Assembly (NCBI GenBank): GCA_035533075.1
Contig: DATLUO010000045.1
Coordinates: 161 to 64,160 of the forward strand
Direction: 5' to 3'
Length of the DNA stretch: 64,000 nucleotides
Source: Pirellulales bacterium
GTDB taxonomy: Bacteria; Planctomycetota; Planctomycetia; Pirellulales; JAICIG01
Shown: positions 1 through 64,000 of the stretch, piece after piece
How the letters are laid out: each line of letters begins with the position of its first letter
How positions within the stretch are numbered: position 1 is the first letter of the stretch
The notes under the pieces: model-generated
Seen by the model: the letters and a program-made list of their open reading frames with translations, nothing else
What the model was told of the DNA's origin: nothing
Databases searched by the model: none
Translations under genes and position numbers: made by a program

Positions 1-87
1 AGAGCGTCACGTCAAACTGACCACGCCGGTTTCGGCAACTCGATCTTAGGCCACTACCAAAGGCTGGTCTTCCGCATGCTGGCAACG

Positions 88-1173
88 TCATCTCGGCCGG
101 CGGCGAGAGGCGGGAGATGGTGAGCGGCAGTCGAGGCACACCACGCCGACCGACTGAGAAAGCCCCAGCTCGAACGTGGGCCGGCCACATGCCGCGCAGG
201 CCACCGCTTCCAGAGACTCGCCGAGAGGATCCCAAACGCACTCGAATTGGCCCGCTTTGCCGTCGGCGCCGCGCAGCTTGGCCTTGACGAGCAACTTCGG
301 CTGGCGCACAAGCAGCCAGTTCAACAGCCGCAACCGGACGGACAGCACGCTCTTGCGGCGCAGCTCGTCGATGCGCAAGGCGCGCTCCCGTTCGACCGCC
401 TGTTTGCGTTCGGCGAAGCGGGCCGCATCCGCGCCTCGGGCCGCGGCGCGGCGGACGCTTTCATCGAGTTCGGTCGCCAGCTCGTCGTAGTAGCGGCGCA
501 TCCGCTCGATTTGTCGCTCGACGTGCTCGCTCAGCTCACGCGACCGAGTATTGGCCAGGCCGATCAGCGTGCGGGCCACCTCGTCACGGGCCGTTTGATA
601 GGCGGCCGTCCGGCTGACGCAGGGCGCGTCGGGAAACCAGAGCGACGGCGCGTCGGCCAGCCGCGAGGCGTCGAGAAGCTGCTCGAAATGGCGCACCTGC
701 CGGCCATAGTGCAAATCGACCGCCACCGGCAGCAACTCTTCTTCCTTCTGGTCGCTGGTAAATGTGGCCTCGAACCAATAGACCGCTTGCGGAAAGTGCA
801 ACGGCCGAACGCGCTCGATCGACAGCATCGAACCGTCGGACAACGTCAGCGCCCGGCCGACCCGCGCCGCGAGCTGGTGCGGCGCCAGGTTCAGCCCCAG
901 CAAGTAAAACCGCGCGCCCTGCCCGCGGGCCACCGCATCCTCCAGCAAGCGGTTCACCAGCGGCGTGCCGAAGCTGGCGAGTTGCGCCCGCGGATGTTCG
1001 GGCAAGGCCTCCGGGTCGAAGGTGACGCGCATCACCTCTCGCTCGCCGTCGGCGTCGCCGCCGCCGCGGAGCAACAGATCGTAGACCTGCGGTTCGATCT
1101 CGTCCCACACGCCGCCGGTCACTTCGACGTAATCGCGGACGAACGATTCCAGGTTGGAGCCAGGGCCGGACAT
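88..1173 (-). CDS. hypothetical protein with an Arg/Glu-rich coiled-coil-like centre and a C-terminal CxxC...CxxC tail; partner of the SNF2 ATPase
   Basis: 361-aa ORF. Its ATG (1173) directly abuts the TAG (1176-1174) of the upstream SNF2 ORF, with GGAGG 5 nt upstream. C-terminus reads ...VACAACGRPTFE...VVCLDCRS. No family recognised. Confidence 0.6.
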   Translation of the reverse strand: MSGPGSNLESFVRDYVEVTGGVWDEIEPQVYDLLLRGGGDADGEREVMRVTFDPEALPEHPRAQLASFGTPLVNRLLEDAVARGQGARFYLLGLNLAPHQLAARVGRALTLSDGSMLSIERVRPLHFPQAVYWFEATFTSDQKEEELLPVAVDLHYGRQVRHFEQLLDASRLADAPSLWFPDAPCVSRTAAYQTARDEVARTLIGLANTRSRELSEHVERQIERMRRYYDELATELDESVRRAAARGADAARFAERKQAVERERALRIDELRRKSVLSVRLRLLNWLLVRQPKLLVKAKLRGADGKAGQFECVWDPLGESLEAVACAACGRPTFELGLSQSVGVVCLDCRSPSPASRRRPR

Positions 1174-3258
1174 CTATGCCTCCGGACTAAAGCGGTTGCC
1201 AAACAATCGGTCGTCGTGGGCGCGTTGCTCCAGGTAGGCCTGCTTGGCCGCCAACAAGCGGTCGCCCAGCGCCTCCATTCGCCGGCCAAAATCGTCGGGG
1301 TCGTCGGCCTCGGCCCATTGCCGCGCGATCAAGTCCTGGAAGTCTTCTTCTTCCTCCAGGTTGCCGAGGATCATGTCGATCTCGCCGATCACCAACTCGA
1401 ACATGCTGAGCTTGGCGTCGAGCAGGTGCAGCACGGCGGCTTCCAGCGTCTGGGCGGCCACCAGGTTGAACACGTGAACGTCGTGCTTTTGCCCAATGCG
1501 GCTGAGCCGGCCGATGCGTTGCTCGATCTTCATCGGGTTCCAAGGCAGATCGTAGTTGCACACGGCGTGGGCAAACTGCAGGTTGCGGCCTTCGCTGCCG
1601 GCCTCGGTGGTCAGCAGCAGCCGTGCCGGGCCGCGAAACCGGGCCACGGCGGCCTCTTTCTCCATCCGCGTCAGTCCGCCGTGAAACAGGGCCAGCTCGT
1701 GCCCGGCGGCCTGCAACCGCTCGGCCAGCATCTGCTGCGTGCGGCGGAACTGCGTGAAGATCACCATCTTGTCGGGAAACTCGCCGAGCAGCGCCAGCAG
1801 CCGATCGACTTTGGCGCGCGAAGGCTGCCGCCGCGCCTCGGCGGCAAGCTGTTCCAGCGGTTGCCGCACGTCGCCGGGCAGGCGGCTGTTTTCCGAAATC
1901 TTTTCCAACGTGCCGGCGGCCGCCTCGGTGCTGCTGCCCAGCGCCATCTGCAGCGTGATGAGCGCGGCGCGCGAGAGCCCGGCCGGGTTCTCGGCCGAGC
2001 GCAGCCGCCCGCGGACGAACTCGGTCACGCCGCGGTAGAGCTCCGCCTCGCCGGGCGAAAACGCCAACCGCTCGGTTTTCGCCCACCGCCGCGTGAACTG
2101 CAACCCGACCGTGCTCCGCCGATTGCGGACCATGACCTCTTTCAGCAGCTCGTGAAGCTGCTCGACGTTCTTGGGCGTGAGCTTGTCGCGGCGATCGACG
2201 AACCGCCGCTCGAACTGCTTGGCGGTGCTCAACAGGCCCGGCTCCAAGAGCGTCACCAGATTGAACAGCTCGTCGAGGTGGTTTTGCACGGGCGTGGCCG
2301 TGAGCAGCAGCATGAACTGTTTTTTCAGCGCGCTGGCGAACCGCCAAAGTTGCGTGTTGCGGTTGCGGAAGTGGTGCGCCTCGTCGACGACGATCAGGTC
2401 CCAGGAGCGGGCCAGAATGGCCGAGCGGTGCGGTTCGCGCTTGGCGGTGTGAAACGACGCGATGACGCGGTCGACCTCCGACCAGGCCGCCGCGCCGCGG
2501 GCGCGGAAGGCCTCGTCGTCGTGGGTAACGAAGTCGAGCGAGAACTTGCGGCGCAGCTCGCCCTGCCATTGTTCGATGAGCGACGGCGGCACGAGCACCA
2601 GCACCGAGCGGGCCAAGCCGCGCAGCGCCAGTTCGGAGAGCACCAGGCCGGCTTCGACCGTCTTGCCCAGGCCCACCTCGTCGCACAGCATGGCCCGGCC
2701 GCGCATTCGCCGCAACACCGTCTTGGCGGTGCGCAACTGATGTTCGAGCAACTCCATGTCGCGCACCAGCGGCAACGACAGGAGCTGGTCGAACCCCCCG
2801 TGCGTGGCCAGTCGGGCGGCCCGCAGAGCCAGCTCGAATTCGGCCAAATTCGCCCGCTGCCCGGCGGCTTCGCCCAGCAGCGAACGATCGTGTTCGACGT
2901 CGAACAGAATCCGGCAGCCCGATTCGGTCGTCCGCTCGCACGCTTCGAGTTCCGCGAGCGGCTCGCCCACGATTCGACAGGACCGCGGGCCGATACACTG
3001 CAGCCAGACGACCGCCGCGCCGGCCGTCGGGCCGCGGCCGCTGCGCAGCACCAACTCGCCCGTCGCGCGATCGATGACGAACCCGACCGGCTTTTCTTCT
3101 TCATCGCACAGCGACTCCAGCGAGGCCGGTCCTGAGAGAAGGGGTTCGGGCAGCAGCAATCGCCCCTCTTGGCTTGACCATTCCAGCGCGAACCGATCGC
3201 CCGGTTGGCAGGCCGACTCATCGGCGGCGACCAGCGGCGGAAACGACGCTTGAGCCAA
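1174..3258 (-). CDS. SNF2/RAD54-family ATPase-helicase
   Basis: 694-aa ORF with SNF2 motifs DEVGLGKT (I), DEAHHFRN (II), LLLTATPVQN (III), TEAGSEGRNLQ and YDLPWNPMKIEQRIGRLSRIGQ (V/VI). About 190 aa of N-terminal extension has no recognisable motif. Confidence 0.9.
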   Translation of the reverse strand: MAQASFPPLVAADESACQPGDRFALEWSSQEGRLLLPEPLLSGPASLESLCDEEEKPVGFVIDRATGELVLRSGRGPTAGAAVVWLQCIGPRSCRIVGEPLAELEACERTTESGCRILFDVEHDRSLLGEAAGQRANLAEFELALRAARLATHGGFDQLLSLPLVRDMELLEHQLRTAKTVLRRMRGRAMLCDEVGLGKTVEAGLVLSELALRGLARSVLVLVPPSLIEQWQGELRRKFSLDFVTHDDEAFRARGAAAWSEVDRVIASFHTAKREPHRSAILARSWDLIVVDEAHHFRNRNTQLWRFASALKKQFMLLLTATPVQNHLDELFNLVTLLEPGLLSTAKQFERRFVDRRDKLTPKNVEQLHELLKEVMVRNRRSTVGLQFTRRWAKTERLAFSPGEAELYRGVTEFVRGRLRSAENPAGLSRAALITLQMALGSSTEAAAGTLEKISENSRLPGDVRQPLEQLAAEARRQPSRAKVDRLLALLGEFPDKMVIFTQFRRTQQMLAERLQAAGHELALFHGGLTRMEKEAAVARFRGPARLLLTTEAGSEGRNLQFAHAVCNYDLPWNPMKIEQRIGRLSRIGQKHDVHVFNLVAAQTLEAAVLHLLDAKLSMFELVIGEIDMILGNLEEEEDFQDLIARQWAEADDPDDFGRRMEALGDRLLAAKQAYLEQRAHDDRLFGNRFSPEA

Positions 3259-3404
3259 ACGGCACCTTCCTTGGCGGGAACTAAATCTCGACGCGCATGC
3301 GTCACTTTAACACTTCGACCGCGCGGGCGGCAAGGGGGACCGTGGCCGTCAGTTGACCCGGTGTTGCTGGAGCCGGCCGTCTTGGAGCTGTATGACTATG
3401 TGCT

Positions 3405-3626
3405 ATGAACGATGATTGGAGATCGCGGATTACGGTTGAGCCGGGCAAGCGGAGCGGCCAGCCTTGCATTCGCGGAATGCGGATCACGGTGCAGGACGTG
3501 CTGGAATATCTGGCGGGAGGCATGACTCCTGACCAAGTCCTGGCCGACTTTCTTGAACTGACGGCCGAGGATTTGCAAGCCTGCCTGGCCTTCGCGGCCG
3601 ACCGTGAGCGGCGGTTGCGTGTATGA
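3405..3626 (+). CDS. DUF433-like small protein (antitoxin-like)
   Basis: 73-aa ORF. RITVEPGKRSGQPCIRGMRITVQDVLEYLAGGMTPDQVLADF matches the DUF433 pattern as I recall it. Its stop overlaps the next ATG (ATGA). Confidence 0.7.
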   Translation: MNDDWRSRITVEPGKRSGQPCIRGMRITVQDVLEYLAGGMTPDQVLADFLELTAEDLQACLAFAADRERRLRV

Positions 3627-3664
3627 GCCTGCTGTTCGACCAGAACTTATCCCGCCGATTATGA
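3623..3664 (+). pseudogene. truncated DUF5615-like (PIN/Mut7-C-like) partner; only 13 codons remain
   Basis: ATG at 3623 overlaps the DUF433 stop (ATGA). MSLLFDQNLSRRL then TGA. MxLLxDxNLS is the usual DUF5615 N-terminus, and full-length members are about 110 aa. Confidence 0.4.
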
Positions 3665-3880
3665 CGGGAATTCTCTGTTCGAGTTGGGGCGGCCATGGGA
3701 ATGGGAAAACGAGCGGTGCCGATTGTCGCCTAGGACATGCGGACTTCCGATTTGCCCTTCCCGTTGCGCGCCCGTTTCGCGCTGCTCAAAGAGTCGCGCG
3801 ACGAAACCGCCAAGAAACTGCTCGCGGAGAGGCAGCCCGAGGGTGCCAGCCGATAGCGGCCCGTTGAAGCCGTTTGCCTC

Positions 3881-3908
3881 GGCCGGCGCGGCCGGCCGCT
3901 TTTTATTT
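3881..3908 (+). terminator. intrinsic terminator downstream of the DUF433 unit
   Basis: GGCCGGC-GCG-GCCGGCC stem-loop followed by GCTTTTTATTT. Confidence 0.55.
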
Positions 3909-3940
3909 GACTGAGGGGCAGACCGCGCATCGCAAGCTGC

Positions 3941-5164
3941 CTACCCGATCACTTGAAACTCCACGCTATGGACGCCGTTCCAGGCGTAGCCGGCGGGGTT
4001 CCAACCGACCGCGCCGTCGAGCGGCTGCGTGCGACCCAAGGCATCGACGGCGCGCGCCAGCAGACGCTGTTTGCCCTTCTTCAACGTCAGCGTTGCCGTC
4101 CAGGGATACCAGGCATAGGGACTTTCGGGACGCTCGATCTGTGCGCGGCGCCAACTGCGGCCATCGTCGAGCGAAAGCTCCACGGCGTCGATCTTCACCT
4201 CGCCGTCGTTGAACGCCACGCCGCGCACCGCGACGTCGCCCGCCGCGACCGACTCGCCGTCGAGCGGCGAAAAGATCGTGCTTTTGATCCGCATCCGCCA
4301 GTTGGCGTCGCTGTTGTCGAAATCATAGTTGAAGTTGCTGCCCGGCTCGATCGGCGTGCGCGGAGTGCGGTAGCGGCGTCGCTGGTGATGGTTGTAGGTC
4401 TCGCGCGTCTCCAACCGCAAGCGGCTGAGCCATTTGACGTGCATCGTGCCATAGTAGCCCGGCGTGACGAGCCGCACCGGCCCACCGTGCGCGGCGGGAA
4501 TCGGCTCGCCGTTCAGCGTCAGCGCCACGATCGACCGCGAAAGGGCGTCGTCGAGCGGAAGACTATGCTCGAAGTCGGCGTCCGCGGGCTTGGGCGGCCC
4601 CTCCTTTCCCTCGGCGGTCAGGTAATGCGCGTCGGGCGCCAGGCCGAGTTCGAGCGAATCGAACAGCCCCTTCAGCCGCACGCCGCCAAAGCGAACGTTC
4701 GCCACAGCTCCCTCGCTCCAGGGCGAGCCTTTGACCGCCGCGGCACGGGCGAAGTTGGCCCTGCCGTTGCCCGAACATTGCAACACCATCTCCACTTCGA
4801 TCTGCTCCATGTCGCGCAATTTGTCGAGCGTCACGGTGCGCGGGTTCTCGACCAGCCCCGCGATCTCGAACTGCCAATCGGCATCGTCGAGAGGTTTCAG
4901 CGTCCGCGTGCCGGGCAACTCCTGATTGTCGCGAACGAACAGAATGTTCTTGGGCGTCAGCCTGTGCTCGCGCAGCAGCGAGAGCGGCGTTTCGATCTCC
5001 AGTGTCTTGGTGTTGTGTACCATCAGCCGCGCGTCTTTGCCGGCGATCAGCTTCGCCGCGTCGGTTTCAGCGGCCCACAAGCCGGTTGGCCACTCGGCCA
5101 GCGCGGCGGCGCTCCCCAATGCCGTGGTCTCCAAGAATCGGCGTCGCGAAAGATGACCCTTCAT
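3941..5164 (-). CDS. sulfite-oxidase-family molybdopterin oxidoreductase (periplasmic, TAT signal)
   Basis: 407-aa ORF. SRRRFLETTALGSAAA twin-arginine signal and a LQCSGNGR Mo-cofactor Cys region. Length and C-terminal dimerisation-like part fit SorA/YedY-related enzymes. Confidence 0.8.
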   Translation of the reverse strand: MKGHLSRRRFLETTALGSAAALAEWPTGLWAAETDAAKLIAGKDARLMVHNTKTLEIETPLSLLREHRLTPKNILFVRDNQELPGTRTLKPLDDADWQFEIAGLVENPRTVTLDKLRDMEQIEVEMVLQCSGNGRANFARAAAVKGSPWSEGAVANVRFGGVRLKGLFDSLELGLAPDAHYLTAEGKEGPPKPADADFEHSLPLDDALSRSIVALTLNGEPIPAAHGGPVRLVTPGYYGTMHVKWLSRLRLETRETYNHHQRRRYRTPRTPIEPGSNFNYDFDNSDANWRMRIKSTIFSPLDGESVAAGDVAVRGVAFNDGEVKIDAVELSLDDGRSWRRAQIERPESPYAWYPWTATLTLKKGKQRLLARAVDALGRTQPLDGAVGWNPAGYAWNGVHSVEFQVIG

Positions 5165-5179
5165 ATCCGGCTCCTTGTC

Positions 5180-6559
5180 TTACGCCAGGATCGGCTTCAG
5201 CACCGTGCCGGAGACGTCGGTCAGGCGGAAGTCACGGCCGGCATAGCGATAGGTGAGCCGCTCGTGGTCGATGCCCAGCAGGTGCAGGATGGTGGCATGA
5301 TAGTCGTATACGTGGCAGGCGTCGGCGGCGATTTCGATGCCATACTCGTCGGTTTCGCCGTAGCTGATGCCGCCCTTGACGCCCGCCCCGGCCAACAGGC
5401 AGGTGAAGGCCCGGTGCCAGTGATTGCGGCCCTTGCCGTTGTCGGACCACGGCGTGCGGCCGAACTCCGTGCAAACGGCCACCAGCGTTTGATCGAGAAG
5501 GCCGCGCAGCCGCAGGTCGCGCAGCAAAGCGGCCAGCGGCCGATCGACCCGCTGGGCTTTGCCGCGATGTTGCTGTACGTCGCCGTGCGCGTCCCAGTTG
5601 TCGTGCGAGCCGGTGTCGATCAGCTCGACGACGCGTACGCCGCGTTCAATCAGCCGCCGGGCCAACAGGCATTGGGCCGCAAACGACCGGTTGTCGCCGG
5701 GCGATGCGCCGAACGCGGCCAGCGTGCCCGCCGTCTCGCGCGCCAGGTCGAAGGCTTCGGGCGCCTCGCGCATCATGCCGCGGGCCACGTCGAAGCTGTT
5801 CATGCGTGCCCGCAGGTTCAGGTCGCCCGGCCGGCCGGCGGCGTGGGCTTCGTTGACGTCGCGGAGCATCCTCTGCTCCAGCTCGGCCAGCGAGGCGTTG
5901 CGGGCCGGCGAGCGCAGGTCCGGAATCGGCTCGTCGCCGGGCACGATCCGCACGCCTTGATGGTAAGGCGGCAGAAAGTTGTTGTCCCACACTTGGGCGC
6001 CGGCATAGGGCAGATGCTCGGCCAGCACAAGATACGACGGCAGGTTGGCGTTGAACGTGCCCAGGCCGTAGCTGAGCCAGGCCCCGATGCTCGGCAGGGG
6101 CACGGTGGCCGAGCCGGTGTGCATGGCCAGCGTGGCCTGGAAGTGCTCGACGATGTCGGTGTGCAGCGAACGGATGACGCACAACTCGTCGGCGACTCCC
6201 GCAAGCTGCGGAAACAGCTCGCTCACGGCGAGTCCGCTTTGGCCGCAGCGCGTGAAGCGGAACGGCGAGCCCAGCAGCGGCTGTCGGACGGCCCCGCGCA
6301 GCTCGTTGCCGCCGACCGTGCGGCCCTGGTCGGTTGCCAGCTTGGGTTTGGGATCGAAAGTATCGACGTGCGAAAAGCCGCCCGTCAGGAACACGAAGAT
6401 CAACTGCCGCGCTTTCGGTTGGAAGTGTGCCGGGCGCGGCGCCAGCGGATGGCCGCCGTGGGCCTGCGCCGCCCAGGCCAATTGTTCGCGCAAGGCCAGC
6501 GCGGCGCCGGCGGCGCAACTGCCGAGAAAGGTTCTGCGATGGAAGGACGGGCGGGCCAT
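5180..6559 (-). CDS. DUF1501 domain protein (sulfatase-like fold, TAT signal)
   Basis: Start moved to MARPSFHRRTFLGSCAAG (ATG 6559). FVFLTGGFSHVDTFDPKP, DTGSHDNWDAHG and EFGRTP...GRNHW motifs are typical of DUF1501. Confidence 0.85.
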   Translation of the reverse strand: MARPSFHRRTFLGSCAAGAALALREQLAWAAQAHGGHPLAPRPAHFQPKARQLIFVFLTGGFSHVDTFDPKPKLATDQGRTVGGNELRGAVRQPLLGSPFRFTRCGQSGLAVSELFPQLAGVADELCVIRSLHTDIVEHFQATLAMHTGSATVPLPSIGAWLSYGLGTFNANLPSYLVLAEHLPYAGAQVWDNNFLPPYHQGVRIVPGDEPIPDLRSPARNASLAELEQRMLRDVNEAHAAGRPGDLNLRARMNSFDVARGMMREAPEAFDLARETAGTLAAFGASPGDNRSFAAQCLLARRLIERGVRVVELIDTGSHDNWDAHGDVQQHRGKAQRVDRPLAALLRDLRLRGLLDQTLVAVCTEFGRTPWSDNGKGRNHWHRAFTCLLAGAGVKGGISYGETDEYGIEIAADACHVYDYHATILHLLGIDHERLTYRYAGRDFRLTDVSGTVLKPILA

Positions 6560-6716
6560 AGTGCGGTTCCTGCCGCCATTGTGCGCGATCGGGTTGGATC
6601 TGGGCAAGATACGCGCGGCCATGCTAATGCTGGCCGCCGCAAAGTCAAACCGCGAAAACCGCAGTCGCCCGCCGGTTTGAGCGTTGGCCCCACCTTACGC
6701 GCGCGCCGGTCCGATG

Positions 6717-7916
6717 CTAGGCGCCGTATTTGCCGAGCCGGCCGGCGTTGGCGAGCGCCAGCGGCATCAAGTATTTGGCTTCGAACTGGCCCAGCCCGCC
6801 ATGTACGGCCTCGCGCTCGCAGAACGACTGACAATCGTCGCTGCGGCAGCATGCGGAGTAGAGCAGGGTCGGCACGGGATGCCAGCTATGGCTTTTCAAC
6901 AAGCTGGGCGTGCTGTGGTCGCCGGTGACGATCAGCACCGTGGGATTCAAGGCGGTCACGCGCGGAACGACGGCATCCAACTCCTCGATCCGCTTCACTT
7001 TGTTCTGGAACGCGCCGTCTTCACCGGTGCTGTCGGTATATTTGAAGTGCAGAAAGAAGAAATCGAACTTGCTCCAGTTCTCGCTCAGCACGTCGATTTG
7101 CTGGTCCAACGTCTGAGCGCTGCCGACGATCTGCATGCCCACCAGACGGGCCAGCCCCTTGTACATTGGGTAGACGGCAATCGCCGCCGCCCGCAGTCCA
7201 TAAACTTCTTCGTAGCTCGGAAGGTCGGGCTTGGCGGCGAAGCCACGCAGCGTCAGTCCGTTGGCCTTGGTCTGCCTGGCGAGAAGTTGCGTCGCCCGGC
7301 GGATAAACTCGCCGGCCACGTCGGCCGTCTTGGTACTGGCTGCATCGGCCGCTACAGGATCGAGCGGTGGCACGCCGGTCTTCTGCGGATCGGTATCGTG
7401 TACGTGGCCGCCCAGTCCCTCGCCGCGGAAGACCACCACGAAACGATGCTCCTTGACCGGCCTGACGAACACTTCGACGCCGGGAATCTTCACCGTCGCC
7501 AGCACGTCGGCCAAGGGGGCGCTCTCTTCGCTGGCGATGCGCCCCGCCCGGCGGTCGCTGATGTTGCCCCGCGCATCGAGCGCGCAATAGTTGCCGCGCA
7601 CGGCAACGTCGTTGGGGCCAAGCTCGAAACCGATGCCCGTCGCCTCCAGCGCGCCGCGGCCGATCACGTATTTCAGCGGATCGTAGCCGAACAGGCCGAG
7701 ATGGCCGGGACCGCTGCCGGGCGTGATGCCGGGCAACACCGGAATGCTTGCGCCCAACACGCCTTTTTTGGCCAGGGCGTCGAGATGGGGCGTGTGTGCC
7801 GTCTCCAGCTCGGTTTTTCCGCCCGGCTCCAGCGGCAATCCGCCCAGTCCGTCGGCCACCAGCATGACGATTTTAGAGTCGTTCTTAACGAAGAGTTCGC
7901 GCGTAAGTTCGTGCAT
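6717..7916 (-). CDS. apgM: cofactor-independent phosphoglycerate mutase, archaeal-type
   Basis: Start moved to MHELTRELF (ATG 7916). KIVMLVADGLGGLP, TPHLDALAKKG, PGSGPGHLGLFGYDP and VTGDHSTPS are ApgM-type metalloenzyme motifs. Confidence 0.85.
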   Translation of the reverse strand: MHELTRELFVKNDSKIVMLVADGLGGLPLEPGGKTELETAHTPHLDALAKKGVLGASIPVLPGITPGSGPGHLGLFGYDPLKYVIGRGALEATGIGFELGPNDVAVRGNYCALDARGNISDRRAGRIASEESAPLADVLATVKIPGVEVFVRPVKEHRFVVVFRGEGLGGHVHDTDPQKTGVPPLDPVAADAASTKTADVAGEFIRRATQLLARQTKANGLTLRGFAAKPDLPSYEEVYGLRAAAIAVYPMYKGLARLVGMQIVGSAQTLDQQIDVLSENWSKFDFFFLHFKYTDSTGEDGAFQNKVKRIEELDAVVPRVTALNPTVLIVTGDHSTPSLLKSHSWHPVPTLLYSACCRSDDCQSFCEREAVHGGLGQFEAKYLMPLALANAGRLGKYGA

Positions 7917-7947
7917 CGAGTTGCTTCCAATTCCAACGAAACTAAAC

Positions 7948-7973
7948 CACAAAGCACACAAAGAGCACAAAGC
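7948..7973. repeat. CACAAAG heptamer run in the apgM leader
   Basis: cacaaagcacacaaagagcacaaagc lies 32 nt upstream of the apgM ATG (on the minus strand it reads GCTTTGTG...). Confidence 0.5.
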
Positions 7974-8022
7974 CCCGGCTACGCCTATTCGTACCAAATT
8001 GCCGGGCCGGCACAATGACTCA

Positions 8023-8982
8023 TCAGTATTGCCGCGGCCGGTGCAATGCCTGACCGGCGGAGTTGACGGGCGGCGGCGAGCGCGGGTCGATCATCCGCAG
8101 GTTCGGATCGGCCAGGTTGAGCGGCTGCGCGTCGGGATAGCTGGGCAAGGTCCAAAGCTGCGACTGGTTGGCGGGCAACTGGTTCAGCCGCACATTCTTC
8201 AGATCGAGCCGCATCGAGAATTGCGGGGCGGTGTCGGTGGCCGGCGTCTGAATTTCGATGCGGGCGGGCAAAGCGGCCCCCGTGTTCGGATCGCGACCGT
8301 GATTGCTGGCCAGCGCGCTGGCGATCAGCCGGCGCTGGCTGTCGTAGAGGTGCTGGCCCACGATCCAGCCCTGCGACTCGTCGACCTCCGTGACCTTGGT
8401 CATGCGGCCGTGAACCGAATCGACGGCCGTCTCGAACCGCAACCGCCCTTGCCCGCTGTTGACCGGCCCGGCATGCTGGGCCGCGGGGTCGATCGTCACG
8501 ATGCCCAGCGCCTCGATGACCCACGTCGGCTCGACCGGCAACAGATTGCGGGCCAGGCTCGTCTCGAACTGGTCGTGCCGGCAATAAAACACGGCCGGCT
8601 GCGGGTGGCGTTTGATCCAGAACCAGAACACGTCGTCGTTGCTGCCCAGGTCCGCCTCGGGACCGGTCAGGGCGGTCTCGCCCAGCAGGCGGAAGCGGCG
8701 CGGGCGATCGAGATACAAATGTGCCCGCAGCGACGGCATGAACGGAACGCTGATGGAGGCGTCGTCGGTGGCCAGCGATTGAATCTTGCCGCTGTTGGTG
8801 TTGATGGTGTTGATCACGTCGAACATCGTGGCCGAGGGCGGCAACACCCGCGGCTGACTGACGGTGTAGGTGTTGACGAACTGCGGGCAAGCCGCACCGC
8901 TGGCCGAAAACAACACGACCAACAGCGGCAAGGCCCATCGCGAAAAGCGTATCACGTCGGCTCCTTCACACACATTCCGCAT
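8023..8982 (-). CDS. hypothetical lipoprotein
   Basis: 319-aa ORF. N-terminal hydrophobic signal ending in the lipobox-like FSASGAAC. No family recognised with confidence. Confidence 0.6.
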   Translation of the reverse strand: MRNVCEGADVIRFSRWALPLLVVLFSASGAACPQFVNTYTVSQPRVLPPSATMFDVINTINTNSGKIQSLATDDASISVPFMPSLRAHLYLDRPRRFRLLGETALTGPEADLGSNDDVFWFWIKRHPQPAVFYCRHDQFETSLARNLLPVEPTWVIEALGIVTIDPAAQHAGPVNSGQGRLRFETAVDSVHGRMTKVTEVDESQGWIVGQHLYDSQRRLIASALASNHGRDPNTGAALPARIEIQTPATDTAPQFSMRLDLKNVRLNQLPANQSQLWTLPSYPDAQPLNLADPNLRMIDPRSPPPVNSAGQALHRPRQY

Positions 8983-9451
8983 AGAGGAGCTTCATGAGCT
9001 CCGTCTGAATCTCATCGGTGCGTGGTTCGTCGGGCATGGCCACCACGGCGCGGTGCGTACTCTCGTCGCGAGGCGAATAGAGTACGAGCACCTCGTGCCC
9101 CGATTCGTCGCGTTCGACGTCCTCTTGCCGCAACACCCGGCGGCGGACCAGCAGCAACGCCAGCACATACCGCATGTCGGCCTTTTCGGGCACATGGTCC
9201 AACTCGGCGAACAACTGCAACAACACCTCATTCGGCGCAAGCTGTCCCTTTTTCGCTTCGCGCGTCGGCATCCGCGACTTCCACCAGGCCAGGGCCGCTT
9301 CCGGCGGGCCGCTCCAGGCTTCGGCCGCGTAGTCGCAGCGATGCACGTCGCGCTTTTCAGACAGCAGCACCGAATAAAACTCCTCGCCCTCCTTCAGTTC
9401 CCGGCCGCTGGCGGCACAGTGCCGGGTGCAACGCTCGACTTCGTAATCCAT
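8966..9451 (-). CDS. hypothetical cytoplasmic protein
   Basis: This is the C-terminal 161 codons of the 515-aa track ORF, starting at MDYEVERCTRHC (ATG 9451). That part has a protein-like composition; the upstream 354 aa are Arg/Pro/Ala shadow sequence. Confidence 0.55.
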   Translation of the reverse strand: MDYEVERCTRHCAASGRELKEGEEFYSVLLSEKRDVHRCDYAAEAWSGPPEAALAWWKSRMPTREAKKGQLAPNEVLLQLFAELDHVPEKADMRYVLALLLVRRRVLRQEDVERDESGHEVLVLYSPRDESTHRAVVAMPDEPRTDEIQTELMKLLYAECV

Positions 9452-9509
9452 CGTCTTTATCTGTTGGGACCGCGGCGCGGGGGCAAGGTAGCGAAAAACG
9501 CCGATTGGC

Positions 9510-9737
9510 TCAATATGCAGTGAAAAACCGCGAATCCGTGCCGCCGGGCCCGATCCGCAACCGCACCCGTTTGGAACATTTGGGACAGTTGCCTTCATAG
9601 GCCGTCGACTCGCGATTGACGTAGACGCGGCTATATACGTCGCAGCACGCAAAATGGATTCCGACAAACCGCCTCGCCGGTTCCCGGTTGCGGGGGCCGG
9701 GCGGCTCGCTCGACAGGTCGAGGTTTTCACCGGGCAT
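9510..9737 (-). CDS. small Cys-containing hypothetical protein
   Basis: 75-aa ORF with ...FACCDVY...GNCPKCSKRV... It is co-directional with the downstream genes and 58 nt upstream of the next start. Confidence 0.4.
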   Translation of the reverse strand: MPGENLDLSSEPPGPRNREPARRFVGIHFACCDVYSRVYVNRESTAYEGNCPKCSKRVRLRIGPGGTDSRFFTAY

Positions 9738-9811
9738 AAGGCGACCCTGGCTGACTGGCGAATCTGCGTTGACCGTTGACGCTCATGGCCCGGCGTGTTA
9801 TCGCTTGATGA

Positions 9812-10303
9812 GTGAGCTACGAACCGCTGCTGCACATTGTTCTGCACCAACCGGAGATTCCGCACAATACCGGTGCGGTGGGACGCACCTGCCTGGCCGC
9901 CGGCTGCAAGCTCTGGCTGGTGCGGCCGCTGGGTTTCCGCGTCGACGACTATTATCTTCGCCGGGCGGGTCTCGACTATTGGGAGCACCTCGAATGGGAA
10001 GTGGTCGATCACTGGGCGATGCTGGTCGAGCGGCTCGGCGGGCGGCCACCCTATTTGTTCAGCAAGTTCGCCGCCCGCAGTTATCTCGACGTGGCTTACC
10101 AGCCGGGCGATATTCTGGTATTCGGCAGCGAATCGGCCGGACTTCCGCCCGCGCTGGCCGAGCAGCACGCCGAGCGGCTGTTGCGGATACCCATTCGTCC
10201 CCAAGTGCGCAGCTTGAACTTGTCGAACGCCGTGGCGGTGGCGGTGTTCGAAGCCCAGCGGCAATGGACCCCTGCGCGCGTGAGGCTTGGCGATGGCGAG
10301 TGA
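9812..10303 (+). CDS. trmL: tRNA (cytidine/uridine-2'-O-)-methyltransferase, SpoU/TrmL type
   Basis: 163-aa ORF with a GTG start. HIVLHQPEIPHNTGAVGRTC, VFGSESAGLP and IPIRPQVRSLNLSNAVAV are SPOUT/TrmL motifs. Confidence 0.85.
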   Translation: MSYEPLLHIVLHQPEIPHNTGAVGRTCLAAGCKLWLVRPLGFRVDDYYLRRAGLDYWEHLEWEVVDHWAMLVERLGGRPPYLFSKFAARSYLDVAYQPGDILVFGSESAGLPPALAEQHAERLLRIPIRPQVRSLNLSNAVAVAVFEAQRQWTPARVRLGDGE

Positions 10304-10360
10304 AGGCGGCACGTAGCGCTCTGTCATGGGTCGATTGATGGATAGATCGAAGGACCGGTC

Positions 10361-10514
10361 GGTGGCTGGGGCAGAGCTTGGCCAGCTTCGGCCCGGTTTT
10401 AGGGCACGCTCCGCGGCCAAGCGATGCCCCGGTTTGACGCGCCGGGGCATCGCTTGGCCGCAGAGCGTATTCTGAAGGTCGCGACGGTTGCGGCCAAGCT
10501 CTGCCCCAGCCACC
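10361..10514. repeat. family-B nested-palindrome element, copy B1 (154 nt)
   Basis: Perfect 23-bp terminal inverted repeat GGTGGCTGGGGCAGAGCTTGGCC / GGCCAAGCTCTGCCCCAGCCACC plus a central 20-bp hairpin GCGGCCAAGCGATGCCCCGG...CCGGGGCATCGCTTGGCCGC. Lies in the convergent intergenic region between trmL and the ParB-like gene. Confidence 0.85.
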
Positions 10515-10569
10515 GTATCGTCGCCTTTCGCTCCGCGAAAGGCGACGTTTGGTGGGCCGGCCGACGATT

Positions 10570-11397
10570 TCAGCCGCGTGGCTCGACGGCCGCGCAGACC
10601 CAGCCGAGCTGGCTGCAGAACTGGCAGCCGTCCCCGCCGCAGAGGTCACAGCGCCCCGACGGCCGCATCGCCGCAAGGTAATCGGCCGACTGACGAAGGT
10701 TCGTGCGGAAATCGTCCAGACGGAGGGCCCGCAGATAATTGCCGCCCGGCACCAGGGCCAAATGCTCCACCGCCATCGCCAGCTTCTTCAAAGCCACCAG
10801 GCAGCGATCGAACTTTTCCGCCGCGCTCAAGGCAATTTGGACGCGGTCGCCGGTCGCGGGAACCGGCTCGCTCGTCGTTCGGCCCGCTGGTCGAACGATT
10901 CCGTCTTGTCCCACGCGCGCCACCCCCTCTTTGGGTAAACTGGCGGAATCCGCCAGTTGCCCTCGGAGCCCGCCCACGAGGTCATGACCCACGCCGCACA
11001 CTTCGGCGATCCAGCGGTTCGACCGTTTCGACCATTCTTCGTCGGCCAGCACCAGCTTGACGGCGTGGCGCTTGTCGGCGTTGGTGCGGCGCAGGCCGTG
11101 CGTGTTGTTGGCCTTGAGGGCGAACAGCACCGCGTCGCGTCGCGTGCCCTGAAGCACGCGGCACTCGACCGTCGGATGCTCCAACCGAGAATGGGCCCGG
11201 AAGCGGTGAAAGCCGTCCGCCAGCCAGAAATCCTGGCCGTCGAAAAAGACCACGATCGGCGGAAAGACGTCTGGCGAGCGCATGCGCTCGACGTACTCTT
11301 CCACGACCAGGCCGTCGATCTGCTCGCGGACCTGCGTGCCGCCGTCGGTGCGGATCTTCGCGACTTCAAGAGAAACCAACTGTTCTTCACCGGACAT
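10570..11397 (-). CDS. ParB/Srx-superfamily N-terminal domain protein with a C-terminal CxxC-x4-CxxC knuckle
   Basis: 275-aa ORF. IRTDGGTQVREQ, FWLADGFHRFRAH and ANNTHGLRRTNADKRHAV are ParB-like nuclease-domain patterns. The tail reads CDLCGGDGCQFC. Confidence 0.75.
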   Translation of the reverse strand: MSGEEQLVSLEVAKIRTDGGTQVREQIDGLVVEEYVERMRSPDVFPPIVVFFDGQDFWLADGFHRFRAHSRLEHPTVECRVLQGTRRDAVLFALKANNTHGLRRTNADKRHAVKLVLADEEWSKRSNRWIAEVCGVGHDLVGGLRGQLADSASLPKEGVARVGQDGIVRPAGRTTSEPVPATGDRVQIALSAAEKFDRCLVALKKLAMAVEHLALVPGGNYLRALRLDDFRTNLRQSADYLAAMRPSGRCDLCGGDGCQFCSQLGWVCAAVEPRG

Positions 11398-11600
11398 GAA
11401 ACACCTCCAAATGCAAAAAGTGGACTTTAGAACACAACACGACTACCCGTATTGTATCAAGCGTTCAGTATTGTCAAGAGGCGATCCGCAAATTTTATTG
11501 CATAGCTCGCAACGACCGGCCGGCCGCCGGCTGGCGCTTGTTGGTGTTCGCGCTTTCGGGGAGGCGGGTCCCACTCTCGCCTCCGCAAAGCCGACTGGGG

Positions 11601-12209
11601 TCACGGGCCGACGTTATTCTTGGCCCAGCGCAACCCGAGGGACAACATGATCCAGGCCCAGCCGTTGAAGATCATGTCGATGCCGACAAAAAGCCCAATG
11701 ACCCACAGCCCGTCGTAGGGCCAATGCTTGTAGATCAGAAGGCCCAAGAGCAGGGTCACGATGCCGTTCAACAGGACCCAGCCCCAGTCGTGGAACTTCA
11801 GCATAAGGGAGGCCACAATCCGGAACAGGCCGCTGATCAGCAGAAACAAGGCCACAACCAAGGTCAGTTGCACCGTGCTCTCGACCGGGGCGTCGACGAT
11901 CATGTAGCCGGTAATAACGTAGAGAATGCCGATGAGCAGGTGTAACAGCAGGCCGCTCCAGCGGCCCGCCCAAAATGCGCTGATGATCTGGATCACGCCG
12001 CCCGTCAGCAGCAGGAAGCCGAAGAACACGACCGTCACGACCGAGACGAAAAAGGACGAGCCGAGAGCCACCGTGCCCAGCACGATCATGGCGATGCCCA
12101 AAAGTAGAAACCACCACCAATGCTCTCCGACGGCGGCCAGCTCGTGACGAACCGCGGCGGCCAGCGGACCGCCGGGCGGCGAAGGGGCAGACGGTTGCTC
12201 GACGCTCAT
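11601..12209 (-). CDS. HdeD/DUF308-family membrane protein
   Basis: Start moved to MSVEQPS (ATG 12209). Six hydrophobic segments, with the WWWFLLLGIAMIVLG...GGVIQIISAF...LLIGILYVITG repeat pattern typical of DUF308. Confidence 0.7.
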   Translation of the reverse strand: MSVEQPSAPSPPGGPLAAAVRHELAAVGEHWWWFLLLGIAMIVLGTVALGSSFFVSVVTVVFFGFLLLTGGVIQIISAFWAGRWSGLLLHLLIGILYVITGYMIVDAPVESTVQLTLVVALFLLISGLFRIVASLMLKFHDWGWVLLNGIVTLLLGLLIYKHWPYDGLWVIGLFVGIDMIFNGWAWIMLSLGLRWAKNNVGP

Positions 12210-12463
12210 GACAAGGAACCTTTCTGTGGCCGTTGCGTGCTTGCGAATGGATGCGGAACCGTGCAGTCGCAGCGGTCCCTGCTTCGGCTGTAGTATATTT
12301 TGGCCGCAGGGGCCAAGCAAACAAATTCTCCGCCGATTGAAAGTGGGGCGGCCGGATAACCGTTTATATAAATGATCGGCAGCGCGACGAGCGGCGGCAG
12401 CACCAGCGCCGACGCAACGACGATCGCGATACCACAGCCTATCGACCGCATCTGGGTCGCCAT
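12206..12463 (-). CDS. small hypothetical membrane protein
   Basis: 85-aa ORF with one N-terminal hydrophobic helix. GAGG lies 11 nt upstream of the ATG, and its TGA overlaps the hdeD-like ATG (ATGA at 12209-12206). Confidence 0.35.
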   Translation of the reverse strand: MATQMRSIGCGIAIVVASALVLPPLVALPIIYINGYPAAPLSIGGEFVCLAPAAKIYYSRSRDRCDCTVPHPFASTQRPQKGSLS

Positions 12464-12478
12464 TTTACGATAACCTCG

Positions 12479-12856
12479 CTACGACCCAACGGCGCCGGCC
12501 AGTTCGTCGAGTGGAATGTCGAGCTCGCGAGCGATGCGGGCGGCAATGGAAAGGCTTGGCTCCCGCTGGTCCTGTTCCAGATAAGAGAGGTAGCCTTGCG
12601 CCACGCGGGCGCGCGCGGCCAACTCCGCCTGCGTGAGCCCGTGGGCCTCGCGCGCGGTCCTGATCCGTTCGCCAAGCGTGGCGGTGCCCCGCTGGGCGGC
12701 TTGCTCTCTACGCTTTTCCGCAAGCAACTCGCGCCCTTGCGCAATGATCTCGTCTTTGTCTTTTTCCACCAACTCACGCAAACGGCGGACGTCGGCGGCC
12801 TCCTCAGCCGTCAATTTACACGGACCGGTAATGCGTTGCATCTTCTTTGATGGCAT
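12479..12856 (-). CDS. XRE-family helix-turn-helix protein (antitoxin-like)
   Basis: 125-aa ORF. The C-terminal LGERIRTAREAHGLTQAELAARARVAQGYLSYLEQDQREPSLSIAARIAREL is a canonical HTH_3 pattern. AAGGAG lies 5 nt upstream of the ATG. Confidence 0.8.
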   Translation of the reverse strand: MPSKKMQRITGPCKLTAEEAADVRRLRELVEKDKDEIIAQGRELLAEKRREQAAQRGTATLGERIRTAREAHGLTQAELAARARVAQGYLSYLEQDQREPSLSIAARIARELDIPLDELAGAVGS

Positions 12857-12870
12857 GAGCGCTCCTTAAT

Positions 12871-13007
12871 GTAAAGCTTCGCCGAACCCGGTACGCAGGC
12901 GCCCTACACCAACCCGAAGCGCCAGCGAGGAACGTGAAAAAGGCGGCAAAACCTCGCTTGCGCTTCGGGTTAGTGTGGAAATGGGAACGGGTTCGGCGAA
13001 GCTTTAC
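12871..13007. mobile_element. MITE-like non-autonomous element (137 bp)
   Basis: Perfect 20-bp terminal inverted repeats GTAAAGCTTCGCCGAACCCG, flanked by the direct repeat TCCTTAAT (12863-12870 and 13008-13015). An internal second inverted repeat is CACCAACCCGAAGCGCCAGCGAGG / CCTCGCTTGCGCTTCGGGTTAGTG. No ORF. Confidence 0.7.
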
Positions 13008-13025
13008 TCCTTAATTCGGTCGCGA

Positions 13026-13325
13026 CTATTCGTCAATGTCATAGGCCGTCACCGGCCTTGCTGTGTCGTCGTCAATTTCCTGAAACACGACCGCGATGAA
13101 GCGTCCGGTTGAAGTCGAGCCGAAGACGACCGGCAGACCGGACGACCGGTTCGTCGTCCTGCCTTCTGGATTAGCCAGTACGTCTTCGACTTCCTCCTTC
13201 GCCAGATCATGCTCCGCAATGTGCTGGACATTCCCGACCGGATCGTCATCGAGATCCCAAATGATTGTGCTGTAACCCAGGCCGCGGTTCCCTCGATTAT
13301 AACAATTGTGATGAACCGGGCAATA
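13026..13325 (-). pseudogene. BrnT/DUF497-like toxin ORF lacking an ATG/GTG/TTG start
   Basis: My own translation of a frame absent from the ORF track: ...LGYSTIIWDLDDDPVGNVQHIAEHDLAKEEVEDVLANPEGRTTNRSSGLPVVFGSTSTGRFIAVVFQEIDDDTARPVTAYDIDE* (TAG 13028-13026). The layout WD..N..H..EEvE.V..P...G.t..GR.i.VV resembles BrnT. Only CTG (13280) or ATC/ATT codons are available as a start. Confidence 0.35.
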
Positions 13326-13400
13326 TCAACCTCAAAGCCCATCATCATCATGATGGGCGGCGGCTGGCAAGCGCGCTGAATCGCAACCCGCGCTGAGCCA

Positions 13401-13925
13401 CTACGTGGCGTCGGCGGAGCGAAGCTTTTGGGTGATGTAACGCAGCACGTCGCGCACGGAAATCATCCCGTCGACGCGGCCTTGGCTGACCACCGGCAAG
13501 TGACGATAGCCGCCCACGTCCATCTTGTGAACGGCAAAGGCGATCCGCGCCTCGCGTTCCACCGTTTCGGGCGAACGAGTCATGAACTCGGAGACCGGAC
13601 GCTGAGCCAGGGCCGCGAAATCGACGTTCAAGCGGTCGAGCGCGTCGCGCTCGCTGAACACGCCCAGAAGCTGCTCCCCCCGCTCCACGATCACGCAGCC
13701 GACCTGCTGCTCGGCCATCAACTGCAGCACTTGGCCCACCGTTTGCTCGGGGGCGACCGTCAGGGGCGTCTTCGGCTGCAGCGACGAAACGCGGTCTTTG
13801 GCCAGACTGCGCTCGACGGCCGAGCGGGGCCGCGGCTTCGAGAGATGATCGAGCGGCTGCTGGCACTCCTCGCAATGATCGGCCCCGTCAATGTTCTCGA
13901 CGCCGCAGTAAGGGCATTCGGTCAT
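13401..13925 (-). CDS. CBS-pair domain protein with an N-terminal zinc ribbon
   Basis: 174-aa ORF. CPYCGVEN...CEECQQP is followed by two CBS-like units (VGCVIVERGEQLLGVFSERD...; YRHLPVVSQGRVDGMISVRDV). Confidence 0.85.
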   Translation of the reverse strand: MTECPYCGVENIDGADHCEECQQPLDHLSKPRPRSAVERSLAKDRVSSLQPKTPLTVAPEQTVGQVLQLMAEQQVGCVIVERGEQLLGVFSERDALDRLNVDFAALAQRPVSEFMTRSPETVEREARIAFAVHKMDVGGYRHLPVVSQGRVDGMISVRDVLRYITQKLRSADAT

Positions 13926-13951
13926 GGTGAATCTCCGCGGGAAAAGGCATT

Positions 13952-13996
13952 AGGCGTCAGGAAGGCACGACTCGGATTGTCCTGACGCCTTTTGTT
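13952..13996. terminator. 11-bp perfect hairpin between korB and the CBS gene; possibly bidirectional
   Basis: AGGCGTCAGGA-17 nt-TCCTGACGCCT is followed by TTTTGTT on the plus strand. On the minus (gene) strand it is followed by AATGCCTTTTCC. Confidence 0.4.
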
Positions 13997-14035
13997 GGTG
14001 GGCCGGCGCTCGCAAGCTCGCTGGTCCCACCCTAC
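13997..14035 (-). repeat. family-A REP element, copy A1
   Basis: The reverse complement reads GTAGGGTGGGACCAGCGAGCTTGCGAGCGCCGGCCCACC, a GTAG head plus an imperfect palindrome. It lies 2 nt downstream of the korB stop. Confidence 0.85.
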
Positions 14036-14037
14036 AG

Positions 14038-15060
14038 TCACTCGACGGTCCAGGTGTCGCCCGAATAATATAGCTTCTGCAAATCCCCCTCGCCCTTGGT
14101 CTGGCGGGCCTCGGCGATCTGAGCGTTGATCAGCTCGTCGTACTTCGGCTTGGCCACGTCGCGGAACACGCCGATCGGCTCCGGAAACTCCGGATGACGC
14201 ATGCGGCTGAGCAGGTAGGCCAGCGTCGGCTCAGGCGCCCGCTCGTCGTGGAACAGCAGGTCGTCTTCGCTGATGCCCTTGCCCAATTGAACGGTCTCCG
14301 GATTCATGCCGTTGAGGCGGATGCCCTTGTCGCGGTTCTTGCCGAAGATCAGCGGCTTGCCGTGTTCCAGTTCGAGCGTGGTGTCGAACTTCATTTCGCG
14401 GTCGGTGGCGTATTCGAAGGCGCCGTCGTTGAACACGTTGCAGTTCTGATAGACCTCGACGAACGAGATGCCGCGGTGCTCGGCCGCCCGCTTCAGCACC
14501 ATGCCCAGGTGCTTGATGTTGGTGTCGATGGAGCGGGCCACAAAGGTCGCTTCGCAGCCGATGGCGATGCACAGCGGGGCCAGGGGATTGTCGATCGCCC
14601 CCATGGGCGTGCTCTTGGTCACCTTGCCGACCGGCGAGGTGGGAGAATATTGGCCCTTGGTCAGGCCGTAGATGCGGTTGTTGAAGAGGATGATGTTGAT
14701 GTCGAGGTTGCGGCGAATGCAGTGCATCAGGTGGTTGCCGCCGATGCTCAGGCCGTCGCCGTCGCCGGTGATGACCCACACGGAAAGGTCGGGCCGGCTC
14801 GCCTTCAGGCCGGTGGCCACGGCCGGCGCCCGGCCGTGAATGGAGTGCATGCCGTAGGTGTTCATGTAATACGGAAAGCGGCTGGAGCAGCCGATGCCCG
14901 AAATGAACACCGTCTTTTCTCGCGGTATGCCCAGCGTGGGAAGCACTTTTTTCATCTGGGCGAGGATCGAATAGTCGCCGCAGCCGGGGCACCAACGCAC
15001 GTCCTGGTCGCTGGCAAAATCGCTGGCGGTGAGCACCGGCAACGCGGTATCGGTAGCCAT
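14038..15060 (-). CDS. korB: 2-oxoacid:ferredoxin oxidoreductase, beta (TPP-binding) subunit
   Basis: Start moved to MATDTALPV (ATG 15060), because the upstream 50 codons are REP-derived. WCPGCGDYSIL, GIGCSSRFPYY and GDGDGLSIGGNH are OFOR beta-subunit motifs. Confidence 0.9.
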   Translation of the reverse strand: MATDTALPVLTASDFASDQDVRWCPGCGDYSILAQMKKVLPTLGIPREKTVFISGIGCSSRFPYYMNTYGMHSIHGRAPAVATGLKASRPDLSVWVITGDGDGLSIGGNHLMHCIRRNLDINIILFNNRIYGLTKGQYSPTSPVGKVTKSTPMGAIDNPLAPLCIAIGCEATFVARSIDTNIKHLGMVLKRAAEHRGISFVEVYQNCNVFNDGAFEYATDREMKFDTTLELEHGKPLIFGKNRDKGIRLNGMNPETVQLGKGISEDDLLFHDERAPEPTLAYLLSRMRHPEFPEPIGVFRDVAKPKYDELINAQIAEARQTKGEGDLQKLYYSGDTWTVE

Positions 15061-15121
15061 GGGTTTCAGTACCTTTTCTCTGGATGAAGTCAACATTGTA
15101 TGTGGATGTTCCTTAGTCGCG

Positions 15122-15215
15122 GTAGGGTGGGACCAGCGAGCTTGCGAGCGCCGGCCCACCAGCGGCGCTGATGCGTGGTGGGCCGGCGCTCGCAAGCTCG
15201 CTGGTCCCACCCTAC
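15122..15215. repeat. REPIN-like inverted doublet of family-A REPs (copies A2 and A3)
   Basis: GTAGGGTGGGACCAGCGAGCTTGCGAGCGCCGGCCCACC (15122-15160), a 16-nt spacer, then the inverted copy (15177-15215). It fills the korA-korB intergenic region. Confidence 0.85.
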
Positions 15216-15221
15216 ACGTCC

Positions 15222-17084
15222 CTAGTCGCCGGCCAGCAGCTCCTGGATTTTGTCCACCACCTCCGCCACAGTGAATGGTTTGCCTTTGACCTTGTTCAAG
15301 CCGATCGCGTCCACCAGGAACTCGCCCCGCAGCAAGAGCCGCAGTTGCCCGCGGTTCAGCTCCGGCACGAGCACGGTCTGGTAACGACTGAGAATCTCTC
15401 CCAGGTTTCGTGGGAACGGGTTCAGGTAGCGAAGATGGCAGTGTGCAACCGGGCCGCCCGATTCAATCACTTCGCGCACCGCCGTGGCGCACGCGCCGTA
15501 GGTGCCGCCCCAACTCACCACCAGCAGCCGCGCGTGTTCGGCCCCCGTGACTTCCTGCAAGGGAATGTCGTTGGCCACGTTGGCCACCTTGCGTGCCCGC
15601 GTGTTGACCATGTGCTGATGGTTGTCGGGCTCGTAGTTGACGTTGCCGGTGATGTCTTGCTTTTCCAGGCCGCCGATGCGGTGCATCAGGCCGGGCGTGC
15701 CGGGCAGGGCCCAGGGACGCGAGAGCCGTTCGTCGCGCTCGTAAGGATGAAACACGTCGCCGTTGTGGCCCGCTGTGGGATGCTTGACCTCGATCGGCGG
15801 CATGGAATCCACATCGGGAATGCGCCACGGCTCCGAGCCGTTGGCCAGGTAGCCGTCGGTGAGCACCATCACGGGCGTCATGAACCGCACGGCAATCCGC
15901 CAGGCCTCTTGCACCACGTCGAAGCAATCGGCGGGACTGCGGGCGGCAATCACGGGCATGGGACATTCGCCGTTGCGGCCGAACATGGCTTGCAACAGGT
16001 CGGCCTGCTCGGTCTTGGTCGGCAAGCCGGTGCTCGGCCCGCCGCGTTGTACGTTGATGATCAACAGCGGCAGCTCGGTCATCACGGCCAGCCCCATCGC
16101 CTCTTGCTTCAGGGCGATGCCGGGGCCGCTGGACGTGGTCATGGCCATCGCCCCGCCGAAGGCCGCGCCGATGGCGGCGGTGATGGCGGCGATTTCGTCT
16201 TCGGCCTGAAACGTGCGAACGCCGAAGTTCTTGTGCCGCGACAGCTCGTGCAGAATGTCGCTGGCGGGCGTAATGGGATAGCTGCCTAAAAACAGTTCGC
16301 AGTTGCTCCGCTTGGCGGCGGTCATCACCCCGTAGGCCGTGGCTTCGTTGCCGGTGAGGTTGCGGTAGACGCCGGGCGGCAACTCCGCGCGGTTGACGTG
16401 GTACTGGGCGGCGAAGGCTTCGGTCGTCTCGCCGTAATGGTAGCCGGCCATCAGCGCCTTGCGGTTCGCATCGGCGACGGCGGGCGACTTTTTGGCGAAC
16501 TTGGCGTCGATATAGCGGAGCGTCGGATCCAACGAGCGATCGTAGAGCCAGAACACCAGCCCCATGGCAAAGAAGTTGCGGCAGCGGTCGCTTTCTTTCT
16601 GTCCCAAACCACAACCTTCGACGGCCAGCCGCGTGAGCTTGGTCATGTCGACCTGAATGAGTTGATACTCCGAGAGGCTGCCATCGTCCAGCGGACTGGT
16701 GTGATAGCCCGCCTGCTTCATGCCTTGCCCGTCGAAGGCGTCGCGGTTGACGATCAAAATGCCGCCCGGCACAAGGTCGGACAAATTCGTGACCAGGGCG
16801 GCCGGGTTCATGGCCACCAGCGCTTCGACCTGGTCGCCCGGCGTGTAGATGTCCTTGTTGGCAAAATGGATCTGAAAACCGCTGACGCCGGCCTTGGTGC
16901 CGCGGGGAGCGCGAATTTCAGCCGGAAAATCGGGGAAAGTGGCGACGTCGTTGCCGGCCAGGGCGGAGGTGTTGGTCAATTGGGTGCCGGCCAACTGCAT
17001 GCCGTCGCCCGAATCGCCGCAGAAGCGGACCGTGGCCGATTCGAGTTCCACGACCGGTTTAGAGCCGTCGGTGATTGTAGCCAT
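15222..17084 (-). CDS. korA: 2-oxoacid:ferredoxin oxidoreductase, fused alpha/gamma subunit
   Basis: 620-aa ORF. FCGDSGDGMQLAG, FPDFPAEIRAP and GSYPITPASDILHEL are OFOR alpha/gamma patterns. It lies immediately upstream of korB. Confidence 0.9.
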   Translation of the reverse strand: MATITDGSKPVVELESATVRFCGDSGDGMQLAGTQLTNTSALAGNDVATFPDFPAEIRAPRGTKAGVSGFQIHFANKDIYTPGDQVEALVAMNPAALVTNLSDLVPGGILIVNRDAFDGQGMKQAGYHTSPLDDGSLSEYQLIQVDMTKLTRLAVEGCGLGQKESDRCRNFFAMGLVFWLYDRSLDPTLRYIDAKFAKKSPAVADANRKALMAGYHYGETTEAFAAQYHVNRAELPPGVYRNLTGNEATAYGVMTAAKRSNCELFLGSYPITPASDILHELSRHKNFGVRTFQAEDEIAAITAAIGAAFGGAMAMTTSSGPGIALKQEAMGLAVMTELPLLIINVQRGGPSTGLPTKTEQADLLQAMFGRNGECPMPVIAARSPADCFDVVQEAWRIAVRFMTPVMVLTDGYLANGSEPWRIPDVDSMPPIEVKHPTAGHNGDVFHPYERDERLSRPWALPGTPGLMHRIGGLEKQDITGNVNYEPDNHQHMVNTRARKVANVANDIPLQEVTGAEHARLLVVSWGGTYGACATAVREVIESGGPVAHCHLRYLNPFPRNLGEILSRYQTVLVPELNRGQLRLLLRGEFLVDAIGLNKVKGKPFTVAEVVDKIQELLAGD

Positions 17085-17278
17085 GTCTCGTTACTGTTCC
17101 TTTAAAATCCAAGTCAAAGAGGCGCCGTGGGGCGGCGCAAAAAAGCGATCGAGAGCAAAACGGATCAAGGAGGGGTCAAGCCGGCAACGCACGCGGCCGG
17201 CCGAAAGAGTGCGGCGGGGGAGTATCTATTTGATTGTAGCACCCGGCGGCAATCGTCAAGCGTTGCCAGCGGTTGCTC

Positions 17279-17752
17279 TTACGGACCTTCACGGTGCTGT
17301 GTAACGGAATGCGAAACGGGCGGTTGGTTGTAAATCGTCTTGGGAAAATGCTCGGCCAGGTAATGCACGATGCCCGACACCTGCACCACGCCGAGCGGAC
17401 GGTGCTGATCGTCGACGATCGGCATGCGACGATAGCCGCCGCACGACATGCGTTCGACGGCTTCGGCCACGGTGGCGTTGGCGTGGAGGGTGGCCGGGTC
17501 GCGGATCATCACGGTTTCGATCGCCGCGTCGAGATTGCCGCCGCGGGCCATCAGGCGGAGGGCGTCGCGTTCGGTAAAAATGCCGACCAAGGCGCCCTCG
17601 CGGCAAATAAGCACACTGCCGCGCCCCTCGCCTTTGAGTCGCTGAAACACGTCGCGGACCGGCGTCTCCGGCGCAACGCTGACGACCGGCAGAGGCGAGG
17701 TCAGCTCTACCGACTCAGTCGTCAAGTTCAGTTCAAGATCCACGTTGCTCAC
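17279..17752 (-). CDS. CBS-pair domain protein
   Basis: 157-aa ORF with a GTG start. Two CBS units (GSVLICREGALVGIFTERDAL; YRRMPIVDDQHRPLGVVQVSGIV). Confidence 0.85.
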   Translation of the reverse strand: MSNVDLELNLTTESVELTSPLPVVSVAPETPVRDVFQRLKGEGRGSVLICREGALVGIFTERDALRLMARGGNLDAAIETVMIRDPATLHANATVAEAVERMSCGGYRRMPIVDDQHRPLGVVQVSGIVHYLAEHFPKTIYNQPPVSHSVTQHREGP

Positions 17753-17932
17753 CTGCGACGGGCGACGGACCGAGGAATTCTTGGCTCGCCGCCCGCGACT
17801 ACTGCCGTGCTTCTACAAACTCTACCACGTTGGGCCGGGCATTTAAACCGCAAGTTGGCTGAATTTTCCGAGAGGAACGGTTGTAGCGGCCAGGACCTGA
17901 TTCTGGTTCGTTTCGCCTCGCGCGTGCGTTCG

Positions 17933-18214
17933 TTAATGAAGCGGCTTGAGCCAAGCAGACAGAACGGCCCAGCCTGAGCCGATGGCGGCAAGGATCCCGC
18001 CGACGAATATTTCAAAGCGGTGCAGGGTATCTATTGTGATACGCAGGCCCGCTTCGTGGAATTCTCGCCCGTCTTCATAGCGAATTTCGCACAGCCGTTC
18101 CAGCAAAAACCCGGCTGGACTCAAAAAGGCTATCACTTTCGAACTTGGCACTTGGCGGAGATTATAAGGGGACGAGCGAACGAGGGCATTGTCGCTCGTG
18201 CCAACGAGGCGCAT
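17933..18214 (-). CDS. possible small tail-anchored protein
   Basis: Last 93 codons of a 198-aa track ORF: MRLVGTSDNALVRSSPYNLRQ...RFEIFVGGILAAIGSGWAVLSAWLKPLH*. It sits in a lower-GC gap. Third-position GC in this frame looks higher than the regional GC when counted by eye. The C-terminus is a hydrophobic helix. Confidence 0.35.
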   Translation of the reverse strand: MRLVGTSDNALVRSSPYNLRQVPSSKVIAFLSPAGFLLERLCEIRYEDGREFHEAGLRITIDTLHRFEIFVGGILAAIGSGWAVLSAWLKPLH

Positions 18215-18264
18215 ACTAACCTCAAGCGCACGCGAGGCAAGCCCCAATTCCTGCTCGTTCGCAC

Positions 18265-18338
18265 CACCGGGGCATCGCTGGCCGGCAGCCCGTTTTGGCA
18301 ATGGCCAAGGGAACGCGGCCAGCTCTGCCCCAGCCACC
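18265..18338. repeat. family-B element, right half only
   Basis: CACCGGGGCATCGCTGGCCGGC...GGCCAGCTCTGCCCCAGCCACC matches the right arm of B2/B4. No left arm was found nearby. Confidence 0.6.
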
Positions 18339-18383
18339 TCGAAAAAGGCACGATTCCAGACTACCCAGCTACCGCCGGTCCAA

Positions 18384-21300
18384 ATGAGCATTTCCGTCGC
18401 CGATTTTTGGAAGCTGCTGGCCGAAAGCCGCCTTCTTACGCCCGACCAGGTGCGGCAGGTCGCCGATAACTTGGCACGCCGTAAACCGGGTGCCCTGAGT
18501 GATTTACGGCAAGTGGCCACGCTGCTCATCGAGGCCGGGCGGCTCTCGCGCTATCAGGCCAAGGTGTTGCTTTCCGGCAAGCCGGGGCCGTTCCTTTACG
18601 GCGATTACGTTGTCTATGATCGGGTCGAAAGTACCCGGCTGGCAGGGCTGTTTCGTGCCCGCCATCAGCCGACGCAGCATCCGGTTTGCCTTCAGTTCCT
18701 GGCCGGGAAATCGCTTGAAGATCCCCAGGCGCTGGCACGTCTGATGCCGCAAGTGGCGGTTGCCCGACAGGCCAGTCAGCAAGAGCCTCGGCTGAGCGGC
18801 TGCTATCAGTTCGTCGATCTCGGCACGTTTAAGTTCCTGGTGGTCGAAGACCTGCAAGGCGACTCGCTGGAAGAACGCCTTAAACAAACCAACGCCCGTT
18901 TCTCGGTGTCGATCGCGTGCCGGATGGTGCGGTTGGCCGCGTTGGGACTCGCCAGGCTCCATGCGCTGGGCCAGGCGCACGGCCACGTGCGGCCCGCAAA
19001 TGTCTGGCTCGAAGAGTCGGGTGCAACGAAGCTTTTGCAGTTTCCCTTGATCGGCGACCCGCTTTCGCCAAGACAGCCGCCCGCCAGCATCGAGGCGCAG
19101 CTCGACTACTTGGCGCCCGAATTGGCCAGCCCCGCCGCATTGGCCGACGCGCGCGGCGATGTCTACAGCCTCGGTTGCTTGCTCTTCACCTTGCTGGCCG
19201 GCAAACCGCCGCTGGCGGGCGGCGACCGCCAAAGCAAGCTGGCGCGGCAAAATCAAGAGGCGCCGCCGGCGATCACCAAGTTCAACCCGGAGACGCCCGC
19301 CGCGCTGACGCAAGTGCTGAACTATCTGTTGCAGAAAGATCCGGCCAGGCGTTATCCCGACGCGGCGGCGGTGGCCGAAGTGCTGCAAGCCTATTCCGGC
19401 GCCGATCCACAAACGGCGCCGCCAGCAACGCTGGCGGCCTACGAGGCCTGGTTGCAGCAACCGCGGCGCGGGCCAACGCCCGTCAATCCTCCGCAGGCTT
19501 CCGCACCGCAAGCTGCGCCGCCGCTCGCCGCGCGTCCCGTCATGGCTGGCGTGCCCGTGGCAGGCGCCAACGGCGGTGGAATGACCGGCAGAGTGCCGAT
19601 GGCACCCCTTGTTCAGCCGATGGCCGCGAGCGTGGCGATGGCCTCTGCGCCGGCAGCCGGCCACGTGCAGCCGCCGCCGGCAACCGCGTATCCGGCGGCG
19701 CCGCTCCGGGCCGTGCCGCCGCCGGTCGTCCATGCCGTGCCGGCGGTCGTCGCGGTGCCCAGCGGAGCCGCGGCAATCGCCCAGCGGCGCGCCAAAAAGG
19801 GCGGGCAAACGGCTGCCACGCTGGGTGTCATCGGCGCGGCCGTTGTCGTGCTGCTGGGAATCGTCTGGTTTCTGCAACCGGATGACGAAAAAGAGCAGCC
19901 GCAACCGACGAAGCACGAAGTCGCCGCGGTCCGGCCAACTGAGCCGGACGAGGAGGGCGCAGCCGATGATTCTGAAGAGGATCCGGCCTCGCAGGACATT
20001 CATCTTTCTGAAAAAGGGAGCGCCGCCACAGAACCGATTCATAGCATCGACCAAAAGCAGTTAATCTGGCAGTCGCCCACCCATGGTGCGCCGTTGAACC
20101 TGGCGTGGCTGCCGCCGGGCGTCCAAGTCGTCCTCGCGCTTCGTCCGGCCGAGCTGGCGGGGCAGGCCGAATGGGAAAAGCTGATCGACAAGAAGACGCT
20201 CGGCACGATCAGCCAGTGGATGACCGACGACCTGCCGAAGCTGACCGGCAAGACGCTCGATCAGATTGAGACGGTCGTGATCGGCCTGCTCGACGGCAGT
20301 CCCGGCCCGCCGCGCGTGGCCCTGGTCGCGCGTGCCAGTGAAGAATTCAATCTCGACGATTTGCGGACCGCCTGGGGCGACGCCAAGTCGGAAGAGATCG
20401 AAGGGCAGGTGATTTATGTTCGGGCGGGCCGGGCGTTTTATGTGCCCGCCAGCGGCGGCGACAAGCTGCTGGTGATCGCGCCGGCAGCCGAGCTGCGCGA
20501 AATGCTCAAAACCGGCGGCGAAGCTCCGCCGCTGAGGCGCGAAGTCGAAGTGCTGTTGGAATCGAGCGACGACCAGCGCCAGCTTACGCTGCTGGCGGCG
20601 CCGAATTTCCCTTTGACCGACGGCAAGGCGTTGTTCGTCGATGAGGGAGCGAAGCTGCTGGGACCGTTGCGGAACTTTCTGGAAATGGAGGACAGCGATC
20701 ACAAGCTGGAACTGACCAAGGCCCTGCTGTTGAGTTGCCATCTCGCAGACAGCTTGTTCCTGGAGTTGCGGCTGTACGATAACTTTGGCCGGCCGGCACA
20801 GAGCGCGGCCCGCGAGCTCGAGCGCCGCGTGGCCCAATTGCCCAGACAAGTGAGCGACTACCTCCAAGTTCTGCAGTTGTCGGCCTACAGCAAACCGGTG
20901 TTGTGGGATTACAAAGACCGGTTGGATGTGCTGCAACACTACACGCGGCTGGGCATCGAAGGGAAGCAGATTGTGATGCGGGCGTACTTGCCCGTCGTGG
21001 CGGCCCACAACCTGGCCTTGGGCGCGCACCTGGCGTTGTTGGAAAACGTCGGGAGTGGCGGACCGGTGGCCGCGGTGGCGTCGACCGCCCAGGCCGCCAA
21101 GCCGCAAACCGTGGCCGAAAAGCTCAAGAAAAAAACGACGCTTAGCTTTCCGCGCAACACGTTGGAGATGTCGATGAAGCTGCTCGGCGACGACATCGGC
21201 GTGGAGATCGTCATTCTGGGCAACGATTTGCGCGACGAGGGCATCACCAAGAACCAATCGTTCGGTCTGGAGGAGAAAGACCAGCCGGCCGACGAAATCC

Positions 21301-21458
21301 TGCGCAAAATCATGAAGCTGGCCAATCCAGACGGTAAACTGGTTTATGTCATCAAGCCCAAGGAAGGCGGTGGCGAGGACGTGCTGTATGTGACGACGCG
21401 GGCCGCCGTGAAGAAGCGCGGCGACAAGCTCCCGCCGGAACTGGAAACCGTGAAGTAG
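18384..21458 (+). CDS. Ser/Thr-kinase-like pseudokinase: single-pass membrane protein with a large periplasmic domain and an STN-like C-terminal module
   Basis: Start moved to MSISVADFWKLL (ATG 18384). The kinase fold retains APE (YLAPELA), DVYSLGCLLF and KDPARRY, but shows VCLQ for VAIK, HGHVRPAN for HRDLKPxN, QFP for DFG, and no Gly-rich loop. TM segment LGVIGAAVVVLLGIVWFL. Confidence 0.85.
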   Translation: MSISVADFWKLLAESRLLTPDQVRQVADNLARRKPGALSDLRQVATLLIEAGRLSRYQAKVLLSGKPGPFLYGDYVVYDRVESTRLAGLFRARHQPTQHPVCLQFLAGKSLEDPQALARLMPQVAVARQASQQEPRLSGCYQFVDLGTFKFLVVEDLQGDSLEERLKQTNARFSVSIACRMVRLAALGLARLHALGQAHGHVRPANVWLEESGATKLLQFPLIGDPLSPRQPPASIEAQLDYLAPELASPAALADARGDVYSLGCLLFTLLAGKPPLAGGDRQSKLARQNQEAPPAITKFNPETPAALTQVLNYLLQKDPARRYPDAAAVAEVLQAYSGADPQTAPPATLAAYEAWLQQPRRGPTPVNPPQASAPQAAPPLAARPVMAGVPVAGANGGGMTGRVPMAPLVQPMAASVAMASAPAAGHVQPPPATAYPAAPLRAVPPPVVHAVPAVVAVPSGAAAIAQRRAKKGGQTAATLGVIGAAVVVLLGIVWFLQPDDEKEQPQPTKHEVAAVRPTEPDEEGAADDSEEDPASQDIHLSEKGSAATEPIHSIDQKQLIWQSPTHGAPLNLAWLPPGVQVVLALRPAELAGQAEWEKLIDKKTLGTISQWMTDDLPKLTGKTLDQIETVVIGLLDGSPGPPRVALVARASEEFNLDDLRTAWGDAKSEEIEGQVIYVRAGRAFYVPASGGDKLLVIAPAAELREMLKTGGEAPPLRREVEVLLESSDDQRQLTLLAAPNFPLTDGKALFVDEGAKLLGPLRNFLEMEDSDHKLELTKALLLSCHLADSLFLELRLYDNFGRPAQSAARELERRVAQLPRQVSDYLQVLQLSAYSKPVLWDYKDRLDVLQHYTRLGIEGKQIVMRAYLPVVAAHNLALGAHLALLENVGSGGPVAAVASTAQAAKPQTVAEKLKKKTTLSFPRNTLEMSMKLLGDDIGVEIVILGNDLRDEGITKNQSFGLEEKDQPADEILRKIMKLANPDGKLVYVIKPKEGGGEDVLYVTTRAAVKKRGDKLPPELETVK

Positions 21459-21497
21459 GGTGGGCCGGCGCTCGCAAGCTCGCTGGTCCCACCCTAC
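21459..21497 (-). repeat. family-A REP element, copy A4
   Basis: GGTGGGCCGGCGCTCGCAAGCTCGCTGGTCCCACCCTAC starts 1 nt after the pseudokinase stop codon. Confidence 0.85.
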
Positions 21498-21510
21498 AAT
21501 TAGAATCGCC

Positions 21511-24500
21511 GTGGAACTTTTTTCGATCGTCTGCCCGACCTGTAGCGCACGGCTGAAGGTGCGCAATAGGGCCGCGATCGGACAGATTCTGAATTGCCCC
21601 AAGTGCAGCAGCATGGTGCAGGTTGCGGCACCCGCGGGCTGGCAACCGCCGTCCGCCGATGCCGTCGAAGGAGCCGCCGCGCCCTCGGATGCCCCCAGTA
21701 CGTCAGGCCGGCGGCGTTGGGAAAACCAGGTTCAGCCCGGCGAGAAATTGACCGAAGGCGCCGCGACGCCTTCCAGCAGCGGCGGCCTGAAGTTCGGCGA
21801 TTCGTCGGGCGGTCTGGCAGATAGCTCCGCAAGCTCCTCTTCGAGCATTTCGGCTTCCGCGCTGGCGGGTGCGGCAATGCAGGATTCGGAGGTCGGTCCG
21901 CTGGCCGCTCCACCGGTGGCTGGCGGTGGCGCGGCGGCCGCATGGGGCAAATGGGGCTTGTTGGCGGGCGTGCCGACACTCGTGGTGGCCCTGGCCGCCA
22001 CAGTCTGGTTCTTTCGTCGCTCGCCGGATGAGGTGCCACCTCCGCCGGAGGTGGCGGCCACCGAGCCGGCGCCCCCCATTGAGGCACCGCCGCCGCCCGC
22101 CACTCCGCCGCCCGATCGCGAGCCGGTGCCTGAGCCGGTCCGCCTGGCCCGTCGCTGGCTGCCCAGCAACGCGGCGGCCGTGGTCAGTTTGCGTCCCAAG
22201 CTGCTGCTGGCGGAACCGGCGGCACGCGTGGTGCTCGACCGCACGGCTGCGATCTGGCAAGCGGCGCTGGACAAGCTCGTGTCGTCGCTGGGGCTGGAAC
22301 CACAGTCGATCGACCGCGCCACCTGGTCGGCGGTCGATATTCGTGCGCTGCGCGGGAACGACTGGCTGACCCAAGGGGTCGTGGCCATCGAGCTCGACAA
22401 GCCGCTCGACGCCGCTTCGCCCGCGCTGCGCGACGGCGTGCCGCTCGATTGGACGCTGGCCAAGGCGCCGGCGCGAGAACTGAAATCGCGGGCCTGGCCG
22501 AATCCGTTCGCGGTGATCGACAAGCGGACGGTGGTGACCGGTCCCGGGCCGCTGTTGCGCGAGCTGGCCGCTCGCGAAGAGGACCGGCTGGCCAACGAGG
22601 CGCTCGAAGAGTTGCTGAACGCGGCCGATGCCAAGGCGGCGGCGCTGGCCCTGCTCGACTTGCGCGCCCTTCGCGACGCCGACGCCGTGCCGCACTGGAT
22701 GCCGGTGGTCGAGCTGTGGCACGCTGAAGCCGACGATTGGCAGTTGCTGCGCACGATGCCCCTGGCCTTCCGCCTGGCCATCAGCCTGGGAAAACAAGGC
22801 GACGTCGAGCTGGAACTGGCCTGCGACGGTGCCTCCGGCGCCGAAGAAGTGCATGCCGCGCTGGACCGCGTGCTCGAAGCCGTGGAAGGGACGATGGCCG
22901 GCGAGGCCGACTCGCTCAGCGACAAACTGCTGGCCGGTGAGATCAATGCGGCTCTGGCCGGCGACTTGAAACAGTTTCTGGCCGGCAGCCAATCGGCCTT
23001 GGCCGACCGCACTTCCGGCCTTCGCGATCAGGTGGTCTGGGCCCGCCTGGCGTGGCAGGGCGATCTCGCGAAGCTGGCGGCGGGCTTTCTGGCCGGCATT
23101 CCCCAACTGGAAGTCCGCCGGCTGGCGGCGGTGCGGCGGTTGGACGAAGAACATCACCAGCTCCTGCTGGCCGGACTGGCGGGCTACGTCAAGGCCGAGC
23201 GTGCCTGGCCCGCCGGCGCCGCCGGAGCGACGCTGCTCGCGCCCGAAACGCGACTGAGCTGGCAGGCCACGCTTCTGCCTTATTACGGACATCTCGATTG
23301 GCACGGCGAGTTGAACTTTGCCCGTGCCTGGAACGATCCGCTCAACCAGCGCGTGACGCGGCAGCCGCTGGACGTGATGACCAACCCGGCGTTGGGTCCG
23401 TCCAAGACAACGGCCGACTTTCCGGTCACGCATTACGTCGGCGTGGCCGGTCTGGGGGCCGACGCCGGGCAGCTCGAGGCCACCGACGCGCGAGCGGGCG
23501 TGTTTGGCTTTCGGTCGCGGCCGACGCCCGCCGAGATTCCCGATGGCGCATCGAACACGATTGCCTTGGCGGGCGTCAGCGGCAAGCTCGGCCCTTGGGC
23601 GGCCGGCGGCGCGGCCACCGTCCGCGGCTTGACGCAGCGTCCCTATATCAACGGCCCCGACGGCTTCGGCAGCGGACAGCCCGACGGCATGCTGGTGGGC
23701 ATGGCCGACGGCTCCGTGCGTTTTCTTTCCAAAGACATCGATCCCGCGGTTCTGGAGCGGCTGGCGACGATCCACGGCGGCGACCCGGATCCGTCGGTTG
23801 CTAAGGCGAGCACGCCTGACGGAGGTCTGCCTCCGCGTCAGCCCGCGCAAGCGAGGACACCTACGCCACGAGCCAAAACGGCTGAAAAACGTAGCGCGAA
23901 ACGAACGCGGCCGGTCCCTCAGGAACCCGACAAACGCATGGCGGCCCGGTTGAACGACACGATTCCGGGAATCGAGCTGAAGACGACGCTGACGGATCTG
24001 CTCAATTTGCTGTCGCAGCTTAGCACGGTGCCGATGACGCTCGACGCCGAGTCGCTGGCCCAGGCCGGCGTCGATCCCGCCGCGAAGGTTTCGCTGAAGT
24101 TATCGAACGCCACCATCGGCGAAATCCTCGACGCAGGGCTGCGGCCGTACGATCTGAAGTACGTGATGGTCGGCAAGCAGCTCATCGTGATGGATGCCCG
24201 GCGGCTGAAAGAGACCGTGGAGACCGTGCGGTTCAAAGTGGCCGACCTGGTGGCTTCGTCGAAACAGCACGAGAGCGACCTGGCGAAGCTGGTCGAGAGG
24301 TTTGTGGTGCCGACGGCCTGGCAGACGTCGGGCGGACCGGGCTCGATCGAGGCCGCCGAGGGAGAGCTGGTCGTGAAGCAGACGCCGAGCGTGTCGCAGC
24401 AAGTCGGCGGTTTTCTCGACAAGCTGCGGTTGGCGCGTCAACTGCCGGTCGCTCGCCGCGAGAGGCGGCCCGCGTCGCTGGCCACGCGCTGGTCGATGGC

Positions 24501-25005
24501 GCGCGAAAAGCTCTTAGGCAACGTGACGGTCAATTTTTCGGAGCCGGTGCCGCTGGCCGAGATCGCCGCACAACTGCAGAAAGCGGCCGGCATTGCGATC
24601 GTGTTCGACGGACTGGGCCTGGCCGCCGTGGAGCGCTCGCCCAAAGTTGAAGCCACGCTGTCGACCGACCGCGAGCCGCTGGCCGACGTGCTCGACCGCT
24701 TGTTGGAGCCGCTCGAACTCGGCTACCGGATCGTCGACGGGCAAGTGCTGCAGATCACCTCGGCCCGCGAGGTGTCGGACGATCTTGACGTCGAGTTCTA
24801 TCCGGCGGAGAGCTTCTTGCAAGCGGAGCCGGCCGACGAATTCGCTGCTCGCATTCGCAAAGAAGTCTCGCCGGCGACGTGGTTGGAAATGGGCGGCGCC
24901 GGCGCGCTGGAGGTCGATGCCGCTTCGTCTTATCTGATGGTGCTGGCCCCGCAGGGCGTCCAGATCGAGCTGGAGAACTGGCTGGCGGAGCAGACGAAGA
25001 AGTAG
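21511..25005 (+). CDS. zinc-ribbon single-pass membrane protein with an embedded DUF1559-like domain and two STN-like C-terminal modules
   Basis: Start placed at GTG 21511 (uncertain), because the upstream codons are REP-derived. CPTCSARLKV...CPKCSSMVQV is an MJ0042-type finger; TM segment LLAGVPTLVVALAATVWFF. RLSWQATLLPYY...THYVGVAG...IPDGASNTIAL...GQPDGMLVGMADGSVRFLSKDID is DUF1559-like. Confidence 0.8.
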   Translation: MELFSIVCPTCSARLKVRNRAAIGQILNCPKCSSMVQVAAPAGWQPPSADAVEGAAAPSDAPSTSGRRRWENQVQPGEKLTEGAATPSSSGGLKFGDSSGGLADSSASSSSSISASALAGAAMQDSEVGPLAAPPVAGGGAAAAWGKWGLLAGVPTLVVALAATVWFFRRSPDEVPPPPEVAATEPAPPIEAPPPPATPPPDREPVPEPVRLARRWLPSNAAAVVSLRPKLLLAEPAARVVLDRTAAIWQAALDKLVSSLGLEPQSIDRATWSAVDIRALRGNDWLTQGVVAIELDKPLDAASPALRDGVPLDWTLAKAPARELKSRAWPNPFAVIDKRTVVTGPGPLLRELAAREEDRLANEALEELLNAADAKAAALALLDLRALRDADAVPHWMPVVELWHAEADDWQLLRTMPLAFRLAISLGKQGDVELELACDGASGAEEVHAALDRVLEAVEGTMAGEADSLSDKLLAGEINAALAGDLKQFLAGSQSALADRTSGLRDQVVWARLAWQGDLAKLAAGFLAGIPQLEVRRLAAVRRLDEEHHQLLLAGLAGYVKAERAWPAGAAGATLLAPETRLSWQATLLPYYGHLDWHGELNFARAWNDPLNQRVTRQPLDVMTNPALGPSKTTADFPVTHYVGVAGLGADAGQLEATDARAGVFGFRSRPTPAEIPDGASNTIALAGVSGKLGPWAAGGAATVRGLTQRPYINGPDGFGSGQPDGMLVGMADGSVRFLSKDIDPAVLERLATIHGGDPDPSVAKASTPDGGLPPRQPAQARTPTPRAKTAEKRSAKRTRPVPQEPDKRMAARLNDTIPGIELKTTLTDLLNLLSQLSTVPMTLDAESLAQAGVDPAAKVSLKLSNATIGEILDAGLRPYDLKYVMVGKQLIVMDARRLKETVETVRFKVADLVASSKQHESDLAKLVERFVVPTAWQTSGGPGSIEAAEGELVVKQTPSVSQQVGGFLDKLRLARQLPVARRERRPASLATRWSMAREKLLGNVTVNFSEPVPLAEIAAQLQKAAGIAIVFDGLGLAAVERSPKVEATLSTDREPLADVLDRLLEPLELGYRIVDGQVLQITSAREVSDDLDVEFYPAESFLQAEPADEFAARIRKEVSPATWLEMGGAGALEVDAASSYLMVLAPQGVQIELENWLAEQTKK

Positions 25006-25014
25006 GGTGTGATC

Positions 25015-26223
25015 CTACTTTTGCCCGACCGTGACCGTGAACGGAAAGTTCTCGCTCGGCAGCTTGACGGCCGTGACGGTGTAGCTCCAGTCGCCGGCCT
25101 GAGCGTTGGGCACGTCGATCGTAATCGTGCTCGCCGATTGCTGTTCGCGCTTGCTGCCGTCGGGGGCGACCACCGTCAACCTGAGCTGCGCGCCGGCATT
25201 CTGAAAGCCGAGCACAAACTGCAAATGGCCGGGCTTGTCGGCATGGTAGACGCTCGTGGCCGATTGCTCGGCCGCCGACGCGCTGAACAGGTTCTTCTTG
25301 GCCGGCGAGAATCCGCCCTGCACCATCGTCCGCTGGACTTTCGTCTCGACTTCGGCGGTGACGGCGGAGAACACCAGGTATCGCAGGAGCTTAATCTCGG
25401 TCTCGCTGTTCTGTTTCTCGTTGTGAAACGACGTGAAGATCACCGTGCCGTCATGTTCGGGAAACTTGACCATCAGCGGAGCGGTCTGACTCGTGCCGGC
25501 GTCGGTGGTGTATTTGCCGCGGAGATAGACCGTGACGTCTTTGCCCTCGAAGGCCGCCGGATACCAGCCGGCCTGGTCGAACTCCAGCGGCATCTCGCCG
25601 CCGATCAGCTCGCGCAGCCCGGCATCGACCACTTCGGCGTTCAGCTTTTGCGTCTTGCCTTCTTGGGCCTGTTGGGGCTGGGCCACTTCGGGAAAAGCCT
25701 GCGCAATGAGCTTGTAGTGCAGGTCGGAGGCATACAGCGTGCCGCCGGCCAGCACGAAGTTGCGCAGGTTGTCGGACACCTGCTTGAGCACCTCTACGTT
25801 CGGTTCGAACACGCCGGCGCCCTTCCGCTGGCTGTCGCCGATCCTCTTGCCCAACCACGACTGCGGCACGCCCGAACAAGTGAAAAAGATGACGTCGAAG
25901 TCGCTCAGCTTTTCGCCTTTGCGCAAGTCGTCGAGCGGAAACGACGTGTACTTGTAACCTTGGCCCAGGCTGTCGAGCAACTTTCCCATGTCGTCGTAGC
26001 CTTCTCCCGGCAGCGGCGTGACGCCCAGCCGCAGACGCCGCACGGGTCCGGCGGGCGGTACGTCTTGCGCCTGCTCGACGGTTTGCAGTTTGACCTCGCC
26101 GCCGGGGGTCTCTGCCGGCGGCTTCTGATGGTCGATGGCAAACACGACGCCCAGCGCCAACACCAGGCCGGCCGCCAAGGCGGTATCGACGATCGTCTGC
26201 AAGAACAGCCGGCGGAGATTCAT
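25015..26223 (-). CDS. N-terminally anchored protein with a GATase1-like (ThuA/DUF4159-like) domain and a C-terminal beta-sandwich
   Basis: 402-aa ORF. TM segment IVDTALAAGLVLALGVVFAI. FDVIFFTCSG...NFVLAGGTLYASD...VIFTSFHNE is reminiscent of class-I amidotransferase-like folds. Pattern-level call only. Confidence 0.7.
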   Translation of the reverse strand: MNLRRLFLQTIVDTALAAGLVLALGVVFAIDHQKPPAETPGGEVKLQTVEQAQDVPPAGPVRRLRLGVTPLPGEGYDDMGKLLDSLGQGYKYTSFPLDDLRKGEKLSDFDVIFFTCSGVPQSWLGKRIGDSQRKGAGVFEPNVEVLKQVSDNLRNFVLAGGTLYASDLHYKLIAQAFPEVAQPQQAQEGKTQKLNAEVVDAGLRELIGGEMPLEFDQAGWYPAAFEGKDVTVYLRGKYTTDAGTSQTAPLMVKFPEHDGTVIFTSFHNEKQNSETEIKLLRYLVFSAVTAEVETKVQRTMVQGGFSPAKKNLFSASAAEQSATSVYHADKPGHLQFVLGFQNAGAQLRLTVVAPDGSKREQQSASTITIDVPNAQAGDWSYTVTAVKLPSENFPFTVTVGQK

Positions 26224-26247
26224 ATATCATCTTTCTATCAGAGCCGA

Positions 26248-26401
26248 GGTGGCTGGGGCAGAGCCTGGCCAAGTGGAGGCTGGCACTTCGTTCATCTCGG
26301 CGGCCAGGCGATGCCCCGGTTGGACGCACCGGGGCATCGCTTGGCCGCCACGCGATTGAAGGGCGCCAGCCGCTATCCGGCCAAGCTCTGCCCCAGCCAC
26401 C
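26248..26401. repeat. family-B nested-palindrome element, copy B2 (154 nt)
   Basis: Same 23-bp termini as B1 (one G/A difference in the left arm, GAGCCTGGCC) and a central GGCGGCCAGGCGATGCCCCGGT...ACCGGGGCATCGCTTGGCCGCC hairpin. Lies between the FHA gene stop and the next gene's start. Confidence 0.85.
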
Positions 26402-26464
26402 GCTTTTCGTCGCAGCAAAACGTTTTATTCTTGCCCGCGTCAAGTATAAGTCCCCGCGCCCTCT

Positions 26465-27529
26465 TTAGTTTTTCTTTCTGGGCGGTGGTGGCGGCGGAAT
26501 ACTGCCCGGCGATGCAGGCCGGTTGCCGGCGGCGGGTTTCGGCGCCGTCGCCGTGGTCGGCTGCGGTGCTTTGCTCTTCGCGGCCGCGGGCGCCGCTTTA
26601 TGCACCGGCGGCGGAGGCGGCGCGGCTTTGACCTGTCCTTGAAAAGCGGTGGTGAGCGGCTCTTGCCCTTGCTTGCGGTGCCGCTCGTTGAAACGCACGA
26701 AGTTGGTGCCAAACTTGATCACGTCGCCGTCTTTCAGCGGCGTCGCGCCGGTCAGCGGTTGGTTGTTGAGCCGCGTGCCGAGCTGCGAGTGGTTGTCTTC
26801 GACGACGAACGTGCCATTCGGCTGCCGTGCAATGCGGACGTGTTCCGATTCGAGGCCGGCGTTCATCGGACCCAAGAAGGGAAGCGGCAAGTGGTCGCCG
26901 CGACCCAAGAAGTTGACCGGTCGGCTGAGAATCACTTGCCGTCCTGGCCGGTAACCGTCGAGCACCGTGAGCCAGGCGTCTTTGAAGACGACCTGCACCA
27001 GTCCGATCAGCGCGCCGATGGCGATGCCCAGAATCACGAAGGCGATGGCCCGGCTCGACATGCCGGAGCCGTGGGCGACCCAGCGTTGCAGCGGATCGAA
27101 CAACAGTCCGCCCAGCAGCCCGCCCAGGGCGCCGCCGATCAGGCCGTTGCGCAACTTGCTGGCGGACCGCTCATAAAGTCCCTCGACGATGCCGATGCCG
27201 ATGCCGACGATCATCCAGCCCGGTGCCCGACCCAGAAAGGGATACAACAAGTCGCCGACAAAGCTGCCCACGGCGCCGCCGAAACCGCCGGCCACGACGC
27301 CCGGCAAGGCGCGCAGGGCGATTTGCGATAAGCGGCCATTGGCCATCCCGGCGACCACACTGAGGGCGAAGCCGATCGCGGCGCCGACCAATGCCCCGAT
27401 GGCCGCGACCTGCGCCGGTCCGCCGGCCTCGCCCGACTGAAAGAACAGGATTTCTGCCACCAGCCAGCCGACAAAGGCCCCCCATCCGCCAGCCAAGGCA
27501 CTGTAATAGACAACGCGGACAAACGACAT
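26465..27529 (-). CDS. FHA-domain membrane protein (Gly-zipper TM region, FHA, Pro-rich tail)
   Basis: 354-aa ORF. The N-terminal half is Gly/Ala-rich with multiple TM segments. FLGRGDHLPLP...SEHVRIARQPNGTFVVEDNHSQLGTRLNNQPL...LKDGDVIKFG is a canonical FHA pattern. The tail is PPPPPVHKAAP...PPPPPPRKKN. Confidence 0.85.
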   Translation of the reverse strand: MSFVRVVYYSALAGGWGAFVGWLVAEILFFQSGEAGGPAQVAAIGALVGAAIGFALSVVAGMANGRLSQIALRALPGVVAGGFGGAVGSFVGDLLYPFLGRAPGWMIVGIGIGIVEGLYERSASKLRNGLIGGALGGLLGGLLFDPLQRWVAHGSGMSSRAIAFVILGIAIGALIGLVQVVFKDAWLTVLDGYRPGRQVILSRPVNFLGRGDHLPLPFLGPMNAGLESEHVRIARQPNGTFVVEDNHSQLGTRLNNQPLTGATPLKDGDVIKFGTNFVRFNERHRKQGQEPLTTAFQGQVKAAPPPPPVHKAAPAAAKSKAPQPTTATAPKPAAGNRPASPGSIPPPPPPRKKN

Positions 27530-27595
27530 GGGTTCCTCGGATCAAACGTTGGCTGGCGAGTTGCGGCCTTTCCCAATCCGTGTACCTATCATACG

Positions 27596-27760
27596 CGGAA
27601 AACGCTGACCGGCAACAAAGGCAAATACGTGGGCATCATTCTGGGAATCGCTTTCGCGTCGCTCTTGATCGCGCAGCAAAGCTCCATCTTTTGCGGCCTG
27701 ATGCTGCTCACCACCAGCCAGATCAAAGACCTGCAAGGGGCCGACATTTGGGTGATGGAC
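27596..27760 (+). pseudogene. 5' fragment of a DevC/MacB-type (FtsX-like) ABC permease
   Basis: RKTLTGNKGKYVGIILGIAFASLLIAQQSSIFCGLMLLTTSQIKDLQGADIWVMD resembles the first TM and start of the periplasmic loop of DevC-like permeases. There is no plausible start codon and no remaining gene body, and the frame runs into the convergent permease gene. Confidence 0.4.
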
Positions 27761-27791
27761 CGCGTGCGCGTGGAACCGTCAGGGGCCAGGG

Positions 27792-29498
27792 TTACGACCG
27801 CTCGTGCCGCGCCAGCCAGAGTCCGCCGAGCAAAACGACCGTCGCCATCGCGAAGTACGAGGCGGCCATGACCATCGGTGTTTGAACGGCGGGCGACGGC
27901 AAAGAGTCCAGCGGCAGGCTCCAGGGCAATGCCAGGGGACTGCCCGGCAGCGGCGAATGGATGACGCCGAACAAGCTGCACGCCGCCGCCGACAACAGGA
28001 ACGCGGCGGCCGACCAATAGCGGCGGTCGATGAGCATCGCCAGCGTCGATGCCCAAAACAGGCTGGTGATCACAAAGCCGTTCGAGAGCGTGCGCAGCGT
28101 TTGCAGCGCCTCGGCCAGCGAAGCGGTGCCCGGCGATTGGGCCAGTGAGACAAGCGAGTGCCCCGTCGCACCCAGGATTTGGTCCGCAAAAATCATCACC
28201 AGCGAGGCCAAAGCCGGCAGGCAGGCAAAGGCCAAGGCCGGATAGTGCCGCTGCGGCGTGGCGCGAAAGCTTTGCGATGCGATCTCCAGGCCGACAAAAA
28301 CCAGAATCGGGAAGACAACCGCCTTGGGAATGAAAACGTAGAGATACCCGAAGTAGCCGAGCAGCCCGGCACTGCCCACGACGAGGGCGGTGGCCAGCGT
28401 GTAGCCGGCACGGGCACCCATCGCTTTGTAGGCCGGGTGCCCGATGTAAGGCGTCGTCTGGATCACACCGCCACAAAACGCGGCCGCCAAGGTGGCGACC
28501 GCCTCGACGGCGATCACGCCCGACGTGTCGTACTCGTCGCCCGCCGCGGCCGCGCTTTCGGTGCAGTCGATTCCGCCCACCACGGTCGCCAACGCAAACG
28601 GGAGAACCACCGGCAGATAGGCAAGCGAGTCGTTCCAGGCCGACATCCAGTGACCGCGAAAAGCCGACAGCCACTCGGTCGGCCAGAGAGCGTCGGCCGG
28701 GCGGATGGCGAGCGGACCGGCCGGGGTCAGGCCCGCCGCACGCATGGCATAGAAGACGACTCCGCCGACCAGTAAAGCCAGCAAGGCGCCGGGGAGATGG
28801 GCGGGCAAGGCCAAACGGGCCACCAGCGTCATCAAAATGATGCCCAAGGAGACGAAGCCGGCCACGGGATGCTGCATCACTTCAATGAAGGGAAGAAAGC
28901 TGATCAGGACCAAGGCGATGGCGGCCAACGATCCCAACAGCCCGGCACGAGGCACCACGCGGCGTATCCAGCCGGAGACGGGGGCGGCTGCCAATTTGAA
29001 CAGTCCGCTGGCCAGCAACGTGCAAATCCCGATGTGCCAGGCGTTTTGGGCGGCGGCCAGTTCATCCACACCACGCTCGCGGGCAGTTTGGAAGGCCGGG
29101 CCGAGCACAAAGAACACCATGCCCAGCGTGCTGGGGGTGTCGATTCCTAAAGGCATGGCGGTCAAGGTCTTATTGCCGCTGAGGCGGGCCAGACGGACCG
29201 CCATCCAAGTGAAGATGAGGTCGCCCACAAGCACGCCGACCGCCGTGCCGGGCAACATCGTGCGGAGGGCAAAGGTTGCAGGAAATTTGTAAGTTGCGGA
29301 AAGCAGTCCCACGCAGAGCAAGAGGTTGGCGACGTTATCCAACATCAAGCCGAAAAAGGCGTTAACGTCGCCAGACACGAACGGACGGTAGCGGTTCAAC
29401 AGCGCGTTTCCTATCGAGGCACGCCCTTTGCAAAAGGGGTGGCGTGAGTCTAGGACGCCCAACTGCCGCCTGTCAAATTGGCACCTCAAAGCGAACAT
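27792..29498 (-). CDS. polytopic permease, NCS2/AzgA-like (xanthine/uracil/vitamin C permease superfamily)
   Basis: Start moved to MFALRC (ATG 29498), because the upstream 25 codons are the tandem repeat. At least 12 hydrophobic segments. DVNAFFGLMLDNVANLLL and TAMPLGIDTPS resemble this transporter family. Family call is tentative. Confidence 0.65.
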   Translation of the reverse strand: MFALRCQFDRRQLGVLDSRHPFCKGRASIGNALLNRYRPFVSGDVNAFFGLMLDNVANLLLCVGLLSATYKFPATFALRTMLPGTAVGVLVGDLIFTWMAVRLARLSGNKTLTAMPLGIDTPSTLGMVFFVLGPAFQTARERGVDELAAAQNAWHIGICTLLASGLFKLAAAPVSGWIRRVVPRAGLLGSLAAIALVLISFLPFIEVMQHPVAGFVSLGIILMTLVARLALPAHLPGALLALLVGGVVFYAMRAAGLTPAGPLAIRPADALWPTEWLSAFRGHWMSAWNDSLAYLPVVLPFALATVVGGIDCTESAAAAGDEYDTSGVIAVEAVATLAAAFCGGVIQTTPYIGHPAYKAMGARAGYTLATALVVGSAGLLGYFGYLYVFIPKAVVFPILVFVGLEIASQSFRATPQRHYPALAFACLPALASLVMIFADQILGATGHSLVSLAQSPGTASLAEALQTLRTLSNGFVITSLFWASTLAMLIDRRYWSAAAFLLSAAACSLFGVIHSPLPGSPLALPWSLPLDSLPSPAVQTPMVMAASYFAMATVVLLGGLWLARHERS

Positions 29499-29500
29499 CA

Positions 29501-29560
29501 AGGAGGATGGCCTTCCCAGGCCGTCAAAAAAGGAGGATGGCCTTCCCAGGCCGTCCAAAA
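29501..29560. repeat. perfect-but-one tandem duplication of a 30-nt unit
   Basis: AGGAGGATGGCCTTCCCAGGCCGTC(A/C)AAAA occurs twice, immediately upstream of the permease ATG. Each unit contains a GGCCT-TCCC-AGGCC mini-hairpin. Confidence 0.8.
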
Positions 29561-29685
29561 CCATGTGGGGCATGTCAGCCCTTGCCCCCGTGGCGGCAAG
29601 ATGGGGAACGGTTTCGGTAACTAATCAAGGAAGCGGCTCTCTGGATCTCCGGGCAAAAGTCGGCAATAATTCTTGCCGGCCCGGT

Positions 29686-29712
29686 CGAACTTGTGAGCCG
29701 ACGGGTGCGTAA
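29686..29712 (+). promoter_or_regulatory. candidate ECF-type promoter (GAAC -35 / CGTAA -10)
   Basis: TCGAACTT-15 nt-CGTAAC ends 6 nt before the sigma-factor ATG, which would imply a near-leaderless transcript. This is a motif resemblance only. Confidence 0.2.
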
Positions 29713-29718
29713 CGAATC

Positions 29719-30381
29719 ATGAGCTACACCATCGAACGGACACGAACCAATCAGCGAGCCAACTATGTGGTAAGCCGCACCTGGTCGGAAATGACCGACG
29801 AGGAACTTCTGTCGGCTTATCGCGAGTCGGCAGCCAAGCTGGCGTTTGCCGAGTTGGTGCAACGTTATGAGCGGGAGTTGTACAACTACTTGCGGCGCTA
29901 TTTGGGCGACCCCGTGATGGCCGAAGACGCCTTCCAGGGCACGTTTTTGCAACTGCACCTGAAATGCGACCAGTTCGAGCCGGACAAAAAAGTGCGGCCT
30001 TGGCTCTACATGATCGCCACCAACCAGGCGATCGACGCCCAACGCCGCAACAAGCGGCACCGGCTGGTGAGCCTCGACCGGCGCTGCTCGGCTGACGATG
30101 AAGAAATAGGGACGCTGGTCGATTTGCTGGTCAGCAAAGAGGTCGGCCCGGCGGACCAAATGGAGAGCGATGAGCGGCGGGCGTGGGTGCGCAAGGCGGT
30201 CAGCGAGTTGCCGCCGACGCTGCTCAGCGCCGTGACGTTGATCTACTATCAGGGGCTGAAGTACCGTGAAGCGGCCGAGATACTGGATGTTCCGGTCGGC
30301 ACGGTCAAGAGCCGCTTGCACGCGGCCATTTTGAAGTTGCACGAGGCGTGGAACCACGCACAACCGTCCGGAGAGAACTAG
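29719..30381 (+). CDS. ECF-type RNA polymerase sigma-70 family factor
   Basis: 220-aa ORF. Region 2 reads FAELVQRYERELYNYLRRYLGD...AEDAFQGTFLQLH...PWLYMIATNQAIDAQRR. Region 4 reads YYQGLKYREAAEILDVPVGTVKSRLHAA. Confidence 0.9.
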   Translation: MSYTIERTRTNQRANYVVSRTWSEMTDEELLSAYRESAAKLAFAELVQRYERELYNYLRRYLGDPVMAEDAFQGTFLQLHLKCDQFEPDKKVRPWLYMIATNQAIDAQRRNKRHRLVSLDRRCSADDEEIGTLVDLLVSKEVGPADQMESDERRAWVRKAVSELPPTLLSAVTLIYYQGLKYREAAEILDVPVGTVKSRLHAAILKLHEAWNHAQPSGEN

Positions 30382-30384
30382 CCC

Positions 30385-31341
30385 ATGCGTGACCAACTGC
30401 TCGGCTACCTGCTGGGAGCACTTGAGCCGGCGGAGCAAGATGAGGTCGAGGCCCGGCTTTTTACCGATGTCGAACTGCAGCACGATCTGGCCGAGCTGCG
30501 ACGGAAACTGGTGTTGCTTGACGACGGCGACGAATTTGAGCCGCCCGGCGGACTGGCCGCGCGGACTTGCAACTATGTCGCGGCCCGAGCGCCGGCGGCC
30601 AAGAACACCGCCCTGCCGGCCCCGGTGGGCGGCTGGCGCGTGCAAGACATGATCGTGGGCGGCGGCATTTTTCTGGCCGCCTGCCTGCTGATGTTCCCGG
30701 CCATCGCCAATAGCCTTTCGCACGCCCGCATCACCGCCTGCCAAAACAACCTGCGGGCCATCGGCGTGGCGATGGGGCAATACAGCGATTTCAACGGCGG
30801 CTTCTTTCCGTTGGTGCCCGAACAAGGCCCGTTGGCCGTGGCCGGAAGCTATGGTCCGACACTGGCGGAACTGAAGCTCATCGAAGGGCCGAACGTGCTT
30901 GTCTGTCCCGCCGCTCGGCAGGCCGATGACGTCCGTCCCTTCACCGTGCCGACGATGGTTCAGGTTATGAACGCACCCGCCGCCGACTTGCCGCGGCTAC
31001 AGGCCCAAATGGGCGGCAGCTACGGCTATACGTTCGGTTACATCGAGCATGGCCGCTACCGCGGGCACCGCAATCACGGACGCTCGAACTTCGCTTTGAT
31101 GGCCGACGCACCGGGCGAAGCGTCCGGCGGCCGAAGCGCCAATCACGGCGGAGCGGGCCAGAACGTGCTCTTCGAAGACTTGCACGTGGTGTTTCTCGAT
31201 CATTGCCAGCTTTCGGGCTGCGGTGACCATATTTACATCAACGGCCACGGCTACGTCGGCGCGGGCATTGGCCCCGACGACGCGGTGATCGGCCGCAGCT
31301 CGGCCCGGCCGGTCACGTTCCAACTTGTTCCCGCCGAGTAG
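30385..31341 (+). CDS. anti-sigma-like N-terminus fused through one TM to a DUF1559-like periplasmic domain
   Basis: 318-aa ORF starting 4 nt after the sigma stop. LLGYLLGALEPAEQDEVEARL is an anti-sigma-type N-terminus; TM segment IVGGGIFLAACLLMFPAI. ITACQNNLRAIGVAMGQY and NHGGAGQNVLFEDLHVVFL show DUF1559 H-X9-(E/D)(D/G) spacing. Confidence 0.75.
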   Translation: MRDQLLGYLLGALEPAEQDEVEARLFTDVELQHDLAELRRKLVLLDDGDEFEPPGGLAARTCNYVAARAPAAKNTALPAPVGGWRVQDMIVGGGIFLAACLLMFPAIANSLSHARITACQNNLRAIGVAMGQYSDFNGGFFPLVPEQGPLAVAGSYGPTLAELKLIEGPNVLVCPAARQADDVRPFTVPTMVQVMNAPAADLPRLQAQMGGSYGYTFGYIEHGRYRGHRNHGRSNFALMADAPGEASGGRSANHGGAGQNVLFEDLHVVFLDHCQLSGCGDHIYINGHGYVGAGIGPDDAVIGRSSARPVTFQLVPAE

Positions 31342-31347
31342 ATCGTT

Positions 31348-32694
31348 ATGCCCAACGATCTACCCACGCTGCTCGCGGCCGCGGCCGACATTCGTTCCGG
31401 CCGCTTGAGGCCCGTGGACCTCGTGGAACGATGCCTTGCGCAGATCGACGCGCACGAGACTCGCATTCGCGCCTGGGTGATGGTCGATGCCGAGGGTGCC
31501 CGCGATGCGGCACGCCGGGCCGGCGACGAAATCGCGCGCGGCGAGTACCGCGGTCGACTGCACGGCATCCCGATCGGCATCAAGGACATCGTCGACGTGG
31601 CCGGCTGGCCGACGCTGGCCGGTTCTTCTTTGCATGCCGGCCACCGTGCCCAGCGCGACGCCACGGTGGTGGCCCGGCTGCGAAATGCCGGCGCGGTTCT
31701 TCTCGGCAAGACGGTGACCACCGAATTCGCCAGCTTCGATCCGCCGGTGACGCGCAATCCGTGGAACGTCGCGCGCACGCCCGGCGGATCGAGCAGTGGT
31801 TCGGCCGCTGCGGTGGCGCTGGGCATGTGTCTAGGAGCGATCGGTTCGCAGACGGGCGGCTCGATTACCCGGCCGGCCAGCTATTGCGGCGTGGCGGGCT
31901 GCAAGCCGACGTTCGGCCGAGTCAGCAGCCAGGGAGTCGTGCCGCTCAGCCGGCACATGGACCACGTCGGTCCCATCGCGCGTTCGGTCGGCGACTTGGC
32001 GGCGATCTTGGAAGTGATCGCCGGCTACGACCCGCTCGATGCCACCACTGTCGATGTGCCCGTCGATCATTATGTGGACCGCTGCCGGGATGCGGCCGCT
32101 CCGCGTCTGGGACTGGTGGACGACGCCTACTTTTCCGACGGGCTGCCGCGCTCGGTTGCGGCCGCGCTGGCGGAATCGACTCGACGCTTCGAGCAGTCGG
32201 GTGCGATGACCGGCATGGTGAAGCTGCCCGGCAGTTTTGCCCAAGTGACCGCCTTGCACCGGCGGATGATGGGCGTGGAAGCGGCCGAATACCATCAGCC
32301 GATGTTCGAGAAGCACCGCGATCGATACGGGCCAAACATTGCTTCGCTGATCGAGGAAGGACCGCGGGTTACGGCAATCGCCTACGCCGCGGCGCTGGTT
32401 CATCGCCGGCAATTACAGCGCGACTTGCTGACGTCGTTTGCTGACTACGATGCGCTCGTCACGCCCGCCACGACCTCGACCGCGCCCGGCATCGAGACGA
32501 CCGGCGACCCCAAGTTCAATTCTCCCTGGAGCTACGTCGGTTATCCGACGGTGTCCTTTCCCTGCGGCCTGGCCGACGATGGGCTGCCGCTGGCGGTGCA
32601 GATCGTCGGCCGTCCCTTCGAAGAGGCCCGACTCCTCTCCGCGGCCGCCTGGTGCGAGCGTACGCTGAACTTCGAACAGCGGCCCGCCGTGTAG
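31348..32694 (+). CDS. amidase-signature family amidase (GatA-like)
   Basis: 448-aa ORF. GIPIGIKDIVDVAGWPT, the GGSSSGSAAAVA signature and QTGGSITRPASYCGV. Confidence 0.9.
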   Translation: MPNDLPTLLAAAADIRSGRLRPVDLVERCLAQIDAHETRIRAWVMVDAEGARDAARRAGDEIARGEYRGRLHGIPIGIKDIVDVAGWPTLAGSSLHAGHRAQRDATVVARLRNAGAVLLGKTVTTEFASFDPPVTRNPWNVARTPGGSSSGSAAAVALGMCLGAIGSQTGGSITRPASYCGVAGCKPTFGRVSSQGVVPLSRHMDHVGPIARSVGDLAAILEVIAGYDPLDATTVDVPVDHYVDRCRDAAAPRLGLVDDAYFSDGLPRSVAAALAESTRRFEQSGAMTGMVKLPGSFAQVTALHRRMMGVEAAEYHQPMFEKHRDRYGPNIASLIEEGPRVTAIAYAAALVHRRQLQRDLLTSFADYDALVTPATTSTAPGIETTGDPKFNSPWSYVGYPTVSFPCGLADDGLPLAVQIVGRPFEEARLLSAAAWCERTLNFEQRPAV

Positions 32695-32746
32695 CGGTGG
32701 CGTTATCCACCGGCCCACACAAACGCGGGCCGATGAATCATCCGCC

Positions 32747-33931
32747 TTAGTGATTCCAACTCCATTGCAACGTGATGCCTTGGTTGTCGAACTGCGTGTA
32801 CTTTGGTTGCAGGAAAGGCCCAAAGGACACGTTGGAGTTCGTTCCGAATTGATACCAGAACTGGCCAATATATCCCACGTAAAGACGGCTGTTGGCCCAG
32901 CGCGGAGGCTGCCAACTCACGCCGATTTGCGCGGTCAGCACCGGAACGTACTGCAGGAAGTGGGTCACCGTGTCGCCGCTGTCGAAGCCCGTGGGAGTCA
33001 CGGTGGTCGTCGCCGCGAACGCCTCTTGCCGGACGCGCGTGAACATCTCCGCCACGTCGACCTGATTGACCCAGGTCAGCCCTTGCCGTGCGAAACGGCG
33101 ATCGACCTCGACGCCGAAGTGCGGGCCGAAGGCGGTGGTACGGTTGGTTTCGCGCTGGGCGAAAACGCGGCTGCCCGCCGCCGCCTGGGCGAGCGACTCG
33201 TCGACTCGCGTGCCGAGAAACGTCTGGGCCGCCCTTAAGCCGCCGCGGAACTTCAGGCCCCAGCCGGGATTGGGGGTCAGCTCGCGGCTGGCATAGTCGA
33301 TGTCGGTGTAGTTGACCATGAATTCGGTGTGCCGCGCGGCCGGGCCGTCGGGGCCCAGGAACGTATCGCTGCCCATCGCGTTGAAGTACCGGTCGGAAAT
33401 GGAGATCTCGCCGAAACCGGAAGGGAGCCGATAGCCGACTTCCAGGCGCGGCGCCGCCGTCCAATTGAGGCGTGCCGGGCTGAGCTGCACAACGCCCGTG
33501 GTGCCAAGACCAGTCGTGATCGGCACCGAGAAATTGACGTGCGTCTTGATGACGCTGACCTCCGCGTCGGCAAACCAGCCGGAGCGCGGCCAGTCGACGG
33601 GATCGAGCAAGGGGTCGCGCTCGAAATAGGGGTGTTCCCAGTCGGGCGCCGGCGGACCCGGGGGCGGCGCCGGTTGGAAGAGTGAGGCCGGCTGATCGGG
33701 CAGCTCGGGCAGCGACTGCAAAATCCGGGGCTGCTCGAAGTTCGGCGAGGGAGGAGCGATCTCTTCACTCATGGGCTCCGCGATGAAACGGCGCGCCTGC
33801 GATGACCTTGCGATCGGGCGCATGCGCGCCCGGCCCGGCAGCGGCGCCTGCGCCAAGGCGGGTGCCGCCGGCCAGACAAGCGCCGCGGCCAGCAGCACCA
33901 ACGTCCATCGTTGTCTAGCCATTCGCGCCAT
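32747..33931 (-). CDS. secreted outer-membrane beta-barrel candidate (BBP7-like)
   Basis: 394-aa ORF. Signal peptide LVLLAAALVWPAAPALAQA, alternating amphipathic strands, and an aromatic-rich C-terminus ...GITLQWSWNH. The BBP7 assignment is from memory of the family pattern. Confidence 0.55.
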   Translation of the reverse strand: MARMARQRWTLVLLAAALVWPAAPALAQAPLPGRARMRPIARSSQARRFIAEPMSEEIAPPSPNFEQPRILQSLPELPDQPASLFQPAPPPGPPAPDWEHPYFERDPLLDPVDWPRSGWFADAEVSVIKTHVNFSVPITTGLGTTGVVQLSPARLNWTAAPRLEVGYRLPSGFGEISISDRYFNAMGSDTFLGPDGPAARHTEFMVNYTDIDYASRELTPNPGWGLKFRGGLRAAQTFLGTRVDESLAQAAAGSRVFAQRETNRTTAFGPHFGVEVDRRFARQGLTWVNQVDVAEMFTRVRQEAFAATTTVTPTGFDSGDTVTHFLQYVPVLTAQIGVSWQPPRWANSRLYVGYIGQFWYQFGTNSNVSFGPFLQPKYTQFDNQGITLQWSWNH

Positions 33932-33943
33932 GAAAATCGTCCT

Positions 33944-36205
33944 TTAGTGATCCTCTGTTCGACGGTGGTTTGCCGCGGCGGTCGCCGTCTCGCGCCGCGA
34001 GCTCGCTGCGGTGGCTGGGGCAGAGCCTAAGCGATGCCCCGGTGCCTCGAGCCGGGGCATCGCCTGGCCGTGAAGTCGGTTAGCACTTCCGACGGTTGCC
34101 TGGCCAGGCTCTCCCCCAGCCACCGTCGCGCGTGCGTTCGGCGACCGCGACTCTCCGCCCAAAGTAGCCCCGGCACTCCGTGACGGGGAGCCGGTCGCCG
34201 AAGGCGACCGCCAGTCTCCGCCATCCCGGCGCGCCGGGACCGGAGCTGCATCAACTCCGCACGACGCCGCGACGTGCGCGTGCCCGCAGGCCCAACGCGA
34301 GAGCTCGTCGAAGTTGGGCAACTCCGGCAGCGGCTGCGGAGTAGCCATCTGAAAAAGATCGTCGGTCTGCAGGAAGTCCGCCATGGCCACGACCGACGAC
34401 CACATGCTGCCCAGCGCCCCGAGATAGCCCAAGACGTTCTGCGACAAATTCTGCTGGGCGAACGCCAGGTCTCCCACGTTCACGGCTTCCGAGTCGACGT
34501 TTCGCCGCTCATAGACGCCGCGGTAGAAGCGCACCAGGTCGGGCAGGATATACCGGCGGTAGTAGTCGATTGAATAAAGGTTGTTCCGGTAATTGGTATA
34601 GGCGTTGGCCAGGTTGTTGGAGAGATTGACCTCCGCGTTGTGCTGTTGTTCGGTGGCCCGGATCAGCGCGCCCTGGGCGGCGATGATGTTCCCCTTGTTC
34701 TTGTCCCAAATGGCCAGCGGCATGCTGAGCTGGAACTGGTTGTAAGTGCCGAAGGGCGACACCGTCCAGTCGCGCGCGTATTTGTAACTCACGTCGACGT
34801 CGGGAATCGGCGTCACCTGGGCCAATTTCAGGTTGTACCTGGCTTGGGGCACCAGGTTGCGCGCCGTCAGGATGTCGGTGTGATTGTTCAGCACGTAGGC
34901 CGACACCTGATCGTAGTCGTAATACGGGATGAAGCGGTCGATTTGTCCGGCGACCTGCGTCAAGGGCAATTGGCGCAGGCCCAACAACGCCACCAGCGAT
35001 TTCCAGTCGTAGGTGTACGTGGCGATCGCCTGCTGGTAGGCCAGCCGGGTGGTGAAGGCCTGGGCCCGCAGCGACGCCGGCTCATAGCCCGCCGCGATGG
35101 AGGACTCCACCAATCGAACCTGAAGCCGATAGATTTCATCGGTAAAGCGGGCCACGGCGCGTGTGACGGCCAGCGTCTCCTTGTCGACCAACAGCGCGAA
35201 ATAGGCCTGTCGCACCTGAGTCGCCAGGTTGTTGCGAGCGGCCCGCAACGCCAGTTGCGAGTTTTCGTAATTCTTCTCGGCCGCGGCGGCGTTCAGTTTC
35301 CGTTTGCCGCCCGTCGTGATCACCTGGTCGATGCCGATGCCTTGCACGCCCGTGGTGGAGTTGTTGTTCGTCGGATCGGCGAAGTAGGTGGCGGTCGGGT
35401 TCTGGTAGGTGCGCGCTTGCGTCAACGACCCCAAGGCCGATTGGACGTCGGCGATGGCTTGCCGCAGCGCCGGGCTGTTGGCCGCCGCGATGCGCTGCAG
35501 CTCGGTCAGCGTATAGGGCCTGCCCTCGGGCCCCGGCAGCGGCCGCGGCTCGACCGGAATGGGCGGCAGCTCCGGATAGATTTGTTCGATCTCATGCTCC
35601 AGCGACAGCCTGTCCCGCGGCAGCTCGACGCGCGGCGCCTCCGAACCGGGCAATCGCGGCGGGATGTTCAATTCCAGCTTTTTGACATCGAACGTGCGCC
35701 CGTCGGCCGGCGCCTGCGACCACGCCACGCTCTGTGCCATCGTGGGTGGTCCGTGGTCCGTAGTCCGTGGTCCGTCGCCACTAACGACGGACAATGGACC
35801 ACGGACGTCGGCCGGCGATTCAAGCCAGGCGGCGGATCGTACGTCGAGCGGCACCTCCGCGGCAGCGGCCTTTGGGTCCGCGGCGAAACGTAATTCATTC
35901 CGCACGGCAGGCGTCCCGCCTGCCTTCTGCTGTGGCGTAGGCGTCCCGCCTGCCGGGCCGCCGGCGCGCGTCGCTCTCGCCGTGGAACTGGTTGGCTTTT
36001 GCCCGGTCCGAAGTTGCGCCCGCGTTGTTCGAGCCACGTCCGTTACGCCCGACGGCTTCGCAATCTGCGCATCGTTCTCCGGCTTCACGTCGTACGGCTG
36101 GTTGGCGATGCGGCACACGGTCTGATCGGTGCGCTGGCGCACGGGCCAGGTGCAGCCGCTCGCCAGCAGAATGCCAGCCATCAGAAGTAGCCGTGCTAGA
36201 CGCAT
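33944..36205 (-). CDS. TolC/OEP-family outer-membrane efflux lipoprotein with a long disordered N-region and a repeat-derived C-terminal tail
   Basis: Start moved to MRLARLLLMAGILLASGC (lipobox). Two OEP repeats (e.g. TLTELQRIAAANSPALRQAIADVQSA...; DILTARNLVPQARYNLKLAQ...). The last ~95 codons are Ala/Arg/Gly/Ser-rich and contain repeat B3. Confidence 0.85.
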   Translation of the reverse strand: MRLARLLLMAGILLASGCTWPVRQRTDQTVCRIANQPYDVKPENDAQIAKPSGVTDVARTTRAQLRTGQKPTSSTARATRAGGPAGGTPTPQQKAGGTPAVRNELRFAADPKAAAAEVPLDVRSAAWLESPADVRGPLSVVSGDGPRTTDHGPPTMAQSVAWSQAPADGRTFDVKKLELNIPPRLPGSEAPRVELPRDRLSLEHEIEQIYPELPPIPVEPRPLPGPEGRPYTLTELQRIAAANSPALRQAIADVQSALGSLTQARTYQNPTATYFADPTNNNSTTGVQGIGIDQVITTGGKRKLNAAAAEKNYENSQLALRAARNNLATQVRQAYFALLVDKETLAVTRAVARFTDEIYRLQVRLVESSIAAGYEPASLRAQAFTTRLAYQQAIATYTYDWKSLVALLGLRQLPLTQVAGQIDRFIPYYDYDQVSAYVLNNHTDILTARNLVPQARYNLKLAQVTPIPDVDVSYKYARDWTVSPFGTYNQFQLSMPLAIWDKNKGNIIAAQGALIRATEQQHNAEVNLSNNLANAYTNYRNNLYSIDYYRRYILPDLVRFYRGVYERRNVDSEAVNVGDLAFAQQNLSQNVLGYLGALGSMWSSVVAMADFLQTDDLFQMATPQPLPELPNFDELSRWACGHAHVAASCGVDAAPVPARRDGGDWRSPSATGSPSRSAGATLGGESRSPNARATVAGGEPGQATVGSANRLHGQAMPRLEAPGHRLGSAPATAASSRRETATAAANHRRTEDH
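34010..34124. repeat. family-B element, short variant B3 (115 nt)
   Basis: GGTGGCTGGGGCAGAGCC...AGCGATGCCCCGG-loop-CCGGGGCATCGCC...GCTCTCCCCCAGCCACC. It lies inside the 3' end of the TolC-like ORF. Confidence 0.8.
35748..35806. repeat. GGTCCGT-type short-repeat hairpin inside the TolC-like ORF
   Basis: ggtccgtggtccgtagtccgtggtccgtcg-ccactaa-cgacggacaatggaccacggac. It is translated in frame as ...VVSGDGPRTTDHGPP... Confidence 0.7.
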
Positions 36206-36265
36206 CACCGAGTATCCACGCACCTTTTGTGATCGGTTCCGGTCATCGGTCGTTCAATAGGGAAC

Positions 36266-36328
36266 AAGGTAGACGGTGGACGGGTCATGAGTTCCGTCCC
36301 CGTCTCCTGTCTACCGTCTACCTTTTTT
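36266..36328 (-). terminator. long hairpin just after the stop of the RHH-like gene
   Basis: AAGGTAGACGGTGGACGGG...CCGTC..CTACCGTCTACCTT has a T6 run on the plus side. On the minus strand the stem is followed by TTGTTCC. It overlaps the last base of the TGA stop (36330-36328). Confidence 0.4.
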
Positions 36329-36570
36329 CAGCCGGCTTTGCGGTCCCTATCGGGCACATCGGGCAATTGCCAGCGGCTGAGATAAGCGGCCAGCACTTCC
36401 TCGGCGATGGCCGACTGAGATACCCGCCGCATTGCCGACTCGACGCCCAAACGTTGAGCCGTCGAAACGCTGAGATGCAGAGTCACCTTGACGGTCGCCG
36501 GACTGGCGGGCGAATCGCCCTGCTGGTCCGACACACCGCCCGTTAACCGCCGTGGAGCTTTTCGTGCCAT
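36328..36570 (-). CDS. small ribbon-helix-helix-like DNA-binding protein
   Basis: 80 codons from MARKAPRRL (ATG 36570), with AAGGAGG 7 nt upstream. VKVTLHLSVSTAQRLGVESAMRRVSQSAIAEEVL fits a beta-strand plus two-helix RHH layout. Confidence 0.5.
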   Translation of the reverse strand: MARKAPRRLTGGVSDQQGDSPASPATVKVTLHLSVSTAQRLGVESAMRRVSQSAIAEEVLAAYLSRWQLPDVPDRDRKAG

Positions 36571-36702
36571 TCGTCTTGCCTCCTTGCCGTCATGCCTGCT
36601 TTGAGACATCGGCCATCGGGATGGCGGTCTACAGAAAACTTGCCGGTTATGTCGGTCATACCTCACCCGGCGGGCAGTGAGGCGTTCGCGATGGCTGTTC
36701 AC

Positions 36703-36782
36703 GGCGTTGGGCAATAGGCGTTGGGCGTTAGGGACGATGGGAACGTCGTACTCTAACGCCTAACGCCCATCGCCTAACGCCT
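36703..36782. repeat. palindromic cluster of GGCGTTRGG repeats
   Basis: ggcgttgggcaataggcgttgggcgttaggg...ctaacgcctaacgcccatcgcctaacgcc. The arms are imperfect reverse complements. It lies 7 nt from REP copy A5. Confidence 0.65.
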
Positions 36783-36789
36783 CCATTAC

Positions 36790-36828
36790 GGTGGGCCGGC
36801 GCTCGCAAGCTCGCTGGTCCCACCCTAG
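36790..36828 (-). repeat. family-A REP element, copy A5 (CTAG head variant)
   Basis: GGTGGGCCGGCGCTCGCAAGCTCGCTGGTCCCACCCTAG, in the divergent region upstream of the MFP gene. Confidence 0.85.
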
Positions 36829-37030
36829 GGCTGCGGCTTCGAACGCGGACTTTCCTTGCGATTTGGAAATCTCCGGCGGAAAATCGCGAATCCGCGGCAA
36901 CTGCCCATTCTTGCGAGTCGCTCCGTCCGATGAGCATGATGGTTTGCGGGTGTTCGCCGCGGTGTGGTACGCTCGAAGTGTTGGAAAGCTCCGCCCTCGG
37001 CCCGCCAGAGAACGCACAGAAAACGGAAAC

Positions 37031-38413
37031 ATGTCCCGCGTCATGCGAGTTCGCCACAAGCTCATTACCGTCGTTTCGATTGCTCTGGTGGTGCTCGCGG
37101 CGGCCATCACCTATCCCAGGTTGCGGGCCCTGCTGAAGCCGCCTGAACCGATCATCCAACCTCACGGGAGCGTCTTGTTCAAGCTGAAGAAAGGCGACCC
37201 GAATGTGCTGATTGTTTCCGAAGACGCGATGAAAGCGATTGATTTGAAGACCGAGCCCGTCCAAGCCGCTCCCGAACCCGATCCGCTGGAGCTGCCCGGC
37301 TATCTTAGCGTCGATCCAAACCGGCTCGTGCCGATCCATTCGCGGTTTCCCGGCGAAGTGGTGCAACTCGGCGCCACGAAAGCCCGCGATCTCGACGGAA
37401 AGCTGACCATGCGGCTGCTGCGCTACGGCGACCCGATCCAGAAGGGCGACCTGCTGGCGGTCGTATGGAGCACCGACATCGGCCAGAAAAAAAGCGAACT
37501 GGTCGATGCCCTATCGAAACTGGGCCTGGACGAGATGGTGCTCAACCGCCGGCTGCGGGCGGGCCCTGGCACGGTGCCCGAGCTTAAGGTGGAAGAAGCC
37601 CGACGCAACGTCGAGGCCGACAAGATCCTGGTCAACGCGGCGGAGCGCACCTTGCGCTCGTGGCGGCTCACCGAGCAGGAAATCGACGAGGTCAAGGAGG
37701 AAGCCAAGCAGCTTCGCAGCAACGAACAGGAAACCGCCGCCGCCAAGACGTGGTCGGAGCTGCAAATCTGGGCCCCGATGGACGGCATCGTGATCGAAAA
37801 AAACGTCAATGTGGGAGAGGTCGTCGATACCACCGACAACTTGTTCAAGGTGGCCGACCTGACTACGCTGCAAGTGCTGGCCTACGTGTATGAAGAAGAC
37901 TTGCCGGTGCTCGAGCAGCTCAAGCCCGAAGAACGTCACTGGAAAATCGACCTGAAGAGCGATCCCAACGACCCTCAGCGGCCGGGCATGTTCGAGCTGA
38001 TCGGCGACGTCATCGACTCGGTCACGCGCACCGGCCCCGTCATCGGATGGTTGAACAACGCCGACCGCAAGCTGCGGGTGAACCAGTTCGTCAGGGCGAC
38101 GATCGAGTTGCCGGCCGACCCGACGATGGTGTCCGTGCCGACGTCGGCCCTGGTCGAAGAAGGCGGAAAGGAGGCTGTGTTCGTCGAGACCGACCCGCTC
38201 CATCACGAGATCACCCGGCGCGTGGTGGCGGTCACGCGGCGCGGCAAGGACCGCATTTTCATTCGCGCCGAACCGAACGAGCAAGAACGCCAGCAAGGCA
38301 CCGGGCCTTTGAAGGTCGGCGAGCGGGTGGTCATGCGCGGAGGCCTGGAACTCGATCAGGTGCTGAGCAACCTGCAGTCGATCGGCGGCGCCGGCACCGG
38401 CGAGGGAGAATGA
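37031..38413 (+). CDS. RND efflux periplasmic adaptor (MFP/HlyD family)
   Basis: Start moved to MSRVMRVRHKLITVVSIALVVLAAA (ATG 37031). Coiled-coil hairpin region (ELVDALSKL...VEEARRNVEADKILVNAAERTLRSW), then a lipoyl/beta-barrel part (IWAPMDGIVIEKNVNVGEVV). Confidence 0.85.
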   Translation: MSRVMRVRHKLITVVSIALVVLAAAITYPRLRALLKPPEPIIQPHGSVLFKLKKGDPNVLIVSEDAMKAIDLKTEPVQAAPEPDPLELPGYLSVDPNRLVPIHSRFPGEVVQLGATKARDLDGKLTMRLLRYGDPIQKGDLLAVVWSTDIGQKKSELVDALSKLGLDEMVLNRRLRAGPGTVPELKVEEARRNVEADKILVNAAERTLRSWRLTEQEIDEVKEEAKQLRSNEQETAAAKTWSELQIWAPMDGIVIEKNVNVGEVVDTTDNLFKVADLTTLQVLAYVYEEDLPVLEQLKPEERHWKIDLKSDPNDPQRPGMFELIGDVIDSVTRTGPVIGWLNNADRKLRVNQFVRATIELPADPTMVSVPTSALVEEGGKEAVFVETDPLHHEITRRVVAVTRRGKDRIFIRAEPNEQERQQGTGPLKVGERVVMRGGLELDQVLSNLQSIGGAGTGEGE

Positions 38414-38417
38414 CGCG

Positions 38418-41400
38418 ATGGCCTATCGGCTGATCCAATGGGCGCTGGCCAACCCGGTTGTCGTGCTGCTGTTCGGCGCGGCCTTGATCGCGGTCGGCTC
38501 GTACTCCTTCGTCCACGTCAACGTCGAGGCCTATCCCGATCCGGCCCCGGCCATCATCGAGGTCATCGCCAAATATCCGGGCGCCAGTGCCGAGGAGGTG
38601 GAACGCCAGGTCACGATTCCCTTGGAAGTGGCGATGGCCGGCATGCCCGGCCTTACCTACACGCGCACCAAGTCGCTGTTCGGCTTGTCGCACATGCGCA
38701 ACCAGTTCGATTACGGCTTCGACTATCTTCGCTGCCGCCAGGAGGTGATCAATCGTTTGCAGTTTGTCGACGGCCTGCCGTCGGGCGTGCAACCGGCGTT
38801 GTCGCCGACCAGCCCGACCGGCGAGATCCTGCGCTACACGCTGCGCAGTCCCAAAGACGTGGCCGGCCGCGATCTTTACACGCTCAACGATCTGAAGGCC
38901 CTGCAAGACTGGGTGCTGGAACGGGAGTTTCGCCGCGTGCCGCGAATCATCGACGTGGTCAGCAGCGGGGGCACCGTCAAGCGATATGAAATTCACCCCA
39001 ATCCCGAGCAGTTGCTGAACTACGGCATCATGCTCGACCAGTTGCAAAACGCCATCACCAACAGCAATGCCAACGTGGGCGGCAACTACCTGTTCGAGGG
39101 CGAGAACGTGATCAATGTGCGGGCCATCGGGCTGATCGGCCTGGGACAGGATCCCGCCCGATCGACCGACGTGCTCAACGCCCGCACTCCGCAAGACGCG
39201 GCCGAATATCTGCGCAGCGAGGAAGACCGCCGGCTGAAGCGCATCCGTCAGACGGTGCTCACGGCCTACAACAACCTGCCGATCCGCGTCGAGAACGTCA
39301 TCGAAGGCGCTTCGCTGCGGTATAGCGACGACATCGGCGTCCACGGCGTGATCGTCAATCATCAGCCGCGCTTGGGGCAAGTCAGCCTGAGCACGCCCAA
39401 GCGGAACGCCAAGGGAGAAATTGAAACAACCAGCGGCGGCGAGACGGTCTGGCAGAACGAGCGCGAGCGCGTGCAGGGCATCGTCTTGCTGCGCAAAGGC
39501 GAAGCGTCGCTGCCCGCCTTGCACGACTTGGAAGCCAAGATCGACGAGCTCAATAAGAGCGAGGGCAAGCTCTTGCCCGGCGTGCAAATCGATCCCTATT
39601 ACGATCGCACCAAACTGATCGACGTCACCACGGAAACCGTGCGCGAAAACCTGGTCGTCGGCATGGGCCTGGTGTCGTTGATTCTTCTGATGTTCGTGAG
39701 CAACGTACGCAGCGCGTTCATTGTGGCCATCAACATTCCGCTGGCGCTGCTGTTCGCTTTCGCCATCTTGTTTTTGCGGGGAAAGTCGGCGAACTTGCTT
39801 TCGATCGGAGCGGTCGACTTCGGCATCATCGTCGATTCGTCGGTGATCATGGTGGAGAACATCTATCGCCACTTGAGCTCCGGCGAGTATTCCGACTTGC
39901 CGCTCAAAGATCGCATTCTGCGGGCCAGCCGGGAAGTGGAGCGCAGCCTGTTCTTCACCACGGCCATCATGGTCTGCGCCTTTCTTCCCTTGTTCACCAT
40001 GAAAGGGCCCGAAGGGCAGATTTTCGGCCCTATGGCCGATACCTATGCCTTCGCCCTGGGCGGCGCCTTGATCTTGGCTCTCACTGTGGCGCCCGTGCTC
40101 TGCTTGCTGCTGTTCAAGAACCTTAAGCCGGCGCCCGACAATTTTCTGGTGCGGTGGCTGAAGACCGGCTACTTGCGGCAGCTCGACCGCTGTTTGCGTT
40201 ATCGCGCCATTACCTTGACCGTGATGGGAGTTCTGTTCGCCCTGACCGTGGGCATGTTGCCGCTGCTGGGCCGTGAATTCATGCCCGAACTGGAAGAAGG
40301 CAATCTTTGGATTCGCGCCACCTTGCCGATCAACATCTCGCTCGACGCGGCCGCGGAAAAGGCGGAGACGGCACGCAAGATCATGCAGAAGTATCCCGAA
40401 GTCGAAGTCGTCGTGGCCCAGACCGGCCGGCCGGACGACGGCACCGATCCGACGGGCTTTTACAACGTCGAGTTTTTTGTTCCCCTCAAGCCGCGCGGCG
40501 CCTGGCCGAGCAACCAAGTCGTCACGGGCTGGCGGCGTTGGTACGGCGCCATGCGTTCTCGCACGAAAGAAGAGTTGATCGCCGAGATGAACGCCGAACT
40601 GGATAAGAGTATTGCCGGCGTAAACTGGAACTTCTCGCAAAACATTCGCGACAACGTGATGGAATCGCTGTCGGGCGTGAAAGGCGACAACTCCGTCAAG
40701 ATTTTCGGTCCCGATTTGAACCAGCTCGAGCGGCTGGCCGACCAGGTGAAATCCCGCCTGACCTCGGTGCCGGGCGTGGCCAACGTCGGCGTGTTTCACG
40801 TCATGGGCCAGCCGAATCTGGAGATCCCGGTCGATGCGAAGAAGTGCAATTATTGGGGCGTCAATATCAGCGACGTGGAAGACGTGGTGGAAATTGCCAT
40901 CGGCGGCAAGGCGTTCAGCCAGATGATCGAGGGAGAGAAGCGGTTCGACATCACGCTTCGCTGGCCGGAGCGGCTGCGCAACAACGTGAACACGATTCTC
41001 GACATTCCGGTCGACGTGTCGAACAACCAGACCGACGATGATTCGCCGTCCGACAGCGTTCCGGCCGACGAAACTTCGGCGGCCGGCAACCTGGCCACCA
41101 GCGGCACCAGCGTTTCGCCGCCGTCGTTCGCCGGCAGCGTGATCGGCGGCACGCCGACGAACCTCGATCGCCAGCCCCGCCGACGATTGCGAGATCTGGT
41201 CACCCCGCTCGACGACGAAGGGTATTTGGATCCCAAAGGGCGGTTCATCCGCTCCGGCGCATCGACCATCTCTCGCGAGCAAGGGCAGCGGTTCATCGCC
41301 ATCAAGTTCAGCGTCCGCGGCCGCGACCTGGCCGGCGCCGTTTCGGAAGCCCAGAAAAACACGGCCGACCTGTTCAAGTCGCCCTACCGGGCCGAATGGA

Positions 41401-41951
41401 GCGGTGAGTTCCAGGAAATGCAGGAGGCCGAGCACCGGCTGATGTACATCATCCCGATTTCATTGGGCATGATTTACATCTTGCTCTATCTCGCCTTCCA
41501 CTCGATGATCGACGCCTTGCTCGTCTTTTCCAACGTGCTGGCGCTGTCGCTGGGCGGCATCTGGGCGTTGTTGTTGACCGGCACGAACTTCAGCATTTCG
41601 GCGGCCGTCGGTTTTATCTCGATCTTCGGGGTGGCGGTCATGGACGGGCTGCTGTTGATCTCGTATTTCAATCAGTTGCGTTATCACGGGCTGACGCTGC
41701 GAGAGGCGATTATGCAGGGGGCTGAGAAACGTGTGCGGCCGGTGATGATGACGGCATTGACGGCCATTTTCGGCCTCTTGCCCGCGGCGCTATCGACCCG
41801 CATCGGCGCTCAAACGCAGCGGCCGCTGGCGATCGTGGTGGTGGGCGGCATGATCAGCACGCTCTTGCTCACGCGCTATCTCATGCCGGTGCTCTACAGC
41901 TTTTACGGGCACCGGGAGGTCTCGGCCGAAGCCGGGCAAATGGCGCATTAG
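38418..41951 (+). CDS. heavy-metal-efflux (HME) type RND transporter, CusA/CzcA-like
   Basis: 1177-aa ORF starting 4 nt after the MFP stop. VEAYPDPAPAIIEVIAKYPGASAEEVERQVTIPLE, and the TM4 segment GAVDFGIIVDSSVIMVENI typical of CzcA/CusA. Confidence 0.9.
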   Translation: MAYRLIQWALANPVVVLLFGAALIAVGSYSFVHVNVEAYPDPAPAIIEVIAKYPGASAEEVERQVTIPLEVAMAGMPGLTYTRTKSLFGLSHMRNQFDYGFDYLRCRQEVINRLQFVDGLPSGVQPALSPTSPTGEILRYTLRSPKDVAGRDLYTLNDLKALQDWVLEREFRRVPRIIDVVSSGGTVKRYEIHPNPEQLLNYGIMLDQLQNAITNSNANVGGNYLFEGENVINVRAIGLIGLGQDPARSTDVLNARTPQDAAEYLRSEEDRRLKRIRQTVLTAYNNLPIRVENVIEGASLRYSDDIGVHGVIVNHQPRLGQVSLSTPKRNAKGEIETTSGGETVWQNERERVQGIVLLRKGEASLPALHDLEAKIDELNKSEGKLLPGVQIDPYYDRTKLIDVTTETVRENLVVGMGLVSLILLMFVSNVRSAFIVAINIPLALLFAFAILFLRGKSANLLSIGAVDFGIIVDSSVIMVENIYRHLSSGEYSDLPLKDRILRASREVERSLFFTTAIMVCAFLPLFTMKGPEGQIFGPMADTYAFALGGALILALTVAPVLCLLLFKNLKPAPDNFLVRWLKTGYLRQLDRCLRYRAITLTVMGVLFALTVGMLPLLGREFMPELEEGNLWIRATLPINISLDAAAEKAETARKIMQKYPEVEVVVAQTGRPDDGTDPTGFYNVEFFVPLKPRGAWPSNQVVTGWRRWYGAMRSRTKEELIAEMNAELDKSIAGVNWNFSQNIRDNVMESLSGVKGDNSVKIFGPDLNQLERLADQVKSRLTSVPGVANVGVFHVMGQPNLEIPVDAKKCNYWGVNISDVEDVVEIAIGGKAFSQMIEGEKRFDITLRWPERLRNNVNTILDIPVDVSNNQTDDDSPSDSVPADETSAAGNLATSGTSVSPPSFAGSVIGGTPTNLDRQPRRRLRDLVTPLDDEGYLDPKGRFIRSGASTISREQGQRFIAIKFSVRGRDLAGAVSEAQKNTADLFKSPYRAEWSGEFQEMQEAEHRLMYIIPISLGMIYILLYLAFHSMIDALLVFSNVLALSLGGIWALLLTGTNFSISAAVGFISIFGVAVMDGLLLISYFNQLRYHGLTLREAIMQGAEKRVRPVMMTALTAIFGLLPAALSTRIGAQTQRPLAIVVVGGMISTLLLTRYLMPVLYSFYGHREVSAEAGQMAH

Positions 41952-42323
41952 GTGGGCATCACGCCATCCATGCGTGGCGTGGAATCGGTGAAGGCTCAAA
42001 TCGTGGCGGAGGGCGAAGAAGACCATCTTGGCTTTTGGTCGATCGTCCGGGTTGTGCAAGGTTTCTTGGGCACCACGGACAAGAAGTACGTGCGTTGTTT
42101 TACGTTTGCTCTACTTTCCGATCTGCTCGCCTCGGGGCAACTTGTCGCGGAATTTCCCGCTCCAAATGGTCGCGAGTTCGACGTGCTCTCTACGCCGGTC
42201 GACGAGCTTCTCCATCAGGTCGGTGAAGCGTGGGACAAGCTTGGGCGAGATCCGACCATTGGTGAGATCATTTGGTTCGCGACGCCGGACCGGTCGTTGG
42301 CCTCTCAGCCCCACCGCGCGTGA
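41952..42323 (+). CDS. hypothetical small protein (islet gene 1)
   Basis: 123-aa ORF (GTG 41952; alternative ATG 41970) starting right after the CzcA-like stop. Globular composition and lower GC than the flanks. No family recognised. Confidence 0.4.
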   Translation: MGITPSMRGVESVKAQIVAEGEEDHLGFWSIVRVVQGFLGTTDKKYVRCFTFALLSDLLASGQLVAEFPAPNGREFDVLSTPVDELLHQVGEAWDKLGRDPTIGEIIWFATPDRSLASQPHRA

Positions 42324-42478
42324 ACGGCAGATCGTCGCAGCCACCGGCCCAAGACCTGAAATCGCGGCGTCGGCTGCAACGCGAGGCCGAAGCGATTTGG
42401 CCTCTTGAGGCCGATTGGCCATGTCGGAATAATGCCTATGTTCAGCATCCATTGCCCGTCCACGTCAAGCCGGCTAGG

Positions 42479-42724
42479 ATGGTCATCATGTCCTCTAAAA
42501 CACCGCCGCGGGATCCGAAACCGCGGCCGAACCATCTCCGTTATATCGAGGTGCTGCGGCAAATGACGCCCGAACAACGCTTGGCGAAGGCGTTTGAACT
42601 GTCGGAAATGACCAAGCAACTCTTTCGGCAGGGGTTACGTGAGCGATTTCCTGAGATGGATGAGGCCGCGTTCCATCGGCTGTTTCTTGACCGGCTCGCG
42701 AAGTGTCACAACCAGAACTACTAG
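42479..42724 (+). CDS. small helical protein, putative partner of the nucleotidyltransferase
   Basis: About 80 codons (ATG 42479 or 42488): ...TPEQRLAKAFELSEMTKQLFRQGLRERFPEMDEAAFHRLFLDRLAKCHNQNY. It overlaps the next ORF by 22 nt. Confidence 0.5.
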   Translation: MVIMSSKTPPRDPKPRPNHLRYIEVLRQMTPEQRLAKAFELSEMTKQLFRQGLRERFPEMDEAAFHRLFLDRLAKCHNQNY

Positions 42725-43287
42725 CGCTCGTCGTCGATGTGCTCGATCGCATCGGCATCGACTTCATGGTCACCGGGTCGATCGCCTCCAGCCTCTTCGG
42801 CCAACCACGTTCGACGCACGACATCGACTTGGTCGTGTCCCTGACGGTGGAGAAAGCCGGGCTCCTACTGGATGCGTTTCCGCCGCCGGATTTTTATCTG
42901 TCGGAAGAGAGCATCCTCGGCGCGATCCGAAATCAATCGATGTTCAACCTCCTCGACATTGCCGGCGGCGACAAGGTTGACTTTTGGATCTTGAAGAACG
43001 ACCCCTTCGATCAGTCTCGATTTGCACGTCGGCGCCGCCAGATTGCAGGATCCAGGCAGATCATCGTTTCCAGTCCGGAGGACACGATCCTGGCCAAGCT
43101 GCGGTGGTCGGAATTATCGGGCGGAAGCGAAAAGCAATTCCAGGACGCCTTGCACGTTTACGAGGTGCAGCGGGGAACGATGGATCTTCAATACCTGAAT
43201 CAGTGGTCGGCCCAGCTCGGGGTCGAGCCACTGTGGAATCGGCTGCAACGCGAGGCCCAGACGATTGATACCTCTCGCGGCGAGTAG
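42703..43287 (+). CDS. Pol-beta-superfamily minimal nucleotidyltransferase-like protein
   Basis: 194-aa ORF with a GTG start. VTGSIASSLFGQPRSTHDIDLVV fits the hG[GS]-x9-13-DhDh nucleotidyltransferase signature. Confidence 0.7.
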   Translation: MSQPELLALVVDVLDRIGIDFMVTGSIASSLFGQPRSTHDIDLVVSLTVEKAGLLLDAFPPPDFYLSEESILGAIRNQSMFNLLDIAGGDKVDFWILKNDPFDQSRFARRRRQIAGSRQIIVSSPEDTILAKLRWSELSGGSEKQFQDALHVYEVQRGTMDLQYLNQWSAQLGVEPLWNRLQREAQTIDTSRGE

Positions 43288-43508
43288 TGAGACATTCATG
43301 GCGGGCACCCGAGCCACCGCTTTTCTTCGTGGCAAAACGCCTCACCGTCGACTGCGAGAACTATAGCCTCTTGCGGCCGATTCGCCACGTCGGAATAATA
43401 GTTTCCAGTTTGCTGATTACGTGTTTTGCGGTAAGCTGTGGCAGTTCTTCGGCCAGACTGGCCCGCTTGATTGCTGGCTGGTAGGCTGTTTCGTCAGGGA
43501 AAAAGTTA

Positions 43509-43580
43509 GGCGCTGTCGCCAAGAGGCTAAGGCAGCGGATTGCAAATCCGCCATCGTGGGTTCGACTCCCACCAGCGCCT
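43509..43580 (+). tRNA. tRNA-Cys (GCA)
   Basis: Cloverleaf folded by hand. Acceptor GGCGCTG/CAGCGCC; anticodon stem GCGGA/TCCGC with loop TTGCAAA; T-arm GTGGG-TTCGACT-CCCAC; discriminator U73. CCA is not encoded. Confidence 0.95.
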
Positions 43581-43693
43581 CTTACGCCGTAAGAGCGGGA
43601 AACTCTGAAATATGGACTGTCGGAGAGCCTCCTGGTATCCTCAGCCATTGAGGGCAAGAGATAAGGCTGGCATCCCCCGTTGAGCACGCTCGC

Positions 43694-43906
43694 ATGTTCA
43701 TGTCATTGAAGCTGGGCCGAGACAGCGGCTATCCCGGCACGCTGTTCGTCAACCTGGACGACATTTCCACCGTCCACGTGTCGGAAGACGGCAGCTCGAT
43801 CAGAGTGGGGCTGCGCGGAAGCGACAAGCAGTGGACCTTGACCGGGGAGAACGTCTTGAAGGTGCTGCATGCGATCGAGCAGCACCTTCACCCCGGCAAC
43901 CAGTAG
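43694..43906 (+). CDS. hypothetical small protein (islet gene 4)
   Basis: 70-aa ORF with non-repetitive, globular-looking composition, in the lower-GC region downstream of the tRNA. Confidence 0.35.
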   Translation: MFMSLKLGRDSGYPGTLFVNLDDISTVHVSEDGSSIRVGLRGSDKQWTLTGENVLKVLHAIEQHLHPGNQ

Positions 43907-43948
43907 TACGGAATCGTGAGATTGTCTGCGGTCAGTTTGCCGCCCCGA

Positions 43949-46900
43949 CTAATCGGCCGCGACCGTCAAAGCCTCGTCTTTGATCGGTTCACGCGGGTGC
44001 GGAGGCTGTGAGGGATGGCTGCCGCCGAACGCGTCGGAGACGGCCTGCAGGACGACGTAAAACACCGGCGTCAAAAAAATTCCGCAGAGCGTCACACCGA
44101 GCATGCCGCTGAATACGGCCGTGCCGAGTTGTTGCCGCATCTCGTGGCCGGCCCCTTTGGCGATCACCAGCGGCACCACGCCCAGAATGAAGGCGAAGGA
44201 GGTCATCAAGATCGGCCGCAGCCGAAGTTTGGCCGCGTTGATGGCGGCATCGCGACGATTCGCGCCATGATGCTCGCGCTGCTGCTTGGCAAACTCGACG
44301 ATCAACACCGCGTTTTTGGCCGCCAGCCCGATCAAGACGACAAAGCCGATCTGGGCGAAGATGTTGTTGTCCATGCCCCGCAGATTGATGCCGATCAGGG
44401 CAAACAGCACGCTCAAGGGCACGATCAAGATGATTGCCAACGGCAATGTCCAGCTTTCATACTCGGCCGCGTGCGTCAAGAAAACGAACAGCACGCAGAG
44501 CGGAAAAATGTAGATGGCCGTGTTGCCGGCCAGAATCTGCTGGAAGGTCAGATCGGTCCATTGATAGGCCATGCTCGCGGGCAGGTCCTTCTTGGCGATT
44601 TCGTCGGCCATATCGATCACCTGGCCGGAACTGACCTCCGAGGTGGCCACCAGATTGATCTCGGCGGCCGGAAACATGTTGTAGCGATTGTAGACGGCCG
44701 GCCCGCCGATCTCTTTGACCGTGATCATCGTGCCCAAGGGCACCATGTCGCCCTTGAAATTGCGCACTTTGAGCTTCGCAATATCTTCCGGCCGGCGGCG
44801 GAACTGCGTGTCGGCCTGCGCGTAGACCTGCCAGTTGCGGCCCAGGAAGGTAATGTCGTTGATGTAGGCCGAGCCGAGATAAATTTGCAGTGTGTCGAAG
44901 ACGTCGTTCAAGGCCACGTTCATGTTCTTGACCTTCGTGCGGTCGACGTCGACATACAACTGAGGGGTGTTGGCCCGAAAGCTGGTCATGGCGGCAACGA
45001 CGCCCGGCTGACCGCGGGCCGTGTCGATCATGTTCAGCGTGGCGCCTTCCAAGTTGGCCAGGCCCGTGCTGCCGCGGTCTTGCACTTCAAGCTTGTAGCC
45101 GCCGGTCGTGCCCAGCCCCTGAATCGGCGGCGCGTTGAACACGCCCACCAACGCCTCCTGAATGCCTCGTGTCTCGCGCTGCAAGCTGGCGATGATCGCA
45201 TCGGCGCCTTGAGCCGGATCGTTCTCGCGGTCGTGAAAGGGCGCCAGCACCAGAATCACCGAGGCCACGTTGGCCAGGTTGATGCCGTTGACCATCGAGT
45301 AACCCGGCAGCCCGACCGTGTGGGCGACTCCCGGCGTCTTCAAGGCGATCTTCGTCAACGTGTCGCACACGGCCGACGTGCGCTCCAGCGAAGCCGAGTC
45401 GGGCAACTGGGCGTTGAGGAACAAGTATCCCTGGTCTTGTTGCGGAATGAAACCAATCGGCGTCCGCTGCAAGTCGAGCCACGTCAGGCCGATCAAGCCC
45501 GCATACACGGCCAGCGAGACGACCGCGCCGCGAATGCACCACGTCACCAGGTGGCCGTAAACGTCGGTGGTCCAATTAAACACCCGGTTGAAACCGCGGA
45601 AAAACCAGCCCAGCGTCGAATCGAGCAGCCAGGTGAGCGGGTCGCGCTTGGCGGTTTTCGGTTTGAGCAGGATCGCGGTCAAGGCCGGGCTGAGCGTAAG
45701 CGAGTTGAAGGCCGAGATCAACGTCGAAACGGCGATGGTCAAGGCGAACTGCCGATAAAACTGGCCCGAGATTCCCGAAATGAATGCCACCGGGATGAAC
45801 ACCGCGCTTAAGCCAAAGGCCACGGCAATAACGGCGACCGTCACCTCCTCCATCGACTTATAAGAAGCTTCACGCGGCGACAGACCGTGCTCGATCCACC
45901 GCTCGACGTTTTCGACCACCACGATCGCGTCGTCGACCACCACGCCGATGGCCAGCACCAGCCCGAACATCGAGAGATTATTGAGCGAAAAGCCGAGCAA
46001 ATGCATCACGGCGAAGGTGCCCACAAGCGAAACCGGCACGGCCAAGAGCGGAATGATCGTGGCCCGCCAGCTTTGCAAGAACACCAGCACCACGATGAAC
46101 ACCAGCACGAACGCCTCGAGCAGTGTATGCACCACGCTTTCCAGGCTTTTGCGCACGAAGTCGGTCGTGTCGTAGTAGATGCCGTACTCGATTCCCTCCG
46201 GAAAACGTTGCTTGAGCAGCTTCATTTCGGCATACACGCGGTTCGCGATGTCGATGCTGTTGGCCCCGGGCAACTGGTAGACCAAGAGCGAAGTGGCGGG
46301 TTTGCCGTCGAGATTCGAATCGACGTCGTAGTTCTGGGCGCCCAACTCTGCCCGTCCGACGTCGCGCAGCCGCACGACTGTGCCATCGGCATTTGTCTTG
46401 ACGATGATCTCTTCGAACTGCTCCTGCGAAATCAGCCGGCCCAGCGTGTTGACCGCGTATTGAAAATCGGTGCCGGCGGCGACGGGCGGAGCACCGATGC
46501 GGCCGGCGGCCACCTGCACGTTCTGCTCGCGAATCGCCCGCACCACGTCGCTGGCGTCCATATTGCGCGTGGCCAGCTTTGTCGGATCGAGCCAAAGCCG
46601 CATGCTGTAATCGCGGGCGCCGCTGATCTTGACGTCGCCCACCCCTTTCAAACGGGCGATCGAGTCTTTGATCTGCACGGTCATGTAATTGCTCAGATAG
46701 AGCTGGTCGTAGCGGCCCTCCGGCGAGAACAGGTTCACCACCAGCAAGATCGCCGGCGATTTCTTTTTGGTGGTCACGCCCTGGGCCTTCACGGCTTCGG
46801 GCAATCTCGGCTCGGCGATCGCCACGCGGTTTTGCACCAGCACCTGGGCGATATCGACGTTGGTGCCCAGCTCGAACGTGATGTCGAGCGTCATGTTGCC

Positions 46901-47161
46901 GTCGTTGGTGCATTGCGACGACATATAGAGCATGCGTTCGACGCCGTTGACCTGCTGCTCGATCTGCGCGGCCACGGTATCGGCCACCACCTGGGCATTC
47001 GCGCCCGGATAGCTGGCCGTGACCTGCACCACCGGCGGCACGACCTCGGGATAGAGCGACGTCGGCAAGAGAGCCACGACGGCGATCGTGCCGGCGATCA
47101 CCGTGACAATCGCCAGCACCGCCGCGAAGATCGGCCGATCGATAAAAAAGCGTGAAAACAA
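43949..47161 (-). CDS. multidrug-type (HAE1) RND transporter, AcrB-like
   Basis: 1070-aa ORF with a TTG start. FSRFFIDRPIFAAVLAIVTVIAG...YPEVVPPVVQVTASYPGANAQVV and a 12-TM layout. Confidence 0.9.
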   Translation of the reverse strand: MFSRFFIDRPIFAAVLAIVTVIAGTIAVVALLPTSLYPEVVPPVVQVTASYPGANAQVVADTVAAQIEQQVNGVERMLYMSSQCTNDGNMTLDITFELGTNVDIAQVLVQNRVAIAEPRLPEAVKAQGVTTKKKSPAILLVVNLFSPEGRYDQLYLSNYMTVQIKDSIARLKGVGDVKISGARDYSMRLWLDPTKLATRNMDASDVVRAIREQNVQVAAGRIGAPPVAAGTDFQYAVNTLGRLISQEQFEEIIVKTNADGTVVRLRDVGRAELGAQNYDVDSNLDGKPATSLLVYQLPGANSIDIANRVYAEMKLLKQRFPEGIEYGIYYDTTDFVRKSLESVVHTLLEAFVLVFIVVLVFLQSWRATIIPLLAVPVSLVGTFAVMHLLGFSLNNLSMFGLVLAIGVVVDDAIVVVENVERWIEHGLSPREASYKSMEEVTVAVIAVAFGLSAVFIPVAFISGISGQFYRQFALTIAVSTLISAFNSLTLSPALTAILLKPKTAKRDPLTWLLDSTLGWFFRGFNRVFNWTTDVYGHLVTWCIRGAVVSLAVYAGLIGLTWLDLQRTPIGFIPQQDQGYLFLNAQLPDSASLERTSAVCDTLTKIALKTPGVAHTVGLPGYSMVNGINLANVASVILVLAPFHDRENDPAQGADAIIASLQRETRGIQEALVGVFNAPPIQGLGTTGGYKLEVQDRGSTGLANLEGATLNMIDTARGQPGVVAAMTSFRANTPQLYVDVDRTKVKNMNVALNDVFDTLQIYLGSAYINDITFLGRNWQVYAQADTQFRRRPEDIAKLKVRNFKGDMVPLGTMITVKEIGGPAVYNRYNMFPAAEINLVATSEVSSGQVIDMADEIAKKDLPASMAYQWTDLTFQQILAGNTAIYIFPLCVLFVFLTHAAEYESWTLPLAIILIVPLSVLFALIGINLRGMDNNIFAQIGFVVLIGLAAKNAVLIVEFAKQQREHHGANRRDAAINAAKLRLRPILMTSFAFILGVVPLVIAKGAGHEMRQQLGTAVFSGMLGVTLCGIFLTPVFYVVLQAVSDAFGGSHPSQPPHPREPIKDEALTVAAD

Positions 47162-47166
47162 GGAAG

Positions 47167-47194
47167 GGTCTTTGGTTTTAGGTCTTTGGTTTTT
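47167..47194. repeat. tandem 14-mer in the acrA-acrB-like intergenic region
   Basis: GGTCTTTGGTTTTA followed by GGTCTTTGGTTTTT. Confidence 0.6.
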
Positions 47195-47212
47195 CGGTTC
47201 TGATCGGTTTCC

Positions 47213-48415
47213 CTACAGATTCTTGGTAGGATCCGCGTCCGAGGCAGCCGATTGCGTCTCCTCACCTGCCTCCACTTCCACCGGCAGCGGCATTGCCGTT
47301 TTCTCCGCCTGCACCGTGCTGCCCGGACGGGCGCGTTGCAGGCCGTTGACAATCACCCACTCGCCGGGCTTCAGCCCCTTTTCGATCGCCCGCAGACCAT
47401 CGACGAGCGGCCCCGTCGCCACCTCGCGGTATTCAACTTTGTTTTCCGGCCCGACGACGAGCAGATACTTTCGGCCCTGGTCCATGCCTACCGCCCGATC
47501 GCTCACCAACAGCGCCGGCCGCTTCTCAGGCGACCGAACGCGCACGTTGACGAACATGCCGGGCGTAAGGACGCCGTCGGCGTTGGGAAACTCCGCCCGC
47601 ACACGAATGGTGCCCGTGGCCGGATCGACCTTGTTGTCGATGAAGTCGATGCGTCCGCGATGCGGAAACCCGGTTTCGTTGGCCAATTGCATCTCGACCA
47701 CCGGCGGCGTGCGGTTTGGGTCGCGCGCCCTGGCCCCCACGCGCAACATGGTCGGCTCATCGACGTCGAACGCGGCGTAGATTGGATCGACGGGCACAAT
47801 GGTCGTCAGCAGCGTGGCGTTGCCGGCGGTGCCGTTGACGAGGTTCCCCTTGGTGATGATCGCCCGGCTCACGCGCCCGCCGACGGCCGCCGTGACGGTG
47901 GAATATTCGCGATCGAGCTTGGCAGTGGCCAGATTGGCGGCGGCCTGCTTCACCGACGCCGCCGCTTCGGCCTCGTCGGCGATGACCCGGTCGTACTCCT
48001 CCTGCGTGATGGTCTTGTTCTTAATCAGCTTTTCGGCACGGGCCAGATCGGCGGCGGCCCGTTTAGCCCGGGCCTTGGCCGAGGCCAGGGCCGCCTCGTC
48101 GCGGGCGACGGCCGCGTCGAACGGCCGCGGATCGATCTGGAGCAGCAGGTCGCCTTCCTTGACGATCGCTCCGTCGGTGAAAGCCACCTTGTCGATGAAG
48201 CCGCTCACCCGCGCTCGCACTTCGACCGCCTTGATCGCCTCGGTATGACCGATGAAGTAGTGGTCGTCGCTGATCTCGCGGTCGATCGGCTGGCTGATGG
48301 TGACGGTGGGCGGCGGAGTCGGCTCAAGTTCGACGTGCTTGCGTTCGCAACCGACCGCTGCCTGCAGCGCTAGAACGGCGCAAATGATTGGCAAACGATC
48401 GGCAAACGATTGCAT
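47213..48415 (-). CDS. RND efflux periplasmic adaptor lipoprotein, AcrA-like
   Basis: Start at MQSFADRLPIICAVLALQAAVGC (ATG 48415, lipobox). Contains HlyD-type lipoyl, hairpin and barrel segments. Confidence 0.85.
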   Translation of the reverse strand: MQSFADRLPIICAVLALQAAVGCERKHVELEPTPPPTVTISQPIDREISDDHYFIGHTEAIKAVEVRARVSGFIDKVAFTDGAIVKEGDLLLQIDPRPFDAAVARDEAALASAKARAKRAAADLARAEKLIKNKTITQEEYDRVIADEAEAAASVKQAAANLATAKLDREYSTVTAAVGGRVSRAIITKGNLVNGTAGNATLLTTIVPVDPIYAAFDVDEPTMLRVGARARDPNRTPPVVEMQLANETGFPHRGRIDFIDNKVDPATGTIRVRAEFPNADGVLTPGMFVNVRVRSPEKRPALLVSDRAVGMDQGRKYLLVVGPENKVEYREVATGPLVDGLRAIEKGLKPGEWVIVNGLQRARPGSTVQAEKTAMPLPVEVEAGEETQSAASDADPTKNL

Positions 48416-48621
48416 CGCTGACTCCAAGTAATGACCACCCGCGTCGAGTGTCTTCGTTCGCGCTTCAGTATAAGGCGGCCCGCGTGACGTGCAATCGGCT
48501 ATCGAACGAGTATCTCTCTTCGTATAATGACTCCCGTTTGGCCGATTTCAGATTTGATTCGCTCGTCGACCCAGGCTGGCACGGAACCACCAAACATCCA
48601 CCACTCAAAGGAATGTGACTT

Positions 48622-51087
48622 ATGTCCACCACCACCGAACGGCGACGGAAATCCGATGAAAGCGACAAGGCTGCGACGCGCGGCGCCCTTTCGACCGAGG
48701 AGTTGCGAAAGATCGACGCCTACTGGCGGGCAGCCAACTATCTCTCGGTCGGCCAGATCTACCTGCTCGACAACCCGCTCTTGAAAGAGCCGCTCAAGCG
48801 AGAGCACATCAAGCCGCGGCTGCTCGGGCATTGGGGCACGACGCCGGGGCTGAACATGCTCTATGTGCATCTCAATCGCGTGATCAAACGCGACGACCTG
48901 AACATGATCTACGTCATCGGCCCCGGGCATGGCGGCCCGGCGCTGGTAGCCAACGCCTACCTGGAGAGCACCTACAGCGAGGTTTATCCAAACATCGGGC
49001 AGGACGCCGCGGGAATGAAGCGGCTGTTCAAGCAGTTCAGCTTCCCCGGCGGAATTCCCAGCCATGTGGCCCCCGAAACGCCGGGCAGCATCCACGAAGG
49101 CGGCGAGCTGGGCTACGCGCTCAGCCACGCCTACGGCGCCGCCTTCGACAACCCCGACCTGATCGTGGCCTGCGTCGTGGGCGACGGCGAAGCCGAAACC
49201 GGCCCCCTGGCCACCGGCTGGCACGGCAACAAGTTCATCAACCCGGCCCGCGACGGTTGCGTGCTGCCGATTCTGCACCTCAACGGCTACAAGATCGCCA
49301 ATCCCTGCTTTCTGGCCCGCATTCCGCACGACGAGCTGGAAAAGTTCTTCGAGGGCATGGGCTACAAGCCGTACTTCGTCGAGGGCGACGAGCCGCTCGA
49401 GGTCCATCAGCGTCTGGCCGAAGTGCTCGACGAAGTGGTGGCCGAGATCAAGCATATCTGGACCGACGCTCGGGCCAACGGCGACGTGACCCGCCCGGCC
49501 TGGCCGATGATCGTCTTCCGCACGCCCAAGGGTTGGACCTGCCCGAAGGAGATCGACGGCAAAAAGTGCGAAGGCTACTGGCGCAGCCACCAGGTGCCGA
49601 TGGGCGACATGGACAAGCCCGAGCACATTCGCATTCTCGAAGGCTGGATGAAAAAGTATCGGCCGCAAGAGCTGTTCGACGAGAACGGCCGGTTCCAGGC
49701 CGAGCTGGCCGAGTTGGCCCCGCAAGGCGAGCGGCGGATGAGCGACAATCCGCACGCCAACGGCGGCCTGCTGTTGCGCGATCTGAAGTTGCCCGACTTC
49801 CGCGACTATGCGGTCGAGGTATCCAGCCCCGGCGCCAGCATGGCCGAATCGACCCGCATGATGGGCAAGTTCCTGCGCGACGTGATGAAGCTCAATCTCG
49901 ACAGCCAGAACTTCCGCCTGTTCAGCCCCGACGAGAACAACTCGAACCGCTGGCAGGACGTGCTCGAAGTCACGAACCGCTGCTACATGGCCGAAATCTA
50001 TCCCGATGACGACCATCTCAGCCCCGACGGCCGTGTGATGGAAGTGCTCAGCGAGCACCAGTGCCAGGGCTGGCTGGAAGGTTATCTGCTCACGGGCCGT
50101 CATGGATTCTTTTCCTGCTACGAGGCGTTCATCCACATCATCGACTCGATGTTCAACCAGCACGCCAAATGGTTGAAGGTTTGCCAGCACATCCCCTGGC
50201 GGCGGCCGATCGCCTCGTTCAACTACCTGCTCAGCTCGCACGTCTGGCGGCAAGACCACAACGGTTTCAGCCACCAGGATCCGGGCTTTATCGACCACGT
50301 GGTCAACAAGAAGGCCGAGGTCATCCGCGTGTTCTTGCCGCCCGACGCCAACTGCCTGCTCTCGGTGACCGACCACTGTTTGCGGAGCCGCGACTATATC
50401 AATGTCGTGGTGGCGGGCAAGCAACCCGCGCCGCAGTGGCTCACGATGGAGCAGGCCATCAAGCATTGCACGCAAGGCATCAGCATTTGGGAGTGGGCCA
50501 GCAACGACAAAGGCAGCGAGCCCGATGTGGTCATGGCCTGCTGCGGCGACGTGCCCACGCTGGAGACGTTGGCCGCGGTTGAAATGCTGCGCACACACTT
50601 GCCCGAGTTGAAAGTGCGCGTGGTCAATGTCGTGAACCTGATGAAGCTGCAACCGGCGACGGAACATCCCAACGGGCTTTCCGATCTTGACTTCGACTCC
50701 CTGTTTACCAAAGACAAGCCGATCGTCTTTGCTTTCCACGGCTATCCGTGGTTGATTCACCGGCTCACGTATCGGCGCACGAACCACAAAAACTTGCACG
50801 TCCGGGGCTATAAGGAAGAAGGGACGACGACCACGCCGTTCGACATGGTGGTGCTGAACGAACTCGATCGGTTTCATCTGGTGAACGACGTGATCGACCG
50901 GCTGCCGCAGCTTGGCGCCAAGGCGGCCTACTTCAAGCAGGCGATCAACGAAAAGTTGATCGAGCACAAGCAGTACATCGACCGCTACGGCGACGACATG
51001 CCGGCGATCAGCGGCTGGCAGTGGGGACGCACCGGTGCCGGACCGGCGACGACCTCGAAGACCTCGACGGCGGCGGACAATACTTAG
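48622..51087 (+). CDS. xfp: xylulose-5-phosphate/fructose-6-phosphate phosphoketolase
   Basis: 821-aa [41 protein letters not shown] and [15 protein letters not shown] are hallmark XFP motifs. Confidence 0.92.
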
Positions 51088-51286
51088 CCGTTCCACCCAT
51101 GAAACAAAGGTCCTTACATGGCCAAAATCGCACGTTCCGTCGAATCGAAACGCATTGAAAAGACCGCAGCCAAGCCGTCAGGCCCGCTCGATCACGACTT
51201 CTACAACCGGCACTTGGTGTTGGACCAGCCCCTCGCTGCCGACACCAACCGGAAGCGCCGGTTTTCATGTCGCGATTTTGGCACCC

Positions 51287-51480
51287 GGCCGCGTAGCGGC
51301 CACAGAGTTTAGCCATGGGCGCGAGCCCACGGAAAACTTTGTAAATCCCTCCGCGGAGCCGCGTAGCGGCGGCAGAAGTCGCGCGTGAACCTCTGTCGCC
51401 GCTACGCGGCTTTGTTGGCACTCGCCGAATGTTACCGTGGGTTTGCACCCACGGCTAAATCCCAGCGCCGCTACGCGGCC
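51287..51480. repeat. family-C elements, two ~90-nt copies in inverted orientation
   Basis: Copy 1 is 51287-51377 and copy 2 (inverted) is 51391-51480. Each is bounded by CCGCGTAGCGGC and carries a central CCGTGGG-n-CCCACGG hairpin. Together they form a ~190-nt imperfect palindrome. Confidence 0.75.
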
Positions 51481-52026
51481 GACGAGTCGCAGCGGCGGGC
51501 GCTCTCGACCTTGTTTTCGGGCGTGTTGGAGTTCAACAACCTTTTTGCCTCCTACAAAGGCGAGGGGACGGGCGCGGTGCGGCACATGTTTTCGCACCAC
51601 ATTCTCAAGCCCGAACGGATGCCGATCGAGGCCAACCTCTGGGGCACTCTCAAAAGTTCTGGCTCGTTCTCGAACCTTTTCCGCAGCCGCCTGCTGCGAG
51701 CCATCGACTATCGCCGCGACCCCACGGAGCTGACCCTCGACGGGGCCAGCCGCCGCGTCTGCTCGCCGCCGTTCTCCGAAACCATCGAACCAGCGTGGCC
51801 CCAGTCCCTCTCCCTCCGGGAGAGGTGAGGTGAGGGAGGTGAAGGAATAAACGGCCGCCTGATCGACCGCGGCATCTATCTCTCTTGCGGCACCTCCAGC
51901 GGCACGGGCCTGGCCGACGGCAGCATCGACCTGGTCGTCACCGACCCGCCCTTCTTCGACAACGTCCACTACTCGGAGCTGGCCGATTTCTTTTATGCCT
52001 GGCAGCAACTCGACTGCGACCGATGA
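51481..52026 (+). pseudogene. internal fragment of an amino-DNA-methyltransferase (motif IV DPPF retained)
   Basis: A single frame reads ...YKGEGTGAVRHMFSHHILKPERMPIEANLWGT...RER*GEGGEG...GSIDLVVTDPPFFDNVHYSELADFFYAWQQL. The in-frame TGA at 51829-51831 sits inside a CCCTCTCCCTCC...GGTGAGGGAGG hairpin-type insert. Both the N- and C-terminal parts of the gene are missing. Confidence 0.5.
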
Positions 52027-52086
52027 ACTAAATCGCCTCCTTGGCCCCGCTTGTATACCCAAGATGCCGAGACCGACGGATGACTA

Positions 52087-53193
52087 CTAGTCTTCGCCGA
52101 TGCTGACCGCGTGGGCGTACCGCGTGGGAACCGCTGAAAAGCGGGCCACTCGCTCCAGCGACTGCTTCAGCCGGTTGCAGGCCTCGCAGGCGGGCGGCTT
52201 TTCGGCGAACCAGAACACGCCGGAGGTCACCGGTTTCAGGCAGGTGACGGCTGTTTTGCCGCCGTTGGCGCTTCTTGAGTCGGCCAACCGTAACTGCTGG
52301 GCTTCCGTCGCCACGGCGTCGATCAGGTCGTAACGGTCCTTGGACGACTTGGCCGCCAGGTATTGTTGCTGGGCTTCGGCCATCTCCAGCGCGGCCCGCT
52401 CAGCCACTGCGTCGCCGGCCACGTGCAACGCCAGAAACGCTTTCGCCGCGCCGATCTCCTCGCTCGATTTGAAGAAATAACGCTTCACGGTTCCTCGGGC
52501 CTGGCAAGAGAGCAGCAGCCAATCGCCGCGCCAATCGCTCGGCACCACGAAGCGGAACGAGAACGGCTTGATGCCCTCGAACGTGCCGGCGGCCGTCCGG
52601 CGCAGCTTGAAGAACAAACCGTGCTCGTTGCCCAGCGTGCCGCTGGCCACCACGACCTTGCCGGGCGGAATCTTCTTGGTCGTCTCTTTCAGTTCGTTGC
52701 GGTGTGTGGCGTTGGCGTTGCCGGCCGGAAACGCCGACGTGAACGTCGCGCCCTGCCCGTTCGCGTTGCCGCTGGCCACCGAAAGCGAGGTGCCGATGGT
52801 AGCGCCGAGCGAGCGGATGGTTTCGCTCGTCTTGACGACTTCGATGGGATCGGCGGCCTCGGCTTCGACTTGTGTGCGGGGCAGAAAGTCGATGACCCGC
52901 AACCGCCCGCCGGGGCTGGTGATCTCGAACTGCAATTGCTCGACGTCCTTTTCGTCGCCTTTTTCCATGCGCACGGAAACGCGCAGATTGGCTTCGACGA
53001 CTTTCTCGTCGGGGTGCAGCATGGCAAACGCCTGCGGCGTGACATCGTGGCACTCCACCGCGTAACCGAGGTCGAAGCCGACCTTTGGTTGGTTTGCGAG
53101 GGTTGAGGAAGCGAGAGGAAAAACGAGCATCAGCAACGACGCGAGAATGTGTGCCGACGACGACTGGCGTGCGAGTGAGCAAAGGTTTCTCAT
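52087..53193 (-). CDS. hypothetical secreted protein
   Basis: Start moved to MRNLCSLARQSSSAHILASLLMLVFPLASS (ATG 53193), a signal-peptide-like N-terminus. No family recognised. Confidence 0.6.
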   Translation of the reverse strand: MRNLCSLARQSSSAHILASLLMLVFPLASSTLANQPKVGFDLGYAVECHDVTPQAFAMLHPDEKVVEANLRVSVRMEKGDEKDVEQLQFEITSPGGRLRVIDFLPRTQVEAEAADPIEVVKTSETIRSLGATIGTSLSVASGNANGQGATFTSAFPAGNANATHRNELKETTKKIPPGKVVVASGTLGNEHGLFFKLRRTAAGTFEGIKPFSFRFVVPSDWRGDWLLLSCQARGTVKRYFFKSSEEIGAAKAFLALHVAGDAVAERAALEMAEAQQQYLAAKSSKDRYDLIDAVATEAQQLRLADSRSANGGKTAVTCLKPVTSGVFWFAEKPPACEACNRLKQSLERVARFSAVPTRYAHAVSIGED

Positions 53194-53588
53194 CGACGGC
53201 CTCTTCTTTCTGCAATGGAAAAGTGACCTCTGACGGATTTGCAAACCACGTGCCGGGCGTGCGGAGTCGCGAGCAACGATCGCTTTCCGCTATACATGAA
53301 CACCGCCCGGCTTGACAATTCTTACGCAACTGCGGCAAGTCGCGTTCGTTTTTTTGAAATTTATGCAAAGAGGTGGCCTCCGTGCCCCGCACAGATTCGC
53401 CAGTTTAGCAGCGGGACACGCGACGAGGGATGAGGGATGAGCAGAGCGAGAAACAAAGGCCGCGGAGGCGGGATGATGAGTAAGGGCGTCTCGCCCTGTC
53501 GCAGCTTCGCGACAGCGCGCTGGGCCGCTACGCACAGCCATACCACAACGCACGGTCGGGAAAGTCATGCCTCATTCGTCATTCGTCA

Positions 53589-54155
53589 TTACTCATCCTT
53601 CCCTGCCCACGCCTCTTGCCAAGACCTTACGGTCAGCGGATCGCTGGGATCGCATTTCAGCAGTTGCTCGAGCACGCGTCGGGCAAGCTTGCGTTTGCCG
53701 AGCTCGTGCAGGCAGAGGGCAAGCCCCTTGGCCGATTCGAGAAAGGGCTGATTGGCCGCGAAGCGGTAAGGGAGCCGACCGGCAAGGCCGCCCGGCGGAA
53801 AGGCCGAGAGCACGATCTCGAATGCGTAGCCGAAATGGCCGCGGGCCAGCCGAAAGTCGCGTTCGGCCAGGGCCAGTTCTCCCAGCATGCGATGCGCGGC
53901 CACAAAGTCGCCGCAGCCGTTCAAGAGCCAACGCAGCTCGTCGACGGCGATGTCGCTTTCACCCGCGTCGAGCATGAGCTGTACTTCTTCCAGGTCTTCA
54001 GTACGTTCCAATGCACAGCGAGGATGCACCAGCTCCCAGTCGTTTTCGCCCGGCTTCCGCCGCACGCGCAGCGTGGTCGGGCGACGTCGGAAACCGATCT
54101 CCTCGTCTTCGCCGCCTCGTTTCGGCTTACCCTGCTTTTCTTTCCGCTCGCGCAT
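53589..54155 (-). CDS. hypothetical helical (TPR-like) protein
   Basis: Last 188 codons of a 571-aa track ORF, from MRERKEKQGKPKRGG (ATG 54155). The rest of the track ORF is antisense to mutY. Confidence 0.55.
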   Translation of the reverse strand: MRERKEKQGKPKRGGEDEEIGFRRRPTTLRVRRKPGENDWELVHPRCALERTEDLEEVQLMLDAGESDIAVDELRWLLNGCGDFVAAHRMLGELALAERDFRLARGHFGYAFEIVLSAFPPGGLAGRLPYRFAANQPFLESAKGLALCLHELGKRKLARRVLEQLLKCDPSDPLTVRSWQEAWAGKDE

Positions 54156-54284
54156 CTTGCCGATTATAGCGTAGGCCCCTCGCCCGCGCGCCCAAAGGAG
54201 GCTACATTGGCAGCGTTTGGCGGAACGAGATCGCCGTAAGCTCGCTTGCCCCACCTTACACTTAACGCCCCCTATGTGCGGAAA

Positions 54285-55391
54285 ATGAAAACTCGTTGCC
54301 AGTGGCCTACCGCAGCCTGGAAGCGGCAGTTCCGCCGCAAGCTCCTCGGCTGGTACGCGCTCCACGCCCGTGATCTTGAGTGGCGGCAGACGAGCGATCC
54401 TTATCGCGTCTGGGTCAGCGAGATCATGTTGCAGCAGACGCAAGTGGCGACCGTGGCTGGCTACTTCTCGCGGTTCCTGGCCGAATTCCCCACCATCGAC
54501 GCTTTGGCAGCCGCGGACGAGCACCGGGTGTTGCGGCTCTGGGAGGGCCTGGGGTATTACCGCCGCGCACGCCAGCTTCATCGTGCGGCGGGCATCATCG
54601 TCGGCGAGCACGGCGGCCGCTTTCCCGCCGATCCCCACGCCGTGCGCGGCTTGCCCGGCATCGGGCGTTACACGGCGGGCGCCATCCTCTCTATTGCCTT
54701 TGATGCCCGGCAGCCGATTCTCGAAGCCAATACGATCCGCCTGCTCAGCCGGTTGCTCGCTTATCGCGGCGATCCCCGGAAGAAAGAAGGAGAGTCGCTG
54801 CTGTGGAAGTTCGCGGAAGAGCTTCTGCCGCGGCGCGGGTCGGGGACGTTCAACCAGGCCCTGATGGAGCTGGGCAGCCTGGTTTGCACGCCGCGGAATC
54901 CGGCCTGCGGCGAGTGCCCGGTCAAGCGACTTTGCCCGACTGAGGCTCGGTCGCTGCAAGGCGTCATCCCTGTAGCCAAAGCGAAACCGCGGTTCGAGGC
55001 GGTCCGCGAGGCACTGGTCGTGGTCCGGCGTGGCAGTCAGGTGTTGTTGCGTCAGCGGCAGGCGGACGAACGCTGGGCCGGCCTGTGGGATTTCCCGCGC
55101 TTTACCATCGACGCTGTCAACGGCGACCTTGCCGCGGATCTTGCCGCTAAATTGACTGCCACGACCGGCATCGTCGCCGAGCTGGGCGAGCGGCTCACCA
55201 CGATCAAGCACGGCGTGACGCGGTTCCGAATCACGCTCGACTGCTACCTGGCCGATTGTGCCGCCAAACCGCGCCGGCTGGGCAACCGTTGCCGCTGGGT
55301 CCATTCTGACGAGCTCGCCCGATATCCGCTCAGCACTACGGGACGGAAGGCCGCCGATTTGCTCAACCTCAGAGAAACCATGTCAAGCTAG
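54285..55391 (+). CDS. mutY: A/G-specific adenine DNA glycosylase
   Basis: PYRVWVSEIMLQQTQVATV, GLGYYRRARQLH, LPGIGRYTAGAILSIAF, and the 4Fe-4S cluster loop CTPRNPACGECPVKRLC. C-terminal NUDIX-like domain. The start is uncertain (ATG 54285 or TTG 54246). Confidence 0.9.
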   Translation: MKTRCQWPTAAWKRQFRRKLLGWYALHARDLEWRQTSDPYRVWVSEIMLQQTQVATVAGYFSRFLAEFPTIDALAAADEHRVLRLWEGLGYYRRARQLHRAAGIIVGEHGGRFPADPHAVRGLPGIGRYTAGAILSIAFDARQPILEANTIRLLSRLLAYRGDPRKKEGESLLWKFAEELLPRRGSGTFNQALMELGSLVCTPRNPACGECPVKRLCPTEARSLQGVIPVAKAKPRFEAVREALVVVRRGSQVLLRQRQADERWAGLWDFPRFTIDAVNGDLAADLAAKLTATTGIVAELGERLTTIKHGVTRFRITLDCYLADCAAKPRRLGNRCRWVHSDELARYPLSTTGRKAADLLNLRETMSS

Positions 55392-56761
55392 GGCAGGGCC
55401 GGGTCCCTCATCTCTCTCTCATCTTTCAATGCGAACGCCATGAGTTGTTCGCGTGCCCGAACATACAACCGGCTTCCGACCAGTGCCGGCGAGCTCCACG
55501 CCTCGCGATCGCTCAGGCGTATGATGCTCAGCGGGGGTGGCGGCCTGGGCGTTGCGGAAAGAATCGACAGCCTTCCGCGTTCATCGAGCGCCAGCAACCG
55601 TGGTCCGACGAATAGCGGCGTGCAATAGTAGGCCGCGCGCTCATTGCCCCAGAGGGCAGTGCCACCCACGAGCCAGGCCATCTTGCCGTCGGCGAGCCGC
55701 ACGCAGCCGAACTCGCCACCGTCGTTCATGCCATACACGTGACCACCGGCGACGACCGCGGACGAAAGATAACTGCTCAAATCGCGGTTCTCCCAGGCCA
55801 CGGCCATCGCGCAGCGATCGCCGCGCGGGGTGATCTTCAGCGCCGTCAGTGGCCGGCCATCGCCGTTCACGACCACGTAGGGATCGGCGACCGCGGGAGT
55901 GCTGATGCTTTCGTTGTATTGAATCTGAAACGGACTGCTCCAAAGCTTTCGGCCGGTCGCAAGTTCCAGCCCAACGACTTCGGGGCCGGTCATGACAACC
56001 ACTTGTTCTCTCCCGGCCAGGCGGGCAGCCACGGGCGATGAATACGACACCTCGTCGTCGAGCGCGCGCCAGGCTTCTTTTCCGGTCTTGGCGTCGAAGG
56101 CCATGATCGTGCCCGACTTGCTGCCGCCCACCGACGAAATCACGAGACCCTCGGTCACCAATAGCGAGCCGGTGTAGCCGAACAGAGGCACCGGCGCGCC
56201 TTGCCCCTCCCCGACCGGCACGATCACCGACTCCGTGCCGTACACATAGGCACGGCCTCGCGGCAGCGGCTGCCGGGCGCCGAAGCGGGCAGGAAAGTTG
56301 ACTTCCCAAAGCCGCTGGCCGTTGTCGGCCCGCAAACATTGCAATCGGCCGGCGATGCCCAGGCTGTAGACCTTGCCGGCGGCAACCGCCGGCGTGCTCT
56401 TCGGCCCGTTGCCGTGCCGGGCACCCACGGGGTGCGGATCGAAATCGATCGGATCGCTATGCATCCAGAGTTGCTCGCCGGTTTTCGCGTCGAAGGCGAG
56501 CACGCGTTCGCTGCCGTCCTGCCGGTCGGTGACAAAAACGCGGTCATCGGCCACTACCGGCGACGACCATCCGCTGCCCAGCGAGGCCGTCCAAAGCGGC
56601 TTCAACTCGGCCGGCCACTTGTCGGGCAATTTCGCACCGGTGGCAATGCCTTGGCCCGTCGATCCGCGCCAGCGTGGCCAGGCAGGTGCGGGTTGTGCCG
56701 CGGCATCGAAGCACAGCAGCAGAGGCAAGGCAGAAGCGATCAAAGCGAAACGAGCTTTCAT
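55388..56761 (-). CDS. PQQ-like (BamB-type) beta-propeller repeat protein, secreted
   Basis: 457-aa ORF with a signal peptide. WPRWRGSTGQG...WSSPVVADDRVFV is followed by repeated G..YALD/ald-type blades. Confidence 0.85.
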   Translation of the reverse strand: MKARFALIASALPLLLCFDAAAQPAPAWPRWRGSTGQGIATGAKLPDKWPAELKPLWTASLGSGWSSPVVADDRVFVTDRQDGSERVLAFDAKTGEQLWMHSDPIDFDPHPVGARHGNGPKSTPAVAAGKVYSLGIAGRLQCLRADNGQRLWEVNFPARFGARQPLPRGRAYVYGTESVIVPVGEGQGAPVPLFGYTGSLLVTEGLVISSVGGSKSGTIMAFDAKTGKEAWRALDDEVSYSSPVAARLAGREQVVVMTGPEVVGLELATGRKLWSSPFQIQYNESISTPAVADPYVVVNGDGRPLTALKITPRGDRCAMAVAWENRDLSSYLSSAVVAGGHVYGMNDGGEFGCVRLADGKMAWLVGGTALWGNERAAYYCTPLFVGPRLLALDERGRLSILSATPRPPPPLSIIRLSDREAWSSPALVGSRLYVRAREQLMAFALKDEREMRDPALP

Positions 56762-56900
56762 GGCTCAATTCGACACGACTGGCGGGCGTTTTTCAATGCG
56801 AGTGGGATGCCATTGACACCGTGCCCCTCTCTTCGGAAAATCGGCAATCTGTATGCTTTAGGCAACCTGATCAACTTCCCAGTTTGCGGCGACTCCCATT

Positions 56901-57149
56901 GTGCTTCCCAAAGCGTGCCTCACCATACTGGTCGCCGGCGCGATACTGCTGCCGATTGCCATTACGCTGGTCGCGGCCACGGCGTTCTTGTTTAATGGCC
57001 TGCAAGACCTGGGCATGGCCAGGGTTTTGAACGGCGTCGCGATCGGTCTGGGATTATTGTGGACCTTGGATCTCGCCGCGCTCACCGTCGTGCTGGGAAT
57101 CGACGCACTGATGCGTGCCGGCGGCGAGCGGGATGTCGACGAAGAGTGA
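56901..57149 (+). CDS. small two-TM hypothetical membrane protein
   Basis: 82-aa ORF with a GTG start. Two hydrophobic helices and an acidic tail. Confidence 0.4.
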   Translation: MLPKACLTILVAGAILLPIAITLVAATAFLFNGLQDLGMARVLNGVAIGLGLLWTLDLAALTVVLGIDALMRAGGERDVDEE

Positions 57150-57234
57150 CTGCTATGGCATCGGGCACAAGCTTGCATAGAATAACAAGGGCCGCTTCTT
57201 CTCCGCGACGCTCTTCGGGGCCAGGACAAAACCG

Positions 57235-57825
57235 ATGACTGCCAAAACCGATCCGTCAACTCACCCACTGCCCGAACAAGTCGCGGAGGAGCGGATCGAA
57301 ATCGATTTGAAAGACCCGGTGTTTGCGGCGTTCCTGGCATGGCTTCTGCCAGGGCTGGGCCATTGGTACCAGGGAAGAACGCACAAAGCCGTGCTGTTTT
57401 TCGTCTGCATCCTGGGAACGTTCATCTACGGTCTCTACCTGGGCGAGGGGCGGGTGGTGTATGCCTCGTGGCGCGACAACGACCGCCGCCTGCCGTATCT
57501 CTGCCAAGTCGGCGTCGGGCTGCCGGCGCTGCCGGCGCTGATCCAGGCCAAGCGGCAAACGCCGATCCAGGTGCCGCTGTTCAATGACCGGAATTTCATG
57601 GCGCCGCCCAGCGTGTCGGACGCGCACAGCGGACAAGACGAGCTCGACCGCTTGCACAAGCGTCTCAACCACTACTGGGAACTGGGCACGGTCTTTACGA
57701 TGATTGCCGGGCTGCTCAATATCTTGGCGATTTACGACGCCTGGGGAGGCCCCGCGTATGCCACGCCGGCAAAGAGGGAAGACGACGCATCCGACGGCGA
57801 TTTCGAGAAGGAGGCGAAGTCATGA
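57235..57825 (+). CDS. hypothetical membrane protein
   Basis: 196-aa ORF. AAFLAWLLPGLGHWYQGR followed by further TM segments. The stop overlaps the next ATG (ATGA). Confidence 0.65.
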   Translation: MTAKTDPSTHPLPEQVAEERIEIDLKDPVFAAFLAWLLPGLGHWYQGRTHKAVLFFVCILGTFIYGLYLGEGRVVYASWRDNDRRLPYLCQVGVGLPALPALIQAKRQTPIQVPLFNDRNFMAPPSVSDAHSGQDELDRLHKRLNHYWELGTVFTMIAGLLNILAIYDAWGGPAYATPAKREDDASDGDFEKEAKS

Positions 57826-58034
57826 TTTCGCTGGCTCCTTTGCTCTTGGCGACGCGGATTCACGACCTGTGGTTCGCTCTGCCGTTGATCGTGGTGGTGA
57901 GTCTGGTTTATTCCGCCACGCGGCACGAGCTGCCGCGGCCGATCGCGGTCGGCGCCGTTCGCATGGCGGCCTGGATCAGCGGCTTCATGCTGATCGGCTT
58001 CGCCATCCTGTTTACCGTCTCCTCGCTGCTCTAG
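57822..58034 (+). CDS. small two-TM hypothetical membrane protein
   Basis: 70-aa ORF translationally coupled (ATGA) to the preceding gene. Confidence 0.45.
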   Translation: MISLAPLLLATRIHDLWFALPLIVVVSLVYSATRHELPRPIAVGAVRMAAWISGFMLIGFAILFTVSSLL

Positions 58035-58067
58035 GGCGGGCACGTGGTCCTGACGGATGCTTCGAGA

Positions 58068-58221
58068 GGTGGCTGGGGCAGAGCTTGGCCAAGCTGGGGC
58101 TGGCACTTCGTTCATCTCAGCGGCCAAGCGAGGCCCCGGTTGGACGCACCGGGGCATCGCTTGGCCGCCACGCGATCGAGGGGTGCCAGCCGCTCTCTGG
58201 CCACGCTCTGCCCCAGCCACC
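58068..58221. repeat. family-B nested-palindrome element, copy B4 (154 nt)
   Basis: Closely similar to B2 along its length (scattered substitutions). The right terminal arm is slightly diverged (GGCCACGCTCTGCCCCAGCCACC). Lies between the small membrane genes and xseB. Confidence 0.85.
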
Positions 58222-58254
58222 ACCTTACGGACGCGCTCAAAGCCGCTATCCTAG

Positions 58255-58665
58255 ATGCTCATGGAACCACTTCCTGACATAACGGCCCTCAGCAGCGAGC
58301 CCTGTCCACCCAGCTTCGAGCAGGCGCTGGAACAATTGGAGCACATCGTCCACCAACTCGAAGAGGGCGAAATCGGCCTGGCCGAAGCGCTCGACCACTA
58401 TGAAAAAGGCATCGGGCTATTGAAGCAATGCTACGGCTTGCTGGAGCGCGCCGAACGGCGGATCGAGCTGCTCAGTGGCGTGGATGCCGCGGGAAGCCCC
58501 ATTACGGAGCCGTTCAGCGACGACGGCGCCGTCTCGTTGGACGAAAAGTCGCAGAGCCGTGGCCGCCGCCGTACCAGGCCCGAGGGCCAAGCCCCCGTGC
58601 GCGAACGCGCCGAAACCGCGGAATTGCCCCAAGTTCGCGTAGACGAGCCAGGCAGCCTGTTTTAG
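58255..58665 (+). CDS. xseB: exodeoxyribonuclease VII small subunit
   Basis: FEQALEQLEHIVHQLEEGEIGLAEALDHYEKGIGLLKQCYGLLERAERRIELL is the XseB helical hairpin pattern. It carries a long charged C-terminal tail. Confidence 0.85.
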   Translation: MLMEPLPDITALSSEPCPPSFEQALEQLEHIVHQLEEGEIGLAEALDHYEKGIGLLKQCYGLLERAERRIELLSGVDAAGSPITEPFSDDGAVSLDEKSQSRGRRRTRPEGQAPVRERAETAELPQVRVDEPGSLF

Positions 58666-58706
58666 AATCCTCCGTTGTTTTTCAATTTCGGGCGAGGCTT
58701 TGGGCT

Positions 58707-59639
58707 ATGGCAACGACTCTCCTGCGTTCGTTCGAGCAAGCGGCCAGTGAATTGCGCCCTCAGATCGAGGAAGCACTCGACCGCTATACCCATTTTGCGT
58801 CCGGCTGTCCGGCCCAGCTCGCCGAGTCGGTCCGTTATAGTTTACTGGCCCCCGGCAAGCGATTGCGGCCGCTCATGGTGTTAATGGCGGCCGAAGCCTG
58901 CGGTGGAAGCATTAGCAACGCGATGCCCACCGCCTGTGCCGTTGAAATGATCCACTGCTATTCCCTAATCCACGATGATTTGCCGGCCATGGACGACGAC
59001 GACCTGCGTCGCGGCCGGCCGACGAACCACAAGGTGTTTGGTGAAGCGATGGCCATCCTGGCCGGCGATTCGCTGCTGACGCGGGCCTTTGAGATTGTCG
59101 CCCGCGACGTGCAACCGCCGCAGGTCGCGGCGGCTTGCTGCGCCGCCTTGGGCGAGGCCTCGGGGGCATCGGCCCTGGTGGGTGGTCAGGCTGACGACAT
59201 TATCGGGGAGAAGGGGCACGCGCAGGCCAGTTCGCAGCAGCCGGCTTCGCCCGAAAAGCTTTTGTCGGCGTTAGAATCGATTCACGATCGCAAGACGGGG
59301 GCCATTTTTCTGGCTGCGTTGCGTCTTGGGGGCTTGACGGCGGCCGCCAGGCCGAGGCAAATAGACTTGTTGATCGAATATGGTCGTCGCCTGGGGCTGG
59401 CCTTTCAGATCGCGGATGATCTGCTTGACGTCCAGGGAAATGAAGAAGCGGCGGGCAAAAGAGTTGGCAAGGATGCAGACCGAGGCAAGTTGACGTTTCC
59501 TGGATTATTAGGAATTGACGAAAGCGCGCGGCGTGCTAGACGTTTGGTCGCCGAAGCGTGCGAGATGCTCGCACCGCTGGGGCCGCCGGCCGGACCGCTG
59601 GCCTCGCTGGCACACTACGTCGTGGAGCGAGATCGATGA
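58707..59639 (+). CDS. ispA: (2E,6E)-farnesyl/geranylgeranyl diphosphate synthase (polyprenyl synthetase)
   Basis: Start moved to MATTLLRSFEQ (ATG 58707). FARM motif LIHDDLPAMDDDDLRRGRPT and SARM motif FQIADDLLD. Confidence 0.9.
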   Translation: MATTLLRSFEQAASELRPQIEEALDRYTHFASGCPAQLAESVRYSLLAPGKRLRPLMVLMAAEACGGSISNAMPTACAVEMIHCYSLIHDDLPAMDDDDLRRGRPTNHKVFGEAMAILAGDSLLTRAFEIVARDVQPPQVAAACCAALGEASGASALVGGQADDIIGEKGHAQASSQQPASPEKLLSALESIHDRKTGAIFLAALRLGGLTAAARPRQIDLLIEYGRRLGLAFQIADDLLDVQGNEEAAGKRVGKDADRGKLTFPGLLGIDESARRARRLVAEACEMLAPLGPPAGPLASLAHYVVERDR

Positions 59640-61555
59640 TGGACCAATGGCTCTCAAAAATCGAGTCGCCGCGCGACTTGCAGCCGCTGTCGGTGGCCGA
59701 ATTGGAACAGCTTGCCGGCGAAATGCGCGAGGCCATGTGCAATCTCGTGACCAACCGCACCGCCCACTTCGCCTCGAACCTGGGCGTGATCGAGCTTTGC
59801 CTGGCACTGCACAAGACGTTCGATTTCAGCCGCGACCGCCTGATCTGGGATACGGGGCACCAAATCTACCCGCACAAGCTCATCACCGGCCGCTATCACG
59901 AGTTCGGCACCATCCGCACCAAAGGCGGCCTGATGGGCTACCCCAATCCTCAAGAAAGCGATTATGACCTGTTCATGACCGGCCACGCCGGCGCCAGCGT
60001 GTCGACTATCCTGGGACTGAAAAGCGGCGACGACCTGATACCGGGTGAGGCCGATCGGCACGCCGTGGCGGTGATCGGCGACGGTGCCTTGCCTTCGGGC
60101 ATGGTGTTCGAGGCGCTCAATAACGCCGGCGGCATGAGGAAAAAAATCACCGTCATCCTCAACGACAACAAGATGTCGATCTGCCCGCGGGTCGGCGGGG
60201 TGGCGCAGTATCTCGACCGGCTGCGGATGAACCCGCTCTACACCGGACTCAAACAAGAAGTGGTCAAGGCGCTGAACAAGGTGCCGCTGCTGGGCGATCC
60301 GGTCGAGCGATTGCTGTGGCAGGCCAAGGAGTCGATCAAGGCCGGCCTGCACGGCGGCATGTTGTTCGAAGAGCTGGGCCTGCGCTACGTCGGGCCGGTC
60401 GACGGCCACAACATCGGCCAACTCTGCAAGTATCTGCGGATGTTGAAAGAGGTCGAGGGTCCGGTGCTGTTGCACGTGGTGACGGAGAAGGGACACGGCT
60501 TTCAGCCCGCCGCCGAAGATCCCGTGTTTTTCCACACGCCGGTTCCGTTTCAGCGCGATCAGAACGGCTCGGTGTCGTTCAAGAAAAGCTCCTCGCGTTC
60601 GTACACCCACGTGGCCAGCGAGGCCATTTACGACCAGCTTTCGCAGAACCCGCGCGTCACCGTGCTGACGGCCGCCATGTGCCAGGGGAACAACCTGGAG
60701 CGCGTGCGGGAAAGCTTCCCCGACCGCTTTTTCGATACCGGCATCTGCGAATCGCACGCGGTGGCCTTCGCGGCCGGCCAGGCGAAGTCGGGCCTGCGTC
60801 CCATCGTCGATATTTACAGCACGTTCCTGCAGCGCAGCTACGATCAGATTTTCCAGGAAGTCGCCCTGCAAAAGCTGCCGGTCACGTTCACGCTCGACCG
60901 GGCGGGCCTCACCGGCCCCGACGGTCCGACGCACCACGGCGCCTTCGACATCGCCTACATGCGGGTGTTTCCGAACATGGTGGTGATGTCGCCCGGCGAC
61001 GAGTACGACCTGCCGCCGATGCTCGACTTCGCGCTCTCGCACGATTCGCCCGTCGCGGTCCGCTATCCCAAGGCGACGTCCGAAAAGCTCGACCGTCCGC
61101 TGGCGCCGATCGAATTGGGGCGTGCCGAGGTGATCGAGTGGGGGCACGACGGCATGTTCGTCGCGTTCGGCGCACAGATGGGCGCCTGCGTCAAAGCGGC
61201 CGAGATCCTGCGCGGCGAAGGACTCGACGTGGGCGTCGTCAACGCTCGCTTTGCCAAGCCGCTCGACACCGAAACGATTTTTCGGGCCATCGAATCGTGC
61301 TCCTTCGTGCTCACCGTCGAAGAGGGCTGCTTGATGGGAGGCTTCGGCAGTGCTGTGGTCGAAGCGGCCACCGACGCGGGTTTATCGACGGCCCACGTGC
61401 GGCGGTTGGGCATTCCCGATCGTTTCATCGAGCACGCCGAGCGCGGCGAACTGCTGGCCGACCTGGGCCTCGACGTGCCGGGCCTGGTCAAGGCGGCACG
61501 CGAATTGGCCGCCCGCCTTGAGCCACGCGAGACCGTGCGCCGGCAAGTGGTGTAA
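59636..61555 (+). CDS. dxs: 1-deoxy-D-xylulose-5-phosphate synthase
   Basis: Start at MMDQWLSKIESPRDL; the ATG overlaps the ispA TGA. GHAGASVSTILG, IGDGALPSGMVFEALNNAG and ICESHAV are DXS motifs. Confidence 0.95.
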   Translation: MMDQWLSKIESPRDLQPLSVAELEQLAGEMREAMCNLVTNRTAHFASNLGVIELCLALHKTFDFSRDRLIWDTGHQIYPHKLITGRYHEFGTIRTKGGLMGYPNPQESDYDLFMTGHAGASVSTILGLKSGDDLIPGEADRHAVAVIGDGALPSGMVFEALNNAGGMRKKITVILNDNKMSICPRVGGVAQYLDRLRMNPLYTGLKQEVVKALNKVPLLGDPVERLLWQAKESIKAGLHGGMLFEELGLRYVGPVDGHNIGQLCKYLRMLKEVEGPVLLHVVTEKGHGFQPAAEDPVFFHTPVPFQRDQNGSVSFKKSSSRSYTHVASEAIYDQLSQNPRVTVLTAAMCQGNNLERVRESFPDRFFDTGICESHAVAFAAGQAKSGLRPIVDIYSTFLQRSYDQIFQEVALQKLPVTFTLDRAGLTGPDGPTHHGAFDIAYMRVFPNMVVMSPGDEYDLPPMLDFALSHDSPVAVRYPKATSEKLDRPLAPIELGRAEVIEWGHDGMFVAFGAQMGACVKAAEILRGEGLDVGVVNARFAKPLDTETIFRAIESCSFVLTVEEGCLMGGFGSAVVEAATDAGLSTAHVRRLGIPDRFIEHAERGELLADLGLDVPGLVKAARELAARLEPRETVRRQVV

Positions 61556-61721
61556 GCCCACGTGGCGTAAGCGTCCTCCCTTGCGTCGATCCGGCGAGGC
61601 AGACCAGCCAGGTCGCTAATGCTACGCCTACTTGACCTGATTGCTCCGGTTCTGCAACATAATTATATGCGGCAGGAATGATGCCTAAGCGGATTTGCAT
61701 CGACGTCGAAGGCTTTTTTAG

Positions 61722-62126
61722 ATGACACAGAACATGGAATCGCCCGTCCAGGGAATCGAAGCAGCCGTGTCGGCATTTGCCGATCTCAGTAAGGGGCCCG
61801 CGTTTGCCGCCGATCCTTCCACCCGCGTCTTTACGACCTTCATCGTGGCGCTTGGAAATCAAGAGATTTCGCTTCGCAAACCAATACCCGTAACGATCTT
61901 CCCGGACGGCGACGACTTCACTGCCAGTTTCATGGATGCGAATATCAGCACCGGCGGTGGAAGCCCGCAAGAGGCGCTATATAATCTGCAACACCTTATC
62001 GCGGACTTCTTCTTGATGGACGAGGACGAGCCGACGATGGCCCTCAGCGAAAAAATGAGGCACCAGCGGCGCGTTCTGGCGGAGTGCGTATGCCGAACCT
62101 CACTAAAGACGATGCCCAACGAATAG
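61722..62126 (+). CDS. HicB-like (RNase-H-fold antitoxin-like) domain protein
   Basis: 134-aa ORF in a lower-GC insert. PIPVTIFPDGDDFTASFMDANISTGGGSPQEALYNLQHLIADFF resembles the HicB N-terminal domain pattern. Confidence 0.5.
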   Translation: MTQNMESPVQGIEAAVSAFADLSKGPAFAADPSTRVFTTFIVALGNQEISLRKPIPVTIFPDGDDFTASFMDANISTGGGSPQEALYNLQHLIADFFLMDEDEPTMALSEKMRHQRRVLAECVCRTSLKTMPNE

Positions 62127-62425
62127 CGACGAAACTCGGCAACCCGCCGCTTGACCCAAACAAACAATGCCTTCAACTAGAGGTTCGGCAAAAAGGCCCC
62201 CACGACATTGTCAGCATCCGCTACAGGAACGTCCTGGTTGGGCGATTCGGAATTCAGCGCGGGAGCAACCGCAATGCTCGGCACAACTACATTCCCGAGC
62301 AGATTCATCTCACGAGACAACAGGGCGCCGAATTCGCAAGCTGCGAGATGTCGATCGACCAATACATAGACATCATCCTGCGCGACGAAGAGATTCAGTC
62401 CCGGCTACCCAAAGATAAGGGGTAG
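62090..62425 (+). CDS. hypothetical protein, cassette partner
   Basis: About 111 codons from MPNLTKDDAQRIATKLG (ATG 62090), with GGAG 5 nt upstream. It overlaps the previous ORF by 37 nt and ends 4 nt before argC. No family recognised; RQKGPH only weakly recalls HicA. Confidence 0.5.
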   Translation: MPNLTKDDAQRIATKLGNPPLDPNKQCLQLEVRQKGPHDIVSIRYRNVLVGRFGIQRGSNRNARHNYIPEQIHLTRQQGAEFASCEMSIDQYIDIILRDEEIQSRLPKDKG

Positions 62426-62429
62426 AAAC

Positions 62430-63443
62430 ATGGTTCGCATTGCCATCCTCGGTGCCACAGGCTACTCGGCGTTGGAGCTCGTCAAGCTCCTGTTGAGACA
62501 CCCCGAAGCCGAGATCACCACCGTCACCAGCCGGCAGGAGGGAAATCCCCCGCTGGCCAACGTCCATCCCGCGCTCACGGGCCGCACCGAGCTGCGCCTG
62601 GAAGACCTGGGGCCAGTGGCCGTCGCCGGCCGGGCGGAATGCGTCTTTAGCTGCCTGCCCCACGGCGTCACCGCCTCGCTCGTGCCGCAACTTCTTGCCA
62701 CGCACCGCTGCCGAGTCATCGACCTCAGCGCCGACTACCGGCTGCGCAGCGCGGAGCTCTATCACCAGTGGTATGGCGAAAAGCATGCCGATCCCGAACG
62801 CCTGGCGACCGCCGTTTATGGATTGCCCGAACTGTTTCGCCAGCAGATCCCCTCGGCCCAGCTCATCGCGAATCCGGGCTGCTATCCGACGTCGGCCATC
62901 CTGGCGTTGGCGCCGCTGGTGAAACTGCGGTTGATCGAGACGGACGACATCATCGTCGATTCCAAGAGCGGCGTGTCGGGCGCGGGCCGCACGCCGAAAC
63001 TCACCACGCTCTTTCCCGAGTGCAACGAAAGCGTGTCGGCCTACAACGTCGGCCGACATCGGCACACGCCCGAGATCGAGCAGGTGCTTTCGACGGCGGG
63101 CGGCGAGAACGTTGAGATCATCTTCACTCCGCACCTCGTTCCGATGGACCGCGGCATCTTGACCACCACCTATTCGACGCCACGGGGCAAGATCGGCGAG
63201 GAGCGGGTGCTCGATACGCTACGGGAGTTTTATGCTCACGAGCCGTTCGTTCGCGTGGTCGAGCATTTGCCGGGCAGCAAAGACAGCGCGGGAACCAACT
63301 ATTGCGACATCACCGCCCGCGTGGTGCGGGGGCGGATCGTCACGATCAGTTGCCTCGACAATCTGATCAAGGGCGCATCGGGCGCCGCCGTGCAGAATTT
63401 CAACCTCATGTTCGGCTTCCCCGAAACGACGGCGCTGGTGTAA
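62430..63443 (+). CDS. argC: N-acetyl-gamma-glutamyl-phosphate reductase
   Basis: 337-aa ORF. ILGATGYSALELVKLL, the NPGCYPTSAILALAPL active-site Cys region, and SGVSGAGR. Confidence 0.95.
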   Translation: MVRIAILGATGYSALELVKLLLRHPEAEITTVTSRQEGNPPLANVHPALTGRTELRLEDLGPVAVAGRAECVFSCLPHGVTASLVPQLLATHRCRVIDLSADYRLRSAELYHQWYGEKHADPERLATAVYGLPELFRQQIPSAQLIANPGCYPTSAILALAPLVKLRLIETDDIIVDSKSGVSGAGRTPKLTTLFPECNESVSAYNVGRHRHTPEIEQVLSTAGGENVEIIFTPHLVPMDRGILTTTYSTPRGKIGEERVLDTLREFYAHEPFVRVVEHLPGSKDSAGTNYCDITARVVRGRIVTISCLDNLIKGASGAAVQNFNLMFGFPETTALV

Positions 63444-63448
63444 ATGCG

Positions 63449-64000
63449 ATGACGTTTGTCGTTCCTCAAGGTTTTCGGCTGGCGGGCGTCTACGCCGGCA
63501 TCAAGCGCAACGCCGAGGCGCTCGATCTGGCACTGATCGTGTCCGACCGGCCGGCGACGGCCGCCGGCGTGTATACCCAAAACCTGGTTTTTGCCGCGCC
63601 GGTCAAGCTCGATCGGGCACGCACACCCAGCCGAAACATTCGGGCGGCGGTGGTCAATTCCGGCAACGCCAACGCTTGCACGGGCGCGCGAGGTGACGCC
63701 GATGCCGCCCGAATGGCCGAGCTTGCCTCCGCCACCTGCGGCACCACGGGCGAACAGGCGCTCGTTCTTTCGACCGGCGTCATCGGCGAGTTCTTGCCGA
63801 TGGAAAAAATCTCCGCCGGCATCGCCGCAGCCGCCGGACGGCTCGCGTCCGACGAAGCGTCGTTGGTCGCCGCCGCTCGCGGGATGATGACCACCGACAC
63901 GCGACCCAAGCTGGCGGGCCGAACGCTGTACGTGGCGGACCGAGCGGTGCAGATCACCGGGCTGGCCAAAGGGGCGGCCATGATTGGTCCGCGGATGGCG
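63449..64000 (+). CDS. argJ: bifunctional glutamate N-acetyltransferase/amino-acid acetyltransferase (5' part; runs off the window)
   Basis: My own translation: MTFVVPQGFRLAGVYAGIKRNAEALDLALIVSD...VNSGNANACTG...STGVIGEFLP...MMTTDT...GLAKGAAMIGP. These are ArgJ motifs, and no stop occurs before 64000. Confidence 0.9.
   Translation, partial: MTFVVPQGFRLAGVYAGIKRNAEALDLALIVSDRPATAAGVYTQNLVFAAPVKLDRARTPSRNIRAAVVNSGNANACTGARGDADAARMAELASATCGTTGEQALVLSTGVIGEFLPMEKISAGIAAAAGRLASDEASLVAAARGMMTTDTRPKLAGRTLYVADRAVQITGLAKGAAMIGPRMA

Follow-up and report, generated by a model that had tools for sequence, protein, structure and literature searches.

Two very large neighbouring genes of a Pirellulales bacterium, here called A and B, raise the question of whether their products form parts of a single envelope apparatus and, if so, where its conserved function lies. 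We analysed them within a 64,000-nt stretch of contig DATLUO010000045.1 (the window). A preliminary description had presented them as two co-directional neighbours of 1024 and 1164 aa, and both ORFs are present as stated there, intact and with the codon-position GC pattern typical of real genes (Table 1). Gene A starts with an ATG, in agreement with its homologue P0027, and the GTG start of gene B was set by alignment, the N-termini of its homologues reading VELF.I.C.TC.

Table 1. Features of the A–B locus, with positions in the window
Feature	Position	Strand	Basis
Gene A, single-pass membrane pseudokinase, 1024 aa	18384..21458	+	ORF and translation
Hanks-type kinase fold without catalytic residues, A aa ~72-348	18597..19427	+	Pfam Pkinase 69 bits, PknB alignment
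Only strong TM helix of A, aa 475-500	19806..19883	+	Hydropathy scan, flank charges +4 and -3
Domain X, undescribed alpha/beta periplasmic domain, A aa 562-886	20067..21041	+	Homologues, AlphaFold model
Secretin N0/STN-like module of A, aa 910-1012	21111..21419	+	hhalign, Foldseek
REP-like 35-nt perfect palindrome, A–B spacer	21459..21493	.	5 identical copies in window, dG -32.4 kcal/mol
Gene B, Zn-ribbon single-pass membrane protein, 1164 aa	21511..25005	+	ORF and translation
CxxC...CxxC zinc ribbon (cytoplasmic), B aa 1-40	21511..21630	+	Weak Pfam/NCBIfam matches, conserved Cys
Single TM helix of B, aa 149-168	21955..22014	+	Hydropathy scan
Domain X', divergent paralogue of A's domain X, B aa 210-516	22138..23058	+	hhalign
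Internal DUF1559 domain, B aa ~530-745	23098..23745	+	PF07596 57 bits; TIGR04294 18.5 bits (cut-off 19)
First N0 (STN) + N1-like unit, B aa 808-975	23935..24438	+	Pfam STN, model pLDDT 95, Foldseek
Second N0 + N1-like unit, B aa 993-1163	24487..25002	+	hhalign, HMM cross-matches, model, Foldseek

Spacer and membrane topology

The 39-nt REP that had been placed between the genes is retained as a REP-like element, with its length corrected to 35 nt within a 52-nt spacer. No copies of this palindrome would be expected in the window by chance, compared with the five found. It was also considered as an intrinsic terminator, a role that we ruled out because no T-run follows the stem.

A hydropathy scan gave one strong TM helix per protein, which bears out the common topology proposed earlier (N-terminal module, Pro/Ala-rich linker, single TM helix). 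These segments are flanked by Pro/Ala- or Pro-rich linkers, the one that follows the helix of B being 44% proline. With RRAKK before it and an acidic linker after it, the helix of A has flanks that fit an N-in/C-out orientation, the N-terminus being predicted to be cytoplasmic and the C-terminus periplasmic. A marginal Pro-rich stretch at A aa 448–466 is probably not a TM helix.

Periplasmic domains of A and B

Judged by profile comparison, the ~350-aa domains right behind the TM helices of A and B are homologous. Direct comparison of the two proteins by BLASTP was not significant (best E 0.56), but profile–profile comparison of A aa 569–870 with B aa 210–516 yielded Prob 97.8% and E 6.5e-13 using a 4-sequence B profile, and Prob 98.9% and E 3.9e-17 over 288 collinear columns using a 90-sequence B profile. 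Controls gave 0.3% for the reversed B profile and 1.5% for the A domain against the B C-terminus. Moreover, a search with the A-domain HMM at E<1e-3 (Z=1e6) recovered 37 of 90 B-family domains, and reversed sequences gave no match. The matching of the periplasmic regions that the preliminary description had claimed is thus significant rather than absent at the profile level, and the collinear motif pairs that it named sit in aligned columns of the X/X' alignment.

Domain X has over 200 homologues, most of them without a kinase domain, and its AlphaFold model is of high confidence (pLDDT 92). None of 63 members fell into a Pfam family, no PDB match was found at E<=1e-3 by fold or by profile, and the fold provided no functional hint. 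Domain X' is present in 143 clusters, mostly with the same long architecture as B.

Both proteins end in the STN modules described earlier, one copy in A and two in B, which are better termed secretin-type N0 or N0–N1: an N1-like module lies behind each STN of B, so that its end is (N0+N1)x2. The module of A matches both of those in B by hhalign (STN1, Prob 92%; STN2, Prob 80%), and in Foldseek its last ~100 aa match the N0 domain of PilQ (4ar0) and a chain of the Dot/Icm outer-membrane complex that is N0-like (7mud_Ad), with prob 1.0. Its loop EGITKNQSF is near-invariant, the most conserved element of the A family, as would be expected of a fixed binding surface. In B, Pfam STN matches two stretches above the cut-off (32.6 bits), STN1 and STN2 match each other (hhalign Prob 97%), and HMMs of the middle and end units cross-match each other's regions. 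The model of the B C-terminus (pLDDT 95, pTM 0.89) resembles the N0–N1 periplasmic domains of PilQ, XcpQ, GspD, EscC, MxiD and InvG over the last 365 aa (E down to 7e-6, prob 1.0); the Foldseek matches also include the signalling domain of PupB and the C-domain of an anti-sigma factor.

We nevertheless rejected the identification of A and B as secretins. Unlike secretins, both lack a C-terminal pore domain (B ends after its second N0 and N1-like unit) and a signal peptide, their modules are tethered to an inner-membrane helix that has a zinc ribbon or pseudokinase on its cytoplasmic side, and the N0–N1 of B is duplicated instead of being continued as N0-N1-N2-N3.

Cytoplasmic domains and conservation of the pair

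The kinase fold of A is clearly homologous in sequence to PknB and PknA (E 1e-18; the Pfam Pkinase match spans aa 90–325), and A shares with PknB-like Hanks-type receptor Ser/Thr kinases a kinase fold, one TM helix and an extracytoplasmic part. It is a dead kinase, as had been claimed: in the PknB alignment, Q103, H201 and Q217 of A take the places of the beta3 Lys (K40), the HRD Asp (D138) and the DFG Asp (D156), and the GxGxxG loop is absent. The DFG Asp is missing from all 42 related kinase domains examined and the beta3 Lys from nearly all, implying an old, conserved pseudokinase that is non-catalytic throughout the family. Across the family, the motifs HGxxRPxN, KLLxFP and APE are kept while the catalytic residues are gone, which suggests that the fold serves a structural purpose. 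A further difference from PknB-like kinases lies in the extracytoplasmic part of A, which is made up of domain X and N0 and contains neither PASTA nor any other known sensor domain. Moreover, a third of the A family can do without the kinase fold: the domain is absent from 27 of 83 A-like genes, whose products have only a short cytoplasmic tail, and reduced to a remnant in 11. The role suggested in the preliminary description, in which the kinase fold would be coupled to a signal from the envelope, therefore cannot be the core function.

At the N-terminus of B, the CxxC...CxxC finger stands as a four-Cys zinc ribbon, all four Cys being conserved in distant partners, but its assignment to the MJ0042 type lacks model support, as aa 6–40 gave only generic zinc-ribbon matches below the Pfam and NCBIfam cut-offs. 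The internal domain of B matches PF07596 above the cut-off and has the H-X9-DG motif, as in DUF1559/H-X9-DG proteins of Planctomycetes. Typical members of this family, which we take to be pilin-like, are ~300 aa long and start with a prepilin-type leader and a hydrophobic helix. In contrast, the domain of B begins ~530 aa from the N-terminus, between X' and the N0–N1 units, and has neither a prepilin leader nor a hydrophobic N-terminal helix.

Among 76 related genomic loci with downstream DNA, a co-directional zinc-ribbon/N0 gene detected with the zinc-ribbon HMM starts 0–281 nt downstream of the A-like gene in 66, and this adjacency holds down to ~35% identity; the pairing is therefore conserved across Pirellulales. 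The 10 loci without an adjacent B include one close relative (L005) and a distant clade where the gene right after A encodes DAHP synthase. No other neighbour is common to the related loci. Among 49 fully sampled partners, domain X' is present in only 12 and DUF1559, absent from most of the B family, in 11, and long-form partners are almost confined to A proteins that carry a kinase domain. Thus, the invariant core is TM-X-N0 in A and Zn-ribbon-TM-N0 in B, the kinase fold, domain X' and DUF1559 are optional, and on the cytoplasmic side the zinc ribbon of B is the constant feature of the pair. Since the periplasmic core is kept where the kinase is lost, the conserved function lies in the periplasm. 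No description of such a pair was found in Pfam, NCBIfam or the literature searched, in agreement with the novelty claimed for it.

Possible roles of the pair

That A and B lie side by side without any functional relation, or are genes in decay, and that their common motifs arose by compositional chance, could be argued from the non-significant BLASTP comparison and the REP element between them. This idea, which we consider extremely improbable, is already contradicted by the profile–profile match with its clean controls, the conserved adjacency, the intact, gene-like ORFs and the very confident models of domain X and of the B C-terminus. A trans-envelope signalling receptor, in which X and/or the STN modules would sense a periplasmic or outer-membrane cue and the pseudokinase and zinc ribbon would read it out allosterically, for example through a partner Ser/Thr kinase that they activate or an FHA protein that they engage, appears rather unlikely. 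The receptor-kinase-like layout, the retention of pseudokinase motifs across a deep family and the nearby FHA-domain (26465–27529) and ECF sigma (29719–30381) genes argue for it. STN domains of TonB-dependent transducers signal via FecR-type regulators, and the pair shares with FecA-FecR-type systems a module of STN fold and a protein that crosses the inner membrane once and has a regulatory domain in the cytoplasm, in addition to the PupB and anti-sigma matches of B. However, the FHA and ECF genes adjoin no related locus, A and B contain no FecR or anti-sigma domain, their STN modules reside on inner-membrane proteins rather than on an outer-membrane transporter, the best structural matches are secretin N0–N1 stacks and not transducer signalling domains, and about a third of the A family has no kinase.

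Less probable still is that the pair belongs, as an accessory component, to a machine of the type II secretion or type IV pilus kind, with B as a GspC/PilP-type connector and A as its partner and regulator; membrane-tethered B, an adaptor combining pseudopilin-like and secretin N-domain features, would link an inner-membrane platform and DUF1559 pseudopilins to an outer-membrane secretin. The DUF1559 domain and secretin-type N0–N1 units of B are in line with this, as is the finding that DUF1559 proteins, 68 in number and including two essential ones, form the largest paralogue group of a Planctopirus genome (PMC10632474). Nonetheless, DUF1559 occurs in a minority of the sampled loci, its copy in B lacks the helix needed for filament entry, and neither the window nor the regions flanking the related loci contain a secretin, T2SS or pilus gene.

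The domains that A and B contain, the lack of catalytic residues in the kinase fold, the homology of X and X', the N0/N1 folds, the topology with one TM helix and the conserved adjacency are directly supported. From these we tentatively propose, as the likeliest reading, that A and B are two subunits of a Pirellulales-specific envelope module, which would form a periplasm-spanning scaffold or adaptor. Each would be held in the inner membrane by its one helix and carried into the periplasm by long Pro-rich or acidic linkers. We infer a physical complex in which the paralogous parts would assemble, N0 generally with N0/N1 and, where B is of the long type, X with X', around a core consisting of TM, domain X and N0 in A and of zinc ribbon, TM, linker and N0 (often N0-N1-N0-N1) in B. 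The N0/N1 domains of secretins dock or oligomerise; likewise, those of A and B might dock onto, or form rings under, an outer-membrane or cell-wall partner. The non-catalytic cytoplasmic ends, always a zinc ribbon and often a pseudokinase, would be docking platforms for cytoplasmic partners. In the lineage of the window, B would have gained a copy of domain X and the internal DUF1559, which, as a presumed pilin-like head, could connect the module to the pseudopilin-like DUF1559 proteins found in planctomycetes.

Against the scaffold reading stand the ten loci without an adjacent B, the absence of secretin, T2SS and pilus genes from the window and the flanking regions, and the fold of domain X, which gives no hint of function. 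As a further counterpoint, STN/N0 domains also serve signalling, as in TonB-dependent transducers, and the PupB signalling domain is among the structural matches. For the zinc ribbon of B, GltJ of Myxococcus could provide a model of action. The Agl-Glt gliding complex is reported to span the cell envelope (PMC11761067), and the cytosolic zinc-finger domain of GltJ, one of its membrane proteins, to be a regulatory docking switch (PMC11135422). GltJ thereby recalls B in the proposed scaffold; its remaining domains are unlike those of A and B, and the likeness is one of functional analogy, not of relatedness.

Gene models and cytoplasmic modules

Genes A and B are co-directional open reading frames whose GC content by codon position is that of true genes, and both start codons were set by homologues with the same beginning (Table). 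The pair stands alone among its flanking genes: upstream lie divergent genes for a CBS protein and a 2-oxoacid:ferredoxin oxidoreductase, and the convergent downstream genes encode two unknown proteins, of 402 and 593 aa, with an FHA protein between them. Scans for Rfam families, tRNAs, promoters and terminators gave no signal relevant to the pair.

Coordinates and strands of the annotated features of the window
Feature	Coordinates	Strand	Remarks
Palindrome, 35 nt, copy	13997-14031		
Palindrome copy	15126-15160	-	
Palindrome copy	15177-15211		
Gene A	18384-21458	+	ATG start, 1024 aa
Palindrome copy	21459-21493		
Gene B	21511-25005	+	GTG start, 1164 aa
Protein without Pfam match	25015-26223	-	adjoins FHA-domain gene
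FHA-domain gene	26465-27529	-	between two proteins without Pfam match
Protein without Pfam match	27792-29573	-	adjoins FHA-domain gene
ECF sigma factor gene	29719-30381	+	first gene of 29719-32694
Outer-membrane factor	33944-36223	-	first RND set
Palindrome copy	36790-36824		
HlyD-family adaptor	36791-38413		first RND set
AcrB-family pump	38418-41951		first RND set
tRNA-Cys	43509-43581		
Second AcrB-family pump	43949-47161	-	second RND set

The 52-nt spacer between the two genes contains one of five identical copies of a perfect palindrome, GGTGGGCCGGCGCTCGCAAGCTCGCTGGTCCCACC, found in the window against none expected by chance. Its predicted fold (-32.4 kcal/mol) is followed by no T-run, which, together with the dispersed copies, rules out an intrinsic terminator and identifies a REP-like element, as the preliminary description had proposed. 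The spacer is far shorter in close relatives, where the downstream frame opens 3 nt past the A stop codon. Two further copies, in opposite orientation and 16 nt apart, lie at the junction of the oxidoreductase subunit genes.

Residues 90-325 of protein A match the Pfam kinase profile PF00069 (69 bits; cut-off 31.7), and the protein aligns with PknB at an E-value of 1e-18, but it differs from active Hanks-type kinases in lacking the catalytic Lys and Asp residues. The beta3 lysine (VAIK; K40 in PknB) is replaced by Q103, HRD reads HGH (His201 for Asp), DFG reads QFP (Gln217 for Asp), and the GxGxxG glycine-rich loop is missing, the matching stretch being, by direct reading, YDRVESTRLAGLFRA. In an alignment of 42 kinase domains from A-family genes of other genomes, the DFG aspartate is missing from all 42 and the lysine from nearly all, and the domains have the motifs HGxxRPxN, KLLxFP and DYxAPE in common. 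This family-wide loss of catalytic residues, combined with family-specific motifs, marks an old pseudokinase under selection rather than a recent wreck; judged by its residues, an active Hanks-type kinase is excluded. Ahead of the pseudokinase lies a conserved helical segment (aa 1-70, 18384-18593; FWKLL..S.LL...Q........L...G.LS.YQA..LLSGK), which matches no Pfam family and is retained in the homologue P0027, which has lost most of the kinase. The pseudokinase is followed by a Pro/Ala-rich linker and the only strong TM helix of the protein (aa 475-500), which is flanked by positive charge on its N-terminal side and by acidic residues on its C-terminal side. From there an acidic linker leads to the extracytoplasmic part.

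The N-terminus of protein B is a CxxC...CxxC zinc ribbon, whose four cysteines are kept in partners as remote as that of Posidoniimonas. Among Pfam and NCBIfam models, only generic zinc-ribbon entries matched it, all under their cut-offs, and the MJ0042-type model TIGR02098 gave no match at E<=1. A linker of ~100 aa separates the ribbon from a single TM helix (aa 149-168), the only hydrophobic segment in B, an arrangement that marks the protein as inner-membrane anchored. After a linker of 44% proline come the ~350-aa domain X' and an internal DUF1559 domain; a further linker, rich in Pro and Arg, leads to the 365 C-terminal residues. The DUF1559 domain (PF07596; 57 bits against 23.3) begins ~530 aa into the protein, and the H-X9-DG motif (TIGR04294) at aa 724-740 scores 18.5 bits, under the cut-off of 19. 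B differs from DUF1559 pseudopilins in that neither a prepilin-type leader nor a hydrophobic helix was detected at this domain by hydropathy scan or Pfam N_methyl match. The last 365 residues contain two stretches, STN1 and STN2, matching Pfam STN (PF07660; 32.6 bits against 28.4); B ends after a second N1-like module, with no Pfam match to the Secretin pore domain at E<=1.

Paralogous periplasmic domains and secretin-type modules

The preliminary description had claimed that the periplasmic regions of A and B contain matching modules. Direct BLASTP between A and B was not significant (E 0.56), so the homology is visible only with profiles. Using hhalign, a profile built from 100 A-family domains aligned collinearly with a 4-sequence profile of B (Prob 97.8%, E 6.5e-13; ~289 columns) and with a 90-sequence B profile over 288 columns (Prob 98.9%, E 3.9e-17), these E-values being those of single comparisons and not of database searches. 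The controls were clean: the reversed B profile gave Prob 0.3%, and the A domain against the B C-terminus gave Prob 1.5%. Moreover, searched with the A-domain HMM at E<1e-3 (Z=1e6), 37 of the 90 B-family domains gave a match, against none among the reversed sequences. The matching modules are thus upheld, and the motif pairs listed in the preliminary description, WLP...LRP and LTLLAAPNF/ALALLDLRAL, fall on aligned columns. Domain X of A (aa 562-886) and X' of B (aa 210-516) are divergent paralogues.

The structure of A aa 552-1024, predicted from an alignment of 63 sequences, reached pLDDT 92, and Foldseek found PDB relatives only for its last ~100 residues, namely, PilQ N0 and, from the Dot/Icm outer-membrane complex, an N0-like chain (both at prob 1.0). 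For domain X itself, ~350 aa, Foldseek searches of PDB and BFVD returned nothing at E<=1e-3, sequence and profile searches detected no PDB relative, and none of the 63 members matches a Pfam family. Low-TM similarities to ABBA prenyltransferases, RseB and phage/T6SS hub or baseplate proteins were the only ones seen for this domain, and were set aside as uninformative for function.

The model of B aa 800-1164 (74 sequences in the alignment; pLDDT 95, pTM 0.89) consists of two repeats, each an N0-like module followed by a beta-alpha-beta-beta-alpha module, and its best PDB matches are the N0-N1 regions of PilQ, XcpQ, EscC, GspD, MxiD and InvG (E down to 7e-6). The N0-N1 duplication is confirmed by HMMs of the two ~75-aa modules, which match each other's regions; STN1 and STN2 align with Prob 97% in hhalign. 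The C-terminal ~115 aa of A align with STN1 at Prob 92% and with STN2 at Prob 80%. A has no direct match to Pfam STN, and at 1e-4 a single one of the 63 family members matches; the STN fold of the A C-terminus is therefore supported by hhalign and Foldseek, with the curated STN sequence threshold not reached.

Distribution, synteny and modular variation

The periplasmic region of A has more than 200 homologues, mostly 450-780 aa long and without the kinase, and all named sources are Pirellulales or Planctomycetota. A scan of species-representative genomes identified a relative in at least 263, including that of the cultured Lacipirellula limnantheis; the cultured Posidoniimonas corsicana also encodes one. 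Word-indexed searches had returned 3 matches for the X' domain of B and 5 for its C-terminus, making the long form appear very narrow; an exhaustive HMMER scan showed the long B architecture to be a sizeable family of 143 clusters (50% identity).

We examined synteny in 84 fetched loci using a separate HMM for each module. Downstream DNA was available for 76 of these loci, and in 66 of them a zinc-ribbon/N0 gene begins 0-281 nt past the A-like stop codon on the same strand. The adjacency expected of a genuine pair is thus conserved in related genomes, and chance adjacency of A and B is, for practical purposes, excluded. The loci without an adjacent downstream B are a close relative (L005), L077, with B upstream and in opposite orientation, and a distant clade, in which DAHP synthase directly follows A in the two loci checked, L064 (8455-9471, with a 4-nt overlap) and L078 (8538-9605), neither with a B-like gene. 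This clade is kinase-bearing and includes a Planctomicrobium piriforme MAG. In P. corsicana, a DAHP synthase gene lies just past B on the opposite strand (L003). The only frequent neighbours in de novo clustering were glutamate dehydrogenase, histidinol dehydrogenase and DAHP synthase; as these are housekeeping genes, we read their recurrence as inherited gene order. None of 14 genes flanking the pair in the window, including those for the FHA, ECF sigma, CBS and 2-oxoacid:ferredoxin oxidoreductase proteins, was found near any related locus.

The A family comprises genes with a full pseudokinase (45), a remnant (11) or none (27), forms that represent stepwise loss of the pseudokinase within one orthologous family. 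P0027 (L001 8001-10217) keeps the N-terminal helices and kinase N-lobe and has lost the C-lobe; similar remnants occur at L020, L037, L044, L052, L059 and L075. Among the 49 fully sampled B partners, X' is present in 12 and DUF1559 in 11, and nearly all of these partners adjoin a kinase-bearing A. Short partners consist of the zinc ribbon, a TM helix and a long linker, followed by N0 alone or by N0-N1-N0-N1. This variation across both families leaves an invariant core of TM-X-N0 plus zinc ribbon-TM-N0. The most conserved A-family element is the loop EGITKNQSF of the N0 module. The C-terminal N0-like module also occurs in tandem, in three copies at L041 (5369-9259) and in two in the A homologue P0018.

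Possible roles of the pair and other window features

A and B form a real, conserved and undescribed module, which we classify as assembled for the most part from module types already known, with X as the one new domain. Neither the pair nor domain X was found described in Pfam, NCBIfam, PDB or the paper library, and literature searches on DUF1559, planctomycete pseudokinases, crateriform structures and secretins, STN, or N0 and zinc ribbons gave no account of the pair. The cytoplasmic parts of both proteins are non-catalytic and partly dispensable. The matched membrane pair of the preliminary description stands as an observation, and its reading as a heteromeric sensor or scaffold is supported in part; we infer both the mutual binding of A and B and the function of the pair.

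Tentatively, we favor a periplasm-spanning scaffold or adaptor composed of A and B, given that the conserved core lies in the periplasm, that the C-terminal modules are of the secretin docking and ring-building type, and that the EGITKNQSF loop is the most conserved A-family element. The main rival, receptor-type signaling, appears rather unlikely: unlike FecR-type regulators, A and B have no FecR or anti-sigma domain detectable with Pfam or NCBIfam and no linked sigma factor, the ECF sigma gene of the window lying near no related locus. B shares the N0 and N1 periplasmic domains with the secretins GspD and PilQ, but both proteins differ from these in lacking the pore domain and in their inner-membrane anchor, and B also in having neither an export signal nor an outer-membrane location. 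That the pair is an adaptor of a T2SS/T4P-like machine comes next after receptor signaling and seems clearly improbable. As a long shot, the pair could form the core, at the inner membrane and in the periplasm, of a planctomycete-specific trans-envelope apparatus not yet described. In such an apparatus, inner-membrane-anchored N0/N1 ring-building modules and domain X would replace or gate an outer-membrane pore, and the dedicated pseudokinase and zinc ribbon would provide positioning from the cytoplasm; a candidate would be the base of the crateriform-structure/fibre system or another envelope or budding structure specific to Pirellulales. GltJ (PMC11135422) offers a precedent for a cytoplasmic zinc finger serving as a regulatory handle on a membrane protein of an envelope machine, to which the cytoplasmic zinc ribbon of the pair is comparable by analogy only.

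Planctomycete envelopes harbor structures and very large paralogue families, such as DUF1559, with largely unknown molecular roles, and the pair defines a testable two-gene module conserved in at least 263 species-level genomes. It brings a new ~350-aa periplasmic domain with a confident model and no Pfam family or solved relative, places secretin N0/N1 building blocks in a new setting, that of inner-membrane-anchored proteins without a pore domain, and reveals a deep family of bacterial receptor pseudokinases in which loss of the fold can be traced from full domain to N-lobe remnant to none. A complex of A and B, if it does exist, would represent a new mode of envelope bridging and a handle on planctomycete cell biology.

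FHA domains bind phosphothreonine, and the presence of an FHA gene near a pseudokinase, convergent with gene B and ~1.5 kb away, is suggestive; neither it nor its two neighbours occurs near any related A-B locus. A 318-aa open reading frame without a Pfam match, possibly for an anti-sigma factor, begins 4 nt past the ECF sigma gene, and an amidase gene comes next (29719-32694, +). The window also carries two RND-type efflux sets (33944-41951 and 43949-47161), and one palindrome copy lies at the start of the open reading frame of the HlyD-family gene.
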